Below are positions 1 through 64,000 of a DNA stretch of 64,000 nucleotides, piece by piece. The DNA is from Thermoplasmata archaeon (lineage in GTDB: Archaea; Thermoplasmatota; Thermoplasmata; Lutacidiplasmatales; UBA184). The notes under the pieces were generated by a model, which worked only from the letters and a program-made list of their open reading frames with translations, did not search any database and was not told the DNA's origin. The position numbers were made by a program, and so were the translations under genes. The stretch's first letter is position 1. Each line of letters begins with the position of its first letter. Location of the stretch: contig DASRSV010000018.1 of the NCBI GenBank assembly GCA_035656255.1, positions 68,384 to 132,383 on the forward strand. Reading direction: 5' to 3'.

Positions 1-416
1 GCGGCCGGAGCGAACACGTCGCGGCCCTCGAAGGTCGTACTTACGCGGGCCCCCGGGGCGACTCGCTTCGGATCGAGGCGCATCACGCGGCGGACGCCGA
101 GCGCCTCCGCCAGGGGAACGAGTAGCCCGTTGTCCGGGCCCACCAAACGAGAGCCGTCGGCGGTCTCGATCGCGACCGGAGCTCGGCGACCCCCGACCCC
201 GGGGTCGACGACGGCCAGATGCACCGTACCGGCGGGGAAGCGCTCGGCCGCATGGTGAAGAAAGAAGCCGGCCTCGCCGACGCGGTGCGGCGCGAGATCG
301 TCCGCGAGGTCGACCACACTACCCGGCGGGAGGGAGGAGTACAGGACCGCGCGCATCTGCGCGGCGTAGACCGGACCGACGTCGGTGGTGAGCGTGACGA
401 GGCGCGGTCGGGGCAC
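1..416 (-). CDS. DUF62-family SAM hydroxide adenosyltransferase (fluorinase/chlorinase-like); 5' part only, continues past window start
   Basis: Hand translation of minus strand from GTG at 414-416(c): VPRPRLVTLTTDVGPVYAAQMRAVLYSSLPPGSVVDLADDL...FPAGTVHLAVVDPGVGGRRAPVAIETADGSRLVGPDNGLLVPLAEALG. TDFG-like N-terminus, VVDPGVG and GPDNGLL motifs. No stop before position 1, so it is missing from the ORF track. Confidence 0.6.
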   Translation of the reverse strand, partial: MPRPRLVTLTTDVGPVYAAQMRAVLYSSLPPGSVVDLADDLAPHRVGEAGFFLHHAAERFPAGTVHLAVVDPGVGGRRAPVAIETADGSRLVGPDNGLLVPLAEALGVRRVMRLDPKRVAPGARVSTTFEGRDVFAPA

Positions 417-455
417 GATCGCGCGGCCCGGACCGGTGCGAGCGCGGAGCGCCGT

Positions 456-782
456 CTACGACTTCATGATCGCCACGAGGAATATGGCGACCGCGGCGAT
501 CGCACCGATGGCCCCCGCGAGGATCACGAGGAACGCCTGCCAGATGAGGCCGCTCAGGGACGGGTCCTGCCCCGCGACGTGGTACCAGTAGCCGCTCGCG
601 AGCCCGACGACGAGCCCGACCACGAGGAGGACGACGCCGATCGTCCGGCTCTTGCCACTGCCGAAGTAGGCGGTGAACAACCCCGCGAGGATGAGGAACA
701 GCCCGAAGATCAGGAGGAGGATCACGCCGAACTGGAACACTCCGACGCTCAGCGCTTCGGCCCCCATCGTCACGATATCCAT
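456..782 (-). CDS. small integral membrane protein (3-4 predicted TM helices), function unknown
   Basis: 108-aa ORF, strongly hydrophobic (GVILLLIFGLFLILAGLF..., VVLLVVGLVVGLASGYWY). Sits between the Lrp-like gene and DUF62 gene on the same strand with short gaps. Confidence 0.6.
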   Translation of the reverse strand: MDIVTMGAEALSVGVFQFGVILLLIFGLFLILAGLFTAYFGSGKSRTIGVVLLVVGLVVGLASGYWYHVAGQDPSLSGLIWQAFLVILAGAIGAIAAVAIFLVAIMKS

Positions 783-802
783 CGATGATTTCCCCCGACT
801 GC

Positions 803-1036
803 TCAGAACTTGATGCCCGTGAGGGTCTTCGTGTCGATCACGCCCGGCACCGACCGGATCTTGTCGACGACGAGCTGACCGAGCGCGTTGAAGTCCTCGG
901 CCTCGACCTTCGCGATCAGGTCGTACTCGCCGAACAGCGGATGGAGCTCCACGATCCCCTTCACGCGCAGGAGCTCCGTGTAGACCTCATGCTCCTTGGC
1001 CGGGGCGGTGCTGATCAGGACGAAACCGATCGCCAA
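803..1036 (-). CDS. stand-alone RAM-domain (Lrp/AsnC C-terminal ligand-binding domain) protein
   Basis: 77 aa: HEVYTELLRVKGIVELHPLFGEYDLIAKVEAEDFNALGQLVVDKIRSVPGVIDTKT matches the AsnC-type effector-binding fold. No HTH. Confidence 0.7.
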   Translation of the reverse strand: MAIGFVLISTAPAKEHEVYTELLRVKGIVELHPLFGEYDLIAKVEAEDFNALGQLVVDKIRSVPGVIDTKTLTGIKF

Positions 1037-1077
1037 CGGTAATCCTCGCCGTGGACGCGCGCCGACTACGGCCCCCC

Positions 1078-1083
1078 GTTATA
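1078..1083 (-). promoter_or_regulatory. TATA-like element TTATAA in divergent region (RAM-domain operon / MFS gene)
   Basis: AT-rich palindromic hexamer in a ~70% GC background, about 42-47 nt upstream of the minus-strand ATG at 1036. A second CTTATAG at 1175-1181 lies ~35 nt upstream of the MFS ATG at 1215. Confidence 0.3.
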
Positions 1084-1214
1084 AGGGTTGTCGCCGGAAG
1101 AACGACCGGTTTCACGAGAGGCGCGCGTTGGCGCGATCGTGGAGTGGCCCGGTCACCGCCGCTCGAAAGCGACCCTTATAGCGAGCGCCTCCGACGAAGG
1201 GCGCTGGGCGACCG

Positions 1215-2618
1215 ATGGAACACCATGTCCGGACCTGGCCGACCCGATTGGTCGCGCGTCCGTGGTTGCTCGCCTTCGTCCCGGTGAACGCCGCGAGCGC
1301 GGGATTCGGCGTCACCCTTCCCCTCCTGATCCTGGTGCGGCTCCACGGGAGCTGGGCCCAGGTTGCGCTCGCGGCCGCGCTCTTCAACGGCGCGGTGATC
1401 GGGGCCTCCCTCGTCTGGGGTCTCGTCACGGACCGCGTGCCGGGCCGTCGGTATCTCCTCCTCGTGAACTACGCCGGCTTCGCCGTCGGGTACCTCGCGC
1501 TCGCCTTCGTCCACTCCATCCCTGGGGTCCTCGCGCTGTACTTCGGGATCGGGCTCGTCGCTCCCGCCGGTGCGAACGCCTCGAACCTCCTCATCCTCGA
1601 GCGGTTCGGCACGGCGGAGCGGCCCGGCGGGTTCGCCTCCTTCCAGGAGGTGAGCATGCTCGGCGCGGTGGCCGGGCTGCTCATCGGCTACGTCTGGCTC
1701 GCCGGTCACGCCCCGCTCGCGCCGCTCCTCTACGTCCTCGCCGCGCTCGCGGGCGCGAGCGCGGTGGCGGTCGTCTTCGGAGTGAGGGACGCGCCCACTC
1801 CGATGCACATCTCGGCGGTCGTGCGCCATCCCGAAGGGCTCGCCTCGCGGCTGAGGCACTCCCTCGCGATGCGGACGACGTTTCCCTTCTTCCCCCGCGT
1901 TCCGAAGCTCCGGGCGGGTGCCGGGTCCCGATTCCGTCGTTGGGTCCGTGAGGAGGCCCACCACGAGCTGCCGCTGATCTTCGCGGCGACCCTCCTGTTC
2001 AACTTCAGCGCGAACCTGTTCAACGTATCGTACACACCTTACCTCCTTGCGGCCGGAGTCGGCACGGCCTCGATCTTCCTCGTGAACCTCGGCAACAACC
2101 TCGCGCAGACGGTCGCCTTTCCCTTCTCCGGATCACTCTCGGCGCGCGAAGGCGCCGACCGGCTCGTCCGACAGTCGACGTACGTCCGTAGCCTCGGGTA
2201 TCTCGCCGTCGCCGGTTTCACGTTCGCGGTGCTCACCGGAGGGACCGCGTTCGCCCTCAACGCCGTGGCGTTCGCCGTGATGGGCGCGGCGATCGCCCTC
2301 TACTCGACCTCTTCCTCCGTCATCCTGTTCCGCTCCCTTGAAGGCCGGGACGCGGGCAGCCTGATCGGGCTCAACAGCGCGCTCGGCGGCCTCGCGGCCG
2401 TCGGAGGGGCGGTCGCCTCCGGCGTGCTGGCCGTGTTCGGAAGCTACCGGATCGTGTTCCTGGTCTCGGCGCTCACGCTCCTCGCCTCGTTGCCGCTGTG
2501 GGCGCTCGCGCACATGGCGACGATGCGTCGTCAGCCACGGGGCGGCCCGGCCCCGTCGGCAGCCCCGGCGAAGGTGGAGCGCGAGAGCCGCGCCGTGATC
2601 GCGGCGCAAACCGAATAG
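1215..2618 (+). CDS. MFS-type transporter (about 12 TM helices)
   Basis: 467-aa hydrophobic ORF with repeated TM segments and Gly/Ala-rich helices. It sits directly upstream of citrate synthase. Start codon not verified. Confidence 0.7.
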   Translation: MEHHVRTWPTRLVARPWLLAFVPVNAASAGFGVTLPLLILVRLHGSWAQVALAAALFNGAVIGASLVWGLVTDRVPGRRYLLLVNYAGFAVGYLALAFVHSIPGVLALYFGIGLVAPAGANASNLLILERFGTAERPGGFASFQEVSMLGAVAGLLIGYVWLAGHAPLAPLLYVLAALAGASAVAVVFGVRDAPTPMHISAVVRHPEGLASRLRHSLAMRTTFPFFPRVPKLRAGAGSRFRRWVREEAHHELPLIFAATLLFNFSANLFNVSYTPYLLAAGVGTASIFLVNLGNNLAQTVAFPFSGSLSAREGADRLVRQSTYVRSLGYLAVAGFTFAVLTGGTAFALNAVAFAVMGAAIALYSTSSSVILFRSLEGRDAGSLIGLNSALGGLAAVGGAVASGVLAVFGSYRIVFLVSALTLLASLPLWALAHMATMRRQPRGGPAPSAAPAKVERESRAVIAAQTE

Positions 2619-2652
2619 CCCACCTCCCGTCCGGTCCCTAGGGTCGACCGTC

Positions 2653-3840
2653 GTGCCCGAGCCGGAGGTCCAACGCGGGCTCGAGGACGTGGTCGCCCTC
2701 GAATCCGGTCTCTGCTTCATCGACGGTAAGGGCGGCCGCTTGCTCTACCGCGGCTACGACATCCGCGACCTCGCGGCCCAGTCGACGTTCGAGGAGGTCG
2801 CCTACCTGCTCTGGTACGGACGGCTCCCGACGCGCGACCAGCTCGTCGAGCTCCGTCATCGCCTCGTCGAGCTGCGCCGGCTCCCCGCCGAGCTCGAATC
2901 GCTCCTCGACCGGCTCCCGGCGACGAGCCTTCCGATGGACGTCCTGCGCACGGCGGTGAGCGCGCTCGCTTCGGTCGAGCCGGACGGGTCGCGGGCCGGC
3001 TCGAGCTCGATCGGTGGGGCGCTCCGACTCACCGCGATCCTCCCGTCGATCATGGGCTACCTCCAGCGGCGGAGGACGGGCGGCGCCCCCCTGGGAAGTC
3101 GGCCGGACCTCCACCACGCCGGCTACGTCCTCTACGCGCTCAACGACGACCCGGGCGACGAGCTCGCGCAGCGGGCGATGGACGTCGCGCTCATCCTCCA
3201 CGCCGACCACGAGCTCAACGCCTCCACGTTCGCGGCGCGGGTGACCGCTTCGACGCTGAGCGACCTCTACAGCGCGATCACGAGCGCGATCGGGACGCTC
3301 AAGGGCCCGCTCCACGGAGGGGCGAACGAGCGCGTCATGGAGCTCCTCGCCGAGATCGGAACCCCCGACCGCGCCGAGGAGGTCGTCACCGCGAAGCTCG
3401 CCCGCCACGAGCGGATCATGGGGTTCGGCCATCGGGTCTACAAGGTCGAGGACCCCCGCGCGACGATCCTCCGCGCCTGGTCGCGGCGGCTCGGCGAGGC
3501 GAAGGGAAGCCTCACGCCCCACGAGACCCTCGGGCGCATCGAGCAGATCGTCCACCGCGAGAAGGGACTCTACCCGAACGTCGACCTGTACAGTGGGAGC
3601 GTCTACTCCCTCCTCGGAATCCCTTCGGACCTGTTCACCCCGCTGTTCGCGGCGAGCCGCGTCGTCGGGTGGACGGCGCACGTGCTCGAGGAGTACCAGG
3701 ACCTCCGTCTGATCCGGCCGATGGCCCGCTACATCGGGCCTACGGAGATGACGTACGTCCCGATCGAGCAGCGCCTCGCCGCCGCCGAGGCGGCTCCCGC
3801 CGGGGCGAGGGCGGCGAGCGAACCCGCTCGACCCGCATGA
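2653..3840 (+). CDS. gltA: citrate synthase
   Basis: YRGYDIRDLA, GPLHGGANE, MGFGHRVYK, DLYSGSVY citrate synthase signature motifs. GTG start. Confidence 0.9.
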   Translation: MPEPEVQRGLEDVVALESGLCFIDGKGGRLLYRGYDIRDLAAQSTFEEVAYLLWYGRLPTRDQLVELRHRLVELRRLPAELESLLDRLPATSLPMDVLRTAVSALASVEPDGSRAGSSSIGGALRLTAILPSIMGYLQRRRTGGAPLGSRPDLHHAGYVLYALNDDPGDELAQRAMDVALILHADHELNASTFAARVTASTLSDLYSAITSAIGTLKGPLHGGANERVMELLAEIGTPDRAEEVVTAKLARHERIMGFGHRVYKVEDPRATILRAWSRRLGEAKGSLTPHETLGRIEQIVHREKGLYPNVDLYSGSVYSLLGIPSDLFTPLFAASRVVGWTAHVLEEYQDLRLIRPMARYIGPTEMTYVPIEQRLAAAEAAPAGARAASEPARPA

Positions 3841-4203
3841 GCGGGTAGCGCAGGTCCGCGCGGTGCCGCAGGGTCGCCTCGACCGAGACCGGGCCGTCGG
3901 CGAGCCTCAGGCGCACGCGCAACATCTCGGGCGTGAGGTAGCGGTAGGCGAACGCCCCGCGGCCCCGCGGGCCCCCGCGCCGCGGGTCGATGGCGACCGC
4001 GGCGGCGACGACGTACGGTTGGAGCTCGACGGCGCGGGCGATCGTCCGGGCCAGCGCGCCGGCCGTACGTGCGTCGACCGGCGTGCCGAGGTACTGGTGA
4101 AAGACGCCGCCCAGCTTGACCCCGGCCTCGAAGAGCAGCGCCTCCCGGGGCGTGAGCACGGCCCGATGGAGGGCGGCCGGTCCGCGCGGGCGCGGTCGGC
4201 GGC

Positions 4204-4953
4204 TCAACGGTCGTCCTCTCCTCGCTTCTTGAGGAGGATCGGGCCGGCGACATAGTACGCCACCACCCCGGCCGCCGCGACGCCGGCCGCGACCTCCGTC
4301 GCGAGGAACGCGACCGAGCCCGGGGCGAGCCGGAGCTGGAGCGGGACCAGGGCCGCGGCGATCGCGACCGCCGTCACGATCGACTCCCGTCGGAGCGGGG
4401 CCCCGCGACGGATCTTGGGGAACGGGAGGGGCACGAGCATCATCACCGCCGCCGCCGTCGCACCGAGCAGGACGAGCGGAGGGAACGTCCCCAGGTACCC
4501 CGGCACGTCGGCGAAGAGGACCAAGAGGATCACCGAGAGTGCGGCCTGCGGGGTCGGAACGCCGAGGAACGACGACCGCCGATAGCCGGCCGTCGAGAAG
4601 CGGACAAGGCGCGTGAACGCGCACACGGCGTAGAGGCCGGCGAAGACGTAGATCCCGGGGGTGAACACCGCCCACGCCTGCGGTTGGTCGGTGTGGACCG
4701 CGAGGAGCATGGCGGGGGCGATGCCGAAGGTGATCGCGTCCGCCGCGCTGTCCGCGTACCGGCCGAACGTCGAAGCCGGGCCGCCGGCCCGCCGCGAGAG
4801 CACCCCGTCGAGGCCATCGAACGCGATCCCGCTCGCGATGAGGAGCATCGCCCAGAGCTTGTTGCCGGCGAGGACGTAGGCGACGGAGCCGACCCCGACG
4901 GCCGCGTTGGCGAGCGTGGCGAGGTTGGCGTAGAGTCGCGCCCGCGACATCAC
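4204..4953 (-). CDS. pssA: CDP-alcohol phosphatidyltransferase (archaetidylserine synthase-like)
   Basis: DGLDGVLSRRAGGPASTFGRYADSAADAI matches the D-G-x2-A-R...G-x3-D-x3-D motif. Multi-TM. 4-nt overlap with upstream psd. Confidence 0.8.
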   Translation of the reverse strand: MMSRARLYANLATLANAAVGVGSVAYVLAGNKLWAMLLIASGIAFDGLDGVLSRRAGGPASTFGRYADSAADAITFGIAPAMLLAVHTDQPQAWAVFTPGIYVFAGLYAVCAFTRLVRFSTAGYRRSSFLGVPTPQAALSVILLVLFADVPGYLGTFPPLVLLGATAAAVMMLVPLPFPKIRRGAPLRRESIVTAVAIAAALVPLQLRLAPGSVAFLATEVAAGVAAAGVVAYYVAGPILLKKRGEDDR

Positions 4954-5576
4954 GGCTTCACGCGCGCGATCGTCGTCTCGCCGGCGCGGACGCGCCCCCC
5001 CGGGACGACGGTCGGATAGACCCGGTCGGCGGGGAGGAGCACGTCGACCCGCGAACCCAGGACGATCATGCCGAGCCGATCGCCCTTCTTCCGCTCGTCC
5101 CCGCTCCCGACGAACGAGACGAGCCGCCGCGCGAACGCTCCCGTGAGCTGGGTGAGCTCGACGGGGCCGACCGCCGTCGTGAGGTGGTAGGCGCGCCGGA
5201 CGTTGTGCGCCGCGCCGGCCGCATAGGCCGGACGGAACCCCTTCCCCGCCTCCTCCACGCGCTCGACCTTCGCGTCGATCGGGAAGCGGTTCACGTGCAC
5301 GTCGTAGACGTTCATGAAGATCGAGACGAGGAGCGTGTCGGCGTTCTGGCCGACCTCGCGGATTCGGCCGTCCGCGGGGGAGACGATCCCCTCGCCGGGC
5401 GCGCGGTCGGGGTCGCGGAAGAACACGGCGAGGAACGCCCAGACGGCCCAGCCGGCGAGGATGAGCGCGATCAGCGCGAAGGTGCGCGGCAGGAGGTCCG
5501 CGCCACCGAGCGCGGAGACGACCGCGAGCGCGACCGCCCCACCAACGAGGGGGCGACCCACGCCGGGGGCGAACAC
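4950..5576 (-). CDS. psd: phosphatidyl(archaetidyl)serine decarboxylase proenzyme
   Basis: Family hallmarks FMNVYDVHVNRFP and the LGSRVDV (G-S-T-like) self-cleavage region. Confidence 0.8.
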   Translation of the reverse strand: MFAPGVGRPLVGGAVALAVVSALGGADLLPRTFALIALILAGWAVWAFLAVFFRDPDRAPGEGIVSPADGRIREVGQNADTLLVSIFMNVYDVHVNRFPIDAKVERVEEAGKGFRPAYAAGAAHNVRRAYHLTTAVGPVELTQLTGAFARRLVSFVGSGDERKKGDRLGMIVLGSRVDVLLPADRVYPTVVPGGRVRAGETTIARVKP

Positions 5577-5583
5577 GGGCCGG

Positions 5584-5895
5584 CTACGTCTTGAGGACGA
5601 TCTCGATGTTGACGCCGTCCGGCACCTGGATCCGCATCACCTGGCGGAGCGCCCGTTCGTCGGCGTCGATGTCGATGAGCCGCTTGTGGATCCGCATCTC
5701 CCAGTGGTCGATCGTGCTCGTCCCCCCGCCGTCGGGGCCCTTGCGGACGGGGACCTTGAGCCGCTTCGTCGGGAGCGGGATCGGCCCGGCGATCTCGACG
5801 CCGGTCTTCTGGCCGATCTCTCGGATCTGGCTGCAGACCCGGTCGACCTTGCGGGGGTCCGTGCCGGAAAGTGCGATGCGGGCCTTGGCGGGCAA
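5584..5895 (-). CDS. rps10: 30S ribosomal protein S10
   Basis: [20 protein letters not shown]...[15 protein letters not shown], archaeal S10. Located immediately downstream of aEF-1alpha. Confidence 0.95.
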
Positions 5896-5922
5896 ACGAC
5901 TCCCGGGAAGCTCGTGGGGGGC

Positions 5923-7203
5923 CTAGCCCTCGCGCTTCTTGACCTCGACCACGACGCCAGCGGCAACGGTCTGGCCCATGTCGCGGACCGCGAACCGTCC
6001 GAGCTGAGGGAACTCCTTGTACTTCTCGATCACGAGCGGCCGCTTCGGCGTGATCTTCACGACCGCGGCATCGCCGGTCTTGAGCGTCTGCGGGTTCTCT
6101 TCCGCGGACTGTCCGGTCTTCGGGTCGAGGCGCTTGAGCAGTTCCGTGAATTCGCAGGCGACCTGGGCGGTGTGGGCATGGAAGACCGGTGTGTACCCCG
6201 CCGTGATCACGGAGGGATGGTTGAGCACCTGGATGTTCGCGGTGAAGCTCTCGACGACCGTTGGCGGGTTCGCGACCGGGCCCGCGACGTCCCCGCGGCG
6301 GATGTCGTTCTTGTCGATCCCGCGGACGTTGAAGCCGATGTTGTCGCCGGGCTGCGCCTCCGTGACCTGCTCGTGGTGCATCTCGATCGACTTGACCTCG
6401 CCCGACTTCCCGCTCGGGAGGAAGATGATCTTGTCGCCCGTCTTGACCTTCCCCGTCTCGACGCGGCCGACGGGCACGGTCCCGATCCCCGTGATCGTGT
6501 AGACGTCCTGCACCGGGAGTCGGAGCGGCTTGTCGGTCGGCTTCGGCGGGACGACCAGGTTGTCGAGCGCCTGGAGCAGGGTCGGGCCCTTGAACCACGG
6601 CATGTTCGGGCTCGCCTTGTTGATGTTGTCGTCCTTGAACGCCGAGATCGGGAGGAAGACGACCTGCTGGTCGACCTTGAAGCCGACGTTCTTGAGGAGC
6701 TTCGTGAGCTCCTCCTTGACCTCGTTGAACTTCGCCTCGGAGTACTTGACCTCCTGGCGGTCCATCTTGTTGATCGCGCAGATCAACTGCGAGACGCCGA
6801 GCGTCCGGGACAGGAAGATGTGCTCGCGCGTCTGCTCCTGCACGCCCTCCGAGGCCGAGCAGACCAGGACGGCCGCGTCGGCCTGGCTCGTCCCCGTGAT
6901 CATGTTCTTGACGAAGTCACGGTGGCCGGGCGCATCGATGATGGTGAAGTAGTACTTCTGGGTGTCAAACCGCCGGTGCGCGATGTCGATCGTGACGCCG
7001 CGCTCGCGCTCCTCCTTGAGGTCGTCCATCACCCAGGCGAACTCGAACGTCGCCTTCCCCTTCGCCTCGGCCTCCTGACGGTACTTGTCGATCTCCTCCT
7101 GCCGGATGTACCCGGTATCGAGGAGCAGCCGACCGACGGTCGTGGACTTGCCGTGGTCGACGTGGCCGATGAAGACGAGGTTCAGGTGGGGCTTCTGTGC
7201 CAT
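5923..7203 (-). CDS. tuf: translation elongation factor aEF-1alpha
   Basis: [21 protein letters not shown] GTPase motifs. Archaeal/eukaryotic-type EF1A over its full length. Confidence 0.97.
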
Positions 7204-7237
7204 GCTGTGGCCTTCCCGCGCGCCGAGAAGGCTCCGC

Positions 7238-7244
7238 TATTAAG
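7238..7244 (-). promoter_or_regulatory. TATA-like element upstream of tuf
   Basis: Minus-strand reading TCCTTAATAG, about 38 nt upstream of the tuf ATG, in the divergent spacer between tuf and the methyltransferase gene. Confidence 0.3.
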
Positions 7245-7323
7245 GACTTCCTCAACGAAGGCGTGCGTGAGAGGGACGCGCACGCCGGGCGGCGGCGCCC
7301 ACGGCGAAATCCGGCGGCCGTCG

Positions 7324-7857
7324 ATGCGGTGGCCGCCGCCATGGCCCTCTCGGATTTGGGGCGCTTGGCTCCAGCGTCGCGCGACCCGTCGATGGGGACT
7401 CCGCCGTCGGCTCGACGCGCTCGCTCCCGCGCTCGGGAGTCCACGCATCGTGGTGGATGTCGGGGCCGGGACCGGCCTCTCCTCGGAGCTCCTCTTCACG
7501 CGCCTACCGTGGGGACACGACGCCCGTTGGGGGCTCCTCGAGCCGAACCGGGCGATCCTCGACAAGGTCCCCGCTCCCCTGCGCGGCGTCGCGCATCGCG
7601 CGGTCGCCGACGCGACCCAACTCCCCATCGCGTCGGATTCGGCCGATCTCGTGGTGAGCGTCGGGGTGCTGTGTTGCGTCCGCCGAGAGGCGATCGGCCC
7701 CGCCGTCGCCGAGATGCACCGGTCGCTCCGCGCGGGAGGCCGCGCCCTGATCTCCGTGCCGCCCGGGATGGCTGGCGCCACCGACCGAGCGATGACCGGC
7801 GTCGGATTCCGCGCGTTGCGCTTCGCGCGGCCGGGGTCCGTCGTCTATGAGAAGTGA
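7324..7857 (+). CDS. class I SAM-dependent methyltransferase
   Basis: 177 aa recovered from the tail of the spurious 847-aa track ORF. Motif I VVDVGAGTG, motif II-like DLVVSVGVL, then RAGGRALIS. ATG at 7324. Confidence 0.65.
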   Translation: MRWPPPWPSRIWGAWLQRRATRRWGLRRRLDALAPALGSPRIVVDVGAGTGLSSELLFTRLPWGHDARWGLLEPNRAILDKVPAPLRGVAHRAVADATQLPIASDSADLVVSVGVLCCVRREAIGPAVAEMHRSLRAGGRALISVPPGMAGATDRAMTGVGFRALRFARPGSVVYEK

Positions 7858-7986
7858 ATATGAGCCGGCGGCGCTCCATGGGCAGCGAGCCGGGAGTTCG
7901 GCTCGGTCGGCGGGAGCTGTGGTCGGCGGAGGTCAGGCCGCCGCGCCGGCTCCGGGCGGCCGAGCGATCCCGAGGTAAGTCACACC

Positions 7987-8436
7987 ATGCTGTGCGAAAT
8001 GTGCGGGAACGACGTCGCGAGCCTTCAGCGCGTCCAGATCGAGGGCTCCGTGCTGCGGCTGTGCGCCGAGTGCAGCCGGTTCGGTGCGGTGCTCGATTCG
8101 GTGACGACCGCGGTCGGCGGCCCCGTCGGCGCCTCGACCGGCCGCCCGGGATCGATCGAAGGACGGCTCGCCGAGGGGTCGCGCCGGCGCGAGGAGCGCG
8201 ACCTGTTCCGCGAGCTTCCCGACATGGACCTCGCCCCGGACTGGCCCAAGCGGGTCCGGGTCGCCCGGGAGAAGCTCACGTGGACGCCCGAGGAGCTGGG
8301 AAAGCGGCTCAACGAGAAGAAGTCGGTCGTCCTCAAGATCGAGGCCGGGGCGTTCCGCCCCCCCGACGCGCAGATCCGAAAGATCGAGCTCTTGCTCAAG
8401 GTGCGGCTGCGCGCCGATCCCGTCGCCGAGGTCTGA
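7987..8436 (+). CDS. archaeal MBF1-like transcription factor (N-terminal zinc ribbon + HTH XRE domain)
   Basis: CEMCGN...CAECSRFG zinc ribbon followed by the HTH VRVAREKLTWTPEELGKRLNEKKSVVLKIEAG. Confidence 0.75.
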   Translation: MLCEMCGNDVASLQRVQIEGSVLRLCAECSRFGAVLDSVTTAVGGPVGASTGRPGSIEGRLAEGSRRREERDLFRELPDMDLAPDWPKRVRVAREKLTWTPEELGKRLNEKKSVVLKIEAGAFRPPDAQIRKIELLLKVRLRADPVAEV

Positions 8437-8464
8437 GCGGGCGGCCAGCCGCGGCGGGCCGGCG

Positions 8465-9394
8465 TCAGGCCGGATCGCCGGTCCGGCGGGGCAGTACCCA
8501 TTCGAGCAACGCCGACTGCGCGTGCAGGCGATTCTCGGCTTGGTCCCAGACCGCCGAACGGGGTCCGTCCATCACCTCGTCCGTGATCTCGAGGCCTCGG
8601 TGCGCGGGCAGGTCGTGCATCACCCAGACCGACGGTCGCGCGCGGCGGACCAGCTCCGAATCGACGCGGAACTCCGCGAACGCGCGCTCCCGCTCCGCCT
8701 GCTGGGCCTCGTCGCCCATCGACACCCACACGTCGGTGTAGAGGGCGTCGGCGCCCTTCGCGGCGTCCTTGGGGTCCGCGACGATCTTCACCGTCGCGCC
8801 CGAGTCGGCCGCGTACGCCTCCGCGCGGGCGAGCAGGTCGGCCGGCGGGCGATACCCCTTCGGGATCGCGCCCACCACGTTGACCCCGACGATCGCGGCC
8901 GCCTGGACGAGCGAGTTGAACACGTTGTTCCCGTCGCCGATGTACGCGAGCGTCTTCCCGCGGAACGCGCCGTCCCACTTCTCGTGCAGCGTGAGCAGGT
9001 CGGCGAGCGCCTGGCACGGGTGCTCGCGGTCGTCGAGTCCGTTGATCACCGGAATCGAGGCGGCGCGCGCGAGCTCGACGACGAAGTCGTGGCGGAACGC
9101 GCGGTACACGACGGCGTCGACGTAGCGCGAGATCACGCGTGCCGTGTCGGCGACCGTCTCGCCGCGCCCGAGCTGCAGGTCCTTCGGTGACAGATAGAGG
9201 GCCCGACCGCCGAGGTCGCCGATGCCGACCTCGAACGACGTCCGCGTGCGGGTCGATGGCTTCTCGAAGATCAGGGCGACGCAGCGGTCCGGTCGCGACT
9301 TCGCGAAGCGGCCCGCGCGGCGGGCCTCCTTGAGGTTCCTCGCCCGGAGGAGGATCGACGGGATGGCGTCCTGGACATCGGCGATGGACAGCAC
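8465..9394 (-). CDS. argF: ornithine carbamoyltransferase
   Basis: IFEKPSTRTR, HPCQALADL, YTDVWVSMG, HDLPAHRG, FDQAENR motifs. The track ORF extends to 9643, but homology begins at the GTG giving VLSIADVQ, so the 5' end is set there (309 aa). Confidence 0.85.
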   Translation of the reverse strand: MLSIADVQDAIPSILLRARNLKEARRAGRFAKSRPDRCVALIFEKPSTRTRTSFEVGIGDLGGRALYLSPKDLQLGRGETVADTARVISRYVDAVVYRAFRHDFVVELARAASIPVINGLDDREHPCQALADLLTLHEKWDGAFRGKTLAYIGDGNNVFNSLVQAAAIVGVNVVGAIPKGYRPPADLLARAEAYAADSGATVKIVADPKDAAKGADALYTDVWVSMGDEAQQAERERAFAEFRVDSELVRRARPSVWVMHDLPAHRGLEITDEVMDGPRSAVWDQAENRLHAQSALLEWVLPRRTGDPA

Positions 9395-9662
9395 GTCGCG
9401 TTTCGGGGCGCCGGGCTCGGCCACGGCCGGCGCGGAGTGCGTCCGCTCAAAAGAATCACGGCCGGTTCCGGGCCGACGCCCCCGGACGGCCCCGCCGAGG
9501 TCCCGCCCGCCTCCGACCGCGGCAATCCTATCAAGGGGACCCGGTACGCGGGCCGCGAGGTAGGTCCCGTTGGCCCAGCGAAAATCTCCATCCCGACGTC
9601 CCTCGGCGGGAACCGCTCCGGCGCGCCCGAAGCCGGCGTCCAACGGCGGCCGCCGGGTCTAC

Positions 9663-10997
9663 ATGGTGACCGGCGGCGTCACGAAGTTCGCGAAGGCCCA
9701 TCCCGCGATGGACTTCCGATTGATGGTCAAGCGCGCGTACGATTACGCGCTCAAGGGCATTCCGAACCTCACGAAGGACCGGTTCGACGGGACGCGGATC
9801 TCGTACTTCTCGGACCACTTCACGCGGCAGCTCAAGGCGGCGAGCATGGTCCAGGACTACCTCGGCATGAACCCGAAGGGGTCGATCCGCCTCGAGTGGG
9901 GCGGCGCGACGGGTGGGGAGTGCTTCCAGGCGGCGTACGAGTCGGTCGCGAGCGGCCGGTTCGACGTCGTGCTCGCGGCCGGGTTCGAGACGATGAGCCG
10001 GGTCGCGACGTGGAAGGGGAACGAGTTCATTGCGCTCGCCTCCGACACGAACTTTGACTTCCCGCTCGGCGGCTTCTACACCGGCTACTACGCCCTCATG
10101 GTCGTCCGGCACATCCACGAGTACATCCGGAAGACGAAGTTCGCGCACATCACGGACGAGCGCGAGGCGCAGCGGAAGGCGATCGCGGAAGGCTCCCGGA
10201 TCATGAGTCTCGTCTCCGTGAAGAACCACCTCAACGCGACCCACAACCCGTACGCGCAGTACCCGAAGTCGCTCTCCGTCCAGGACGTCCTCAACTCGGA
10301 GATGATCTCCTACCCGCTCACGCGGGAGCAGATCTGCACGATGAGCGACGGCGCCGCGGTCGCCGTCCTCTGCTCCGAGAACGTCGCGAAGGAGTTCACC
10401 GACCGGCCGATCCGCGTCACCGGCGTCGGCTGCGGTACCGACACGATGCGGCTCGCCGACCGGCCGTTCGGAACGGTCCCGCTCATGCCGAGCGAGCAGG
10501 CGAGCGACTACGAGGGGCTCGACTACCCCGGGGTCCACTCGTTCCGCGCGGGACGCTCCGCCGGGCTCGAGGCGTACCGAATGGCCGGGATCACCGACCC
10601 GAACCGCGAGCTCGACTTCATCGAACTGCACGACGCCTACGCGTCGAGCGAGATCCAGACGTACGAGGACCTCGGGCTCTGCAAGTACGGCGAGGGGTAC
10701 GACTTCACCGAGCGGGGCGACCCGTTCCTCCCGAATGTGAAGTACCCGTTCGCGACCCCGAAGGCGGGCGCGATCCCGGTGAACCCGTCCGGCGGGCTCA
10801 TCGCCTGCGGCCACCCGGTCGGCGCGACCGGGCTCATGCAGGGCGTCTTCGCCTTCTGGCAGCTCCAAGGGACGATCCGGCAGCATTTCGGTGACGCGAC
10901 GCTCCAGATCCCGAACGCGCAGCGCGGCGCGATCCACAGCCACGCGGGGACCGGCTCCGCGGTGACCGTCAGCATCTTGGGGCGGGGGTTCCGATGA
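9663..10997 (+). CDS. thiolase (archaeal/SCP-x-type acetyl-CoA acetyltransferase)
   Basis: Thiolase fold, GGATGGE-like region and C-terminal NPSGGLIACGHPVGATG. Start placed at the internal ATG (MVTGGVTKFAK); the upstream 31 codons are Arg/Pro-rich junk. Confidence 0.8.
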   Translation: MVTGGVTKFAKAHPAMDFRLMVKRAYDYALKGIPNLTKDRFDGTRISYFSDHFTRQLKAASMVQDYLGMNPKGSIRLEWGGATGGECFQAAYESVASGRFDVVLAAGFETMSRVATWKGNEFIALASDTNFDFPLGGFYTGYYALMVVRHIHEYIRKTKFAHITDEREAQRKAIAEGSRIMSLVSVKNHLNATHNPYAQYPKSLSVQDVLNSEMISYPLTREQICTMSDGAAVAVLCSENVAKEFTDRPIRVTGVGCGTDTMRLADRPFGTVPLMPSEQASDYEGLDYPGVHSFRAGRSAGLEAYRMAGITDPNRELDFIELHDAYASSEIQTYEDLGLCKYGEGYDFTERGDPFLPNVKYPFATPKAGAIPVNPSGGLIACGHPVGATGLMQGVFAFWQLQGTIRQHFGDATLQIPNAQRGAIHSHAGTGSAVTVSILGRGFR

Positions 10998-11524
10998 GCG
11001 CGATTCCGAAATACTCGAGCTTCCGCGACGTCGCCTCCGAGCTCGAGCGGAGCGGCCGCGCGATCTTCCGCGACAAGAACGGGTTCGAAAGCCTGGTGAT
11101 CCGGTTCCCGTACTCGATCAACTACATCCACAGCTACGCGGAGGACACGCCGTTCTTCCTGGGCCTGGCGGAAGGCAAGCTCCGCGGCTCCCACTGCACG
11201 GACAAGAGCTGCGGCTTCGTCTACGCGACGCCGCGCGGCCACTGCATGGAATGCGGCTCGCCGACCGAATGGATGGAGCTCCCGAACCGCGGGAAGATCC
11301 ACTCGTGGACGACCTGCCACTTCGGCAGCGAGGCGTTCCTCAAGGAGACCCCGTACAATCTCGCGCTCGTCGAGTTCGAGGGCGCCGGGAGCCTCCTCAT
11401 GGTGCGGCTCAAGGAGTGCACCCAGTCGGAGATCTACGTCGGGATGCCGGTCGAGGCGCGGTTCGACCCGAACCCGAAGCACGTCATCTCCGACGTCTGG
11501 TTCGTGCCTGCGAAGACGCGCTAG
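10994..11524 (+). CDS. DUF35 OB-fold/zinc-ribbon protein (thiolase/HMGCS-complex scaffold type)
   Basis: CTDKSCGFVYATPRGHCMECGS zinc ribbon plus OB-fold region. 4-nt overlap with the thiolase gene. Confidence 0.75.
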   Translation: MSAIPKYSSFRDVASELERSGRAIFRDKNGFESLVIRFPYSINYIHSYAEDTPFFLGLAEGKLRGSHCTDKSCGFVYATPRGHCMECGSPTEWMELPNRGKIHSWTTCHFGSEAFLKETPYNLALVEFEGAGSLLMVRLKECTQSEIYVGMPVEARFDPNPKHVISDVWFVPAKTR

Positions 11525-11531
11525 GCGGGCG

Positions 11532-13517
11532 GTGCGTCCGATGTCCCCGGACGAGGCGGCCGGGGACGCGGCCCCGTTCGGCGGGGCGGCCGTCCCGGCC
11601 GGGGCGACGGACGCGACGGTGCGCGCCTTGACGGACCGGGTCGCCGACGCCCGCCGAGACCCCCTCGCGTTCTGGGCCCGGGTCGGCCGCGAGTCGATCG
11701 TCTGGCGGACGCCGTTCACCCGTACCCTCGACTGGGACCCGCCGTTCGCCCGCTGGTTCCCGGACGGCACCTTGAACGTCGGTGACTCCTGTCTCGACCG
11801 CCACCTCGCCGCGGGTCTTGCGGACCGGGTCGCGTACTTCTGGGAGGGCGAGCCGGGAGAGCGTCGGGTCGTCACCTACGGCGCCCTCGCGCGCGACGTC
11901 GCCCGGCTCGCATCGGCGCTCCGCGAGCGCGGGTTCGGCCCGGACGACTTCGCGGCGATCTATCTCCCGATGATCCCCGAGCTTCCCGTCGTCATGCTCG
12001 CGCTCGCGCGGCTAGGGGTCCCGTTCACGACCGTCTTCAGCGGGTTCAGTGCGTCGGCGCTGGGAGCCCGGATCAACGACCTCGGCGCGCGTCTGCTGTT
12101 CACCGCGGACGGGGGGTACCGCAGGGGGAAGGTCGTACCGTTGCGAGCGACGGCGGCCGAGGCGCTCGCGGGCGCCCCGCGGGTGGAGACCGTGGTCACG
12201 GTCGCTCGAACGGGCCTGGACGTCCCCGGGGACCCGAAGCGCGACGTTCCGTACGCAGAGCTCCTGCGGAGCGGGTCGTCGAGCTTCGCGGATCCCGCGC
12301 TCCCCTCGAACCATCTCCTCTACCTACTGTACTCGTCCGGCACCACCGGTCAGCCGAAGGCGATCGCCCACGGGACGGGCGGCTACCTCACGCACGTCAC
12401 GGCGACGATGCGCTGGGTTCTCGACCCGCAACCGCGCGAGGTGCTCTGGTGCGCGGCCGACGTCGGCTGGGTCACGGGTCACTCGTACATCGTCTTCGGA
12501 CCCCTGTCCAACGGCGTTACGAGCGTTCTCTACGAGGGCGCGTTTGACGCGCCGCGCCCCGACCGGTTCTGGGAGATCGTCGAGCGGTACCGCGTCAACA
12601 TCCTCTACACCTCGCCGACCGCGCTGCGCGGCCTCCGCAAGCTCGGTGACGCCGGGCTCGAGTCCCACGACCTCGGCTCGCTGCGGCTGCTCGGCACGGT
12701 CGGCGAGGCGATCAACCCATCGGTGTGGCAGTGGTACTTCGACGCCGTGGGACGTCGTCGGTGCCCGATCGTCGACACGTGGTGGCAGACCGAGACGGGG
12801 GGGATCCTGATCTCGCCGGCCCCGGGGATCGGACTCGTTCCGCTCAAGCCGGGGTCCGCGACGTTCCCCCTACCGGGCATCGACGCGGATGTTGTGGGCG
12901 AGGACGGAAGTCCAGCGCCCCCGGGCACCCGCGGGTACGTCGTCCTCCGCGCGCCGTGGCCCGGCATGTTCCTCGGTCTCCATGGCGACGAGGAGCGGTA
13001 CCGCCGTACGTACTGGACGCGGTTCCCCGGGCTCTACTACTCGGGCGACTACGCCCTCAAGGACGCGGACGGCTACTTCTGGTTCCTCGGCCGGGCGGAC
13101 GAAGTGCTCAAGGTCGCCGGCCATCGGCTCGGAACGATCGAGATCGAGGACGCGCTCCTCGGGGACGCCCGGGTCGCCGAGGCCGCGGTCTGCGGCGCTC
13201 CGGACCCGATCAAGGGGGACGTCCCGGTCGCGTTCGTTGTCCTTCGTGGCGGCGTGACGACGACCCCGACGCTCGCCGATGAGCTCGCCGCCCACGTCGC
13301 GCACGCCATCGGCTCGATCGCCCGACCGCAGGCGATCTACTTCGTGGACGGGCTCCCGAAGACCCGGAGCGGGAAGATCATGCGGCGCGTCGTCCAGTCG
13401 GTCGCCTCGGGCGCGAAGGATATCGGTGACCTCACGACGCTCGAGGACGGGGCGAGCGTCGACGAGGTCCGCTCCGCCTTTCAGCGGCTGGCGCGGGAAG
13501 CCTCCCGCTCTGAATGA
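11532..13517 (+). CDS. acs: acetyl-CoA synthetase (AMP-forming)
   Basis: YSSGTTGQPKAIAHGTGGYL, DTWWQTETGG, SGKIMRRV motifs of the Acs subfamily. Confidence 0.9.
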   Translation: MRPMSPDEAAGDAAPFGGAAVPAGATDATVRALTDRVADARRDPLAFWARVGRESIVWRTPFTRTLDWDPPFARWFPDGTLNVGDSCLDRHLAAGLADRVAYFWEGEPGERRVVTYGALARDVARLASALRERGFGPDDFAAIYLPMIPELPVVMLALARLGVPFTTVFSGFSASALGARINDLGARLLFTADGGYRRGKVVPLRATAAEALAGAPRVETVVTVARTGLDVPGDPKRDVPYAELLRSGSSSFADPALPSNHLLYLLYSSGTTGQPKAIAHGTGGYLTHVTATMRWVLDPQPREVLWCAADVGWVTGHSYIVFGPLSNGVTSVLYEGAFDAPRPDRFWEIVERYRVNILYTSPTALRGLRKLGDAGLESHDLGSLRLLGTVGEAINPSVWQWYFDAVGRRRCPIVDTWWQTETGGILISPAPGIGLVPLKPGSATFPLPGIDADVVGEDGSPAPPGTRGYVVLRAPWPGMFLGLHGDEERYRRTYWTRFPGLYYSGDYALKDADGYFWFLGRADEVLKVAGHRLGTIEIEDALLGDARVAEAAVCGAPDPIKGDVPVAFVVLRGGVTTTPTLADELAAHVAHAIGSIARPQAIYFVDGLPKTRSGKIMRRVVQSVASGAKDIGDLTTLEDGASVDEVRSAFQRLAREASRSE

Positions 13518-13527
13518 TCCATTTCTC

Positions 13528-13545
13528 GGGCGGTCGCAGCCGCCC
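13528..13545 (+). terminator. GC hairpin just after the acs stop (possible terminator/processing stem)
   Basis: GGGCGG-tcgcag-CCGCCC perfect 6-bp stem, preceded by T-richer CCATTTCTC, in a convergent intergenic region. Confidence 0.2.
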
Positions 13546-13768
13546 TCGGACGACTCGGTGAGGCTGTGGCGCGAACCGCCGGGTCCCCTCGCCGCTCGGG
13601 CGAAGCGGCCGCGAAGGACGTTACCTCTACCTGGAGGCGTCGAAGCAACCGATGCCCTTGCCCCGATGCTCGAAGTTGACGACCTCCTTCCGACGGCCGC
13701 TCCGAGCTCATGCTTCGGGACCGAGCCGACGCCAACCCGGGGTCGGCGACGCACGGAACTGGTGAGGG

Positions 13769-16141
13769 TTAGGACCTGGGGGCGTGCGGCAACCCGAACA
13801 GCCCGCGAAGTCGCTCGAATCCGGGGAAGGCCCGGAACGCGTCGAGCACGGGGTCCACCGCGAGGTCGGGGACGCCGACGATGCTGCGCTCCTCGCGGGC
13901 CCGCTCGTACCAAGTAATCGCCTCGTCGAACTCGCCGAGCGCCACGTGGATCCAGGCGACCGCCCCCGCTGGAGCTTCACCGCTGCTCCGCCGTGCGACG
14001 AGGGATCGTAGGATTTCTCGCGCCTTGTCCGCCTGGCCTCCTCGAGCGAACACCGCCGCTTGATCGATTCGGTCCTGCACGGACCCTCGGCGATCCTTGT
14101 CTGCGGCGATCGAGGCCTGGGCGACCGCCTCCTCCGAACGTCCGGAAAGAAGGAGCGCGTATGCGAGGATGAACCCACTGCTCGGCGATCCGACGAGGAG
14201 GGGGCTCCGCAGCACCGTGATGGCTTCGTCGTATCTCCGCAGCCAGTAGTACTGTTGACCGAGGATCACGCGGCGTCGGGGGTTCAGCGGATCGAGCTCC
14301 ACCGCCCGAAGCGCATTCGCCAATCCCTCCTCGGGACGGCCGCAAGCCCCCGAGGCGACCGCTCGCCAGAAGTGCGCCTGAACGTTGTTCGGTTCGAGCT
14401 CGATCGCCGTGTCCAGCTCTCGGATCGCCCCCGTCCAATCGTATCGATTGTAGAGGATTGGGGCAAGGGCCGCGTGGGCTTCTCCGAGGTCCGGGTCGAG
14501 CTGGAGCGCACGGCGGACGGAGCGCTCGGCGCGCTCGAGCGCCGGCTCCAAGGGCGAGAACCCTCCGTTCCCCTGAAGTGCGAAAGTTTCGGCCAGCCCG
14601 CAATGAGCCAGCGCGAACTCGGAGTCGAGGGCGATGGCTCGCTCGAACAGGTCCACCGCCGCCGCGAGGCCCTCGCCGGTCGCCTCGAAGAACCGCTGTC
14701 GCCCCTGGAGGTAGCGGTCGTAGGCCTCGAGGCTTCGGGTCGGGATCCGGCCAAGCGGTCCGACACCGCCGCTCGCCTTCGGACCCACCAGCGATTCGGC
14801 AATCCGTCGTGCCAATTCTTGCTGGATCGCGAAGACGTTCTCAAGACGGCGATCGAACGAAACGGACCAGACGGGCTCCTCGGTATCCACGTCGACGAGC
14901 TGCGCCGTCACCCGGAGCTCATCTCCGGCGCGTCGGACGCTGCCTTCGAGGATCGTGCCGACCCGGAGCTCGCGGGCGGTTTCGGCCGCGCTCTTCGTTC
15001 CGTCCCGAAAACGCATGACCGAGGTGCGGGCGATCACCCGCAGCCCCCCGAGCCGAGAGACCGTCGCGATGAGCTCCTCGGTGAGCCCCTCGGAAAAGTA
15101 CGAGTCCGCGGGGTCGGAGCTGATGTTCCGAAACGGCAGTATCGCGATCCTCTGGCTGGGATCGAGCGCGTTCGGCGTCGGGACGGTCGAAGGCGCCGGT
15201 GTGCCGGGAGGGGGGGACCACGGCGCCGCCGAGGCGAGCGGAGCGATCGGCACGAACACATCCACGAGTCGGCGCCGAACCTCTTCCCGCTCGTACCAGA
15301 AGCGCTTGTTCTCGGCATCCCCCGGCGCGAAGAGGTGGTCGTATCGGAACCGGTCCTCCCCGAACGGGACGCGCCGGGCGCCCTCGGCCGCCATCGCCCG
15401 GAGCTGACGGGCACTCTGCAGCTCCGGCTTCGACGCGAGGTAGAGAAGAGCGAACTTCTCGATCTCTCGAATCGCGCGCCCCTCCGAGGCCGCCGCTTCC
15501 CGAAGCTGAGAGGTCGCCACCAGGAGCTTGTCGCCCGGTCCGAGCGGCGGCACGGAAAACTCGTTCCCACGGGGGATACGGCTCAGGAGGTCAGGACCCT
15601 TCGGCCGGGCGCGGAGGCGAGCCTTGAACTCCTCCAGGTCCCCGCCCCCGCTGCCCGCGAGGCAGAAGACCGTCCGATGCTGCGGCCGAGTCGCCGGCTC
15701 GAGGGCGGGGAGCAGGAGCTCGTACGGCCAGGATTGCCCCCCTTGGGCGTCGAGCTCGTCGATCAGACAGACGACGTCGCTCGGGCCGGAGTTGGCTTCC
15801 GCGAGCTGGGCGCGAAGCCCTTCCGAATCGAGCTGGGCGAGGTTCGCCTGTACGAACTGACTCTTGGTCCCCGCGAAGCGTGCCACCTGCTGTACGAGGT
15901 ACGACTTTCCGCTTCCCGGCGGCCCCCAGAGCAGGAGATTGGTGGGGTGACGATCCGCGGAAGAGAGAGCCCCGAGCACCTTGCCCCGGAAGTCCTTGAG
16001 GTGATTGCGCACGCCCTCGTCAGATCGAACGTAGCTGCCGGCAATCGTTGCTCGATCGAGGTCGATTCGGTCGAGCCCTTCGACCAACCGCTCGACGTCG
16101 CCCGCCCGGGAAACGTCGCGCTCGGCCTCCAGGTCGGCCAT
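13769..16141 (-). CDS. AAA+ ATPase / TolB-N-like domain / TPR-repeat fusion protein (putative signal-transduction regulator)
   Basis: Walker A GPPGSGKS and Walker B VVCLIDELD. Pro-rich linker. IAILPFRNISSDPADSYFSEGLTEELIATVSRLGGLRVIARTS...ELRVGTILEGSVRRAGDELRVTAQLVDVDTEEPVWS matches the TolB-N-like domain of CadC/adenylate-cyclase-type regulators. C-terminal ~350 aa are TPR-like repeats. No TM segment. Confidence 0.7.
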   Translation of the reverse strand: MADLEAERDVSRAGDVERLVEGLDRIDLDRATIAGSYVRSDEGVRNHLKDFRGKVLGALSSADRHPTNLLLWGPPGSGKSYLVQQVARFAGTKSQFVQANLAQLDSEGLRAQLAEANSGPSDVVCLIDELDAQGGQSWPYELLLPALEPATRPQHRTVFCLAGSGGGDLEEFKARLRARPKGPDLLSRIPRGNEFSVPPLGPGDKLLVATSQLREAAASEGRAIREIEKFALLYLASKPELQSARQLRAMAAEGARRVPFGEDRFRYDHLFAPGDAENKRFWYEREEVRRRLVDVFVPIAPLASAAPWSPPPGTPAPSTVPTPNALDPSQRIAILPFRNISSDPADSYFSEGLTEELIATVSRLGGLRVIARTSVMRFRDGTKSAAETARELRVGTILEGSVRRAGDELRVTAQLVDVDTEEPVWSVSFDRRLENVFAIQQELARRIAESLVGPKASGGVGPLGRIPTRSLEAYDRYLQGRQRFFEATGEGLAAAVDLFERAIALDSEFALAHCGLAETFALQGNGGFSPLEPALERAERSVRRALQLDPDLGEAHAALAPILYNRYDWTGAIRELDTAIELEPNNVQAHFWRAVASGACGRPEEGLANALRAVELDPLNPRRRVILGQQYYWLRRYDEAITVLRSPLLVGSPSSGFILAYALLLSGRSEEAVAQASIAADKDRRGSVQDRIDQAAVFARGGQADKAREILRSLVARRSSGEAPAGAVAWIHVALGEFDEAITWYERAREERSIVGVPDLAVDPVLDAFRAFPGFERLRGLFGLPHAPRS

Positions 16142-16288
16142 CCGCAGCCTCTGGCTACCGCCAGTCCCCTCAAGAAGCCGAGCGCCGGCCGAAGGCGCTT
16201 ATCGCCGCACCGGGGGCGGCGGTCGCTTGGAGCACCCGGGGGACGCGCCCGGTCGGGGGAACGTGGGGGCCCATCGACCGGCGGGGAG

Positions 16289-16362
16289 TGCCGCGGGCCG
16301 GGCTTGAACCGGCGGCTTCAAGATCTTCAGTCTTGCACTCTCCCAAACTGAGTTACCGCGGC
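16289..16362 (-). tRNA. tRNA-Phe (GAA)
   Basis: Minus strand GCCGCGG-TA-ACTC...GAGT-G-CAAGA-CTGAAGA-TCTTG-AAGCC-GCCGG-TTCAAGC-CCGGC-CCGCGGC-A. Perfect 7-bp acceptor, anticodon GAA. CCA not encoded. Confidence 0.85.
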
Positions 16363-16389
16363 ACGTCCCGGCCCTCCGACCTCGCCCCG

Positions 16390-16397
16390 CTTTAAAG
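16390..16397 (-). promoter_or_regulatory. TATA-like box (CTTTAAAG) upstream of tRNA-Phe
   Basis: Only AT-rich octamer in this spacer, centred about 32 nt upstream of the mature tRNA 5' end. Confidence 0.4.
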
Positions 16398-16538
16398 AAC
16401 TGCGACACGGGGTCTCGCCCGCACGCAACGTCGCGGCCCGACGGGGTTCCCGTCCCGTGCTGCGAACGCGCGCGCGCCTACGTTCTCCGCCGAAAAAGGG
16501 CGCCCCGGACCCTCACAATTTAACTAGGCCACCCGGCC

Positions 16539-19046
16539 TTGAGCACGTTCACCGTGCCCCGCACGCTCGTCATCACCGAGAAGTTCAGCACCGCCCTCCG
16601 CATCGCGATCGTCCTCTCCGACGGCCGGATGAAGCGGTCGCGGCTCGCCGGGACGAACGTCTTCACGTTCGACCGTCCCGACGGCGTCTGGAACATCGTT
16701 GGGCTGCGCGGCCACATCGTCGAGCTCGACTATCCGAACGAGCTCGCCGAATGGAACGTCGGCAACCTCCCCAAGCTGATTGAGGCGCCCCCCGAGAAGC
16801 GCATCACCGCGCAGGGGATCGTGGACGCGCTGAAGGAGCTCGTGCACAGCGTCGAGCGCGTCGTGATCGCGACCGACTTCGACCGGGAAGGGGAGCTCAT
16901 CGGGATGGAGATCCTCGAGATCCTGCTTCGGATCAACCCGAAGCTCGAGGTGCGGCGGGCCCACTACAGCGCCCTCACGCGCGACGAGATCGAGACGAGC
17001 TTCACCCATCTCGTCGACGTCGACCGCGCGCTGGCGGACGCGGCCGCCGCTCGCCAGGAGATCGACCTCGTCTGGGGCGCGCTCCTCACGCGGTATCTCA
17101 CCCTCACGGCGCGTCAGCACGGTTCGTCGTTCCTCTCGGCGGGGCGGGTTCAAACGCCGACCCTCGCGCTGCTCGTCGAGCGCGACCAGGCGATCAAGGA
17201 GTTCGTCCCGTCCCCGTTCTGGACCATCGAGGCGCAGGCGGAGCACGCCGGCGAAGGCTTCCGCCTCAAGCACGGCCACGGGATCTTCGAGGAAAAGGCG
17301 GACGCCGAACGGATTCTGAAGAGGCTGCACGGCGCGACGGAAGGGACGGTCCTCTCCTACGAGCAGAAGGAGAGCCGGCGTCGCCCGCCCATCCCGTTCA
17401 GCACGACCCTGTTCGTCGCCGAGGCGACCCGTCTGGGCTTGAGCGCCGCGCTCGCGATGCGGATCGCGGAGGACCTCTACACGAAGGGGATCATCAGCTA
17501 CCCGAGGACCGACAACACCGTTTACCCGCGCGGGCTCGGACTGCGCGGGATCGTCGAACGCTTCCGCGAAGGTCCGTTCGGCGAGGCGGCGAACTTCGTC
17601 CTCGAGCAGCCGTCGTTCCGACCGACGCGGGGCCGGAGCGAGACGACCGACCACCCGCCGATCTACCCCACCCAGGCGGTCGACCCGAAGAAGCTCCGTG
17701 CCGACCACGCGAAGGTCTACGAGCTCATCGTCCGCCGCTTCCTCGCGACGCTCGCCCCCGACGCGATCGGCTTCACCCGGGACGCGGAGGTCGACGTCCG
17801 CGGCGAGAAGTTCACCGGACACGGCCAGCAGCTGACCGACCCAGGATGGTACCGGATCTACCCGTACTCCGAGCCGGAGATCATCCCGTTCCCGGTCCTC
17901 GCCGTCGGCGACGTCGTGAAGATCCTCGAGGTGAAGCTGCTCGAGGACAAGACAAAACCCCCGCGGCGCTTCACGCAAGGTTCGATCATCCAGGAGATGG
18001 AGCGACTCGGCCTCGGCACGAAGAGCACGCGGCACGACGTCCTCCAGAAGCTGTTCGACCGCCACTACGTACAGGCGCGGTCGCTCGAGCCGACCGGCAC
18101 CGGCATCGCGGTCACGGAGGCGCTCACCGCCCATGCCCCCGTCATCACGCGCCCGGAGATGACCCACCGGCTGGAGGACGAGATGGCCCTCGTCGCCGAG
18201 TCGAAGAAAGCGAAGAGCGAGGTGCTCAACGACTCGCGGGAGATGCTGCGGGAGGCGTACGACCTTCTCGCCCGGAACGCCGACGGGGTCGCGAAGACGA
18301 TCCGGGGCGCCCTCGACCGCCAGCATTTCGTCGGGCCGTGCGTCCGCTGCGGCGGCGCCCTCCGCCTCGCCCGCAGCCCGCGGGGCTCCCGGTGGGTGCA
18401 ATGCGTCAACAATCCAGCCTCCTGCACGGCGAGCTACCCACTCCCCGCCGCGGGGTTCATCGAGCCGGCCCCGGAGTTCCTCTGCGGCACCTGCAAGGTT
18501 CCGCGCGTGAAGATCGTCTTCCGCGGTCAGCGACCGGATCTGTTCTGCATCAACCCGGAGTGCCCCGAACACAAGAAGCAGTGGCACTTCGGGGAGTGTC
18601 CCTCGTGCCACTCCCCGCTCAACCTCCGCTATTCGTTCCGAGGGAATCGGTTCGTCGGGTGCACCGGCTACCCGAAATGCCGAGTCACCTACCCCCTGCC
18701 CCAGCGCGGCAAGCTCGAGCGGAGCGCGGACCCGTGCCCGGTCTGCCACGCCCCGGTGGTCACCGCGATCGAGGCGGGACGTCCACCGTGGACCCTCTGT
18801 ATCAATCCCGAGTGCCCGACGCGCGCCAAATCGGCCGCCAAACGTGCGGCGAAGCGGCGCGCCCCGGCCGCGCGCAAGCGGAAGGCACCGTCCGCGGCGA
18901 CCGCCGCGCCCGCGCCGACCCCTCCGGCTCAAGCCCCCGCGGGGGCCGCGACGGCGCCGAAGCCGAAGCGACGTGCGAAGCGCGCACCCTCTCCGGCCGT
19001 CCCCGAGGCCCCTGCGGCGCCCCCGCCCGACGTCTCCGCGGCTTGA
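16539..19046 (+). CDS. topA: type IA DNA topoisomerase with four C-terminal zinc ribbons and a basic Ala/Lys/Pro-rich tail
   Basis: N-terminal Toprim TLVITEKFS...DFDREGE. Four C4 ribbons (CVRCGG.., CGTCKV.., CPSCHS.., CPVCHA..). The last ~75 aa are KRAAKRRAPAARKRKAP...PKPKRRAKRAP. TTG start per track; GTG at 16551 is an alternative. Confidence 0.85.
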   Translation: MSTFTVPRTLVITEKFSTALRIAIVLSDGRMKRSRLAGTNVFTFDRPDGVWNIVGLRGHIVELDYPNELAEWNVGNLPKLIEAPPEKRITAQGIVDALKELVHSVERVVIATDFDREGELIGMEILEILLRINPKLEVRRAHYSALTRDEIETSFTHLVDVDRALADAAAARQEIDLVWGALLTRYLTLTARQHGSSFLSAGRVQTPTLALLVERDQAIKEFVPSPFWTIEAQAEHAGEGFRLKHGHGIFEEKADAERILKRLHGATEGTVLSYEQKESRRRPPIPFSTTLFVAEATRLGLSAALAMRIAEDLYTKGIISYPRTDNTVYPRGLGLRGIVERFREGPFGEAANFVLEQPSFRPTRGRSETTDHPPIYPTQAVDPKKLRADHAKVYELIVRRFLATLAPDAIGFTRDAEVDVRGEKFTGHGQQLTDPGWYRIYPYSEPEIIPFPVLAVGDVVKILEVKLLEDKTKPPRRFTQGSIIQEMERLGLGTKSTRHDVLQKLFDRHYVQARSLEPTGTGIAVTEALTAHAPVITRPEMTHRLEDEMALVAESKKAKSEVLNDSREMLREAYDLLARNADGVAKTIRGALDRQHFVGPCVRCGGALRLARSPRGSRWVQCVNNPASCTASYPLPAAGFIEPAPEFLCGTCKVPRVKIVFRGQRPDLFCINPECPEHKKQWHFGECPSCHSPLNLRYSFRGNRFVGCTGYPKCRVTYPLPQRGKLERSADPCPVCHAPVVTAIEAGRPPWTLCINPECPTRAKSAAKRAAKRRAPAARKRKAPSAATAAPAPTPPAQAPAGAATAPKPKRRAKRAPSPAVPEAPAAPPPDVSAA

Positions 19047-19182
19047 CGGCGGGACGGGCGATCCAAACGAAAACCCCGAACGAGGCTCGGCGCGGCCAAG
19101 AGTTCGCCGGGCCTCCCCGCGGCTCGGTGCCGTTTCGTCACGTCCGATTTCGCGTTAAATAGCGGACCTCGGTCGGTACGAC

Positions 19183-19905
19183 GTGGGGACGGCGTACGCC
19201 ATCGACCGCATGGACTCGCGCAGCTTCGGGCACGCGCTCGCGGCAGGGCGGCTCCTCATCGTACCGGTCGGGGCGCTCGAAGCGCACGGGCCGCACCTGC
19301 CGCTGGGGGCGGATGCGATCCAGGCCCGGCGCACCGCGGACGAGCTGGCACCGTCGCTCGACGCACTGGTCGCCCCGGAGCTTCCGTACGGAAGCTGCCC
19401 CGGTGCCCGAGGATTCCCCGGCACGGTCTCGCTCTCGCCGGCGACGCTCCGGGAGTACGCACGGGAAGTGCTCGCCGAGTTCGCTCGGATGGGAGCGCGG
19501 CGGATCCTGGTCGTCTCGGGCCACGCGGAGCGCGGACACATGGCGGCCCTGCGTGACGCAGCATCGACGGTCATGACCGAGCATCCCCCCACCCGGATCG
19601 TCGTCCTCTCCGACTACGACTTCGTCTACGAACTCCGCGGCGAGCTCGCGCCCGCGACCGACGGGCACGCCGGCCTGCTCGAGACGTCGCGCGTGCTCGC
19701 GGTGGCCCCCGAGAGCGTCGGGCTCGATCGCCCGAAGGGGGCCTCGCGACGTTCGCCGTTCCTGCCCGGTTCTCCGTCCCCCGACGAGTGGCCCGAGAGC
19801 GTTCAGGGCGACACGACCTCCGCGTCGGTCGAGCTCGGGCAGAAGATCCACACGCACGTGCTCCGTCGGATCGAGGCGACGGTCCGTGAGCTGCTCCCGG
19901 CGTAG
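19183..19905 (+). CDS. creatininase-family amidohydrolase (ArfB-like)
   Basis: [23 protein letters not shown] and the family core. GTG start per track (TTAAATA at 19154-19160 sits ~25 nt upstream); ATG at 19210 is an alternative. Confidence 0.65.
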
Positions 19906-19917
19906 AGGCGACCGAAC

Positions 19918-22761
19918 GTGGACGGACCCTCGGACGCCATCCGCATCCGCGGCGCGCGGCAGCACAATCTCAAGAACCTCGACCTCGAGATCCCCCGGAA
20001 TCGGCTGACCGTCATCACCGGGGTGAGCGGCTCGGGGAAATCGTCGCTCGCCTTCGATACGCTGTACGCCGAGGGCCAGCGTCGCTACATCGAGAGCCTG
20101 AGCTCGTACGCGCGCCAGTTCCTCGGTCAGATGGACAAGCCGGACGTCGATGCGATCGAGGGGCTCTCCCCGGCGATCGCGATCGAGCAGCGCGCGGGGA
20201 GCCGCAACCCCCGGTCGACCGTCGGAACGGTCACGGAGATCTACGACTACCTGAGGCTCCTCTTCGCCCGGATCGGCGTCCCGCACTGCCCGAACGACGG
20301 GAGCGAGATCGCCCCGCAGAGCGTCGACAAGGTCGCGGAATCGGTCCAACGGAACGCGGCCGGGGAGAAGGTCGAGGTCCTCGCCCCCGTCGTGCGAGGG
20401 AAGAAGGGCGAGCACCGCGACACGATCGAGAGCCTCCGTAAGCAGGGGTACCGTCGGTTCCGGATCGACGGCGTCGAGGTGCGGCTGCCCGGCCAGGAGG
20501 TCCGCCTCGAGAAGAACAAGAAGCACACCGTCGAGGTCGCGGTCGACGCGTTCACGGTCGGCCCCGACGAGGCGACCCGGCTCGCGGAAGCGATCACCGT
20601 CGCCCGCGAACTCGCCGAGGGGCTCGTCATCGTGCGGCGCGCGAACGGGACGCGGGACACGTACTCGAGCCGGCGCGCGTGCCCTGTCTGTGGCTTCTCG
20701 ATGGCGGAGCTCACGCCGCGGATGTTCTCCTTCAACAGCCCGTTCGGCGCGTGCACCGAGTGCCTGGGCATCGGCGCCACGCTCCACGCGGACCCGGACC
20801 TCATCATCCCCGACCGGTCGAAGCCGCTCAAGAAGGCGGTGAGCGTCTTCGGCCTCACCCCGGAGGACGACGCGATCGAGCGGTTCGGCAAGCTGTTCGA
20901 CTACGCCCCGAGCCGCCCGGTGAGCGAGCTCAACGAGAAAGGGTGGAAGGCGCTGTTCTACGGCCACGACCGGCCGCTGAGCGCGAACCCCCGCTGGAAC
21001 CGCTTCTGGTGGGGCGGAGGGTGGCTCCGCGAGGGCCTCGCCGCGGCCGTGGAACGCCGGTGGAAGGCGGCAAAGTCGGAGCACCTGAAAGAGTACTACA
21101 TGGGATTCATGGCCTTCACACCGTGCCGCTCGTGCCACGGCAAGCGGCTCAAGCCCGAGAGCCTCGCCGTCACGGTGCTCGACCGGTCGATCGCCGACGT
21201 GGCGGCGATGACCGTCGACCGCTCGCTCGCGCTGTTCGACGGCCTCACGCTCGCGGAGCGGGACGAGGCGATCGTCGGGCGCGTCGTCCGCGAGGTGCGG
21301 GCGCGGCTCGGCTTCCTCGTCAACGTCGGCCTCAACTACATCACCCTCGACCGGGCGTCGGGGAGCCTCAGCGGGGGCGAGGCCGAGCGGATCGCGCTCG
21401 CCACGCAGATCGGCTCGGGGCTGGTCGGCGTGCTCTACATCCTCGACGAGCCGTCGATCGGGCTCCATCCGCGGGACCACGAGCGTCTCCTCTCGACGCT
21501 GAAGTCGCTGCGCGACCTCGGCAACACGCTCCTCGTCGTCGAGCACGACGAGATGACGATGCGGGCCGCGGACTGGCTCCTCGACCTGGGGCCGGGGGCC
21601 GGCGTGCACGGCGGGGAGCTGCTCTATGCCGGGCCTCCCGCGCGTGTCGGCTCCGCGCGGCGGTCGCTCACGGCCGACTACCTCACGGGCAAACGGGCGA
21701 TCGAGCCACCGGCCCAGCGCGTCGCGCCCGGCGACCGATGGCTCATCGTGCACGGGCCGCGCGAGAACAACCTCAAGGGCGAGGCGGTCCGGATCCCCCT
21801 CGGGACGCTGACCGCGCTCTCGGGCGTCTCGGGGAGCGGGAAGTCGACGCTCCTGGGGGAGATCGTCTACAAGGCGGTGCGCCGCCACCTCGGGCTCGGC
21901 AAGGAGCCGCCCGGCAAGCACGAGTTCATCGAGGGGATCGACCAGATCGACCGGGTCCTCCTGATCGATCAATCGGCGATCGGCCGGACGCCGCGGAGCA
22001 ACCCGGCGACGTACACCGGCCTCATGACGCCGATCCGCGAGCTGTTCGCCTCGCTCCCGGATGCGAAGGCGCGCGGGTTCGGGCCGGGACGGTTCAGCTT
22101 CAACGTCGCCGGCGGGCGCTGCGAGGTGTGCGAGGGGGACGGGGTCATCCGCTACGAGATGCACTTCCTGCCGGACGTCTACGTCGCGTGCGAGGAGTGC
22201 GGCGGGAAGCGGTTCAACACCGAGACGCTCGGGGTCCGGTTCAAGGGGAAGACGATCGCCGACGTCCTCGAGATGACGGTCGACGAGGCGCACGCCTTCT
22301 TCGCCAACCACCGTCGGATCGAGGGCCGGCTCGGGCTGCTCAAGGACGTCGGGCTCGGCTACATCCGGCTGGGCCAGAGCGCGACCACCCTCTCCGGCGG
22401 CGAGGCCCAGCGCGTCAAGATCGCGTTCGAACTCGCGAAGGTGCCGACGGGCCGGACCCTCTACCTCCTGGACGAGCCGACGACGGGGCTCCACTTCGAG
22501 GACGTCCGCCGTCTGCTCGAGGTCCTCCACCGGCTGCGGGAGGGGGGGAACACCGTCGTCGTCATCGAGCACAACCTGGACGTCCTCAAGTGCGCCGACT
22601 GGCTGATCGACCTCGGGCCCGAGGGCGGGGACGCCGGCGGCCACGTCATCGCGACCGGTCCGCCCGAGGCGGTCGCGACCGAGCGTCGCTCGTACACCGG
22701 CCAGTTCCTCGCTTCGTTGCTGGCCCGCACGGCCCGTCCCGTCGCCGTCCCGGCGCGATGA
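19918..22761 (+). CDS. uvrA: excinuclease ABC subunit A
   Basis: Two ABC modules ([12 protein letters not shown]..., LSGGEAQR), zinc fingers, 947 aa. Confidence 0.95.
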
Positions 22762-24515
22762 CGCCGGAGGAGGCCCCCCTGCCGGGGTTCGTCCCGGCGA
22801 GCCAGCTCGTCGCCGAGCGGGGGGAGGGGTTCCGTTCCGGTCCGGATGTGCCGGGCGTCTACCTGTTCCGCTCGCGGCGCGGGGAGGTCGTCTACGTCGG
22901 GAAGGCGCGCAGCCTCCGCAAGCGGGTCCTGAGCCACCTGAACGCCCGCGTCGAGAAGGACGGGTCGATCCTCGCCGAGAGCGCGAGCGTCGAGTTCGTG
23001 CCGACCGCGAACGAGCGGGAGGCGCTCCTGCTCGAGGCGAGCCTGATCCGTCAGTACCAGCCCCGGTACAACGCGCTCCTCAAGGACGACCGCAGCTACC
23101 CGTACCTCGCGGTCACCCTCGGCGAGGAGTTCCCGCGGGTCCTCTTCGTCCGGCGGCCCCGCAAGGGGTCGCGGAGCCTGCTGTTCGGTCCGTACACGAG
23201 CGCCCGGGAAGCCCGGAGCGTCGCGATCTTCCTCGCCGAGACGTTCCAGATCCGGCGGTGCGTCCGCCTCCCCCCGCGCGCCTGCCTCTACTACTACCTC
23301 AAGACGTGCAGCGCCCCGTGCATCGGGGCGATCGGCGCGACCGCCTACCGCGCGCGCGTCGACCAGGCGCTCGAGGTGCTGAAGGGGCGCGGCGTCACGG
23401 TCCGTCCCGCGCTCGAGGAGGAGATGCGCGCAGCCGCGCGCGCCCAGGAGTTCGAGCGCGCGGCGCTCCTTCGGGACGCGCTCGCGGGCCTCACCGCGCT
23501 GCGCGAGCGTCAGAGCGTGGTCGGTCCCGGCCACGGCCGGTCCGACGTGATCGCGCTCGCGTTCCCGACCGACCCCGGGGTGCTCCGCGTGGCGGTCGGC
23601 CTGATCCACGTCGAGGAAGGCGAGGTGCGCCGGACCGAGCCGCACCTCCTCACGCTGCCGGCGGACGACGCCCCCGACGCCGGCGAGCTCCTCCGCCAGT
23701 TCCTGGTCCAGTACTACGCTCCGCAGGTCGAACGGCCCGAGCGCCTCTACATCGAGGGCCCGCGCCCGGACGGGATCGACGAGACGGTCGACTGGCTCGA
23801 AGGGGAGCTCGGCATCGAGGTGCGGTTCCGCCCGACGGGCCGCGCCGCCGGATGGGGGCGGCTCGCGGAGCGGCTCGCGCGGGCGCACGTCGAACAGGTG
23901 GTCGTGAAGCGACCGCCGCGCGAGGTCCTGGTCGCCCTCCAGAACCTGCTCCAGCTCCCCACGCTCCCGAACCGGATCGAGGGGATCGACATCTCGATCT
24001 TCCAGGGGTACGAGGCGGTCGGCTCGCTCGTCGTCTTCCAGGGGGGGGCGGCGGCGAAGGACGAGTACCGCCGGTTCCGGATCCGCACCGTCGAGGGGAC
24101 GAACGACTTCGCGATGATCGGGGAGGTCGTCCGGCGCCGCTATGCGCGGCGCCTCCGCGAGGAGGAGATCCTCCCCGACCTCCTCCTAATCGACGGCGGA
24201 CGCGGCCAGGTCGCCGCCGCGCTCGAGGCGCTGACCGAGCTCGGGCTCGAGGAGCGGGTGCCGATCGTCGGCCTGGCGAAGCGGGAGGAGGAGCTCTACC
24301 TTCCCGACGAAGCCGTTCCCCGCAAGCCGAACGTCAACGCGCCGCCGGTGCTGCTGCTGCGCGCGGTCCGCGATGAGGCCCACCGGTTCGCGGTCATCTA
24401 CCACCGCACGCGCCGGCGGATCCGGCTGCGGGACGAGGTCGAGGAGGCCGCCCGGCGGCCGTCCCTCTCCGCGCCTACTTGGCGGAAGGCTTCTGTCGTT
24501 CTGCGGTCCCGATGA
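22758..24515 (+). CDS. uvrC: excinuclease ABC subunit C
   Basis: GIY-YIG N-terminus (GVYLFRSRRGEVVYVGKARSLRKR...YNALLKDD), UvrBC-interaction region, RNase H-like/HhH C-terminus. ATG at 22758 overlaps the uvrA stop (ATGA). Found inside the 1278-aa track ORF 20679..24515. Confidence 0.9.
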   Translation: MTPEEAPLPGFVPASQLVAERGEGFRSGPDVPGVYLFRSRRGEVVYVGKARSLRKRVLSHLNARVEKDGSILAESASVEFVPTANEREALLLEASLIRQYQPRYNALLKDDRSYPYLAVTLGEEFPRVLFVRRPRKGSRSLLFGPYTSAREARSVAIFLAETFQIRRCVRLPPRACLYYYLKTCSAPCIGAIGATAYRARVDQALEVLKGRGVTVRPALEEEMRAAARAQEFERAALLRDALAGLTALRERQSVVGPGHGRSDVIALAFPTDPGVLRVAVGLIHVEEGEVRRTEPHLLTLPADDAPDAGELLRQFLVQYYAPQVERPERLYIEGPRPDGIDETVDWLEGELGIEVRFRPTGRAAGWGRLAERLARAHVEQVVVKRPPREVLVALQNLLQLPTLPNRIEGIDISIFQGYEAVGSLVVFQGGAAAKDEYRRFRIRTVEGTNDFAMIGEVVRRRYARRLREEEILPDLLLIDGGRGQVAAALEALTELGLEERVPIVGLAKREEELYLPDEAVPRKPNVNAPPVLLLRAVRDEAHRFAVIYHRTRRRIRLRDEVEEAARRPSLSAPTWRKASVVLRSR

Positions 24516-25236
24516 ACGAAAGACCGCTCACGCGGCGGGCGACCTCGGCCCCGGTCAAGTGGCGGAGGTCGGTCCCGGGCTCAAGGATCGCGACGTCGAG
24601 CGCCTCGGCGGGGAAGGGCGTCGGGGACCCCTCGGCGACCGCATTGACGGCGAGCTTGAAGGCGGCCTCCTGGTCGCGATGCTCGCCGATCTTCTCCTCG
24701 AGGTAGTCCGCGACCGCGCGGCGGTTGCGGCCGATCGCATAGGCGCGCCAGCCGATCGTCGCGCCGCTCGGGTCGAGCTCGAGCAGGCCCGGCCCGTTCT
24801 CCCCGAAGCCGCCCAGGAGGAGGGAGACCGCGAACGGTCGTGTCCCCCCGAACTGGGTGAACTGCTGGAGGAGCGCGCCCAAGGCGTGGCCGAGGAGTCC
24901 GAACGGAGCCGGCTCGCCGTAGAGGATCCGGTGGCGCTGGGCTTCGACGCGAAGGAACTCCACGAGCACCCGGGAGTCCGCGATGAGGCCGGCCGTCACA
25001 CAGCCGAGCCCGGTGTCCAGGGCGAACGTCTTCTCGATCGAACCCGCTTCGGCGAGGCTGCTCACCGGCAGGTTGCGGTAGGCGACGAAGACGACCCCGT
25101 TGTCGTAGGTGACCGCGACCGCGGTCCCGCCCATTTGGATCGCCTGCAGGGCGTACTCGACCTGGAACAGCCGCCCGTCCGGCGAAAAGACGGTGCTCGC
25201 ACGGTCGTAGGCCATTTGGCCCGGTTGCATTTCCAT
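24475..25236 (-). CDS. psmA: proteasome subunit alpha
   Basis: QMAYDRASTVFSPDGRLFQVEYA... Canonical archaeal 20S alpha N-terminus. Confidence 0.93.
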   Translation of the reverse strand: MEMQPGQMAYDRASTVFSPDGRLFQVEYALQAIQMGGTAVAVTYDNGVVFVAYRNLPVSSLAEAGSIEKTFALDTGLGCVTAGLIADSRVLVEFLRVEAQRHRILYGEPAPFGLLGHALGALLQQFTQFGGTRPFAVSLLLGGFGENGPGLLELDPSGATIGWRAYAIGRNRRAVADYLEEKIGEHRDQEAAFKLAVNAVAEGSPTPFPAEALDVAILEPGTDLRHLTGAEVARRVSGLSFIGTAERQKPSAK

Positions 25237-25446
25237 GCGCGGTATCTCCCCTGAAGCGCGCGGGCGAGCAAGGTCGGGGATTTAGCGCCGACGCCCGTGC
25301 AGGCGTCCGGTTCACCACGTAGCCCCCGTTCCCCGTCGATTCTCCCCGCCCGGGCGGCGCGGCGCCCGGCCGGCGCGGCGCGGAACCGTCTTACCTCCCC
25401 CCACTCCGCGGCGGACGTGGCGGCGCCCAGCCTCCAATTGCTTCCG

Positions 25447-26553
25447 ATGGCCTCCAGCCACCGGGGCGCCCTCTCACCGGCCTGCGCCCAGTGCGCGGAA
25501 GGACGGAAGATGGTCCTGTTCGTGACCGGGCTCTGCCGGTTCCGCTGCTTCTACTGCCCGGTCTCCGAGCGCCGGAACCAGAAGGATGTCGTCTACGCGA
25601 ACGAGCGTCGAGTCGAATCGGACGCCGACGTCCTCGACGAAGCGCGAGCGATCGGGGCGTCGGGCACCGGCATCACGGGCGGCGATCCGTTGGGCGTGAT
25701 CGACCGGACCGAGCACTACGTTCGACTCCTCAAGGGCGCCTTCGGCACCGAGCACAACATCCACCTCTACACCCACGAACCGAACGCCGAGAAGCTCGAG
25801 CGCCTCGCCCGGGCGGGGCTCGACGAGTTCCGTCTCCACATCCCGCACTACCTGTGGGGGCCCCTCGCGTCCGACGGGGGGGCGTACCGCGCGCTCCTCG
25901 AGTCGGCGCCGTCGTGGGGGATCCGCCGCGGGGTCGAGATCCCCGTGCTGCCGGAGAAGGAGCTGGAGCTCCGCTCCCTGCTACGGAGCCTCGAGCAGAT
26001 CGGCGTCGACTTCGTGAACCTGAACGAGCTCGAGTTCTCAGAGACGAACGAGCGGAACCTGATCGGTCGCGGATACCGGGGGCGGATCGGGGAGGACTGG
26101 AGCGTCGAAGGGAGCCGCGAGGTCGCCGCCCGCATCGTCCGCGAGCTCCGGCTTTCGATCCCGATCCACTACTGCTCGTCCGGATTCAAAGATGGCATCC
26201 AATTGAGGCAGCGACTGTTGCGCCGCGCCGAGCGGCGGGCTCCCGCGTTCGCCCGTCCCACCGACGACGGTACCGTGGTGTTCGGGATCGTCGAGGCTCC
26301 GCTCCGTGGGTCGCTCCCGCGGCTCGGCGCGAAGGTCGCCCGACGGCTCGGCCTCACGGCGGACGACTACCGCCTCGACCTTCGACGGCGACGGGTCGAG
26401 CTCGATCCCGAGCTCCTCCGGCGCGTCGCGGGCTCGCTGCGTGAGCCGGCGTTCGTCGTTGAGGAGTATCCGACGGCCGACGCGCTCGAGGTCGAGCGGG
26501 AGCCGCTCAACGGCGCGGCGTTCCCCGGCCACGTGCGGACGGGCGGGACGTAG
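25447..26553 (+). CDS. radical SAM domain protein
   Basis: CRFRCFYCP is a CxxxCxxC cluster, followed by a Gly-rich SAM-binding region. Start set at the internal ATG (MASSHRG...); the track ORF begins at 25297. Confidence 0.6.
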   Translation: MASSHRGALSPACAQCAEGRKMVLFVTGLCRFRCFYCPVSERRNQKDVVYANERRVESDADVLDEARAIGASGTGITGGDPLGVIDRTEHYVRLLKGAFGTEHNIHLYTHEPNAEKLERLARAGLDEFRLHIPHYLWGPLASDGGAYRALLESAPSWGIRRGVEIPVLPEKELELRSLLRSLEQIGVDFVNLNELEFSETNERNLIGRGYRGRIGEDWSVEGSREVAARIVRELRLSIPIHYCSSGFKDGIQLRQRLLRRAERRAPAFARPTDDGTVVFGIVEAPLRGSLPRLGAKVARRLGLTADDYRLDLRRRRVELDPELLRRVAGSLREPAFVVEEYPTADALEVEREPLNGAAFPGHVRTGGT

Positions 26554-26732
26554 CCCTCGTCGCACGGGTGCGAGCCGTGCGTCAGATACCGCTCATCGCC
26601 CCGGCGATGCTTGATCGAACACGGTCCCCAGCCGGCATCTTCCGCCCCGTACCACATCGGGCAGTCGCGGCAGTGAAGGTCGGACGGCGGGGCGTCGGAC
26701 GTCGGGCGCGCGCGGCGCCCGGGGGTGCTCAT
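26367..26732 (-). CDS. small Cys4 (zinc-binding?) protein translationally coupled to folD; C-terminal extent doubtful
   Basis: Its ATG overlaps the folD TGA (ATGA). N-terminal ~60 aa has CRDCPMWYG...GPCSIKH...HPCDEGY. The distal low-complexity part overlaps the 3' end of the radical SAM gene antisense. Confidence 0.3.
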   Translation of the reverse strand: MSTPGRRARPTSDAPPSDLHCRDCPMWYGAEDAGWGPCSIKHRRGDERYLTHGSHPCDEGYVPPVRTWPGNAAPLSGSRSTSSASAVGYSSTTNAGSRSEPATRRRSSGSSSTRRRRRSRR

Positions 26733-27646
26733 CGCGTGGAGTCCCCCCCGTGAAGGAGCTCCCACCCATGGACGACGTTCGCCATGAGCTCGGCGACCGT
26801 GACGGGACCGACGCCCCCCGGCACGGGGGTGATGGCGGACGCCCAACCTTCCAGCGAGGCCGCGTCGGCGTCGCCGGCGGCGCGGGTTCCGGACGGACGG
26901 GACGCGTCCGGGACGCTGCTGAGCCCTACGTCGACCACGACGACGCCCTCCGGGACGTGTTCGCGCGTCAGGAAGTTCGGTTGGCCGATCCCGACGAAGA
27001 CGATCTCCACGTTCGCGAGCGCGGTCTTGAGAGGGCCGCTCTGTGAGTGAACGAGGGTCACCGACGCGTTCCCGGGGGTTTCCTTGCCTGACGCGAGGAG
27101 CGCGATCGGAAGGCCCACCGTGGGGGAGCGGCCGACCACGCCGACGCGGCGACCCGCGATCGGGATGCCGTGGTACCGAAGGATCTCGAGGCTCGCCAGC
27201 GCGACGGCCGGGACCTGGAGCGGTCGACCGATCAACAGGTAGCCGAGATTGATCGCGCCGACCCCGTCCGTATCCTTCTCGGGACGGAGCTCCGAGACCG
27301 CGCCATCGAAATCCATCTCGGGCGGGAGCGGGTGCTCGACGAGGACCGCATCGACCTCGGGGTCCGCGTTCAGAGCCCGCATTCGCCCGCGCAGCTCCCC
27401 CGCCGGGACGTCACGGGCCAGGGCCTCCGCGCGGAATGTGAACCCGCACGCTCGGGCGGCTTTCTCCTGCTGCCGCGCGTAGAACCGGAACGGGGACGAC
27501 GGGACGTCGCGGAAGAGGCTCACGAGCGAAGGGCGGCGGTGCCCCCGACCGCGGCCCGCCTCCACCCTCGCTCGGACTCGGTCGAGGATGGCGTCCGAGA
27601 CGGGGAGGCCAGAGAGCCGACGCACCGTGTAGCCCTCGCCGTCCAA
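26729..27646 (-). CDS. folD: bifunctional 5,10-methylene-THF dehydrogenase/cyclohydrolase
   Basis: FolD fold with VGRSPTVGLPIALLL, TLVHSQS and PGGVGPVTVAELM motifs. Confidence 0.88.
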   Translation of the reverse strand: MDGEGYTVRRLSGLPVSDAILDRVRARVEAGRGRGHRRPSLVSLFRDVPSSPFRFYARQQEKAARACGFTFRAEALARDVPAGELRGRMRALNADPEVDAVLVEHPLPPEMDFDGAVSELRPEKDTDGVGAINLGYLLIGRPLQVPAVALASLEILRYHGIPIAGRRVGVVGRSPTVGLPIALLASGKETPGNASVTLVHSQSGPLKTALANVEIVFVGIGQPNFLTREHVPEGVVVVDVGLSSVPDASRPSGTRAAGDADAASLEGWASAITPVPGGVGPVTVAELMANVVHGWELLHGGDSTR

Positions 27647-27910
27647 TGGAGAACGGCGGGTTATTAACCACGGGTCGGCCGGACCTGGGTAGGATCAGCG
27701 CGGTCACCGGACGAGCGCCCCTCGGGCTTCGCGCCAGCGCCGCGGGTCAGGGGCCGGTTCCGCGGATTCATGGTGTCCGGTCGCCCAGGTGAAGGAGTCG
27801 TTCGCGGAGGATTATGAGCCCGACCCGCGTCTCCGGGCCGAACGAGTCCCCTCGTGAACGGGAATCGACGGCGAAGTTACCTCGAGCGGCGGAATCCTCG
27901 CCATAAGGAT

Positions 27911-27916
27911 TTATAC
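27911..27916 (+). promoter_or_regulatory. TATA-like box (TTTATA) with purine-rich BRE-like AAGGA upstream of lonB
   Basis: CCATAAGGATTTATACGG about 70 nt upstream of the lonB ATG. The most AT-rich element of the 341-nt divergent folD/lonB spacer. Confidence 0.35.
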
Positions 27917-27986
27917 GGAGGTCCACTTTGAATTCCTTGGCGAGCGGGCCGCGGCCCGTCATGGACTTCGGCCTTTTCGCTCTACC

Positions 27987-29990
27987 ATGACCGAACCGAC
28001 CGCGGAACCCTCGGAGTCCCCCGCTCCGAGCAATCTCGACGCGTGGGCGAGCGCGCTCCCGTACGAGACGACCGCGAACGTCGAGGTCCCTCCGCGACTC
28101 CTCGACCAGGTGATCGGTCAGGACGAGGCCGTCGAGGTCGCGAAGAAGGCCGCGACCCAGAAGCGGCACATGATCCTGATCGGCGAACCGGGGACGGGCA
28201 AGAGCATGCTCGCCCGCTCGATGGTCGACTTCCTGCCCCGGGAGCAGCTGCAGGACATCCTCGCCTATCCGAACACCGACGACCCGAACGAGCCGAAGAT
28301 CCGCGTCGTGCCGGCGGGCAAGGGCAAGGAGATCGTCGCCGCCCAGAAGCTCGAGGCGGCGCAGAAGAAGGAGCAGCGGATGGTCTTCCTCTTCGTCGCG
28401 ATCTTCGTCGTCGTCGGGATCACGGCGTACGCCGTCGTGACGAACCCGCGCGACTTCACGCCGGTCCTGATCGCGTTCCTGATCATCCTGGTGATCTACT
28501 TCCTGTTCCGGTTGAGCATCGGCCGGACCGACACCGGGCCGGGGGTCGCGAAGCTCCTGGTCGCGCACGCGCCCGACGAGAAGCCACCGTTCATCGACGC
28601 CACCGGGGCGCATGCTGGAGCGCTCCTGGGGGACGTGAAGCACGACCCGTTCCAGTCGGGCGGCCTCGAGACGCCGCCGCACGAGCGGGTCGAGGTCGGC
28701 GCGATCCACAAGGCGAACGGCGGGGTCCTCTTCGTCGACGAGATCAACCTGCTCAAGATCGAGAGCCAGCACTCGCTCCTGACCGCGCTCCAGGAGCGGA
28801 AGTTCCCGATCGTGGGCCAGTCCGAGCGGTCGGCCGGTGCGATGGTGAAGACCGAGCCGGTCCCGGCCGACTTCGTCCTGGTCGCGGCCGGCAACGTCGA
28901 CAGCGTCCAGGCGATGCATCCCGCGCTCCGCTCGCGGATCCGAGGGTACGGCTACGAGCTGTACGTCAAGACGACGATGCTCGACACGGACGAGAACCGG
29001 ATGAAGATCGTCCGGTTCGTCGCCCAGGAGGTCGTGAAGGACAAGAAGATCGCCCATTTCGACATGGGCGCGGTCACCGAGGTCATCCGTGAGGCGCAGC
29101 GGCGCAGCGGCCGCAGCGGCCAGCTCACCCTCAGACTCCGCGAGCTCGGCGGGCTCGTCCGCGTCGCGGGCGACATTGCGAACTCCGAGGGGGCCCGGCT
29201 CGTGACCGCCCACCACGTCGTGCGGGCGAAGCGCTCGAGCCGCTCGCTCGAGCAGCAGATCGCCGACCGATACATCGAGCGGAGGAAGGAGTACCGGATG
29301 TTCGCGACCGACGGCGCCGCTGTGGGCGTCGTGAACGGCCTGGCGGCCATCAACGCGCAGACGGGGATGGCGGAGTTCTCCGGGATCGTCCTCCCGATCG
29401 TCGCCGAGGTGACGCCCGCCCAGACGAAGGACGGCGGGGTCGTGGTGGCGACGGGCAAGCTCGGGGAGATCGCACGGGAGGCCGTGCAGAACGTGAGCGC
29501 CCTGATCAAGAAGTACACCGGCGAGGACATCTCGCGCTACGACATCCACATCCAGTTCGTCGGGACGTCCGACGGCGTTGAGGGCGACAGCGCCTCGGTC
29601 TCGATCGCCACCGCCGTGATCAGCGCCCTCGAAGGGGTCCCGGTCGACCAGTCGGTCGCGATGACCGGCTCGCTCTCCGTCCGCGGCCAGGTCCTGCCGG
29701 TCGGTGGGGTGACCGCGAAGGTCGAGGCGGCGGCCGACTCGGGCCTCCGCCGCGTCCTGATCCCCGAGGACAACCGCGACGACCTCGTCCTCGAGGCGCG
29801 GTACCGCGGGGGGATCGAGGTGATCCCCGTACGCACGCTCCGGGACGTGCTCAAGTACGCCTTGGTCGGCGCGGGGTCGAAGAAGGAGTCGCTCCTCGAG
29901 CGGCTCGCCGCGATGGTCCGGGCGACCGACCGCACGATGAACCCGGAGGGCGCCCTTAAAGGCCCGCCGGGACAACCGGCGGGGTCGTGA
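27987..29990 (+). CDS. lonB: archaeal membrane-bound Lon protease (LonB)
   Basis: AAA+ module (GEPGTGKS) interrupted by two TM helices. Protease domain with DGDSAS (catalytic Ser) and KVEAA (Lys). No LAN domain. Confidence 0.92.
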
Positions 29991-30226
29991 GGGGCGCGCC
30001 CCGGACCGCCCACCCCCGTCGACCGGGCTCCCCGTTCGCGCCGGCGGCCCGCGAGGAGGAGACGGACGAGAACCGGTTCATCGGCCGCGAGTGCTACGTC
30101 TTCAACCCGCAGCTCCGCTCGAACCTGAACGACACCCGGTGCAGCCACTGCCGCTTCTACCTGACGGCGAAGTGCCCGCACATCGACGAGTTCCTCGACG
30201 ACGTCGAGGACCTGATGCCCGACTAG
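29987..30226 (+). CDS. small Cys-containing hypothetical protein coupled to lonB
   Basis: GTG overlaps the lonB TGA (GTGA). 79 aa with CYVF...[14 protein letters not shown] and an acidic C-terminus. Confidence 0.35.
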
Positions 30227-30251
30227 CGGAGCGTTCGCGGTCGAGGGTCGC

Positions 30252-30794
30252 GTGGCGCGGGGGCTCCTCGTCGGGCGGTTCCAGCCGTTCCATCTCGGGC
30301 ATCTCTCGGTCGTGAAGCACCTGAGGGCGAAGCGGCCGAGGGACGCGTTGATCCTCGGCATCGGGAGCGCGCAGGAGTCGCATACGAGCGACAACCCGTT
30401 CACCGCGGGCGAGCGGCTCGAGATGATCGAGCGGACGGTCGCGGCCGAGAAGCTCGACGGCGTCACCGCGGTCCCGATACCGGACATCCACCGCCACAGC
30501 GTCTGGGTCGCCCACGTCGCTTCCCTCGTCCCCCCCTTCCGACGCGTCTACACGAACAACCCGCTCACCCGCCTGCTCTTCGAGGAGGCGCGGTATCCGG
30601 TCGAGGCCGCGCCGATGTTCGAGCGGGCGAAGTGGCAGGGCGCGACGGTCCGCGCGGCGATGCGGACGGGCCACGCCTGGAAGCGGTACCTTCCCGAGCC
30701 CGTCGCCAGCTACCTCGTCTCGATCGATGCGGAAGGCCGGCTCCAGGCGCTCGCCGCCCGGGACGCCGGGAACCTCCCGGACCCGACGCCATGA
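30252..30794 (+). CDS. nadM: nicotinamide-nucleotide adenylyltransferase, archaeal type
   Basis: GRFQPFHLGH (H/TxGH nucleotidyltransferase motif) and archaeal NMNAT fold. Confidence 0.85.
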   Translation: MARGLLVGRFQPFHLGHLSVVKHLRAKRPRDALILGIGSAQESHTSDNPFTAGERLEMIERTVAAEKLDGVTAVPIPDIHRHSVWVAHVASLVPPFRRVYTNNPLTRLLFEEARYPVEAAPMFERAKWQGATVRAAMRTGHAWKRYLPEPVASYLVSIDAEGRLQALAARDAGNLPDPTP

Positions 30795-32044
30795 CTCCGC
30801 GGGAGGCGGATTCGCCGGAGCCGCGACGGTCGGGCCGTCCCCGATTCGACCCGGTGCCGGAGTGGGCGGGCCTCGGGACCGTGCTCGTCCACGGAGCACG
30901 CCGGCCCGAGCGCAACGCGGCGGCGGTCGTTCCACCGATCTACCAGACGTCCACCTTCCATTACCCCAGCGACTTCTCCGAGGCGCGCGAGGGCGGAGAC
31001 GTCCATCTCTACACCCGACTCGACAATCCGACCCACGAGGTCGCGGCGGAGCTCGTGCGGGCCGCCGAGGGGGGCGAGGCGGCCCGCGTCTTCAGCTCCG
31101 GCATGGGCGCGATCTCCTCCACGGTGCTCGCCTTCGTCCGGCCGGGCGACACGGTCGTCGCGCTGGACGAGCTGTACGGCGGGACCCTGGACCTGCTCCG
31201 AGACACCCTGAGCGGCCTCGGCGTCGGCACGCGCTGGGTGACCGCCGAGGAGGCGCGGGCGCCCGAGGACGTGGTGCAGGGGGCGCCGAAGCTGGTGTAC
31301 GTCGAGAGTCCGACGAACCCCTGCCTCGCGGTCCACGACCTCCGGCGCTGGGCCGAGGCGGCGCACGACGCGGGGGCCCTGTTGGTCGTCGACAACACGT
31401 TCGCCACCCCGGTGAATCAGAACCCGATCGCGCTCGGCGCCGACCTCGTCGTGCACAGCGCCACGAAGTACCTCGGGGGCCACGCGGACCTGATCGCGGG
31501 GGCGGTCGTCGGGACCGAGTCGCTCGTGGACCGGGTGGGCGAGGTAAGCGACAACCTCGGCCCGACCCTCGACCCGTTCGCGGCATTCCTCCTCACGCGC
31601 GGCCTGCGGACGCTCGCGCTGCGCGTCGGGCGCCAGAACGAGAACGGGCGGTCGGTGGTCGCGGCCGTCGCGAAGCATCCCGAGGTCGATCGGGTCGACT
31701 ACCCCGGACGCCGCAGCCCCGAGGACGAACGCCTCGCCGCCGAGCAGATGCGCGGGCGCGGGGGGATGGTGTCGATCACGGTCCGCGGGGGGCGGGCCGC
31801 GGCGGAACGGTTCCTGCACCGACTGAAGCTCGTCCACGTCGCCTCGAGCCTGGGGGGAGTGGAGAGCCTGGCGAGCGTCCCGTCCATCACCTCCCACCGG
31901 CATCTGTCGAACGCGGAACTCGAGCGACGGGGCATCCGCGAGGGACTCGTGCGGATATCGCTCGGCGTCGAGGAACCGTCCGACCTCGTCCGGGACGTGA
32001 CCGAGGCCCTCGACGGGCTTGGGTCCGAGAGCGGCCGCGCGTAG
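30791..32044 (+). CDS. PLP-dependent Cys/Met-metabolism enzyme (cystathionine gamma-synthase/gamma-lyase/methionine gamma-lyase family)
   Basis: SATKYLGGH (PLP-Lys), DNTFATP, SLGGVESL motifs. ATG at 30791 overlaps the nadM stop (ATGA). The track ORF 30632..32044 extends upstream spuriously. Confidence 0.85.
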   Translation: MTPREADSPEPRRSGRPRFDPVPEWAGLGTVLVHGARRPERNAAAVVPPIYQTSTFHYPSDFSEAREGGDVHLYTRLDNPTHEVAAELVRAAEGGEAARVFSSGMGAISSTVLAFVRPGDTVVALDELYGGTLDLLRDTLSGLGVGTRWVTAEEARAPEDVVQGAPKLVYVESPTNPCLAVHDLRRWAEAAHDAGALLVVDNTFATPVNQNPIALGADLVVHSATKYLGGHADLIAGAVVGTESLVDRVGEVSDNLGPTLDPFAAFLLTRGLRTLALRVGRQNENGRSVVAAVAKHPEVDRVDYPGRRSPEDERLAAEQMRGRGGMVSITVRGGRAAAERFLHRLKLVHVASSLGGVESLASVPSITSHRHLSNAELERRGIREGLVRISLGVEEPSDLVRDVTEALDGLGSESGRA

Positions 32045-32047
32045 GGG

Positions 32048-32055
32048 TTATAGAG
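32048..32055 (+). promoter_or_regulatory. TATA-like box (TTATAGAG) upstream of tRNA-Thr
   Basis: AT-rich octamer centred about 29 nt upstream of the tRNA 5' end. Confidence 0.45.
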
Positions 32056-32079
32056 CGCGTCCTTACCGGCGCACTCGGC

Positions 32080-32152
32080 GCCACTGTAGCTCAGCTGGCA
32101 GAGCGGCTGATTCGTAATCAGCAGGTCGGGGGTTCAAGTCCCTCCAGTGGCT
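32080..32152 (+). tRNA. tRNA-Thr (CGU)
   Basis: GCCACTG-TA-GCTC-AGCTGGCA-GAGC-G-GCTGA-TTCGTAA-TCAGC-AGGTC-GGGGG-TTCAAGT-CCCTC-CAGTGGC-T. Anticodon CGT, discriminator U. CCA not encoded. Confidence 0.85.
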
Positions 32153-32231
32153 CACGGTCGTTCGACGCGGGCGCGAGCCGCCTGCAACTCGCGGTCCGAA
32201 ATGTCATGGGCCGCGACATACTCTGCGAGCG

Positions 32232-32714
32232 ATGATCCGGCTTGAGCCCATGACGGCCGAAGAGTTCGACGAATCGCTCCGAGGCGGGATAGCTCGTCGC
32301 GCGGAGGACCAGGTGCGGCACGGGATCTGGTCCCCCGTCGAGGCGGCTCAGATGAGCCGTGCGGAGTTCGCCCAGCTACTTCCCCAGGGGAGAGAGACTG
32401 CCCATTTTCGATTCTCCAAGATCATCGACGCGGGGAGCTGGCAGCGTGTCGGCGAGGGCTGGCACAGTGTCGAGGAGAAGGGCGGGAGGGTCCAATTCTG
32501 GCTCCATTGGATCTGGATCGAACCTCACTACCGCCGGAGAGGATACGCGAAGGCGGTATTCTCAACCCTCGAACGAGAAGCCGTGACCGCCGGAGCCGAC
32601 CGGCTAGGCCTGTACGTCGCGGCGGACAACAAGGAGGCGCTTGCGCTCTACGCCGAACTGGGCTTTCGAACGACCAACATGCGGATGGCGAAGACGCTAC
32701 CCGCCCCTCGCTGA
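32232..32714 (+). CDS. GNAT family N-acetyltransferase
   Basis: WIWIEPHYRRRGYAKAVFSTLEREA...LGLYVAADNKEALALYAELGF, the acetyl-CoA binding motif A region. Confidence 0.75.
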   Translation: MIRLEPMTAEEFDESLRGGIARRAEDQVRHGIWSPVEAAQMSRAEFAQLLPQGRETAHFRFSKIIDAGSWQRVGEGWHSVEEKGGRVQFWLHWIWIEPHYRRRGYAKAVFSTLEREAVTAGADRLGLYVAADNKEALALYAELGFRTTNMRMAKTLPAPR

Positions 32715-32929
32715 GGACGTCGACCCGGCGCCACTTCCCGCCCACCGCTCCAGGATCCCCTCGGGTACCGACTTCCCTCGATCCGACTCGAGTTGGCACC
32801 GGCCACGGCGGTCTCTCCTCTCGTCGTGCTCGCCGACCCGCCACCCGACGAGTGCGCCGCGGGCCGCAGGGCGGCGGACTTTGGAACCCCGCAACCGAGC
32901 TCCCCCCTCGGAGAAAGGCGAGCGCGGGT

Positions 32930-33817
32930 TCACACGGGGGGCTGCTTCCGGCGGACCACGACCTGTCCCCGCGTCCTTGGAGGCGGGCGGATCACATCGA
33001 ATGCGCCGGGCAGTGCCTCCAACAGGTCGCTGAGCTTCGACCGCCCGTAGGTACGCGGGTCGAAGGCCGGGTCGATCTGGAGGAGCGCGTTGCCGAGCTC
33101 CGCGAGATAGGAGGATCCGTCTTCCCCTGCAACGGCGTCGAACGCCTTCTCGATCAGGTCGGCGGCCTCGTGGGGCGGGCGCCGCTCGGGGGTCGGAGCG
33201 CCGTCGACCGCGGGGGTCGCCGGCCGAGCCCGGGGGGCGCGCGGCACCGGGCGCTCCGGTCGGGGCCGGGCGGGCAGGAGGTTCTCGGTCGCCACGAAGA
33301 CATGGCACGCGTTGCGGAACGCGGCCGGCGTTTGGGCGCGCCCGATACCGACCACGAGCATCCCGGACTCTCGGAGACGGGTCGCGAGCCGGGTAAAGTC
33401 GGAATCCGAGGAGACGATGCAGAAGCCGCGCACCCGCCCGCTGTGGAGGATGTCCATGGCGTCGATGATGAGCGCGCTGTCGGTCGCGTTCTTCCCCGAC
33501 ACCGCGACGAACTGCTGGATCGGGACCAAGGCGTGCTCCTGGACAACCGGCTTCCAGGAGCTCAGCTTGCCGGAGGCCCAGTCGCCGTAGACCCTCCGGA
33601 TCTCCACGGACCCGTACTTCGCCGCCTCAACGAGCATCTCGCCGATCAGTCCGGCGGCCGCATTGTCGCCATCGACTAGAAACGCGAGCGGAGTCGTGCG
33701 GGCGGGCGCGAGCGGCTCGACCGACCCCTCGTCGGTTCGTTCACTACCCGCGCGGCGTGATGGGGCGGACACGCATCGCCCCACCGGGAGGCGCTCGTAA
33801 GACTTTGGCCCGGACAA
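32930..33817 (-). CDS. NYN (PIN-like) domain protein with C-terminal OST-HTH/LOTUS domain
   Basis: LAFLVDGDNAAAG...VEIRRVYGDW...IDAMDILHSGRVRGFCIVSSDSDFTRLATRLRESGMLVVGIG is the NYN domain. Then a Pro/Arg-rich linker. Then ADLIEKAFDAV..GEDGSSYLAELGNALLQIDPAFDPRTYGRSKLSDLLEALPGAF, OST-HTH-like. Confidence 0.65.
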   Translation of the reverse strand: MSGPKSYERLPVGRCVSAPSRRAGSERTDEGSVEPLAPARTTPLAFLVDGDNAAAGLIGEMLVEAAKYGSVEIRRVYGDWASGKLSSWKPVVQEHALVPIQQFVAVSGKNATDSALIIDAMDILHSGRVRGFCIVSSDSDFTRLATRLRESGMLVVGIGRAQTPAAFRNACHVFVATENLLPARPRPERPVPRAPRARPATPAVDGAPTPERRPPHEAADLIEKAFDAVAGEDGSSYLAELGNALLQIDPAFDPRTYGRSKLSDLLEALPGAFDVIRPPPRTRGQVVVRRKQPPV

Positions 33818-33974
33818 GTCGGCCGATCCCCCGCCGGCAGTCCGACCGCTCCTGGAGGAGCGAGCCAGGTTCCCCCGGGGTGTAGGCCCGGCGTCCGACG
33901 CTCCCCCGGGGCGGGGGTCGGAGTTCGTGCGCCGCTCTTGCGGCTCCCCGGAGGTTTAAGATGGCCGTTCCGCT

Positions 33975-36900
33975 TTGCCGCCACTTACGTTTTCGAGGGG
34001 CGGCCGACAGGGGCAACCCTCCCTCCGGTGGGGTTCGAACCTTCGCCGAGCCGCGGTAGCGTGGTCGATCATCACTCTCTCCGTCATCGGTTCGCTGACC
34101 GGCAGCGGCCTCGGCGCTTTCGGGCACGGGACGGGCCGATTAGCGCCGACGCCATCCGACCGTTCCCCCCCAGCTTCGGGGTCGACGTTGACCACCGTGC
34201 CCGTGCCGGTGGCGGCTCCGGCGCCCGGAGGAAACGTCGCGCCCAGCGCGAGCGTTCCGGTGAGCTCGGGGCGGGGCACGTTCTTCTCGAGCTACCAGAT
34301 GCCCGCGCCCACTCCCGGCAATCTCACCTGTAGCTACGGAACGAGCTGCTACAACGTATCCAACGAGCCGTCGCTCAACCTGACCCGAACGGGGCTCCTC
34401 GCCGTCGCCTACACCGCGCTCACGAACAACTCCCAGTGCCCACTCATGCGCAGCCAGGCGACGGTGGAAATCGGCTTCTCGGTATCTCGGAATGGCGGCC
34501 TGACGTGGAGCCGCCCCGCCTACCTCGGCAATCCGAACTGTGGGCAGGCTCAGGTGTACGCCAACGCCTGGCAGCCGAGCCTGACGTCCCTCGGCAACGG
34601 AACGCTCGTTCTGGCCTACATCCAGTCGAACTACACATACCGGGCGACGCCCCCCTACGTCGACTGCTACGCGACCACCTTCGACCGGCTCGTGGTCTCC
34701 GAGAGCTTCGACAACGGCTCGCATTGGACCACGCCGACGGGAGTGTACAACATCAGCGACCCCACCCCGAACGGAGTTTGTCCGGTGGGCTTCCCGATCG
34801 AGCGCCCGTGGGTCACCGCCTACGGCCAGACCCTTTACCTGGTGTGGGAGAACCTCACGACGCCCGTCAACGGCGGGCCTGTCGGCTCGAGCGCCGTCCA
34901 CCTCCGGGTCTCCCGGGACGGCGGGACCACGTGGGGGGCGGTCCGTCACCTACCGACGGAGTACGCGTACGACCCGTACGCCGGCCGCTACGTCGGCGAG
35001 GCGATGAATCCGACGATCACGACCGACCCCTCGGGCGCCGTCTTCATCGCCTACGCGACCAACCTTTCGCTCCAACGCAGCTGCTACCTCACGTACTGCC
35101 CGTACTACTGGCACGCGGACGTCGTCGTCGCGAGCTCGACGAACAACGGGAGCTCGCTCAATCTGTCGCGGGTCGACAACACCACGGTCCCCGACCAGAA
35201 TCCGTACGGACCGTTCAGCGACCCGTCGCCCCAACTCGCGTACTCCGCGCGGTTCGGTCAGCTGTATGCCACCTACGACGGCGGCGTCTTCGGCGAGTAC
35301 TGCTACAATTACACTTACAATTACTACTACTACGGGTCCACCTACCACGCCGCGTACCCCAACTGTTACTACGCGGACCGGCCGACCGTATTCTTCGCAA
35401 ACTCGTCGGATGCGGGCCGCACCTGGTCGGTCGCCCACGCCGTCGACCCGACGCTCATCCTGCCGTCGGGGGGACCTCCCGACCGGCTCTATCGGCCCGC
35501 GCTCGCCGTCGACGCCAGCGGTCGGATCCACCTCGAGGCGGCGTTCACGAACGCCTCGGTCTGCGGCCTCGTGCAGTACGCGTACTCGACCTCGTACTAC
35601 TACAATTACACCGTCTGCGGCGCCGAGCAGGAGGAGTACTTTTCGAGCGTCGACAACGGGAGCAGCTTCGTCGGCCCGATCACCGTGGCTTCGAACGCGA
35701 CGCCGTATTCGCAGAGCTCGTACGAATGGGACGGAGAGTACGCGACGATGGTCGCCGGCTACGGCCACGTTTGGCTCGGCTGGGTGAACGACCAGTGCCC
35801 CACGTGGAACTCGAGCGGCTGCTACTACGGGGGCCCGTCGGGTTCGTCCCGGGTCGTGGTCTCTGAGCTCTACACCGGCCCCGGGCTCGCGATCACCTTC
35901 CGGGAGAAAGGGCTCCCGAACGGGACGCTCTGGAGCGCCGAGCTCTTCGGGAACCAGCGGGCGACCGCGGCGCCGGGGACGCTGAGCGTTTCGGGCGTCC
36001 CCCCCGGCGAGTGGCTCACGTGGTCGTCCCCGTGGGTCAATCTGTCGTACGGAGTCAAGTACCAGACATCGCTCAATCCCCCGTCGCCGGGCGCGTTCCA
36101 GGTCAACTCGACCGTCATCGTGACCTTCGACGGTTTCGGACTCCTGAACCTCACCACGTTCCCCGCCCTCGGCTACAATGTCTGGGCGTCGCGCGGGGCG
36201 ACCAACTACAACCTCACTCCGCTCCCGTCCGCGACGTGGCTCCCGCTCGGGCACCGCGTCAACCTCTCCGCGGCGGTGCTCGGGAACCTCTCGACGAGCT
36301 CGGTGTGCAGCTACTATTGCTCGTACTACAACCTGAGCTTCCTATCGTGGACCGGCGCCGGGCCCGGGAGCGTGAATTCGGTTGCGCCCGCTCCGGCGCT
36401 CCACGTCGCAGGCGCGATCAACGAAACCGCGAACTTCCAGTTCGACTCGATCTGTTCGGGGTACAATCGGTCGCTGGGGTACTCCCCGGCCCTCGCGTGC
36501 CTGAACTTCACCTACCCGCTCGTGTTCCACGAGTCCGGACTTCCGGCCGGCACGCCGTGGGCGGTGACCGTCGGCACCAACCTCACGAACGAGAGCACGG
36601 GCCCGTGGCTCGACTTCGAGGTCGGGGTCGGCCCGGTGCCGTTCACGGTCTGGAGCTCTCGCGCCTCGACCCCGAACAACGTCTGGGTCGGCGTGCCGTC
36701 GACGCCGTCGCCGGCCGAGCTCCCGATCGACCGCACGATCAACGTGACGTTCCACGAGGTGGCGCCCGCGAACGCGACGTTCGAGGGCCGGTTCCTCGCG
36801 GTGGGGCTGCCGGCCGGGACGAACTGGTCGGTCACGATCGGGAACCTCTCCTACGGGACCTCGGGACCGCTCCTCGGTCGGAACGTGAGCGGCGGTCCTC

Positions 36901-38489
36901 TCGACATGAACGTCACGCCGATCGTGGGCACGAACGGTACGGGATACTACCCCGCGGGATGGTCGATCGAGCCGTTCGATATCGGGACCTCCCCGATCAA
37001 CGGGAGCTCCGAGCCGTTCGCCTTCTCGCCGAACAGCTCCTTCGCCGTGACGATCGACTTCCGACCGATGTACCTCCTCCGCGTCCTCGCCACGGTCGGG
37101 GGATCGGCCGGCCCGTCCGAGACGTGGGTGCCCTCGGGCGGATCGGTGGTGTTGCACGAGCTGCCGAACGCGGGCTTCCGATTCGGCGGATGGACCGGAG
37201 CCGGCCCCGGGGCGACCACCTCCGCGCAGGCGAACGAGTCGAGCCCTGTGGTCTCGCCGCTCGGGGCGGTGACGGAGACGGCCGAGTTCTACGCGTACGT
37301 TCCCCTCTGGTCGATCGCCGTCCTGGCCGCGGGCCTCCCGACCGGCCAGGGGTTCCCCGTCCAGTTCGGCCCGTCGACCTACTGGCTGCACGTCGGGGAC
37401 CGGTTAGGAGGGATAGCTTCCGGCGACTACCGCGTCGTCTTCCCTCCGGCGTACTCGAACAGCTCGAACGACACACGGTTCGTCGCGACGTCGTGGAGCT
37501 CCTCGTACGGGCGGCTCGCGAACGGGACGCTCGCGATCGGCGCCAACGGCTCGATCGTGGTGACGTTCGGTGCCCAGTTCGCCCTCACCGTCGCCTCGAC
37601 GCCGCACGGGAGCACGTCCCCACCCGCCGGGCGCTACTGGTTCGCCGCGGGGTCGACCGTGACCCTCGGCGCCGCTCCCGACCCGGGAGCGCAGTTCGTC
37701 AGCTGGGCGGGCGGCGGCTCCGGGGCCATCGCGTCCAGCCAACCGTCGATTTCGGTGCTGATGACGGGACCGACCTGGGAGTCCGCCCGGTTCGCGCTCT
37801 CGGGGGGGGCCGCGGGCTCGTTCACGCTCACGGCGACCGAGACCGGCCTCCCTGCGCGGACCACCTGGTCGATCGCCGCCGGCGGGAGCGGCATCGCGGG
37901 GAGCGCGTCGTTCCTCGTCGTGCCCGGGCTCAACGGAACCTACCCGCTCGCCGTACCGGCGGTCTACATCTCTCCCGACGAGCGGTTCGTCGCGCAGGCG
38001 CCCACCTCGGTGCAGGTCACCGCGGACGCGAGCGTGGCCGTGACGTTCACCGAGCAGTTCCGCGTGCAGCTGACCAGCTCCCCCGGTGGCACTGTCGCTC
38101 CCTCCGGCGTCCTCTGGGTCGCCCTCGCCGGCTCGGTCAACGTCCGCGCGCAGCCGAACGCCAGTGCCGCGTTCCTCGGATGGAACGGCACAGGAGTCGC
38201 GGCGTGCTCGAGCGCCTCCCTCGACTGCATCCTGAACGTGACCTCGCCCCTCGTCGTCGTGGCCTCGTTCGGGCCCCACGCCCCGCCCGCCCCTTCAGCG
38301 GCGACCTCCGGCATCGGTTCGGCGACCGTGCCACTGCTCCTCGTGGCGGCCGTCCCGGCCGTCGTCGGGGTCGTGCTGGGGGTCCTCGTCCGACGCGTGC
38401 GCGGTTTCCGACGGGCCTCGCCTGATTCCGAGGTTGGAGCTTCCCCCCCCGGGGAGGAGGTCGAGGCCGATGGCCCACCCGTGGGCTGA
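33975..38489 (+). CDS. giant secreted surface protein: signal/anchor, BNR (Asp-box) beta-propeller, alternating GLPxGTxW and GYxFxGWxG (InlB-B-repeat-like) modules, C-terminal TM anchor
   Basis: 1504 aa. Asp-boxes SVSRNGGLTW, SRDGGTTW, SSDAGRTW, SVDNGSS. Five modules with [F/L]xExGLPxGTxW. Four with F[RV]FxGW[TA]G.G.G. Dozens of N-x-S/T sequons. Tyr/Cys-rich inserts (CYNYTYNYYYYGSTYHAAYPNCYY). C-terminal ATVPLLLVAAVPAVVGVVLGVLVRRVRGFRR. Confidence 0.75.
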   Translation: MPPLTFSRGGRQGQPSLRWGSNLRRAAVAWSIITLSVIGSLTGSGLGAFGHGTGRLAPTPSDRSPPASGSTLTTVPVPVAAPAPGGNVAPSASVPVSSGRGTFFSSYQMPAPTPGNLTCSYGTSCYNVSNEPSLNLTRTGLLAVAYTALTNNSQCPLMRSQATVEIGFSVSRNGGLTWSRPAYLGNPNCGQAQVYANAWQPSLTSLGNGTLVLAYIQSNYTYRATPPYVDCYATTFDRLVVSESFDNGSHWTTPTGVYNISDPTPNGVCPVGFPIERPWVTAYGQTLYLVWENLTTPVNGGPVGSSAVHLRVSRDGGTTWGAVRHLPTEYAYDPYAGRYVGEAMNPTITTDPSGAVFIAYATNLSLQRSCYLTYCPYYWHADVVVASSTNNGSSLNLSRVDNTTVPDQNPYGPFSDPSPQLAYSARFGQLYATYDGGVFGEYCYNYTYNYYYYGSTYHAAYPNCYYADRPTVFFANSSDAGRTWSVAHAVDPTLILPSGGPPDRLYRPALAVDASGRIHLEAAFTNASVCGLVQYAYSTSYYYNYTVCGAEQEEYFSSVDNGSSFVGPITVASNATPYSQSSYEWDGEYATMVAGYGHVWLGWVNDQCPTWNSSGCYYGGPSGSSRVVVSELYTGPGLAITFREKGLPNGTLWSAELFGNQRATAAPGTLSVSGVPPGEWLTWSSPWVNLSYGVKYQTSLNPPSPGAFQVNSTVIVTFDGFGLLNLTTFPALGYNVWASRGATNYNLTPLPSATWLPLGHRVNLSAAVLGNLSTSSVCSYYCSYYNLSFLSWTGAGPGSVNSVAPAPALHVAGAINETANFQFDSICSGYNRSLGYSPALACLNFTYPLVFHESGLPAGTPWAVTVGTNLTNESTGPWLDFEVGVGPVPFTVWSSRASTPNNVWVGVPSTPSPAELPIDRTINVTFHEVAPANATFEGRFLAVGLPAGTNWSVTIGNLSYGTSGPLLGRNVSGGPLDMNVTPIVGTNGTGYYPAGWSIEPFDIGTSPINGSSEPFAFSPNSSFAVTIDFRPMYLLRVLATVGGSAGPSETWVPSGGSVVLHELPNAGFRFGGWTGAGPGATTSAQANESSPVVSPLGAVTETAEFYAYVPLWSIAVLAAGLPTGQGFPVQFGPSTYWLHVGDRLGGIASGDYRVVFPPAYSNSSNDTRFVATSWSSSYGRLANGTLAIGANGSIVVTFGAQFALTVASTPHGSTSPPAGRYWFAAGSTVTLGAAPDPGAQFVSWAGGGSGAIASSQPSISVLMTGPTWESARFALSGGAAGSFTLTATETGLPARTTWSIAAGGSGIAGSASFLVVPGLNGTYPLAVPAVYISPDERFVAQAPTSVQVTADASVAVTFTEQFRVQLTSSPGGTVAPSGVLWVALAGSVNVRAQPNASAAFLGWNGTGVAACSSASLDCILNVTSPLVVVASFGPHAPPAPSAATSGIGSATVPLLLVAAVPAVVGVVLGVLVRRVRGFRRASPDSEVGASPPGEEVEADGPPVG

Positions 38490-41400
38490 TCCCTCCTGTC
38501 CACGCCGGCAAGGTGGTCGCGCGCCCGCGTGGCTTGCCTGCGCGGTCGGGGCACTATCGGTCGCGGTCCTCCTTGCCGTCCCGCCGTCGGACCATGGGAA
38601 TGGCCGGCTCCAGGGTACCCAAGGGCCGGCCGTGCGCGCCACGGTTGAGCCGGCCGTTTCGAACCGGGCCCCCACCGCCCCGTCCGGCTCGATGAATACG
38701 TCGGTCACGGGCGTCTTCTTCGCGAACAACACCTCGTTCGCCGCGCCGGGGGCCGGTCGTCAGTACTGCGTGGTGGGTCCGTCGACCTACTACTACTACC
38801 AGTACGACTACTGCTACCCGCAGGCCCAGAATCCGTCCGTCGTCCGTCTCGCGAACGGCGCGATCGGGGTCGGCTACTCGGTCTACACGAACCGGTCGAC
38901 GACCGCGTGTACGGCCGAGGCATCGCAGACGAACGCCCGGGTGGCGTTCTCCGTCTCCGCGACGAACGGTTCCACGTTCGCCGCCCCCGTCGACATCGGC
39001 AACGGAACATGCCGATTCCTCCAGGCGATCGAGCCGTCGTTCGCCGTCGCGCCCGACGGGACGCTCTATGCGGCGTTCATCGAAGAGAACGCGTCGAGCC
39101 AGGTGTACGGAAACGGCTCGACGCTCCCGGGGGATTTCGCGAACCGGTCGACCGATGCGCTCGCCTTCGTCGTCTCCCGCTCGAACGGGAGCTCGTTCTC
39201 GGCGCCGGTGCCGCTCGACGCGAGCGGGAACCTCGCGCGCCCGATCGTGGCCGCGTTCGGCCGATCCGTGTACGTCCTCTACGAGAACCTCACGAACACC
39301 ACGACCCCGATCCCTTCTGCGGTGAATCCTTCCCCGACGCCGATCGCGCTCCGGCTACTCGCCTCGGCGGACGAGGGGGCGACGTGGTCCGGCCCGTACA
39401 CCCTCCCCGGCCTGAACCGCAGCCAGGGATACACGGCGTTCGCCGGTTCGATGGCGGTCGAGCCGACCGGGAGCGTGGTGGTCGCGTACGCGACGAACCG
39501 GAGCTGCGTCCTCGACTACGTCAGCTACTGCTACCGATACGGCGAGCAGATCGTCGTCGCTGCGTCGACGACGAACGGGTCGACCTGGGGGGTGCCGACG
39601 GTCGTCGGCGCCGGGGTGGGGGAGGCCCGGTGCTTCGACTACGTGAACACCACCTCGGCGTGCCCCCGCTACCTCTTCGAGTGGGCGCCCGAGACGACCG
39701 TGGCGTTCGACCCCGCCGTAGGACGCCTCGTCGTCGCCTGGGCCGGGACGTTCGACCGGCACGCCTCGAACGTGTTCGAGAACTACCTCACGACCGGCGT
39801 CTACGTGGCGATCGCCTCCGCCCCGACCGGTCCGTGGACCGTGACCGCCTCGCATCTCCAGCCGGACCCGAGCAGCCTCGACGACTACTACACGCCGGCC
39901 CTCGGTGTGGTCGCTGGTTCCGTCTATCTCACCTACACCTGGAAGAACGCCACGACGTACTGCTACTCCTACTGCGACTACCTCGACGGGACGATCACCC
40001 AGTGGACGCAGTGGAGCCCGAACGGGCGGAACTGGAGCGCGTCCATCCTCCTCGGGCTGGCGAAGGTCTACGGCTATCCCGTCGCGACCCCCGAGACCTG
40101 GCCCGGGTACCTCGCGTCGGTCGGCGCGACCGCCGCGGGGCGACCGGTGATCGCCTACGCGCTCAACCAACCGGCGACCAGCACCAGCTGGTACTCGAGC
40201 AGCCTGGGAAAGTACCTGTACAACACCAGCTACGCGACCGTCCTCGCGCTCGCCCATCCGTATGTCGGGCGGACCGTGACGCTCAACCTCACGGAGACGG
40301 GCCTTCCCGGGAACGCTTCGTGGACGGTCGCTGTGGACGGCAACAACTTCACCGCGTCCACGCCGACGATCCTGGTAACGGACGTCCCGCCGGCGTCGGG
40401 CGTTCTGCTGCACCAGTTCCCGTTCCCCGCCGCGTACCGGACGATCTCCACCTCGTCCACGAGCACCCCACAGTTCGCGACCTACACCGTGAACGCGACC
40501 GTCCTGGTCGCCTACACCGTCCAGTACGGATTCGCCCTCTCCTTTGAGCCGACCACGATCAGCTACGTCTCCGTCGGGGTGGACGTCGCCGGATACTACT
40601 ACTCGGACTACGAGTCGACGTCGCTCTACAACGGCGTGACCTACCATTCGGACTACGCCTACCCCTCGTTCCCGTGGTACCTCCCCCTCGGTGCGCGGGT
40701 CACCTTCGCACCGTCGTCGACGCCCCCGATCGCGTACTGGAACGGGACGGGACCGGGCGCGTTCAGCGGGCTCGGCGGCTGGGCGAACGTGACGATCGAT
40801 GCCCCGATCAACGAGACCGGCTGGGGTGGAGCGTACGGCCGCTCGTCCGTCACCTTCCAGTCGCTCGGCCTCCCCCCCAGCTCGAACTATACGTTCGGCT
40901 TCCGCGGGACGAACCACACGGCACCCGGCAACGCCTCGGTCGTCGTCGCCAACGTCACGACCGGGGCGTACCCGATCGGTCCAGCGCAGGCGACGGCGCT
41001 CCGCCCGGGTTGGGAGTACTTCGGCCGCGCGTCGGTCGGAGATACCGTCGTGGTACCGGTCGAGCCACTGGTGAACTTCTCCTACGTCCTCGTCGATGTC
41101 GGCGCCCCGGCGGGCCCGGCACGGTTCCACGCGGTCGGCTTGACCGCCGGGACGGTCTGGCGGCTCGGGTTCAACGGCACGACGTACAGCTCGGCCACCC
41201 CCTGGATCAACCTCACGACCCGGCCCGGCACGTTCGACATCGCGCCGCAGCCGGTCGTCGCGGCGAACGGCTCGGCCGGCTATGCTCCGTTCGACCTGGG
41301 ACCGTCGATCAACGTCACGACGGGATCCACCTACAACCTGAGCTTCACCGCGGCCTATCGGGTCGAAGCGACGGCCGGGGTCGGCGGGTCGGTGTCGAAC

Positions 41401-42837
41401 GGGAGCCCCGGCTGGGTCGCGAGCGGGACGAATCGTTCGTTCACGGAGACGCCGAACTCCGGTTACACGTTCACCGGCTGGGAGGGGACCGGTGTCGGCT
41501 CCTACTCGGGGCCAAGGCCGACCGCGAGCGTGGTCGTAGGGGGACCGGTCACGGAGGTCGCCGGTTTCGCCCCGCTCGCCTCGGACCGTTTCAACGTTAC
41601 GTTCCTCGAATCCGGGATCCCGTCCGGCACCTTGTGGTCCGTCGACGTCAGCGGCGCGGGATACGCCTCGGACCGGCCGACGATCACCGTGCCGAGCCTT
41701 CTCTCGTGCTCGGCCGGGACGGCGGGACGCTATTCCCTCTCGGTGCCGGACGCGTTCGCGAACGGCACGGGGGAGACACGGTTCTCCGCGATCAGCTATC
41801 CCACGGAGTTCTGCACCGACGGCGGAACGGTCGTGGGGGTCGCGTTCGAGGAGCGGTTCCGCGTCGGCGTCACATCGACCGATGGTGGGGCGGCCTCCGT
41901 TTCGGCCGGGGGGCTGGTCGGTCCCGGACCGGTCTGGGTCCCGAACGGTTCCCCGGTCGAGCTCGTCGCGCAGGCGGCGGCCGGCTTCCGGTTCGTCGAA
42001 TGGGAGGGGAGCGGGACGGGAGCGTACTCGGGAACATCGGCGTTCGAGAACTTCACACCCGCCGCGAGCGTCGACGAGCTCGCGGTCTTCGGTCGAAGCG
42101 CGGGCGCCTCAACCCCGACCTTCACGGTCGCATTCACCCTCGCGGCCGAGATTCTTCCCGGGACGACATGGAGCATCGACTTCGCGTCGCGGGAGTTCTC
42201 CTCCTCCACCCCGGAGCTGAACGTCTCGGGACTACCCTCCGGAACGTACACGCTCACCGTGCTGCCGGCCTACGGACCGGACGGCCAGACGGAGTACATG
42301 CCGAGCGGCGGCTCGGTCCAGATCTCCGTCACGGAGAACCTCTCGTGGTCGGTCGCCTACGCGGCGAGCTTCTGGGTCGCGGTCGCGGCGACCCCCGGCG
42401 GGTTCGCCGGCCCCGGCTCGGGTTGGGTCCCCGCCGGCGCCGGGATCGCCCTGAATGCGACCGCGGCCCCCGGATACACGTTCGACGGATGGGTAGGGTC
42501 CGGACCGGGACGGAACTATTCGGGGCCGGACGCGAATCCGACGTTCCGCGCCACCGGGCCGGTCTCGGAGCTCGCGGTGTTCACTCCGGCCATCGCCTCG
42601 ACGCTGCGCCCTTCGGCCGCGCCGGCCGTCGCACCGTGGATCTGGGCGGCCGTCGGCGGGACCGGTCTCGCGATCGGACTCGGGGCCGGAACATGGCTGA
42701 TCCGACGGCGTCCTCCCGGCGCCTCTGCCGTCCGTCCCGCGGAGCCGGAGCCAGATGCGACCGAGCCCCCCTGGCAGGAGGTTGTGGCCCCGGGCACGAA
42801 CGGGAGTGTCGAGGACCTCCCCCCGGAGGAGCCGTAG
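38434..42837 (+). CDS. giant secreted surface protein, paralog of the upstream gene (same architecture)
   Basis: 1467 aa. Asp-boxes SADEGATWSGP, STTNGSTWGVP. GLPxGTxW modules (ETGLPGNASW, ESGIPSGTLW, ILPGTTWSIDF). GYTFTGWEGTGVGSYSG-type modules. YYYYQYDYCYPQ insert. C-terminal TM WIWAAVGGTGLAIGLGAGTWLIRRRPP. True start is probably the ATG at 38470 (MAHPW...), downstream of the preceding stop. Confidence 0.75.
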   Translation: MELPPPGRRSRPMAHPWADPSCPRRQGGRAPAWLACAVGALSVAVLLAVPPSDHGNGRLQGTQGPAVRATVEPAVSNRAPTAPSGSMNTSVTGVFFANNTSFAAPGAGRQYCVVGPSTYYYYQYDYCYPQAQNPSVVRLANGAIGVGYSVYTNRSTTACTAEASQTNARVAFSVSATNGSTFAAPVDIGNGTCRFLQAIEPSFAVAPDGTLYAAFIEENASSQVYGNGSTLPGDFANRSTDALAFVVSRSNGSSFSAPVPLDASGNLARPIVAAFGRSVYVLYENLTNTTTPIPSAVNPSPTPIALRLLASADEGATWSGPYTLPGLNRSQGYTAFAGSMAVEPTGSVVVAYATNRSCVLDYVSYCYRYGEQIVVAASTTNGSTWGVPTVVGAGVGEARCFDYVNTTSACPRYLFEWAPETTVAFDPAVGRLVVAWAGTFDRHASNVFENYLTTGVYVAIASAPTGPWTVTASHLQPDPSSLDDYYTPALGVVAGSVYLTYTWKNATTYCYSYCDYLDGTITQWTQWSPNGRNWSASILLGLAKVYGYPVATPETWPGYLASVGATAAGRPVIAYALNQPATSTSWYSSSLGKYLYNTSYATVLALAHPYVGRTVTLNLTETGLPGNASWTVAVDGNNFTASTPTILVTDVPPASGVLLHQFPFPAAYRTISTSSTSTPQFATYTVNATVLVAYTVQYGFALSFEPTTISYVSVGVDVAGYYYSDYESTSLYNGVTYHSDYAYPSFPWYLPLGARVTFAPSSTPPIAYWNGTGPGAFSGLGGWANVTIDAPINETGWGGAYGRSSVTFQSLGLPPSSNYTFGFRGTNHTAPGNASVVVANVTTGAYPIGPAQATALRPGWEYFGRASVGDTVVVPVEPLVNFSYVLVDVGAPAGPARFHAVGLTAGTVWRLGFNGTTYSSATPWINLTTRPGTFDIAPQPVVAANGSAGYAPFDLGPSINVTTGSTYNLSFTAAYRVEATAGVGGSVSNGSPGWVASGTNRSFTETPNSGYTFTGWEGTGVGSYSGPRPTASVVVGGPVTEVAGFAPLASDRFNVTFLESGIPSGTLWSVDVSGAGYASDRPTITVPSLLSCSAGTAGRYSLSVPDAFANGTGETRFSAISYPTEFCTDGGTVVGVAFEERFRVGVTSTDGGAASVSAGGLVGPGPVWVPNGSPVELVAQAAAGFRFVEWEGSGTGAYSGTSAFENFTPAASVDELAVFGRSAGASTPTFTVAFTLAAEILPGTTWSIDFASREFSSSTPELNVSGLPSGTYTLTVLPAYGPDGQTEYMPSGGSVQISVTENLSWSVAYAASFWVAVAATPGGFAGPGSGWVPAGAGIALNATAAPGYTFDGWVGSGPGRNYSGPDANPTFRATGPVSELAVFTPAIASTLRPSAAPAVAPWIWAAVGGTGLAIGLGAGTWLIRRRPPGASAVRPAEPEPDATEPPWQEVVAPGTNGSVEDLPPEEP

Positions 42838-42912
42838 GAGGCCCCCGCCCCCCGGGCGACGCGCCCGGTGCGGCCGCCCGGAGGGTACGGCCGCTGCGTG
42901 CGGGGTGGCGGA

Positions 42913-43767
42913 CTAGGCGATGGTGATCGAATTCAGCGTCGCTCCGTTGCCGAGCGTCGCGAAGTTCAGGCTCGCCTGCGCGGACCCGCCGGTGATGTAG
43001 GTGTTGTACGCGTCCATCTCGGCGTACGCCTGACCGAACAGATCGATCTCCAGGATGAACGATTGCGAGGTATTGAGCGCCGTCGCGTTCACGTACCAGA
43101 CGATGTTCTGGCTGCCGCTGAACGAGCCGGTCGCGCCGCCGAGCGTCGCGGTCGAGCAGGAGCCGCTGCTGCACGTCGTCGAGTTCTCGGAGATGTTCTG
43201 GAACCCGATCCAGAAGTTCGACGAGGAGTAGACGCTGCCGTTGTAGGTGTCGTAGAGGTAGGCGACGCCGGCGAGGAACGCCTGCGCGACCTCGGTGCAC
43301 CCGTACGTAGTGTTCGTGCTGACCTTGCACGCACCGGGGGTGAACTTCTCCGATAGCGCGGCCGTGAACGTCCAGTTCACCTTGATGTGCACGTGCGACT
43401 TGAACAGCTTCACCGGGAGCACGACCGAAACTTGGCTGGCCGCGAGCCCGCGATTGGCGATGTTCGTTGGGAGCCCTGCGCACGCCGCATCCGAGGCCGT
43501 GTCGGAGAACCCGCCGGTGCCGGTCTTCGGGGAGAAGTGCGGCGCGGCCGTCACTCGGTCCTTGCCGCACGCGACCTGCCCGGTGTTGCTGAACGTGGCG
43601 ACGAGCAGGTGCTTGTAGGGGGCCTTCAGGATCGCGGGATGCAGGAGCGAAGCGGAGCCCATCGGCGCGAGGACCACGACAAGGGCGACCACGGCGAATC
43701 CCCCTCCCGACATCGCCCCCAGCCATCGGCCCGTCCGAACTCGTCCAACCCGTTCTCTTGCGTTCAT
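42913..43767 (-). CDS. secreted/signal-anchored S/T/N/G-rich hypothetical protein
   Basis: 284 aa. N-terminal hydrophobic FAVVALVVVLAPMGSASLL. Many N-x-S/T sequons and Cys pairs. No recognisable catalytic motif. Sits immediately after the two giant surface-protein genes. Confidence 0.5.
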   Translation of the reverse strand: MNARERVGRVRTGRWLGAMSGGGFAVVALVVVLAPMGSASLLHPAILKAPYKHLLVATFSNTGQVACGKDRVTAAPHFSPKTGTGGFSDTASDAACAGLPTNIANRGLAASQVSVVLPVKLFKSHVHIKVNWTFTAALSEKFTPGACKVSTNTTYGCTEVAQAFLAGVAYLYDTYNGSVYSSSNFWIGFQNISENSTTCSSGSCSTATLGGATGSFSGSQNIVWYVNATALNTSQSFILEIDLFGQAYAEMDAYNTYITGGSAQASLNFATLGNGATLNSITIA

Positions 43768-43979
43768 GCGATTCTCCGTCCGCAGCTTCGTCCGGCCGGA
43801 TTCTCCGTTGGAGGGAACCGGACCGGTCGGGCGACGCAGGCGCTCCCGCGTACATAAGCCCGTGAGATTGGATACTTCGAATCATCCCCGGCGAGAGCCG
43901 TGGAAGCGAGGGGACGCCCGGGCCAAGGCGGCGGCGACGGGGAATCCCCGCGGGGCCCGCTCAGGGCCAAGGGGCCGGT

Positions 43980-44717
43980 TCAGGCCGACGGGGTCGACCC
44001 CTCGGGGACATCGGCACTGTCGAGCTGCTCGGGGACCTCGACCCCCGGCGGGAGGTCGAGGAAGTGGCCGGCCTTGAGGCGCTTCGTCTCGAGATACCGC
44101 GCGTTGAACGGGTTCGGCGGGACGACGATCGGGATCCGGCCGTCGATCTGGACGCCGTGGAACGCGAGGTCGGCGACCTTCGCGGGGTTGTTCGACATGA
44201 GGCGGATCGATCGGACCCGGAGCGACTGAAGCATGTGCGCGGCGACGACGTAGTCCCGCTCGTCCGGCCGGAATCCGAGGAGCTCGTTCGCCTGGAGCGT
44301 GTCGTACCCCTTCTCCTGGAGCTGGTAGGCGCGGATCTTGTTCGCAAAGCCGATCCCCCTCCCTTCCTGACGGAGGTAGAGGACGATCCCCGACTCCTCC
44401 TGACCGATCATCTCGAGCGCGCGCTCGAGCTGCTCGCGGCAATCGCAGCGCAGCGAGGTGAACGCGTCGCCGGTCAGGCATTCCGAGTGCAGGCGGACCG
44501 GAACGCCGCTCTTTCCGACGACGTTGCCGTGGACGAGAGCGGCGTGCTCCTTCTTGTCCGATGGGCTGTCGAACGCCACGACGTGGAAATCACCGAAGCG
44601 GGTGGGGAGGCGGGCCACCGCGACGATCCGAACGCACGCGGGGCTCTGCTCGGTGCAATCGTGTTCGGCATCGAGCGCGACCAGGTCGTTGAGCGTCGGC
44701 ACGGAAGGAGCGTCCAT
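43980..44717 (-). CDS. ribA: GTP cyclohydrolase II (RibA-type)
   Basis: RLHSECLTGDAF, CDCREQLE (zinc site), GRGIGFANKIRAYQLQ motifs. Start set at the ATG giving MDAPSVPTLNDL; the track ORF extends to 44891 with Arg/Pro-rich junk. Confidence 0.85.
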   Translation of the reverse strand: MDAPSVPTLNDLVALDAEHDCTEQSPACVRIVAVARLPTRFGDFHVVAFDSPSDKKEHAALVHGNVVGKSGVPVRLHSECLTGDAFTSLRCDCREQLERALEMIGQEESGIVLYLRQEGRGIGFANKIRAYQLQEKGYDTLQANELLGFRPDERDYVVAAHMLQSLRVRSIRLMSNNPAKVADLAFHGVQIDGRIPIVVPPNPFNARYLETKRLKAGHFLDLPPGVEVPEQLDSADVPEGSTPSA

Positions 44718-44755
44718 CGGAGCCCGCGGGACCGGGGCCCGTGGGCCTCGCGCGT

Positions 44756-45643
44756 TTATGGCCGTGACGCGCCGCGTCGGCGCATGTTCCCGCGTTTGGC
44801 CGGTGCGCGCTCCCCCCGTGGGGAGCGGCGAAAGGCCCTCGGTCCCGCTGAGATGGCGGCCCGACGCCTCGCGACCTCTCCCATGTCGCACTTGTGAGCT
44901 TGAATCACCAAGTGCAGAGGAATCTGAGCGATCCAGGAGTCGACCGGACTGGCGGTGCGGAATTCCGGCAGAGCCTCCGGTTCATCCAGGGCGGTGATCG
45001 CGAGTCCCGCCTCGCCCAGGACGCGCGCGTACCAGTTCAACGGGCGGTGGTGGCCCAACGTCCGGTAGAGCGTCCCATCCGGGGTTCGCCACGGGAACCG
45101 TTCGGAGAGGAGCTCTCGATATCGGCTGATCTTCCGGTAGACGGTCGTCGTCAGAAGCACGCGTTCGACCGACCAAGCGGAGGCCGAACCGTTGTCGAAG
45201 CATGGGTGGCTCAGCGTAGCAACGAATCGACCGCCGGGTCTGAGCACCCGGGCGACCTGGCGGATCGCTCCGGCCCCGTCGGAGATGTCCATCAGCGCCA
45301 TGTTCGAGACCGCGAGGTCGAACGAGTCGTCGGGGAACCCGGTCAGGTGGGCGGCATCCCGTCGCTCGTACCGGACATCCAGCGACGGGGCGGTGCGAGC
45401 TTTGGCACGCTCGAGCATCGAGGGCGACGAATCGATGGCCACGACATGGGCCCCTGAGCGGGCGAGCCGCCGTGCGATGTACCCGTTCCCGCAGGCAAGG
45501 TCGAGCACGCGGAGCCCACGGACCCGGCCGACTCGCTTCCAGAGCCCAGGGTCGATGAGGGTCCGGTGCCAAGTATCGCCGCGATCGCCCTGCTTTTCGT
45601 CGTAGTACGCCGCGATCTCCTCCCAGCCGTTCGCCTCCGCCAT
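44756..45643 (-). CDS. class I SAM-dependent methyltransferase
   Basis: Motif I VLDLACGNGYIARRLA, then DLAVSNMAL, VLRPGGRFVAT. Confidence 0.7.
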   Translation of the reverse strand: MAEANGWEEIAAYYDEKQGDRGDTWHRTLIDPGLWKRVGRVRGLRVLDLACGNGYIARRLARSGAHVVAIDSSPSMLERAKARTAPSLDVRYERRDAAHLTGFPDDSFDLAVSNMALMDISDGAGAIRQVARVLRPGGRFVATLSHPCFDNGSASAWSVERVLLTTTVYRKISRYRELLSERFPWRTPDGTLYRTLGHHRPLNWYARVLGEAGLAITALDEPEALPEFRTASPVDSWIAQIPLHLVIQAHKCDMGEVARRRAAISAGPRAFRRSPRGERAPAKRGNMRRRGASRP

Positions 45644-45715
45644 CGACGTGGCCTCTGAGGTCCGAGGTGGGATAGTCTCTCCGGCTCGGCGGAGAGCCGA
45701 GCGCCGAACCGGGGG

Positions 45716-46243
45716 TCAGTGGCGCCGGCGGCGCCCGCCGTCCCGGGGCCGGCGCGGCGCCTTCGAGGCGTTCAATCGCTCGACGACCCGGGCGGCCCGC
45801 CGGATTCGTGTCGCGGACTCCTTCCCGGCCCGAACGTATTCCGAGAACTCCCGGCGATGCGAGGGAGCGAGCCCATCGTACTCCTGTCGGGACCGGGGCG
45901 ACCTCCGCAGCGCCTCCGCGAGCTCGCGGGGTGGCCGCAATGGGCGGGCCGAGAGCACGGGGGAGAGTTCCACGCTGACGCGCGAACCGGCCGCGACGCC
46001 GAGCGCCGCCTGGAGGGGCTTCGTCACTAGGAGGATGAGGGATCCGTCACCCCACGGGATAGCCGTCGATTCGAACGGCTTGCCGAGCACGCTGCCGCGA
46101 ACCCGCAGCTTTCCCCGAATTCCGAACGCGGCTCGAAGCCGGCCGCCGAGATCGAGGTACGTCCACGTCCCGGGGCCTCTCGACCGCAGCACCCCCTCCG
46201 CGCGGAAGGTTGGCCGAGCACTCCCGCCCGCCATCACCATCAA
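45716..46243 (-). CDS. DUF1905 + YdeI/OmpD-associated (DUF1801-like) domain protein
   Basis: N-terminal WTYLDLGGRLRAAFGIRGKLRVRGSVLGKPFESTAIPWGDGSLILLV (DUF1905-like). C-terminal SHRREFSEYVRAGKESATRIRRAARVVERL. Confidence 0.6.
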   Translation of the reverse strand: MMVMAGGSARPTFRAEGVLRSRGPGTWTYLDLGGRLRAAFGIRGKLRVRGSVLGKPFESTAIPWGDGSLILLVTKPLQAALGVAAGSRVSVELSPVLSARPLRPPRELAEALRRSPRSRQEYDGLAPSHRREFSEYVRAGKESATRIRRAARVVERLNASKAPRRPRDGGRRRRH

Positions 46244-46327
46244 CGGGCAGACCGAGAGCCGGAGGATGAAACTGTTCGGTCCCCTTCAGGGGATCGCCGG
46301 GCTCGTCGATAGAACCTTAAGCCGCGG

Positions 46328-47569
46328 GTGCTCGGGAGTCTAGTGCGTATGAATGCGCATTATCGCCGGTTCCGAATCCGACCCACGCGACCCGGCTCCT
46401 CACCGGAGGGCGGGCCGCCGTGGATCCTCGTTCCTGTCGTGGCGATCGTCCTTGCGGCGTGTCCCGGCGGCTTGCTCACCGATGGCGCCCGCGCTCCGGC
46501 GAAGAGCTTCGGGGAAGGAGCGACGACGCTCGCGGGGATGTTCCCCACTCCGATTCGGCATGTGATCGTGGTGTTCTTCGAAAACACGGAGGTCAACACC
46601 ACCCTCGCCGGCGCGCCGTTCGAGCGGTCGATCGCGGCGCACTACGCGTTCGCGAGCCAATTCTACGCGGTCGCGCACTACTCCCTGCCGGACTATCTCG
46701 CCGCGACCTCGGGCGCCGTGAAGAGCCCGGCGACCCCGTTCAGCGCCCGGAACATCGGAGACCTCGCCAAGGCCCGGAATCTCTCGTGGGATGGGATCAT
46801 GGAGGGGATGCCGACCGCATGCGACCGCCAGGACGACTGGAGCGTGGGCTACGACGTCGCTCATGACCCGTTCGTCTGGTATTCCGACGTGATCCACAAC
46901 CCCGGTCGCTGCGACCAGCGCGTGGTCAACATGACGGCGTGGAACGCGTCGCTGGCCGTGGGAACGCTCCCGAACTACGTGTTCCTCTCGCCCGACACGT
47001 TCGATGACGCCCACAACGGCACCCTCCTCCAGGCGGACGCTTGGCTCGCGAACCTCACCCGTTCCCTGCTCGGGCATCCGCGTCTCTTCGCCTCGACCGC
47101 GCTGTTCGTCACCTACGATGAGGGTACGTCGAACCTAGGATTCAACGGAACCAGCGGGGGCCACGTGTACCTGGCTCTCGTGAGCCCGTTTGCCCGGTTC
47201 GGGTACAACTCCACCCACCCGTACAATACGATCAGTCTGCTCACCACCGCCGAATGGCTGCTCGGGCTCGGACGCACGGGACACAACGACAACTGGTCGG
47301 TGAATCCGCCGATGCGAGACCTGTTCAACTTCGCGAAGAGCTACGCGGTCGGCGGCTCCGTCACCGACCTCTCCGGGACCCCGATCGTCAATGCCACGAT
47401 CTCGGACGGGCTCGGGGTGTCGACGACGACCAACGCCTCCGGAGGGTTCGTCCTCTACCTGTCCTCGGGATCCTACAATCTCACGGCCTCCGCGGCCGGG
47501 CTCGTCCCGGTCACCCGGTCGATCGTGGTCCACCACGCGGCGATCACGGGGATCCGGTTCCGACTCTGA
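46328..47569 (+). CDS. secreted PF04185-type phosphoesterase (PlcN/AcpA family) with C-terminal CarboxypepD_reg-like beta-sandwich
   Basis: IRHVIVVFFENTEVN, AHYSLPDYLAATSG, VFLSPDTFDDAHN, FVTYDEGTS family blocks. N-terminal hydrophobic WILVPVVAIVLAAC. C-terminal GSVTDLSGTPIVNATISD...GGFVLYLSSGSYNLTASAAG. Start may be the ATG at 46349. Confidence 0.75.
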   Translation: MLGSLVRMNAHYRRFRIRPTRPGSSPEGGPPWILVPVVAIVLAACPGGLLTDGARAPAKSFGEGATTLAGMFPTPIRHVIVVFFENTEVNTTLAGAPFERSIAAHYAFASQFYAVAHYSLPDYLAATSGAVKSPATPFSARNIGDLAKARNLSWDGIMEGMPTACDRQDDWSVGYDVAHDPFVWYSDVIHNPGRCDQRVVNMTAWNASLAVGTLPNYVFLSPDTFDDAHNGTLLQADAWLANLTRSLLGHPRLFASTALFVTYDEGTSNLGFNGTSGGHVYLALVSPFARFGYNSTHPYNTISLLTTAEWLLGLGRTGHNDNWSVNPPMRDLFNFAKSYAVGGSVTDLSGTPIVNATISDGLGVSTTTNASGGFVLYLSSGSYNLTASAAGLVPVTRSIVVHHAAITGIRFRL

Positions 47570-47621
47570 CCAGACCCGACGCGCCGGCAGGCCGAGCTGG
47601 AGCGTACTGCGGACGCATAGG

Positions 47622-50057
47622 CTAGGAATCCGGACGCGCCCGTACGGCGAGGAAGACGCGGAGCCACTCGAGCCCCTCGTCAACCCCGCGGTGCGCCTCC
47701 GCGAAATCGTGCGCCGCGAAGTACTCCCGCACCATCTCGGGCCGCTCGTACCCGAACAGCGGGATGAAGGTCGGGAAGAGGACCGCGAGGAGGCCGGTGC
47801 CGGTCCACTGCTTCTCGAGCCGGTCGGCCCGCTCCACGAACCACTCCCAGATCTGCCGGCGGGTGCTCGCCACGCGTCCCGCGTCGCGCAGCACATCCCA
47901 GACGCGCGACGAAGCGAGCGATCCGGAGTCGAGGAGGGCGAGCGCGCGCTCCATTTCGGGGCCGCCCGGAGCGAAGGCGAGGGCCTCGGCGAGGACCTCC
48001 GCCTCTTCGTCGCTCGCGGCACGGTCCAGGCGGGCGCGTACGTCGTCGAACCCCGCCGCTCCCCCGGAGAGCACGCGCCCGATAGCGACCGCGTTGCGGA
48101 GCGAGCCGGGAGTCCGCTCCCACTCCTCGAACCGAGCGCCCATCGACGCGGCGAACGCCGGGTCCCAGAGATCGCGGGCGTAGGTCGCGAGGGAGCGGAT
48201 CACGTCGGTCGTCTCCGGCTCGCCCGGCACGGGGTCCAATCCGACCCGGTCGAGCTGGGCCGTGAGGAACGAGGTCGCCGCTCGCCCCCACGGGCTCCGG
48301 TCCCCCAGATACGGACGGAGTCCGATGAGTTGGGTCACCGCCGATCGGACCGGCAGGTAGTGCCCGGATTCGGAGAGCTGTCCGAGAGTCTCCCGGTACG
48401 CCGAGGCTGACGTACTGCCGTCGAGGAAGAAGAGGAACTCGTCCGAGAGGAAGCCCCATTGGTCGATCGCGTCCAACTTCGGGACGCGCGCCCGCATCTC
48501 CGGACCCAGGTCCCCACGGTACCGAACGTGGTAGAAGCCGGTCCGTGACGGATTGACGAGCGGAACCTCCCCGGGCGGGAACGACAGCGAAGCCTCCGCG
48601 CCGTCGAGGAGTACTTCCTGGGCTCGGGGGCCGTCACCGACCCGGACGGGAACGGGCCAGAGCTCTGCGGTCGGAGGTCGACCGATCACAAACGACGTTT
48701 GTCGGAGGCGGAGATGGCCGTCCTCCCGCGCCACCTCGATCACGGGATGCCCCGGTTGTCGGATCCAGCGCTCCATGACGCGGGCGACGGGCTTACGGCT
48801 GGCTCCCTCGAGCGCGTTCCATAGGTCCTCCCCGCGGGCGTTCGCGTACTGGAAGCGCGTGAGGTACTCCGTAACGCCGCGCCGGAAGGCCTCCTCGCCG
48901 ATGTACGCCTCGACCATGCGCAGGACGCTCGCCCCCTTCCCGTAGGAGATCCGGTCCGCGATCTCCGCGATCTCCGACGGGTGGTGGACCTCGACCTGGA
49001 TCGGGTGGGTCGTCGTGAGCGCGTCCTGGACGAGCCCGGTGCCCGTCTCTCGCTGCAGGAAGTCGCCCCACCAGTCGGCGCCGGGGTAGAGGCGGTCGCA
49101 GAGCGCGTAGCCGACGAACGTTGCGAAGCTCTCGTTGAGCCAGAAGTCGTCCCACCAGCGCATCGTCACGAGGTTTCCGAACCACTGGTGCGCCACCTCG
49201 TGGACGATCGTCGAGACGATGTACCGGCGGAGGAACGGGTCGGTCGTCGGGTCGACGAGCAGCGCCGTCTCCCGGAACGCGATCGCCCCCCAGTTCTCCA
49301 TCGCGCCCGCCCAGAACGCCGGTACGGCGACCAGGTGGAGCTTCCGCAGCGGGTACGGGAGGCGGTAGTACTCCTCGTATCCGAGGAGGCTGCGGCGGGC
49401 GACGTCCAGCGCTACGGAGCCGGCGTCCGTCCTTCCGGGCGGAGCGGCGACCACGATCTGGACTCCATCCTTCGTCTCCTCGCGGAGCTCGAACGGGCCG
49501 ATCCCGAGATAGATGAGGTAGGGGGACATCTTCGGCGTGGGCGCGAACCGGACCCATCGGCCGGTGCCCCGAGCCTCGTCGGTCTCGGCCGGCGTGTTGA
49601 AGATGACCCCGACCGGCTCGTCGACCGCGACGGCCATGCGGAACACGCCCTTCGCGGTCGGTTCGTCGACGCACGGGAACAAGCGCCGGGTCCCGTTCGG
49701 GTACATCTGGGTCGTCAGGATCGTTCGCCCGTCGCCGTAGTTCGAGCGGTACAGCCCCGTGAGCCCGCCTTCGAGCGCGTGGCCCGCGAACTCCACGCGG
49801 ATCCGATGACGGCCGGGACCGAGCGGGGGCAGCCGGATCGACTCGGACGCGAGGTCGACGGGTGCGTCGACCAGCGACCCGTCGACCGCGGTGCTACGTA
49901 CGTCGAGCTCGACGACGTTCAGGCGGAAATCGGGACCCGGATCGTCGACCTCGACCTCCACCGAACCGCGAAACTCTCCGGAGCGGAACCCGACCGAAAG
50001 GTCGACGTCGTAGTGCAGGTCCGGCACGGTCGCCGGGGAGTCGGTATCGCTCTTCAA
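47622..50057 (-). CDS. pepN: M1-family zinc aminopeptidase (aminopeptidase N / tricorn-interacting factor F2/F3-like)
   Basis: GAMENWG exopeptidase motif and HEVAHQWFGNLVTMRWWDDFWLNESFA (HExxH-x18-E). 811 aa with ERAP1-like C-terminal domain. Confidence 0.9.
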   Translation of the reverse strand: MKSDTDSPATVPDLHYDVDLSVGFRSGEFRGSVEVEVDDPGPDFRLNVVELDVRSTAVDGSLVDAPVDLASESIRLPPLGPGRHRIRVEFAGHALEGGLTGLYRSNYGDGRTILTTQMYPNGTRRLFPCVDEPTAKGVFRMAVAVDEPVGVIFNTPAETDEARGTGRWVRFAPTPKMSPYLIYLGIGPFELREETKDGVQIVVAAPPGRTDAGSVALDVARRSLLGYEEYYRLPYPLRKLHLVAVPAFWAGAMENWGAIAFRETALLVDPTTDPFLRRYIVSTIVHEVAHQWFGNLVTMRWWDDFWLNESFATFVGYALCDRLYPGADWWGDFLQRETGTGLVQDALTTTHPIQVEVHHPSEIAEIADRISYGKGASVLRMVEAYIGEEAFRRGVTEYLTRFQYANARGEDLWNALEGASRKPVARVMERWIRQPGHPVIEVAREDGHLRLRQTSFVIGRPPTAELWPVPVRVGDGPRAQEVLLDGAEASLSFPPGEVPLVNPSRTGFYHVRYRGDLGPEMRARVPKLDAIDQWGFLSDEFLFFLDGSTSASAYRETLGQLSESGHYLPVRSAVTQLIGLRPYLGDRSPWGRAATSFLTAQLDRVGLDPVPGEPETTDVIRSLATYARDLWDPAFAASMGARFEEWERTPGSLRNAVAIGRVLSGGAAGFDDVRARLDRAASDEEAEVLAEALAFAPGGPEMERALALLDSGSLASSRVWDVLRDAGRVASTRRQIWEWFVERADRLEKQWTGTGLLAVLFPTFIPLFGYERPEMVREYFAAHDFAEAHRGVDEGLEWLRVFLAVRARPDS

Positions 50058-50130
50058 CTCTGGCGTTCGCCACCGTCCCCCCTACGGTCGCCGACCCGTT
50101 ATCCGAATGCGTCGATGACGGCTCGGCAGC

Positions 50131-51240
50131 ATGCCGGGCGTCTGCCGTAGCCGCGACCTCAAGGTCGCCTGGCACCTCCAACGGGTCGCCCCCGACATCC
50201 TCCCCGCGGAGGAGCCGCTCGAGGGATTCGACAGCATTCTCCAGGGCTCCGACCCGATGCTGAGGTTTCAGCTCCGGGAGCTCCTCGCCCCAGGCAAGCT
50301 CCCGCGCGTACGGTCCGGTGCCGTCGCGCCGCTCTTCCAGGGTCCGATCGCTCTGGTCGCTCTCGACTTCGGTGCGAGTTCGGGCGGGCCGAGCCTGAGC
50401 GACCCCGATGTCGCGGTCGCGGGGACGTTCGTTTCGAAAGCGCTTGGACCGATCGCCGCGTACGCGTCCCAGTACGGCCCCACCGCGCCGGCCTGGATGG
50501 GCCCGGCCCGCCAGTACCCGGTCGCCGCCGCCGGCGCGCGATACAACGACGCGCAACTCCGGGCCTGGGTGAACACCCTGGTCGCCCCGGGCGCGCCGGC
50601 CGCCGGAGCGGCGGCCCTCGTCGTGCTCAATCCGCCCGGTGCGCTCAACACCGACGCGGACGCGACCCAGGGCGTGCTCGGTTACCACGGGCTCGCGACC
50701 GTCCCGTACGGCTTCGTGAATGTGACCGCCGCGGGGCTCGACCTGAACGATCGCGCCGACCGGTTCGCGCTCGCCCTGAGCCACGAGATCGCCGAGCTCG
50801 TCGTCGATCCGAGGGCCGACCTGAGCAATCCGGAGGTCTGCGATCCGTGCGGCCCGAACTGCCAGACGGTGTTCCGCGACTACTTCGACGATCCCGGAGG
50901 GTTCATTGCTAGCAGTACATCGTTCCCGCCAAGCCAGCCGTACGCGTTCTACATCAACGGGATCGTCCGGCCGCCGTCAGCGACCGCCTGCCCCGCGCCG
51001 GACTCTGCGTGCGCGTACGCGCCGCCCTCGGGCGACCGCGCCCCGGGCGGTCGCTGGGTCATCCGCTCGAAGAACGCCCGACGGTCCTTCTCCATCTGCT
51101 CGGGGGTGGGGTCCGCGATGTGCGTCGCGATCCCCCATTCGTGTCCGTACGGGTCGACGACGCGAGCGTACCGGTCGCCCCAGAACATGTCCATCGGGGG
51201 CATGACGCCCTTCGCGCCGGCGCTCACCGCCCGGTCGTAG
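50131..51240 (+). CDS. hypothetical protein; distal ~290 nt is antisense to the VOC gene, so the 3' extent is doubtful
   Basis: Protein-like stretch GVLGYHGLATVPYGFVNVTAAGLDLNDRADRFALALSHEIAELVVDPRADLSNPEVCDPCGPNC. No family recognised. Overlaps a confidently identified opposite-strand gene. Confidence 0.25.
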   Translation: MPGVCRSRDLKVAWHLQRVAPDILPAEEPLEGFDSILQGSDPMLRFQLRELLAPGKLPRVRSGAVAPLFQGPIALVALDFGASSGGPSLSDPDVAVAGTFVSKALGPIAAYASQYGPTAPAWMGPARQYPVAAAGARYNDAQLRAWVNTLVAPGAPAAGAAALVVLNPPGALNTDADATQGVLGYHGLATVPYGFVNVTAAGLDLNDRADRFALALSHEIAELVVDPRADLSNPEVCDPCGPNCQTVFRDYFDDPGGFIASSTSFPPSQPYAFYINGIVRPPSATACPAPDSACAYAPPSGDRAPGGRWVIRSKNARRSFSICSGVGSAMCVAIPHSCPYGSTTRAYRSPQNMSIGGMTPFAPALTARS

Positions 51241-51572
51241 AGGGCATCGGCGTCCTCGAAGTACAGGTGGATGGACGCCGTCGTGCCCCCGAGCGTTTTC
51301 GGCGATTTGGCGCCCATCGCGCCCGCCTCGTCGCCCAGGAAGATGCGTGAGTCGCCGATGCCGATCTCGGCGTGGGTGACCGTCTTACCGTCCGGCTCGA
51401 CATTCAGGACGAGCTGCTCGGCGCCGAGCGCCCGCGCATAGATTTCGATCGCCCGCGCTGCGTCGGGCACGATGAGCGCGGCCGTCACTGAGTGGTATCC
51501 GTCGGGGATCTTCTTCACGGACATCCTCAACGAGGGTTCCTCCGCGAGCTTCGTTCGCCGATAACGGTTCAC
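50949..51572 (-). CDS. VOC-family (glyoxalase/PhnB-like) protein
   Basis: YHSVTAALIVPDAARAIEIYARALGAE...VTHAEIGIGDSRIFLGDE...MFWGDRYARVVDPYGHEWGIA. Start is likely the internal ATG at 51524 (MSVKKIPDGYHS). Confidence 0.7.
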   Translation of the reverse strand: MNRYRRTKLAEEPSLRMSVKKIPDGYHSVTAALIVPDAARAIEIYARALGAEQLVLNVEPDGKTVTHAEIGIGDSRIFLGDEAGAMGAKSPKTLGGTTASIHLYFEDADALYDRAVSAGAKGVMPPMDMFWGDRYARVVDPYGHEWGIATHIADPTPEQMEKDRRAFFERMTQRPPGARSPEGGAYAHAESGAGQAVADGGRTIPLM

Positions 51573-51637
51573 CGGGCGAGCGACGTGGACGGCTCCTCTC
51601 CCCTCGGTTTGGCTTTCCGCTGGACGTCACAGGGTTT

Positions 51638-52468
51638 ATGGCACAGAGAGGTCGGTTTCCCGTGGCGCGGCCGCCGCCGATGTATCGGGTCGCCCGGGCC
51701 CTCCGTCGGGCGGGGCTGCTCGCGCTCGTCGTCATTCTGGTCTTTCTCGGGAGCGCCCTCGCCTCGGCCCTCTCGCTGCGGCCGTCCTCCGCCTCGGCCG
51801 GTGCCGTCCACGTCGCGCCGGCGGGGAACGACCTCTTCCGAGTGAGCGTCGCAGTCAATCTCTCGAACCCCACCTTCTACAGCCTCTCGAACGTGAAGCT
51901 CGAGGCCCGGATCGCCTTCCCGAACGGGTCGCTCCTGGCGCACGGCTTCTCGCCCTCGGTCGACGTCGCGCCGGGAACGACCGGGGAGGTTCCGCTCCGG
52001 TTCCTGGTCAATCTCTCGGACATCCCGGGAGCGGCAACGATGTTGACCCACGACCTCGAACTCCCTTCGTACCTGCGGCTGAGCGCAACGTATGCGACGC
52101 TCTTCGGGATCGGCGTGAACGCGTCGAGCAACGTGAGTTGGGGCGCCCCCTTCGCCAATCTCAACGTGACGCCCACTCCGCCCGTCCTCCTCTCGAACGG
52201 GACGCTCGCGGAGTCGGCCCACGTCGCGTTCGACGACCACGCGAACTACGCGGTCGTGGGGACGTTCGTCCTAACGCTGCGCGCGCCCGGCGGAGCTACG
52301 TGCGGAGCGGCGGCGATCCCGCTCAACGTCCCCGGGCATGGCTCCTACGCCTCCTCCCCGACCATCTACGCCCGCGCCGCCTGCGCCTCGGGCGGGGTCG
52401 ACCTTCTCGCCACGTTCACCGGCCCGACCCTCAGCCTCACGCTGCCGCCGACGACGGTCCCCCCATGA
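51638..52468 (+). CDS. signal-anchored, sequon-rich secreted hypothetical protein
   Basis: N-terminal TM AGLLALVVILVFLGSALASALS, then an Ala/Ser/Asn-rich ectodomain with many N-x-S/T sites. Confidence 0.5.
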   Translation: MAQRGRFPVARPPPMYRVARALRRAGLLALVVILVFLGSALASALSLRPSSASAGAVHVAPAGNDLFRVSVAVNLSNPTFYSLSNVKLEARIAFPNGSLLAHGFSPSVDVAPGTTGEVPLRFLVNLSDIPGAATMLTHDLELPSYLRLSATYATLFGIGVNASSNVSWGAPFANLNVTPTPPVLLSNGTLAESAHVAFDDHANYAVVGTFVLTLRAPGGATCGAAAIPLNVPGHGSYASSPTIYARAACASGGVDLLATFTGPTLSLTLPPTTVPP

Positions 52469-52938
52469 CGTCGGAGCTGGGCTCCCTCTCCATGAAACCC
52501 CCGATCGCCTCGCGCGTGGCCGTCGGGGTCGTCCTGCTGGTGATCCTTCTCGTCCTTCTCGTGGGTCTCCCGATCTACTTGGTTGGGCGCCTCTCGGGGT
52601 TCGGCGTGACCTCGGACCTCCCGCTCGCGGCCATCTCGACCGGCGGCGCCGTCCTCGCCGCACTCTGGGCGCTCGCCTACATGGTCAAGCCCACACGGGC
52701 GTACGGGCCCGTCTCGGCGGCGCGCGCCGTCGCCGCGATCGTCTACCTGGTCGTCTTCGCCCCGTTCGGCGCGGTCCACGCCCACCTGATGGGGGCCGCG
52801 ATCGACCTCACCTACGGCGACCTGTTCCTCGTCTTCCTCGCCCTGCCCGTCCTGGGCCTCGCCGCGGCCGCCGTGACGACGTACGAGGACGCTCGGCACC
52901 CGTTCGAGCGGCTGCCGTTCGATTTCCCTCCCCGGTAG
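52465..52938 (+). CDS. 4-TM integral membrane protein coupled to the upstream secreted protein
   Basis: ATG overlaps the upstream TGA (ATGA). Four hydrophobic helices (VAVGVVLLVILLVLLVGLPIYLV..., LFLVFLALPVLGLAAAAV). Confidence 0.5.
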   Translation: MTSELGSLSMKPPIASRVAVGVVLLVILLVLLVGLPIYLVGRLSGFGVTSDLPLAAISTGGAVLAALWALAYMVKPTRAYGPVSAARAVAAIVYLVVFAPFGAVHAHLMGAAIDLTYGDLFLVFLALPVLGLAAAAVTTYEDARHPFERLPFDFPPR

Positions 52939-52966
52939 CCCCGCCGAACGGCGGAAGGCCCGGTCG

Positions 52967-53398
52967 TCAGTTCACCGTCGTCCCGACGATCGTGATCGGG
53001 GTCCGGGGCTTGTCGCTCCCGTCGCGCGCCACGCGCGCGATCTTCTCGACGATGTCCTGGCCGCCCACCACGCGACCGAAGATCGCGTGCTTGCCGTCGA
53101 GCCACGTCGTCGGGGCGAGCGTGATGAAGAACTGGCTCCCGCCCGTGTTCGGACCGGCGTTCGCCATCGAGACGATCCCCGGGCCGGAGTGCTTGAGCTC
53201 GCGGTGGAACTCGTCACGGATCGTGTACCCCGGTCCGCCCGTCCCGTCCCCCTTCGGGCATCCCCCCTGGATCATGAATCCGGGGATCACCCGGTGGAAC
53301 GTCGTCCCCTTGTAGAAGCCCTTCCGGACCAGGTCGATGAAGTTCTGGGCGGTCTTCGGCACCCGGTCGGCGAAGATCTCGAGACGGATGTCACCCAT
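52967..53398 (-). CDS. cyclophilin-type peptidyl-prolyl cis-trans isomerase
   Basis: FHRVIPGFMIQGGCP, GSQFFITLAPTTWLDGKHAIFGRVV motifs. ATG giving MGDIRLEIF. The track ORF extends spuriously to 53887; the GTG at 53416 is an alternative start. Confidence 0.88.
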   Translation of the reverse strand: MGDIRLEIFADRVPKTAQNFIDLVRKGFYKGTTFHRVIPGFMIQGGCPKGDGTGGPGYTIRDEFHRELKHSGPGIVSMANAGPNTGGSQFFITLAPTTWLDGKHAIFGRVVGGQDIVEKIARVARDGSDKPRTPITIVGTTVN

Positions 53399-53475
53399 CG
53401 ACGTCGCCAGCGTCACTTCGGGGTTCCCGGTCACGGCGGCCCGGAACACGCCCGGTCCAAAAGGTCGGCGCTCCC

Positions 53476-53862
53476 TTAGTGGAAGTGCCGGTGGACCGCG
53501 ACCAAGTAGACGAGCACCACGAGGGTGATCACGAGGGGGAGTATCGCGAATTCGATGACATAGCCGATGAAGAGGATCCCGACGACGATGATCGAGAGAA
53601 CGAGCGCCCACAGTTCGAGATGCCAGAGCCCGCTCGCGACGACGAGCAGGACGATGGCGAAGACCAGGAGCAGGATCCCACCGAGGATCGCCCCGACGCC
53701 GCCGAAGATCGCGAAGCCCCCCACGATGCCGTGGAGCGCGGGGAGCAGGAGCAGGATGAGCGCGGCGATCAGGAAGATCGCCCCGACGATGCCGATCAGC
53801 ACCGCCAGGATCGCGACGCCGAGCGGGACCGCGCGCGTGGGGGCGACATAGCCAGTCGTCAT
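53476..53862 (-). CDS. small polytopic membrane protein (4 TM), function unknown
   Basis: 128 aa, almost entirely hydrophobic helices (GVAILAVLIGIVGAIFLIAALILLLL...), short charged termini. Confidence 0.55.
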   Translation of the reverse strand: MTTGYVAPTRAVPLGVAILAVLIGIVGAIFLIAALILLLLPALHGIVGGFAIFGGVGAILGGILLLVFAIVLLVVASGLWHLELWALVLSIIVVGILFIGYVIEFAILPLVITLVVLVYLVAVHRHFH

Positions 53863-53986
53863 CGGCCCAATGAAATGGGCCCGTCACCCGTCAAGAACCT
53901 TCCGGCGCCCCCCGCCCAACAAGCCATACTTATACCCGGGGGTCGGTCGATTTCGAGGTCACGTCCGACCTGCCTCAGGTCGTCGG

Positions 53987-54490
53987 ATGAATCGCACCAT
54001 CACCTTCCTCGGGCTCGCCGTTCTCCTCGGGGGCATCGGACTCGTCATCTACCCCCTCGTCACGTCGGGGTCGGAGGCGCTCGACATCGAGGTCGAGTCC
54101 GGGATCTTCGTTCTGCCGGTCGCGCTCTCCGTCCTCCTTTGGGGCGCCTCCGCCCCGGACCCCCGCGTGACGACCGTCCGGGGGGTCTTCGGGAATCCCG
54201 ACGAGAACCTCCTCCAGCGCCGCCTCGACCGGAACCCGGCGCTCGCCGCCGCCCGGTATCGGCCGAGTCCGAAGGAGCCCGTCAACTGCCGGTCCTGCTA
54301 CACGCTGATCGCCCCCGAACTCGCCGACTGCCCCCGGTGCGGTCGGCGCCGCGAGTGCCGCGGCTGCGGGAAGCCCCTGTTCTTCCTCGCCGGGGCCGTC
54401 CGCTGTGCCCCGTGCCTGCATGACGAGGTCTACTGTGACTGCCCGAAGGTCCGGCGGACCCCCCCGGCCGGCCGCGGATCGGCGCGATGA
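53987..54490 (+). CDS. membrane-anchored double zinc-ribbon protein
   Basis: Start at the ATG giving MNRTITFLGLAVLLGGIGLVIYPL. Two TM helices, then CRSCYTLIAPELADCPRCGRRRECRGCGKPLFFLAGAVRCAPCLHDEVYCDCP (eight or more Cys in CxxC pairs). Confidence 0.5.
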   Translation: MNRTITFLGLAVLLGGIGLVIYPLVTSGSEALDIEVESGIFVLPVALSVLLWGASAPDPRVTTVRGVFGNPDENLLQRRLDRNPALAAARYRPSPKEPVNCRSCYTLIAPELADCPRCGRRRECRGCGKPLFFLAGAVRCAPCLHDEVYCDCPKVRRTPPAGRGSAR

Positions 54491-55014
54491 GCGGGACGCT
54501 CGACGACCGGCTCCCCCGAGGAACGGCCGTCATGGGCAGCACGGTGGAGGTGCACTTCGACGGGGCCTGCCAGCCGCCGCGGGGCGGCGGCGTAGCGACC
54601 TACGGATTCACGGTCCACGGCGGAGGCTTCGCGTACGAGGAGAGCGGCCTCGCTGTGACGCCGTGGTCGCCGCACGCCACCAACAATGTCGCCGAGTACA
54701 CGGGGGCGCTACGGGCCCTCGAATGGCTCCGCGCCCGCGACTTCCGCGGCGCCGTGGTCGCTCGCGGCGACAGCCAGCTCGTGTTGCGTCAGATGAACGG
54801 CGGGTATCGGGTCCGCTCGGACCACCTCAAGGCGTACCACGACCATCTCCAGGAGCTCCGGCGCTCGTTCGCCGAGGTCCGCTTCGAGTGGGTTCCCCGC
54901 GAGGAGAACCGGCGGGCGGATGAGCTATCCAAGGAGGCGCTCGCGAAGGAGTTCGCGGTGGCCGGCCGACACCGGCCGCGCGTGAGTGGCGATCAGCCCC
55001 AGCGCACGGTGTAG
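54487..55014 (+). CDS. rnhA: ribonuclease HI (archaeal type-1 RNase H)
   Basis: VHFDGACQP..GGVATYGF, NNVAEYTGALRALEWL, RGDSQLVLRQMNGGYRV, FEWVPREENRRADELS. ATG overlaps the upstream TGA. An alternative start is the ATG at 54532 (MGSTVEVHFDG). Confidence 0.8.
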   Translation: MSGTLDDRLPRGTAVMGSTVEVHFDGACQPPRGGGVATYGFTVHGGGFAYEESGLAVTPWSPHATNNVAEYTGALRALEWLRARDFRGAVVARGDSQLVLRQMNGGYRVRSDHLKAYHDHLQELRRSFAEVRFEWVPREENRRADELSKEALAKEFAVAGRHRPRVSGDQPQRTV

Positions 55015-55614
55015 ACGAGGGTCCGCCCCTCGAGGGCGGCGCGGGCGCGGGCGGTGTCGACGAAGGTCGCGAACGCGGCTGCCGCCTCCGGACTCAGCCG
55101 GGGCCGGTAGCCGAACCCGCGGGGCGTTCCGGCTCCCAAGACCAGGCGTGGGCGGGGTGGGGCGGGCGGGTCGATGTACACGTCGGCGGCCGAGCGGCTC
55201 ATCGGCGCCCCCAATTCACGGCCCGATCGAGCATCTGCGCGAACGACGGCCCGACGGGAATGCGGGGCTCGTAGGGGCGCGGAGGCGACGGGCGGATCGT
55301 CGCCGAATCGTCGAAAGAAGTCTCGTTCCGCGCATCCCCCGGCGAAGTCACTTCGCGCAAGGACCTTCCCCGCATCTGTCAGACAGCTGTCATACATAAA
55401 TGCTAGACCTCGACGCGCAGAAGGGGGGTCGGACCGTAAATTCTCGTCAGAGATTCGCGGCCGACAAGCCGCCGACGCACCCCTTCGTTTCCAGTGGAAC
55501 TCGGAGCCGTTTCCGGCGCGCGGACGCAGTTTCCGCAGACACTGACGGCCGATTGTGTGCGGAACGCTGCCTCCCCCAGTCGGGTGAAGGAATCTCCCGA
55601 CGCTCTCGAGCTAA

Positions 55615-55623
55615 TGTGTATAT
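55615..55623 (+). promoter_or_regulatory. TATA-like AT-rich element (TGTGTATAT) upstream of the phosphoesterase gene
   Basis: AT-rich nonamer abutting the track GTG at 55624, which argues that GTG is not the start. The first downstream in-frame ATG is 55756. Confidence 0.35.
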
Positions 55624-55755
55624 GTGAGCACGGATACCCACCCCCCCTTGCCCGGCGAATTCGACAGAGCGGGGTCCGGGGGCTCCGGGGACGAGCTGAG
55701 GACGGTCGAGGGGCCATCGGTCGCGGCCGACGGGCGGGGGCGCAGGGATCCGGTG

Positions 55756-57597
55756 ATGGACGGCCGCTCCGGCTCCCCGATGCGGCGCCGGCGGGTCGAG
55801 CGAGCGACTCGGATCGCACTCCTGGTCGGTGTGGTGGGCATGCTCGGGGTCGTAGCCCCGGCGTACGGTGGGACGAGCGACCCGAACCGCGCCTTCGCGT
55901 TGGCCGGAACGACGAACAGCAGCTACCCGCTGTTCCCCGCCCCCCCGAACCCCGCCACCCTTCCGATCCAACACATCGTCGTCATCATGATGGAGAACCA
56001 CGACTACGACAACTACTTCGGCACGTACTGTCGGCAGACGGGCCCCGACTGCGCCTACTCAGCGTACGGGATCCCGACCGGCACTTGCGTCCCGAAGGAC
56101 CCCCTGCTTCCGACGCTCGGCTGCGTCGCGCCGTTCGCCTACCCGAACAGCACTCCCTACGTCCAAGACCTCCCCCACAACTGGATCTCGGCGCACTCGG
56201 CGTGGAACAACGGCAAGTTGAACGGGTTCTACCAGGCCGAGAGCTCGGGAGTCCTCCCCTTCGGGCACTTCAACGGCCAGACGATCCCGGGATACTGGGA
56301 CCTCGCGGAGCAGTACGGACTGGGGGACTACTTCTTCGGGAGCACGCTGTCGTACTCCCTCCCGAACCACTGGTTCCTGCTCGCGGGCGCGGCGCCGAGC
56401 GTCTCGGAGTCGTCGCAGTTCGGGGCGTCGGCGGCGACCACGCTGAGCGGCCCCGACGAGATGTATCTCAACGAGTCGAACGCGACACGCGCCATCGACG
56501 ACGTTCTGATCAACTCCACGGTGAGCTGGACCTACTTCGATTCGAGTCTCCACCCGACATACCGGGCCGCGATCAACGACCACACGCATGCCGGCGGCGC
56601 GTTCTCGTACTGGAACCCGCTCGCCGCGAAGGCCGAATCGTACCGCCCGGCGTTCGCCAGTCATTTCGTCGACCGGTTCCATGTGTTCTGGGATGCGGCG
56701 AACGGCACGCTGCCGAACGTCTCGTGGGTCATTCCGCCCATCAACAACTCCGACCACCCACCGTTCGACGTCCATCTCGGCCAGTCGTACGTCCTGTCGC
56801 TGGTCGATGCGCTCGAGCGCTCGCCGGAGTGGAAGTCGACCGCGATCTTCCTCACCTGGGACGACTACGGCGGTTTCTACGACCATGTCCTCCCGCCGTC
56901 GGTGGCGGGGACCTCGCTGTCGTTCCGAGCGCCGCTCCTCGTGATCAGTCCGTACGCTCGGCCGGGGTACGTCTCGAATCACCTCGGAGACTTCGAGTCG
57001 CTGCTCCGGTTCATCGAGTGGCGGTACGGGTTCACGAACCTCACCGGACGGGACGGAGCGGCGAGCCTCCCCCTCGAGTTCTTCGACTTCAACGCGACGC
57101 CGCGGGCGGCGCTGACGATCTCGAGCGCTGCTCCGGCCGCCTATCCGATGCCGCTGCAGCAGCTTCCCGCGCCGAAGGCTCCGACCAGCTTCTCGGCCTT
57201 CGGATCGTTGGGCGGAGCGGTACTGCGTTGGACACCGCCGAGCGGCGGTACCGCCCCCGCGTACTACCTCCTCTCGTGGTCGACCACGGGCAAGATCTCC
57301 GGCACCTCCACGGCGCGGGTCGACGGGGCGGCCGACGGGTACGTGTTGACCGGGCTCAAGGCGGGGAGCCGGTATTCGTTCACCCTCGAGGCGTTCGCGG
57401 CGGGGGGTCACTCGACCTCGGTGAAAGCCGGGGCCACGCCGATCGTACCGTTCGGCGGCGGGGCGCCGGCGGCGAGCGGACCGGCCGCGCGCTTCTCGAT
57501 GTCGACTCTCGGCGCGACCGTCAGCGGTCCCGCGTGGTCCACGGGGTCCGGCGGCCGGATCCCGCCGGGGAAGGAGCTCCGGCCGAATACGTATTAA
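55756..57597 (+). CDS. secreted PF04185-type phosphoesterase with C-terminal fibronectin type III domain
   Basis: [51 protein letters not shown] blocks. Signal-anchor [21 protein letters not shown]-terminal [24 protein letters not shown]...[18 protein letters not shown] (FN3). Start trimmed from track 55624. Confidence 0.75.
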
Positions 57598-57669
57598 TGG
57601 GGGCTCGCTCGGGAAACCTCCGCCGGCCGAGACCGACGGTCGAATCATGATTTTCCGGAGGTCCCCACC

Positions 57670-64000: not shown

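Follow-up and report, generated by a model that had tools for sequence, protein, structure and literature searches.

The N-terminal module of the 790-aa protein studied here belongs to a distinct, sharply bounded and uncharacterised AAA+ family, as judged from sequence comparison. The gene lies on the reverse strand of the window (the whole stretch of 64,000 nucleotides that was analysed). After the module, the protein continues with a flexible linker, a TolB-N-like domain and a TPR array (Table 1). An earlier note on this DNA had proposed this three-part architecture, and it is borne out by PF00004, the TPR models and structure comparison. However, the note took an AAA+ fusion to be unusual in an archaeon, and this is not the case. 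The order module, TolB-like, TPR is the dominant architecture of the family, which counts over 100 clusters at 90% identity in Thermoplasmata. The same architecture occurs in Nitrososphaerales and Bathyarchaeia as well. The fusion is real, yet it is part of a large uncharacterised family and not a one-off.

A GC-rich chance ORF was rejected. NCBI holds a 100% identical protein from a Thermoplasmata MAG, and there are more than 100 full-length homologues, mainly in Thermoplasmata. The AF2 model of the N-terminal part has a pLDDT of 94. We take the gene as real on these three grounds.

Table 1. Positions in the window of the target gene, its encoded domains and motifs, and the adjoining features
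Feature	Positions	Strand	Residues	Description
Target gene, complete ORF	13769..16141	-		790 aa + stop, ATG start
ATPase module	15248..16102	-	14-298	AAA+ alpha/beta core, helical lid, family-specific C-terminal extension
Walker A GPPGSGKS	15902..15925	-	73-80	Invariant W72 just before
Walker B VVCLIDELD	15749..15775	-	123-131	D128, E129 and D131 invariant
LAGSGG...RPKGPDLLSRIP	15572..15661	-	161-190	Presumed sensor 1 and arginine finger(s), by conservation and secondary-structure register
SARQLR, lid	15398..15415	-	243-248	R245 invariant
C-terminal extension of module	15248..15373	-	257-298	R..P..E.R..YD.LF..GD.ENK.FW; family-specific
Linker	15158..15247	-	299-328	Variable, Pro/Ala/Ser-rich; median identity 14%, no conserved column
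TolB-N-terminal-like alpha/beta domain	14786..15157	-	329-452	LPF.N.S.D...YF..G.TEEL; EGSVR; R.TAQL.D; W
TPR array	13862..14737	-	469-760	TPR_11, TPR_2, TPR_17, TPR_19 and others (Pfam); PDB consensus-TPR matches
tRNA-Phe (GAA)	16288..16362	-		146 nt upstream of target; fixed border of variable insertion slot
DUF35 / tRNA-Phe slot, 4.8 kb specific to this lineage	11525..16287			acs + target gene
acs	11532-13517	+		Convergent with target gene

The ATPase module and its family

The module presents an alpha/beta/alpha core and then an all-helical lid. This fold is similar to that of solved AAA+ proteins and places the module in the AAA+ superfamily. PF00004 matches residues 69-164 with 37.1 bits (cutoff 21.2). 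Walker A and Walker B, described as intact in the earlier note, are invariant across 50-69 homologues, and the signature W138-P139-Y140-E141 comes shortly after Walker B. Strand beta4 ends with S164, which is presumed to be sensor 1. Likewise, R179 and/or R188, before beta5, are the presumed arginine finger(s). R245 in the lid is presumed to be sensor 2, since other AAA+ clades show a GAR-x-L pattern. In the same 50-69 sequences, each of K79, D128/E129, S164, R179, R188 and R245 is either invariant or conserved to 90% or more, and S164, R179, R188 and R245 fall where the secondary-structure register would lead one to expect them. Judged by its conserved residues, the module appears catalytically complete.

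We also considered whether the N-terminal domain is an ordinary STAND/NB-ARC NTPase. The Pfam search of the 790-aa protein gave no NB-ARC or NACHT match; AAA_16 scored 28.2 against a cutoff of 32.6, and NPHP3_N reached just E 0.03. No STAND structure appears among the best 50-60 fold matches of the module. No winged-helix domain, as in the NOD fold of STAND proteins, follows the lid, and an arginine is conserved at the presumed arginine-finger position. Consequently, STAND identity was rejected. The protein does share with STAND proteins carrying TPR (MalT, AfsR, Avs/NLR-like) the passage from an NTPase to a long TPR sensor, the many paralogues and the variable appended domains. The difference is in the NTPase itself.

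No dedicated Pfam or NCBIfam model exists for the module. With a bound of E<=1e-30 the family comprises 316 clusters, and a gap separates them from generic AAA proteins. It is present at 227 loci in GTDB species of archaea and bacteria. Module identity across both domains is about 40-60%, on par with many housekeeping proteins. The target carries all the family residues: W72, K79, N100, DExD, WPYE, GS164, RPKG, R188, R245 and YD.LF..GD..NK.FW. The module is not described in the conflict-systems paper of Kaur et al. 2020 (PMC7159879). Literature searches on TolB-like with TPR and adenylate cyclase, on COG5616 and on TolB/TPR/HilA returned nothing relevant.

The module is a mobile unit that recurs across many architectures. 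In 121 proteins of the set it precedes the TolB-like domain and the TPR, and in 17 it follows them. The coupling is therefore independent of order. Other fusion partners are alpha/beta-hydrolase, HD, KaiC-like, cyclase, PNP_UDP and STAND+TPR; in the last case, true STAND+TPR proteins (NB-ARC/AAA_16 with MalT-like TPR) contain the module too. One protein, P0101, joins a KaiC-like domain, the module, a cyclase, a TolB-like domain and TPR in a single chain. Several genomes have multiple paralogues, and tandem or fragmented copies are also seen. Within the window, tblastn found no paralogue of the target. The window also encodes a LonB, and profile alignment of the module against it aligned Walker A alone, since LonB carries a membrane insertion.

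The TolB-N-like domain, the TPR array and predicted localisation

Structure comparison confirms the TolB-N-like fold that the earlier note assigned to the middle domain. PF04052 is not among the Pfam matches listed for the 790-aa protein. The fold is similar to the N-terminal domain of TolB (PDB 1c5k, 18% sequence identity) and resembles the periplasmic domain of CadC (3ly7, 12% identity). However, the target has neither the signal peptide nor the six-bladed beta-propeller of the periplasmic Tol-Pal protein TolB; it is predicted to be cytoplasmic, and its C-terminus consists of TPR. It also lacks the wHTH and the TM segment of CadC. Many Pfam TPR models match residues ~490-750. Median identity is ~52% for the module and the TolB-like domain, 30% for the TPR and 14-19% for the linkers. 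The TPR array is thus the fast-evolving part of the protein and the TolB-like domain a conserved one, in terms of sequence identity.

The TolB-like+TPR unit also occurs behind class III cyclases, Ser/Thr kinases and OmpR-type wHTH domains. These relatives share LPF.N.S.D..YFADG.TEELI, EGSVR and R.TAQLID with the target, in which the AAA+ module replaces their N-terminal output. Outside AAA proteins, the C-terminal unit has its nearest relatives in the cyclase+TolB-like+TPR proteins. Two NCBIfam models align with the C-terminal 430 residues. The first is HilA/EilA (NF009037), through its non-DNA-binding part (E 2e-12). The score is 46 bits (cutoff 589), the alignment is confined to model positions 114-535, and the target is without the OmpR/ToxR-type wHTH. 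The second is TIGR04510 (peptide-modification-system cyclase), through its non-cyclase part (E 8e-12), with 44.5 bits (cutoff 400) and no PF00211 match in the target. Matches to the TolB-like domain alone were limited to fragments of 100-220 aa or stand-alone proteins in which Pfam recognises no domain, and they could not serve for a count of partner domains.

The 790-aa protein has an acidic N-terminus and no signal peptide. The hydropathy scan found no TM segment: the top 19-residue Kyte-Doolittle mean is 1.63 and falls within a TPR helix, against 2.5-2.6 where the wHTH relatives have true TM segments. Pfam and NCBIfam profile searches detected no DNA-binding or cyclase domain. These results agree with the earlier note, including its cytoplasmic location, and the protein is predicted to be soluble and cytoplasmic.

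The slot next to tRNA-Phe

The earlier note read the position beside tRNA-Phe as a hint of horizontal acquisition and called for a survey of neighbours in related genomes. The survey upholds that reading. About 30 relatives, anchored on TopA, keep the order thiolase-DUF35-tRNA-Phe-topA-creatininase-uvrA and have neither the target gene nor acs there. The gap between DUF35 and tRNA-Phe is 0.1 to 3 kb in these relatives and is filled with other cargo. The tRNA-Phe itself is 99-100% identical over 74-75 nt and holds the same position relative to topA in the ~30 loci. GC3 is 0.81 in the target and 0.88-0.95 in its neighbours. No att-like repeat of the tRNA-Phe and no integrase were found. Acquisition next to tRNA-Phe is supported, and the target is accessory cargo inserted at a hotspot beside the tRNA-Phe gene and no part of core metabolism. 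Since the closest homologues are all from Thermoplasmata, the acquisition looks like a within-class transfer or relocation and not a bacterial import. A scan for sigma-70 promoters and terminators was uninformative, as the host is an archaeon.

All flanking ORFs of 83 loci were compared all-against-all. A conserved operon partner was rejected: no neighbour recurs with the module-TolB-TPR architecture among these loci. The target, moreover, is convergent with acs, and both facts point to a self-contained gene. Recurrent neighbours are confined to other architectures. They include a short upstream ORF beside a 358-aa bacterial form, alpha/beta-hydrolase(+cNMP-binding), cyclase+TPR and thioredoxin-methyltransferase proteins.

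Proposed function and alternatives

The earlier note suggested a nucleotide-switch signalling or scaffold protein, and this remains the best reading of the data. With slightly less than even confidence, we propose that the target is a soluble cytoplasmic signalling ATPase that works as a TPR-gated, ATP-dependent oligomeric switch or scaffold. The ligand of the TPR array would be a protein or a peptide, and the conserved TolB-N-like domain would relay or stabilise the ligand-bound state. This state might then gate ATP-dependent self-assembly of the AAA+ module through an arginine acting in trans (R188 and/or R179). The output would be the assembled, nucleotide-bound oligomer, which could recruit or rearrange TPR-bound partners with no threading of substrate. 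The logic would be that of nucleotide switches of the STAND or bEBP type, with another ATPase at the core. The gene has no operon partner and occupies a variable slot beside tRNA-Phe, which was probably filled recently in this lineage. A sensor role for the TolB-like+TPR unit is suggested by its service to cyclase, kinase and wHTH signalling outputs. Similarly, the median identities (module and TolB-like domain against TPR) suggest a conserved transducer with a variable sensor.

A wider proposal is possible, although we hold it as doubtful. The ~285 N-terminal residues might define a previously undescribed AAA+ family of archaea and bacteria that works as a portable ATP-dependent assembly switch. 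It would combine, before or after them in the chain, with TolB-like/TPR sensors and with enzymatic or STAND partners (alpha/beta-hydrolase, HD, PNP_UDP, cyclase, KaiC-like, NB-ARC+TPR). The Thermoplasmata proteins would then do without STAND what NLR/Avs-type hubs do in pattern recognition or signalling, and would have expanded in archaea of soil and sediment. How uncultured Thermoplasmata and Nitrososphaerales transduce signals is poorly understood, and here the module is joined time and again to a sensor unit that in other proteins drives cyclases, kinases and HilA-type regulators. Should the module prove to be an ATP-gated assembly switch, nucleotide-switch receptors would have a second solution besides STAND. 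A functional context would follow for the cytoplasmic TolB-like domain of the COG5616 type, which is widespread but unstudied. Finally, several hundred clusters named only "AAA family ATPase" or "TPR protein" would gain an annotation handle.

The fusions to STAND+TPR, PNP_UDP and alpha/beta-hydrolase fit conflict or defence as well as housekeeping signalling. An antiviral or conflict sensor was weighed, and we consider it unlikely. Here the diversifying TPR would detect an invader protein and the AAA+ module would oligomerise and trigger a response, by analogy with Avs/STAND receptors; effectors might be separate genes or hydrolase-bearing paralogues. Consistent with this are the module fusions (NB-ARC/AAA_16 with MalT-like TPR, PNP_UDP_1, alpha/beta-hydrolase, HD), the multiple, tandem or fragmented paralogues, the rapid evolution of the TPR and a variable tRNA-side slot that lacks the target in relatives. 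In addition, PIN/VapBC-type toxin-antitoxin genes surround the homologues at two loci (L001 and L002). However, the 790-aa protein has no effector domain and the module-TolB-TPR form has no conserved neighbour. The best PADLOC-DB 2.0 match, to mad8, has an E of 0.004, which is not significant, and is limited to 40 residues about the P-loop. The genes nearby are acs, topA and uvrA, with no known defence gene or integrase. Paralogues inside one genome are mostly of one architecture and do not form sensor/effector pairs. For this last reason we also down-weighted a sensor/effector hetero-ring, in which paralogues with different appended domains would co-assemble.

A classical AAA remodelling chaperone seems improbable as well. 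In this case the TPR would be a built-in adaptor that hands a client to a ring which unfolds or disassembles it, on the model of NSF-SNAP or of Cdc48 with its cofactors. The PF00004 score is above its cutoff, and the module shares the P-loop alpha/beta core and the helical lid with classical AAA proteins (Cdc48/p97 D1, Vps4, spastin). Cdc48/p97 and Vps4 are the best sequence matches, and the best fold matches include Rix7, Vps4, FtsH, spastin and p97 D1; true unfoldases are thus among them. The RPKG...SR of the module resembles the RPGR...R of the classical second region of homology, where RPKG presumably occupies the place of RPGR. A long relative also gave a weak match to a SNAP-like TPR. 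Nevertheless, only the stretch from Walker A to Walker B aligns (E ~1e-9), and the similarity stops beyond it. At the pore-loop-1 position, KLAG / WFG in Cdc48 D1 / D2, the module has an invariant N100-L101-A102, with no aromatic residue or hydrophobic-Gly motif, and for this reason we do not read it as a translocase. WPYE, the 40-residue C-terminal extension and the sensor-2-like R245 are further differences; a sensor-2 arginine is atypical in the classical clade.

Much less probable is an accessory regulator of cyclic nucleotides. It would sense or control the class III cyclases with which it has the TolB-like+TPR unit in common, for example by pairing with them through this unit. The relation to cyclase-linked TolB-like+TPR proteins points in this direction, as do P0101 and the HD fusion of the module. 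TolB-like+TPR cyclases adjoin module genes at 4 Nitrososphaerales loci, and an alpha/beta-hydrolase+cNMP-binding protein is in a neighbour cluster of 9 loci. However, the cyclase association concerns a minority of loci, and the module-TolB-TPR architecture keeps no conserved neighbour. The identified flanking genes (9.6-22.8 kb) include no cyclase, cNMP-binding or phosphodiesterase gene.

Finally, an envelope or periplasmic protein acting like TolB, CadC or PelC at the cell surface is effectively refuted, for although nearly all fold relatives of the middle domain (TolB, CadC, PelC, CsgG, LpoB) are periplasmic or lipoproteins, the target has neither signal peptide nor TM segment behind its acidic N-terminus, its cyclase and kinase relatives are also TM-free, and to our knowledge an ATPase domain cannot function outside the cytoplasm. 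HilA, which aligns with the C-terminal unit, is a cytoplasmic regulator. The earlier note described the TolB-like+TPR unit as usually periplasmic in bacteria. This holds for the wHTH relatives, which alone have TM segments, and not for the sampled cyclase- and kinase-linked relatives.

Make-up of the protein

The ORF scan recovers the AAA+/TolB-like/TPR gene at exactly the coordinates that the earlier note had assigned to it. Its minus-strand product is 100% identical to the NCBI entry "tetratricopeptide repeat protein [Thermoplasmata archaeon]", and a protein homology search finds more than 100 full-length homologues. The identical deposited protein and these homologues favour the minus strand over an overlapping 763-aa plus-strand ORF, which is a GC-rich artefact. 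All sequences used come from MAGs, and the structure models are of single domains.

Features of the gene, its product and its surroundings (residues are those of the 790-aa protein)
Feature	Position	Strand	Remark
AAA+/TolB-like/TPR ORF	13769..16141	-	790 aa, ATG start; ORF scan
ATPase module	residues 14-298	-	ends set by proteins carrying the module C-terminally
Walker A, GPPGSGKS	residues 73-80	-	sequence
Walker B, VVCLIDELD	residues 123-131	-	sequence
Linker	residues 299-328	-	rich in Pro, Ala and Ser; unconserved, 14% median identity
TolB-like domain	residues 329-452	-	fold-level identification
TPR array	residues 469-760	-	Pfam TPR models and PDB matches
tRNA-Phe(GAA)	146 nt upstream of the ORF	-	same strand as the ORF
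acs (acetyl-CoA synthetase; AMP-binding + ACAS_N)	11532-13517	+	starts 8 nt past the DUF35/OB-fold gene
Archaeal LonB-type protease	27987-29990	+	identified by eye from translation
Tandem ORFs	33975-38489 and 38434-42837	+	about 1,500 aa each, slight overlap

The earlier observation holds as a whole. Both claimed Walker motifs are present. Pfam and NCBIfam scans found no output domain (wHTH, cyclase or other), in agreement with the claim that DNA-binding and cyclase domains are absent. The N-terminus is acidic and there is no signal peptide. The proposed absence of a TM helix agrees with the Kyte-Doolittle maximum, a mean of 1.63 over 19 residues within a TPR helix, against 2.5-2.6 in genuine TM helices of wHTH relatives. 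Judged by hydropathy alone, the protein is predicted to be soluble.

The TolB-N-like identification was right at the fold level, since two NCBIfam models cover the region. HilA/EilA positions 114-535 align to residues 322-751 (E 2e-12), and positions 307-631 of the cyclase model TIGR04510 align to residues 385-720. These likenesses are confined to the domain level, with 46 bits where the cutoff is 589 and 44.5 where it is 400. With TolB and CadC the likeness is also at domain level, in fold only, and Pfam lists no TolB_N match. A dozen Pfam TPR models match residues ~490-750. Across 50 full-length homologues, median identity is about 52% in both the module and the TolB-like domain and 30% in the TPR array; near-invariant columns number 75 in the module and 28 in the TolB-like domain. 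Module and TolB-like domain are thus equally constrained, with a diversifying TPR array.

In other proteins, the TolB-like+TPR unit follows a cyclase, a Ser/Thr kinase or an OmpR-type wHTH domain. The claim that it is usually periplasmic is right in part only. Among the proteins sampled, a TM segment separates the output from the TolB-like domain in the wHTH proteins alone; the cyclase and kinase proteins lack one. The unit thus seems often cytoplasmic in this sample, which is small and biased to relatives of a cytoplasmic query.

The ATPase module and its family

PF00004 (AAA) matches residues 69-164 with 37.1 bits (gathering cutoff 21.2). AAA_16, the profile usual for detecting STAND-like NTPases, scores 28.2, short of its cutoff of 32.6. 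Neither Pfam nor NCBIfam holds a dedicated profile for the module. Its AF2 model draws on 69 sequences and reaches very high confidence (pLDDT 94, pTM 0.88). Foldseek matches it to spastin, p97 D1, RuvB, Lon and bEBPs at E about 1e-9, with no STAND protein among the top matches. The protein is therefore AAA+, not an ordinary STAND/NB-ARC NTPase. Against PDB sequences, the family profile aligns only from Walker A to Walker B (best Cdc48/p97 and Vps4, E about 1e-9); against the window's own LonB, Walker A only is covered.

Residues invariant or at least 90% conserved include W72, K79, D128/E129/D131 and W138-P139-Y140-E141. They continue with G163-S164, R179-P180-K181-G182, D184-L185-L186-S187-R188 and R245. 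The C-terminal extension adds R257..P259..E262.R264..Y267-D268.L270-F271..G274-D275.E277-N278-K279.F281-W282. Where the module is the C-terminal domain, the chain stops directly after the FV.L.D motif. From conservation and AF2 secondary structure, we infer S164 as putative sensor 1, R179 and/or R188 as candidate arginine finger and R245 as putative sensor 2. By its residues, the highly conserved module looks catalytically complete.

More than 100 listed clusters resemble the whole protein (750-830 aa, coverage >90%, identity 35-65%). Their named sources are almost all Thermoplasmata MAGs, with a few Thermoprotei and Bathyarchaeota, and JGI labels them "TolB-like protein/TadD". A module-only profile search of 1.84 billion representatives yields 316 clusters at E<=1e-30, rising to 491 at E<=1e-10. 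Beyond these come generic AAA proteins only, and the family is sharply bounded. Confirmed copies of the module number 227 loci in GTDB species representatives, still with 40-61% identity to the window's module. The archaeal hosts are Thermoplasmata, Nitrososphaerales/Nitrosopumilus, Bathyarchaeia and "Methanobacteriota" MAGs; others are Actinomycetota, Chloroflexota/Dehalococcoidia, Deltaproteobacteria, Dormibacterota and more. Several genomes carry 3-5 copies.

Local HMM mapping of 244 proteins shows module-TolB-TPR in 121. A long N-terminal domain precedes the module in 38, and another 38 have short extensions only. The permuted order TolB-TPR-module occurs in 17, a long C-terminal region follows in 3, and several are duplicated forms. 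Coupling of the module to TolB-like+TPR is thus independent of domain order. By Pfam, other partners are alpha/beta-hydrolase, HD, KaiC-like ATPase, class III cyclase, PNP_UDP phosphorylase and genuine STAND NTPases with MalT-like TPR. One protein (P0101) joins KaiC-like, module, cyclase, TolB-like and TPR parts in a single chain. The architecture, which had been called unusual for an archaeon, is not a unique fusion. The protein is an ordinary member of a large uncharacterised family, already deposited, which spans both domains of life. Our literature searches turned up no paper on either the module or the cytoplasmic TolB-like+TPR unit.

Locus and neighbouring genes

The gene and acs converge, and the tRNA is the only neighbour that runs in the gene's direction. 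We compared 77 metagenomic loci anchored on TopA (identity 70-75%), ~30 with enough upstream sequence. These ~30 keep the order thiolase - DUF35/OB-fold - gap - tRNA-Phe - topA - creatininase-like - uvrA, with tRNA-Phe 99-100% identical over 74-75 nt. None holds our gene or acs. The DUF35-tRNA-Phe gap is 0.1-3 kb in relatives vs 4.8 kb in the window (acs and our gene). Its cargo in relatives is a conserved ~180-aa gene, an MFS-like protein and predicted secreted proteins. GC3 of the gene is 0.81 vs 0.88-0.95 in its neighbours, with unremarkable overall GC.

Because ~30 relatives lack it, the gap cargo varies and GC3 is lower, the gene is a lineage-specific insertion in a variable slot beside tRNA-Phe, in support of the earlier hint of acquisition. 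As acs is also missing from the conserved block, it belongs to the same insertion. The source is probably within the class, since the close relatives are all Thermoplasmata. We found no att-like repeat or integrase.

The ~180-aa gene (MERRFARLRRGP...GMCLSVFLVL...) lies directly beside tRNA-Phe in many relatives (among L086-L161), for example at ~7081-7623 of L090, minus strand, between DUF35 and tRNA-Phe. It is missing from the window. Elsewhere in the window, Walker A of the LonB reads GEPGTGKS, and its AAA+ domain contains a hydrophobic membrane insertion; it also has an ALRSRI motif, and a Lon protease region lies at the C-terminus. The tandem ORFs show BNR_2 and divergent InlB B-repeat (Flg_new_2) domains, and their products are probably large and either secreted or exposed at the surface.

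The neighbourhoods of four long-contig homologues differ from one another. All-against-all comparison of flanking ORFs at 83 loci gives no recurrent partner of the module-TolB-TPR architecture. In Thermoplasmata MAG AcS5-58 (L001), which holds the closest long-contig homologue, equal-sized NikA-like (79 aa) and PIN (136 aa) pairs lie on either side of it (2465-3111 and 8490-9136). The arrangement suggests that a toxin-antitoxin cassette was duplicated and now brackets the homologue. A 358-aa bacterial module form, from Actinomycetota and Chloroflexota, is preceded at 10 loci (L021, L023, L030, L034, L040, L043, L044, L058, L066, L081) by a recurrent ORF that has no Pfam match; this ORF is possibly a true partner gene of that form. 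Module genes adjoin an alpha/beta-hydrolase+cNMP-binding fusion in L066 (2756-4207, minus) and a TPR-bearing class III cyclase in L019 (2264-4252, plus). In four loci of Nitrososphaerales/Nitrososphaerota MAGs (L026, L042, L053, L055), full-length tandem and short fragmented module copies lie side by side, which indicates local duplication and decay.

Possible working of the protein

The earlier interpretation is supported in part. We tentatively favour, at slightly less than even chances, a TPR-gated, ATP-dependent AAA+ assembly. A ligand or a protein partner would bind to the TPR array, and the TolB-like domain would serve as a conserved relay. Their state would gate ATP-dependent self-assembly of the module through a trans-acting arginine. 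The nucleotide-bound oligomer would be the signalling or scaffolding output. The protein would work like a bEBP-type nucleotide switch, or like STAND NTPases, although it fails the tests of STAND membership.

An Avs-like conflict sensor is unlikely. The STAND, PNP and hydrolase fusions, the paralogue expansions, the variable locus and the toxin-antitoxin neighbours agree with such a role; however, the protein carries no effector, PADLOC gives no significant match and defence neighbours are absent. A remodelling chaperone of classical-AAA type with a built-in TPR adaptor is equally improbable. The protein passes PF00004, yet lacks the aromatic pore loop; classical translocating AAA proteins are defined by this loop. 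In the profile alignment to PDB sequences, pore loop 1 (KLAG in D1, WFG in D2) corresponds to N100-L101-A102, invariant in the family and without an aromatic, which argues against substrate threading. An accessory role in cNMP signalling is more doubtful still; the cyclic-nucleotide theme around the module family recurs in a minority. An envelope role is effectively excluded for this predicted soluble protein.

Follow-up and report, generated by a model that had tools for sequence, protein, structure and literature searches.

The window analysed here is a stretch of 64,000 nucleotides from a Thermoplasmata archaeon (70% GC) whose relatives are Lutacidiplasmatales-type MAGs; the host lineage is uncultured and of the acid-soil type. 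Positions 33975 to 42837 carry two adjacent plus-strand genes, ORF1 and ORF2, whose homologs divide cleanly into two types, A (ORF1) and B (ORF2). The TTG at 33975 is the sole canonical in-frame start 5′ of the N-terminal hydrophobic segment of ORF1, which is 100% identical to P0001, a gene call shortened to a GTG 95 codons in. For ORF2, the ATG at 38470, also picked by the gene caller, is a more likely start than the TTG at 38434 (38434–42837). The initial annotation gave the gene coordinates and lengths correctly (1504 aa for ORF1 and, from the TTG, 1467 aa for ORF2), and its reading of the two products as paralogs with a common layout is confirmed by a pairwise alignment that runs end to end with 27% identity (E 3e-65). 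The arrangement of the overlapping stop and start makes co-transcription and coupling of the two genes probable. The features are as follows.

33975..38489, plus strand: ORF1, type-A surface glycoprotein gene, TTG start, 1504 aa
33975..34121, plus strand: ORF1 signal peptide or N-terminal anchor, an Arg-rich n-region and the h-region AAVAWSIITLSVIGSLTGSGLGAF
34260..35879, plus strand: ORF1 Asp-box beta-propeller head, residues 96–635, with Cys-bounded loop inserts including a Tyr-rich loop at 443–464
35880..38282, plus strand: ORF1 stalk, nine beta-sandwich modules (AF2 model, hhalign, Pfam)
ORF1 GLP modules, plus strand: GLP1 35880–36170, GLP2 36486–36770, GLP3 36771–37097, GLP4 37302–37604, GLP5 37818–38084
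ORF1 GW modules, plus strand: GW1 36192–36470, GW2 37098–37298, GW3 37605–37802, GW4 38085–38282
38328..38486, plus strand: ORF1 C-terminal TM helix (38328–38390) and tail, RR-rich and then acidic/Pro-rich, cytoplasmic
38470..38489, plus strand: 20-nt overlap of the ORF1 stop and the ORF2 ATG, with GAGG 3 nt 5′ of the ATG
38470..42837, plus strand: ORF2, type-B surface glycoprotein gene, 1455 aa from ATG 38470
38710..40269, plus strand: ORF2 propeller head, residues ~81–600, Asp-boxes degenerate, a Tyr-rich Cys loop close to the N-terminus
40270..42594, plus strand: ORF2 stalk, nine modules in the same order as in ORF1 (profile comparison; three Flg_new_2 matches)
ORF2 GLP modules, plus strand: GLP1 40270–40557, GLP2 40843–41103, GLP3 41104–41382, GLP4 41584–41883, GLP5 42118–42396
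ORF2 GW modules, plus strand: GW1 40612–40836, GW2 41383–41577, GW3 41884–42099, GW4 42397–42594
42637..42834, plus strand: ORF2 Gly-rich TM segment WIWAAVGGTGLAIGLGAGTWLI, RRR and a 44-aa acidic/Pro-rich tail

Both proteins have signal-peptide-like N-termini. The n- and h-regions of ORF1 are followed by a Pro/Ala/Ser linker, a layout repeated in about 50 homologs, and the HGTGRL motif after the signal region is conserved with ORF2. The proposed C-terminal TM anchor with a basic tail (RRR/RRV) is strong in ORF1 (Kyte-Doolittle 2.93 at residues 1454–1472), and this C-terminal layout is present in all complete homologs; the ORF2 segment is weaker and Gly-rich, under the Kyte-Doolittle threshold of 1.6, with the helix clear in other type-B proteins. 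A PGF-CTERM sorting signal or PGF motif is absent from the C-termini, which have the TM segment, RRR and acidic tail instead, and there is no LPXTG/sortase signal, each protein ending in a TM helix. The signal/TM layout, the archaeal neighbouring genes (including a proteasome alpha subunit and archaeal LonB) and the fact that every homolog falls in Thermoplasmata or Ca. Lutacidiplasmatales MAGs all support the initial view of membrane-anchored archaeal surface proteins, which are probably heavily N-glycosylated.

The BNR/Asp-box propeller region recognised at the outset is borne out by a Pfam BNR_2 match (PF13088, 2.9e-9) in ORF1, by structure prediction and by Foldseek, for which the best structural matches of the head are 7-bladed propellers. 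ORF2 reached no match to Pfam BNR_2 and has one strict Asp-box against five in ORF1, the remainder being degenerate; its propeller aligns with that of ORF1 across the entire length. The Tyr/Cys clusters, once thought to lie at equivalent positions, occupy different loops: C-YNYTYNYYYYGSTYHAAYPN-C widens a Cys-bounded loop at residues 443–464 of ORF1, whilst YYYYQYDYC in ORF2 belongs to another Cys-bounded loop, near the propeller N-terminus, that aligns to ORF1 residues 119–125. The head shares with GH33 sialidases and BNR propellers the Asp-box (S-x-D-x-G-x-T-W) between strands and the all-beta propeller fold. It differs in its size (~540 residues), in its large Cys-bounded Tyr-rich inserts and in the sharp sequence gap that separates the family (E ≤ 2e-87) from its closest outside relatives, generic BNR proteins of ~450–550 aa (E ≥ 8e-20). 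It also lacks the conserved catalytic set of Arg triad, Tyr/Glu nucleophile and Asp acid/base. Across 23 A and B propellers no D, E, R, H or K column is invariant or at least 90% conserved, in a 53-sequence alignment (mostly type A) conservation of 80% is attained at just four positions, R238, R277, E131 (as D/E) and the Asp-box D560, and a search for the FRIP motif ([FYW]R[IVL]P) found none.

The stalk had been read as about five GLPxGTxW modules interleaved with GW modules; the AF2 model and profile comparison give exactly five GLP and four GW modules per stalk, in the order GLP-GW-GLP-GLP-GW-GLP-GW-GLP-GW. For the ORF1 stalk, a pLDDT of 89.1 with a pTM of 0.42 fits domains that fold independently, their positions with respect to one another being unpredicted. 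The two module types are unrelated to one another by hhalign, with probabilities of 95–99.7% for GLP-GLP comparisons, above 99% for GW-GW and at most 19% for GLP-GW. The GW modules are InlB-B-repeat-like, as suggested: Flg_new_2 (PF18998, a divergent InlB B-repeat) matches three of them in each protein (E ~1e-16; 58.9 bits in ORF1 and 60.9 in ORF2 against a gathering cut-off of 23.6), and the fourth, GW1, lies below the Pfam threshold and is related to the others by hhalign (>99%). Isolated GLP modules gave no Pfam match even at E ≤ 10. The module combination is undescribed insofar as neither the protein as a whole nor the GLP module falls within any curated family, but GLP itself is a widespread archaeal repeat without a Pfam model (5029 cluster representatives) and is not peculiar to these proteins. 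A suggested affinity with thermopsin-like repeats was not upheld, as the Pfam Thermopsin family matched neither ORF1 nor ORF2 and occurred in none of 34 other GLP-repeat proteins, a small sample in which GLP repeats were accompanied by Flg_new_2, Phosphoesterase and a few other families.

Structure prediction and Foldseek agree with the expected propeller plus beta-sandwich folds. Foldseek matches the stalk to the CnaB/pilin proteins PitA, Cna B1B2, SpaC and T-antigen (probability 0.8–1.0), with low TM-scores that stem from the multi-domain query. In the Gram-positive adhesins and pilins (Cna B-repeats 1d2p, PitA 7vcn, SpaC 6m48) a tandem prealbumin/CnaB-like stalk likewise projects a head, but at 8–11% identity the likeness is one of fold only, and the archaeal proteins have predicted N-glycosylation in place of LPXTG-type cell-wall linkage. 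With two or three Lys per protein (0.1–0.2% of residues), Lys-dependent isopeptide bonds of the CnaB type are essentially impossible. Other Flg_new_2/InlB B-repeat proteins resemble ORF1 and ORF2, with four GW modules each, in their extracellular small beta-domains; here, however, the GW modules alternate with unrelated GLP modules, are capped by a propeller and form part of a fixed two-gene system. Listeria InlB has LRR and GW cell-wall-binding parts, and ORF1 and ORF2 have neither.

The dozens of N-x-S/T sequons reported initially number 51 in ORF1 and 47 in ORF2, where shuffled sequences average 14.1 and 11.4 (z 11.3 and 11.7). Sequons take in 66–76% of all Asn; cytoplasmic proteins from the same window have 0–2 each. 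About 40% of sequon positions are retained in at least 50% of orthologs despite a column identity of only ~0.3–0.5. Charged residues (K+R+D+E) make up ~9–10% of ORF1 and ORF2 compared with ~24% of their cytoplasmic neighbours, and 55 homologs share this low charge and the scarcity of Lys. A near-Lys-free, charge-poor ectodomain with ~45–50 predicted N-glycosylation sites would fit a glycan-shielded, acid-exposed surface.

The division into types is deep, type-B homologs scoring 650–860 bits against ORF2 and 100–240 bits against ORF1, and the two types stand side by side at every informative locus (28 of 28). Wherever upstream sequence was present, at 28 loci, the gene immediately 5′ of A was a B gene, and arrays of the form B-A-B-A extend to at least four pairs; MAG AcS5-107 has at least five pairs over ~44 kb. 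The order within the window is A then B, and these genes nonetheless overlap by 20 nt. At 20 of 21 B-to-A junctions there is a 4-nt RTGA overlap, mostly behind GGAGG or a near variant, the last being a 1-nt TAATG overlap, so that these junctions are usually translationally coupled. In one MAG, B and A are joined in frame in two fusion proteins whose topology remains workable, where assembly or sequencing error is possible. A-A and B-B distances across 22 pairs are correlated (Mantel r 0.936, p ≤ 2e-4), within-genome paralogous pairs being included, although such a correlation can also stem from shared history. Of the proposed old duplication under diversifying pressure, the age stands and the pressure finds no support: head and stalk are equally conserved (mean column identity 0.29–0.49 per domain). 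That both subfamilies are conserved, and stay next to each other as an obligate pair, points to partners that may have become subfunctionalised. Adjacency, coupling and co-divergence speak for co-expression and duplication as a unit, not for physical contact.

In our view, ORF1 and ORF2 probably form the paired components of a complex, not described before, that serves as cell coat or in adhesion. Each protein would be exported by its N-terminal signal peptide and held by one C-terminal membrane helix, exposing the propeller head at the end of its stalk, which consists of nine small beta-sandwich domains. A and B may then act jointly as a hetero-complex, probably a heterodimer, in which stalks would fix the spacing from the membrane and heads would make up the distal face, serving lateral contacts or ligand binding. 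Beyond the observed gene structure, folds, sequon excess, A/B split, adjacency, coupled junctions, co-divergence and fusions, we infer a physical interaction, abundance and a coat-forming role; that this co-expressed type I membrane glycoprotein pair forms the major building block of the outer coat of these Thermoplasmata, whether as a canopy resembling an S-layer or as an ‘exterior protein layer’ without regular order, is a proposal we consider evenly balanced.

Neither protein matched an S-layer family in Pfam or NCBIfam. Like the archaeal S-layer glycoproteins, among them Haloferax volcanii csg and Sulfolobus SlaA/SlaB, they are large, secreted beta-sandwich proteins with predicted N-glycosylation and a C-terminal TM anchor. 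The co-transcribed slaA and slaB are likewise adjacent, and low Lys and low charge are shared with acidophile surface proteins. Sulfolobus, however, divides the roles between a canopy protein, SlaA, and an anchor, SlaB, whereas A and B are paralogs over their full length, each with its own membrane anchor, and we know of no archaeal S-layer protein with a propeller head. Two-subunit surface systems elsewhere offer analogies, with no homology detected or claimed: integrin alpha carries its propeller head on Ig-like legs that lead to one TM segment and a short tail in the cytoplasm, and in the Tannerella forsythia S-layer pair TfsA/TfsB two large glycoproteins encoded side by side function jointly. 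Unlike integrin alpha/beta or TfsA/TfsB, A and B share one architecture, and their heterodimerisation is putative.

Several divergent pairs per genome and a single head on a long stalk would suit adhesins or receptors equally well. The pairs could be stalked adhesins or lectin-like receptors rather than bulk coat, with the head binding polysaccharide, mineral, a neighbouring cell or a symbiont, the stalk reaching past the glycocalyx and divergent pairs giving multiple specificities. The resemblance of the stalk to PitA, Cna B-repeats and SpaC (Foldseek probability 0.9–1.0), the divergence of 37–60% between pairs within one genome and the InlB-B-repeat/Flg_new domains typical of ‘adhesin-like proteins’ in other Thermoplasmata all lend themselves to such a role. 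We regard it as possible yet somewhat doubtful, since the head is no more variable than the stalk, contrary to expectation for specificity-diversifying adhesins, simple adhesins do not usually come in strict, coupled 1:1 pairs, and no conserved charged or aromatic pocket could be mapped. Arrays of up to four or more deeply diverged pairs might instead be a surface-variation repertoire, for example in evasion of viruses or episymbionts, in which A and B are independent, non-interacting proteins kept adjacent by block duplication, a process that by itself can yield the Mantel correlation. This seems unlikely: the A/B split is older than the diversification of the clade, yet neither partner has been lost at any informative locus, and the conserved RTGA junction, SD-like GGAGG and in-frame fusions suggest selection for equimolar co-production.

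Very improbable, in our view, is a function as surface-anchored glycoside hydrolases, sialidase/GH33-like or of another BNR-propeller type. The BNR_2 match in ORF1, the bacterial sialidases that head the Foldseek list (E ~1e-11) and the names ‘sialidase family protein’ and ‘glycoside hydrolase’ given to some homologs would favour it, but those structural matches have TM-scores of just 0.3–0.56 at 9–15% identity, ORF2 misses BNR_2, and the gap to other BNR proteins is wide. With no family-wide invariant Arg, Asp, Glu, His or Lys and no FRIP motif, the head appears to be without conserved catalytic residues and the database names unsupported.

Returning to the coat proposal, cultured Thermoplasmatales have, where an S-layer would be, a glycoprotein layer that is dense, ~20 nm thick and of unknown composition (PMC12448462). 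As to the initial suggestion of a possibly wall-less archaeon, the absence of an S-layer is known only for the order Thermoplasmatales, which is distant from the host lineage (PMC12448462), and no homologs of the A/B pair were detected in cultured members, so that a tie to their exterior protein layer is one of analogy only. More tentatively, A and B might be heterodimers, capped by propellers and shielded by glycans, whose ‘stalk forest’ takes the place of a crystalline S-layer in S-layer-less or atypically coated Thermoplasmata. If so, the several coupled B-A cassettes in a genome would encode alternative coats, the first in archaea to be assembled from obligate paralog heterodimers with beta-propeller heads, and the pair would be a long-sought type of building block of the envelope.

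The interval 33975–42837 of the window is filled by two long open reading frames on the same strand, ORF1 (type A) and ORF2 (type B), in which the initial annotation had recognised two paralogous surface proteins. This is confirmed: the proteins align over their full length with 27% identity (E = 3e-65) and share the same layout. Both belong to the archaeal surface glycoproteins, and the window itself, with a G+C content of ~70%, is archaeal. Neighbouring genes include those for the proteasome alpha subunit, the archaeal LonB protease, a radical-SAM enzyme and FolD, and a public counterpart of the window was matched in the Logan assembly of SRR12347816.

33975–38489, plus strand: ORF1, TTG start, 1504 residues
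38470–42837, plus strand: ORF2, ATG start, 1455 residues
46313–47569, plus strand: PF04185 ‘Phosphoesterase’ paralogue (phospholipase C / acid phosphatase family)
55615–57597, plus strand: PF04185 paralogue
57598–59514, plus strand: PF04185 paralogue
16288–16362, minus strand: tRNA-Phe
60710–60782, minus strand: tRNA-Ala

The TTG at 33975 is the sole canonical in-frame start 5′ of the N-terminal hydrophobic segment of ORF1. As this segment and the HGTGRL motif that follows it are conserved between ORF1 and ORF2, the public gene call for ORF1 (P0001), which starts 95 codons later at an internal GTG (residue 96), has lost its signal peptide; the missing signal peptide and linker (window 33975–34259) are conserved in all homologues. 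A TTTAAG box was considered as the TATA box of ORF1 but lies only 15–20 nt upstream of the TTG, which is too close, and a scan of the locus for sigma-70 promoters and intrinsic terminators was uninformative, the host being an archaeon. For ORF2 the likeliest start is ATG 38470, the one used by the public gene call, which places its first 20 nt within the end of ORF1.

Divergent from ORF1, across an intergenic region of ~340 nt, lies a gene for a protein with NYN ribonuclease-like and OST-HTH/LOTUS domains (32930–33637, minus strand), a neighbour that is not conserved at other A/B loci. Convergent with ORF2 is an ORF of ~260–285 residues (42913–43767, minus strand), for which the public assembly calls a 259-residue gene. 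It has a signal-peptide-like N-terminus (…GGGFAVVALVVVLAPMGSASLL) and 8 N-x-S/T sequons, no Pfam match was found and it was not seen adjoining the pair at other loci; these features suggest a small, uncharacterised glycoprotein that is secreted. A tRNA-Thr(CGT) gene (32080–32153, plus strand) falls within a mechanically listed 502-residue ORF (30727–32235), where the true gene encodes a 417-residue Cys/Met-metabolism PLP enzyme and ends upstream of the tRNA. The three PF04185 proteins, two of them encoded in tandem (55615–57597 and 57598–59514) and bearing fn3 domains, the other (46313–47569) bearing a CarboxypepD_reg domain, are all low in lysine and sequon-rich (10–15 sequons), and are probably secreted glycoproteins.

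Each of the paired proteins begins with an Arg-rich n-region and a hydrophobic segment, followed by a Pro/Ala/Ser linker and a head of ~540 residues, an Asp-box β-propeller. Nine small domains form the stalk, after which come a single transmembrane segment, RRR or RRV, and an acidic, Pro-rich tail of 30–45 residues; neither protein has an LPXTG or PGF-CTERM signal. Propeller and β-sandwich folds are both predicted with confidence. The stalk model is confident for each domain (pLDDT 89.1), and its pTM of 0.42 is as expected of independently folded domains without predicted relative placement. Its closest folds are CnaB/prealbumin-like stalk domains from Gram-positive adhesins and pilins, but because lysine is nearly absent (0.1–0.2%), the Lys isopeptide bonds of a CnaB-like stalk cannot form in ORF1 or ORF2. 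Charged residues as a whole (K+R+D+E) make up ~9–10%, against ~24% in cytoplasmic neighbours.

Profile–profile comparison resolves the stalk into two unrelated module types: five ‘GLP’ modules (consensus F-x-E-x-G-L-P-x-G-T-x-W...G-x-Y...V-x-V-x-F; mutual relatedness 95–99.7% probability) and four InlB-B-repeat-like ‘GW’ modules (>99%), with at most 19% probability between the types. Their order, GLP-GW-GLP-GLP-GW-GLP-GW-GLP-GW, is common to both proteins. The cysteines (20 in ORF1, 14 in ORF2) are even in number, closely paired in sequence and mostly conserved, which suggests intradomain disulfides; an intermolecular disulfide between the proteins was rejected on the same grounds, there being no sign of unpaired conserved cysteines. 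The Tyr/Cys inserts that had been placed at equivalent positions do exist, but the Cys-bounded, Tyr-rich loops that they enlarge differ between the proteins: residues 443–464 in ORF1 and, in ORF2, the loop matching ORF1 119–125.

ORF1 has 51 sequons, compared with 14.1±3.3 in shuffled sequences, and ORF2 has 47, compared with 11.4±3.0 (z ~11), with 66–76% of all asparagines located in sequons. This excess, together with the retention of ~40% of sequon positions in at least half of orthologues, strongly predicts heavy N-glycosylation. It is reasonable to read the proteins as N-glycosylated envelope components of a Thermoplasmata-type archaeon.

Among 5.8 billion proteins searched, 55 homologues were found, nearly all of 1400–1560 residues with the same C-terminal anchor, low lysine and 33–59 sequons; all those that are named belong to ‘Thermoplasmata archaeon’ MAGs. 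When GTDB genomes were scanned with a single protein query no loci were found, and a profile query was needed to recover 33, in MAGs of Thermoplasmata and ‘Candidatus Lutacidiplasmatales’, many from an acid-soil (AcS) study. Lutacidiplasmatales genomes have a GC content of ~69% (PMC9287336), and the envelope is not discussed in that paper. A profile of the propeller alone separates the A/B family (E ≤ 2e-87) from all other matches (E ≥ 8e-20), which are generic bacterial BNR proteins of ~450–550 residues. A PDB sequence search with ORF1 gave chance-level matches only, an NCBIfam search gave nothing useful, and no description of the family was found in the literature searched.

The homologues form two clearly separate groups, type A (resembling ORF1) and type B (resembling ORF2), and at every one of the 28 loci with sequence upstream of A, gene B directly precedes A in the same orientation; six further loci without an upstream B, where A sits at a contig edge, were excluded from this count. 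Arrays also occur: B-A-B-A-B-A-B-A on JAKIWE010000003.1, whose MAG has one more pair at another site, and B-A-B-A at locus L036. The RTGA-type 4-nt stop/start overlap is a classic layout for translational coupling, and it is found at 20 of 21 distinct B-to-A junctions, the other being a 1-nt TAATG overlap. Upstream of most RTGA overlaps, at a distance of 5–8 nt, stands GGAGG or something very near it, a Shine-Dalgarno-like motif (loci L001–L034; for example ~9780 in L008 and ~10001 in L001). An apparent C-terminal protein motif of type B, EGG(x)(P/A), was rejected as such, since the conserved ‘EGG’ is this ribosome-binding site of gene A read as protein. Junctions from A to B inside arrays are looser, with gaps of 84–150 nt. 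The A-to-B order of the window is unusual; ORF1 and ORF2 overlap nonetheless.

Pairwise distances among A proteins track those among their B partners (Mantel r 0.936, p ≤ 2e-4; 22 pairs, window included), also among paralogous pairs within one genome (for example 0.37/0.43 versus 0.53–0.60). The A/B pair, on these sequence comparisons, duplicates and diverges as a unit. Synteny beyond the pair was not conserved among the compared loci. One MAG (AcS11-62) encodes two in-frame B-A fusion proteins, P0045 (2574 residues; locus L030, 5405–13132) and P0054 (1944 residues), both cut by contig ends. In each, the transmembrane segment and tail of B run into the signal-anchor of A, which would place both ectodomains outside; they may be genuine Rosetta-stone fusions, the alternative being that the 4-nt overlap was misassembled. 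The window pair is better seen as one example of an A/B gene pair that is conserved and translationally coupled than as an isolated tandem duplication under diversifying pressure. Diversifying pressure on a binding head is without support, since conservation is uniform along the protein (mean column identity 0.29–0.49 per domain) and the head is no more variable than the stalk.

Many type A cytoplasmic tails (P0004–P0050; L012, L016–L025) finish with [ILAV]-Y-[DGS]-E-[GSA]-P, some with a W-[ST]-E nearer the membrane. This Y[DG]E[GS]P motif occurs often, though not in every tail, and is absent from ORF1, whose tail (…EVEADGPPVG) lacks the tyrosine. Where present, it may serve to dock a partner in the cytoplasm.

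Some homologues are named ‘sialidase family protein’ or ‘glycoside hydrolase’, names that rest on a BNR_2 match. In a comparison of 23 propellers of both types, conservation stays below 90% in every Asp, Glu, Arg, His or Lys column, none being invariant, and in a 53-sequence alignment only R238, R277, E131 (as D/E) and one Asp-box Asp reach 80%. As, in addition, no FRIP motif was found in the head and ORF2 has no BNR_2 match, a catalytic GH33-type site is very unlikely, and the misleading automatic names can be corrected.

In the pair, two genes of the same orientation overlap and encode paralogous type I membrane proteins, marked by an extreme sequon excess and by conserved pairing, coupling, co-divergence and occasional fusion. 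We propose that both proteins would be exported by Sec and N-glycosylated at most sequons by AglB, and that A and B would assemble 1:1, standing on the membrane as a nine-domain stalk with the propellers distal. At roughly 3.5–4 nm per domain, the stalk could reach up to 30–35 nm when extended, and less if folded back. Many such complexes may form the outer coat of the cells or, failing that, a major structure on their surface, a role suggested by their size, anchoring, composition, glycosylation and genomic investment, and by analogy. Cultured members of the related order Thermoplasmatales have no crystalline S-layer but a dense, unordered glycoprotein layer of ~20 nm, whose proteins are unidentified (PMC12448462); the analogy is with this layer. 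The propeller-only profile search found no A/B homologue in those species. The main rival to the coat is a role for the same complex as an adhesin or receptor.

The GLP module extends well beyond this family. With the cut-off relaxed to E ≤ 10, isolated GLP and GW1 modules still match nothing in Pfam, and a GLP profile gave chance-level matches only against PDB sequences, revealing no relative of solved structure. A word-indexed search with a 10-module profile found nothing at E ≤ 0.001; exhaustive HMMER searching was required, and placed the module in 5029 cluster representatives (623 at E ≤ 1e-30). Typical carriers are unannotated ‘hypothetical proteins’ of ~80-residue repeats (Y-x-V-T-F-x-E-x-G-L-P-x-G-T-x-W-S-V-T-L-N-G...N-G-T-Y-x-F-x-V...G-Y...V-T-V-x-G) closing with a transmembrane segment and RRRR, and tandem arrays reach 44 copies, in a 3552-residue protein (among P0056–P0203). 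The sole carrier bearing an organism name belongs to a Thermoplasmata MAG. One unrelated protein combines PF04185 with GLP repeats. The module is common yet absent from curated libraries, and the family is distinguished only by joining it to the propeller and by the A/B pairing. This GLPxGTxW module of ~80–95 residues is a very common archaeal surface repeat with neither a Pfam model nor a solved structure, and is a candidate for definition as a new domain family.

The uncultured Lutacidiplasmatales-type Thermoplasmata are archaea that abound in acidic soils and peat. The A/B glycoproteins are ~150 kDa each, and some genomes devote ~2% of their DNA to the family. The pair provides a concrete, testable envelope candidate for this abundant uncultured order.
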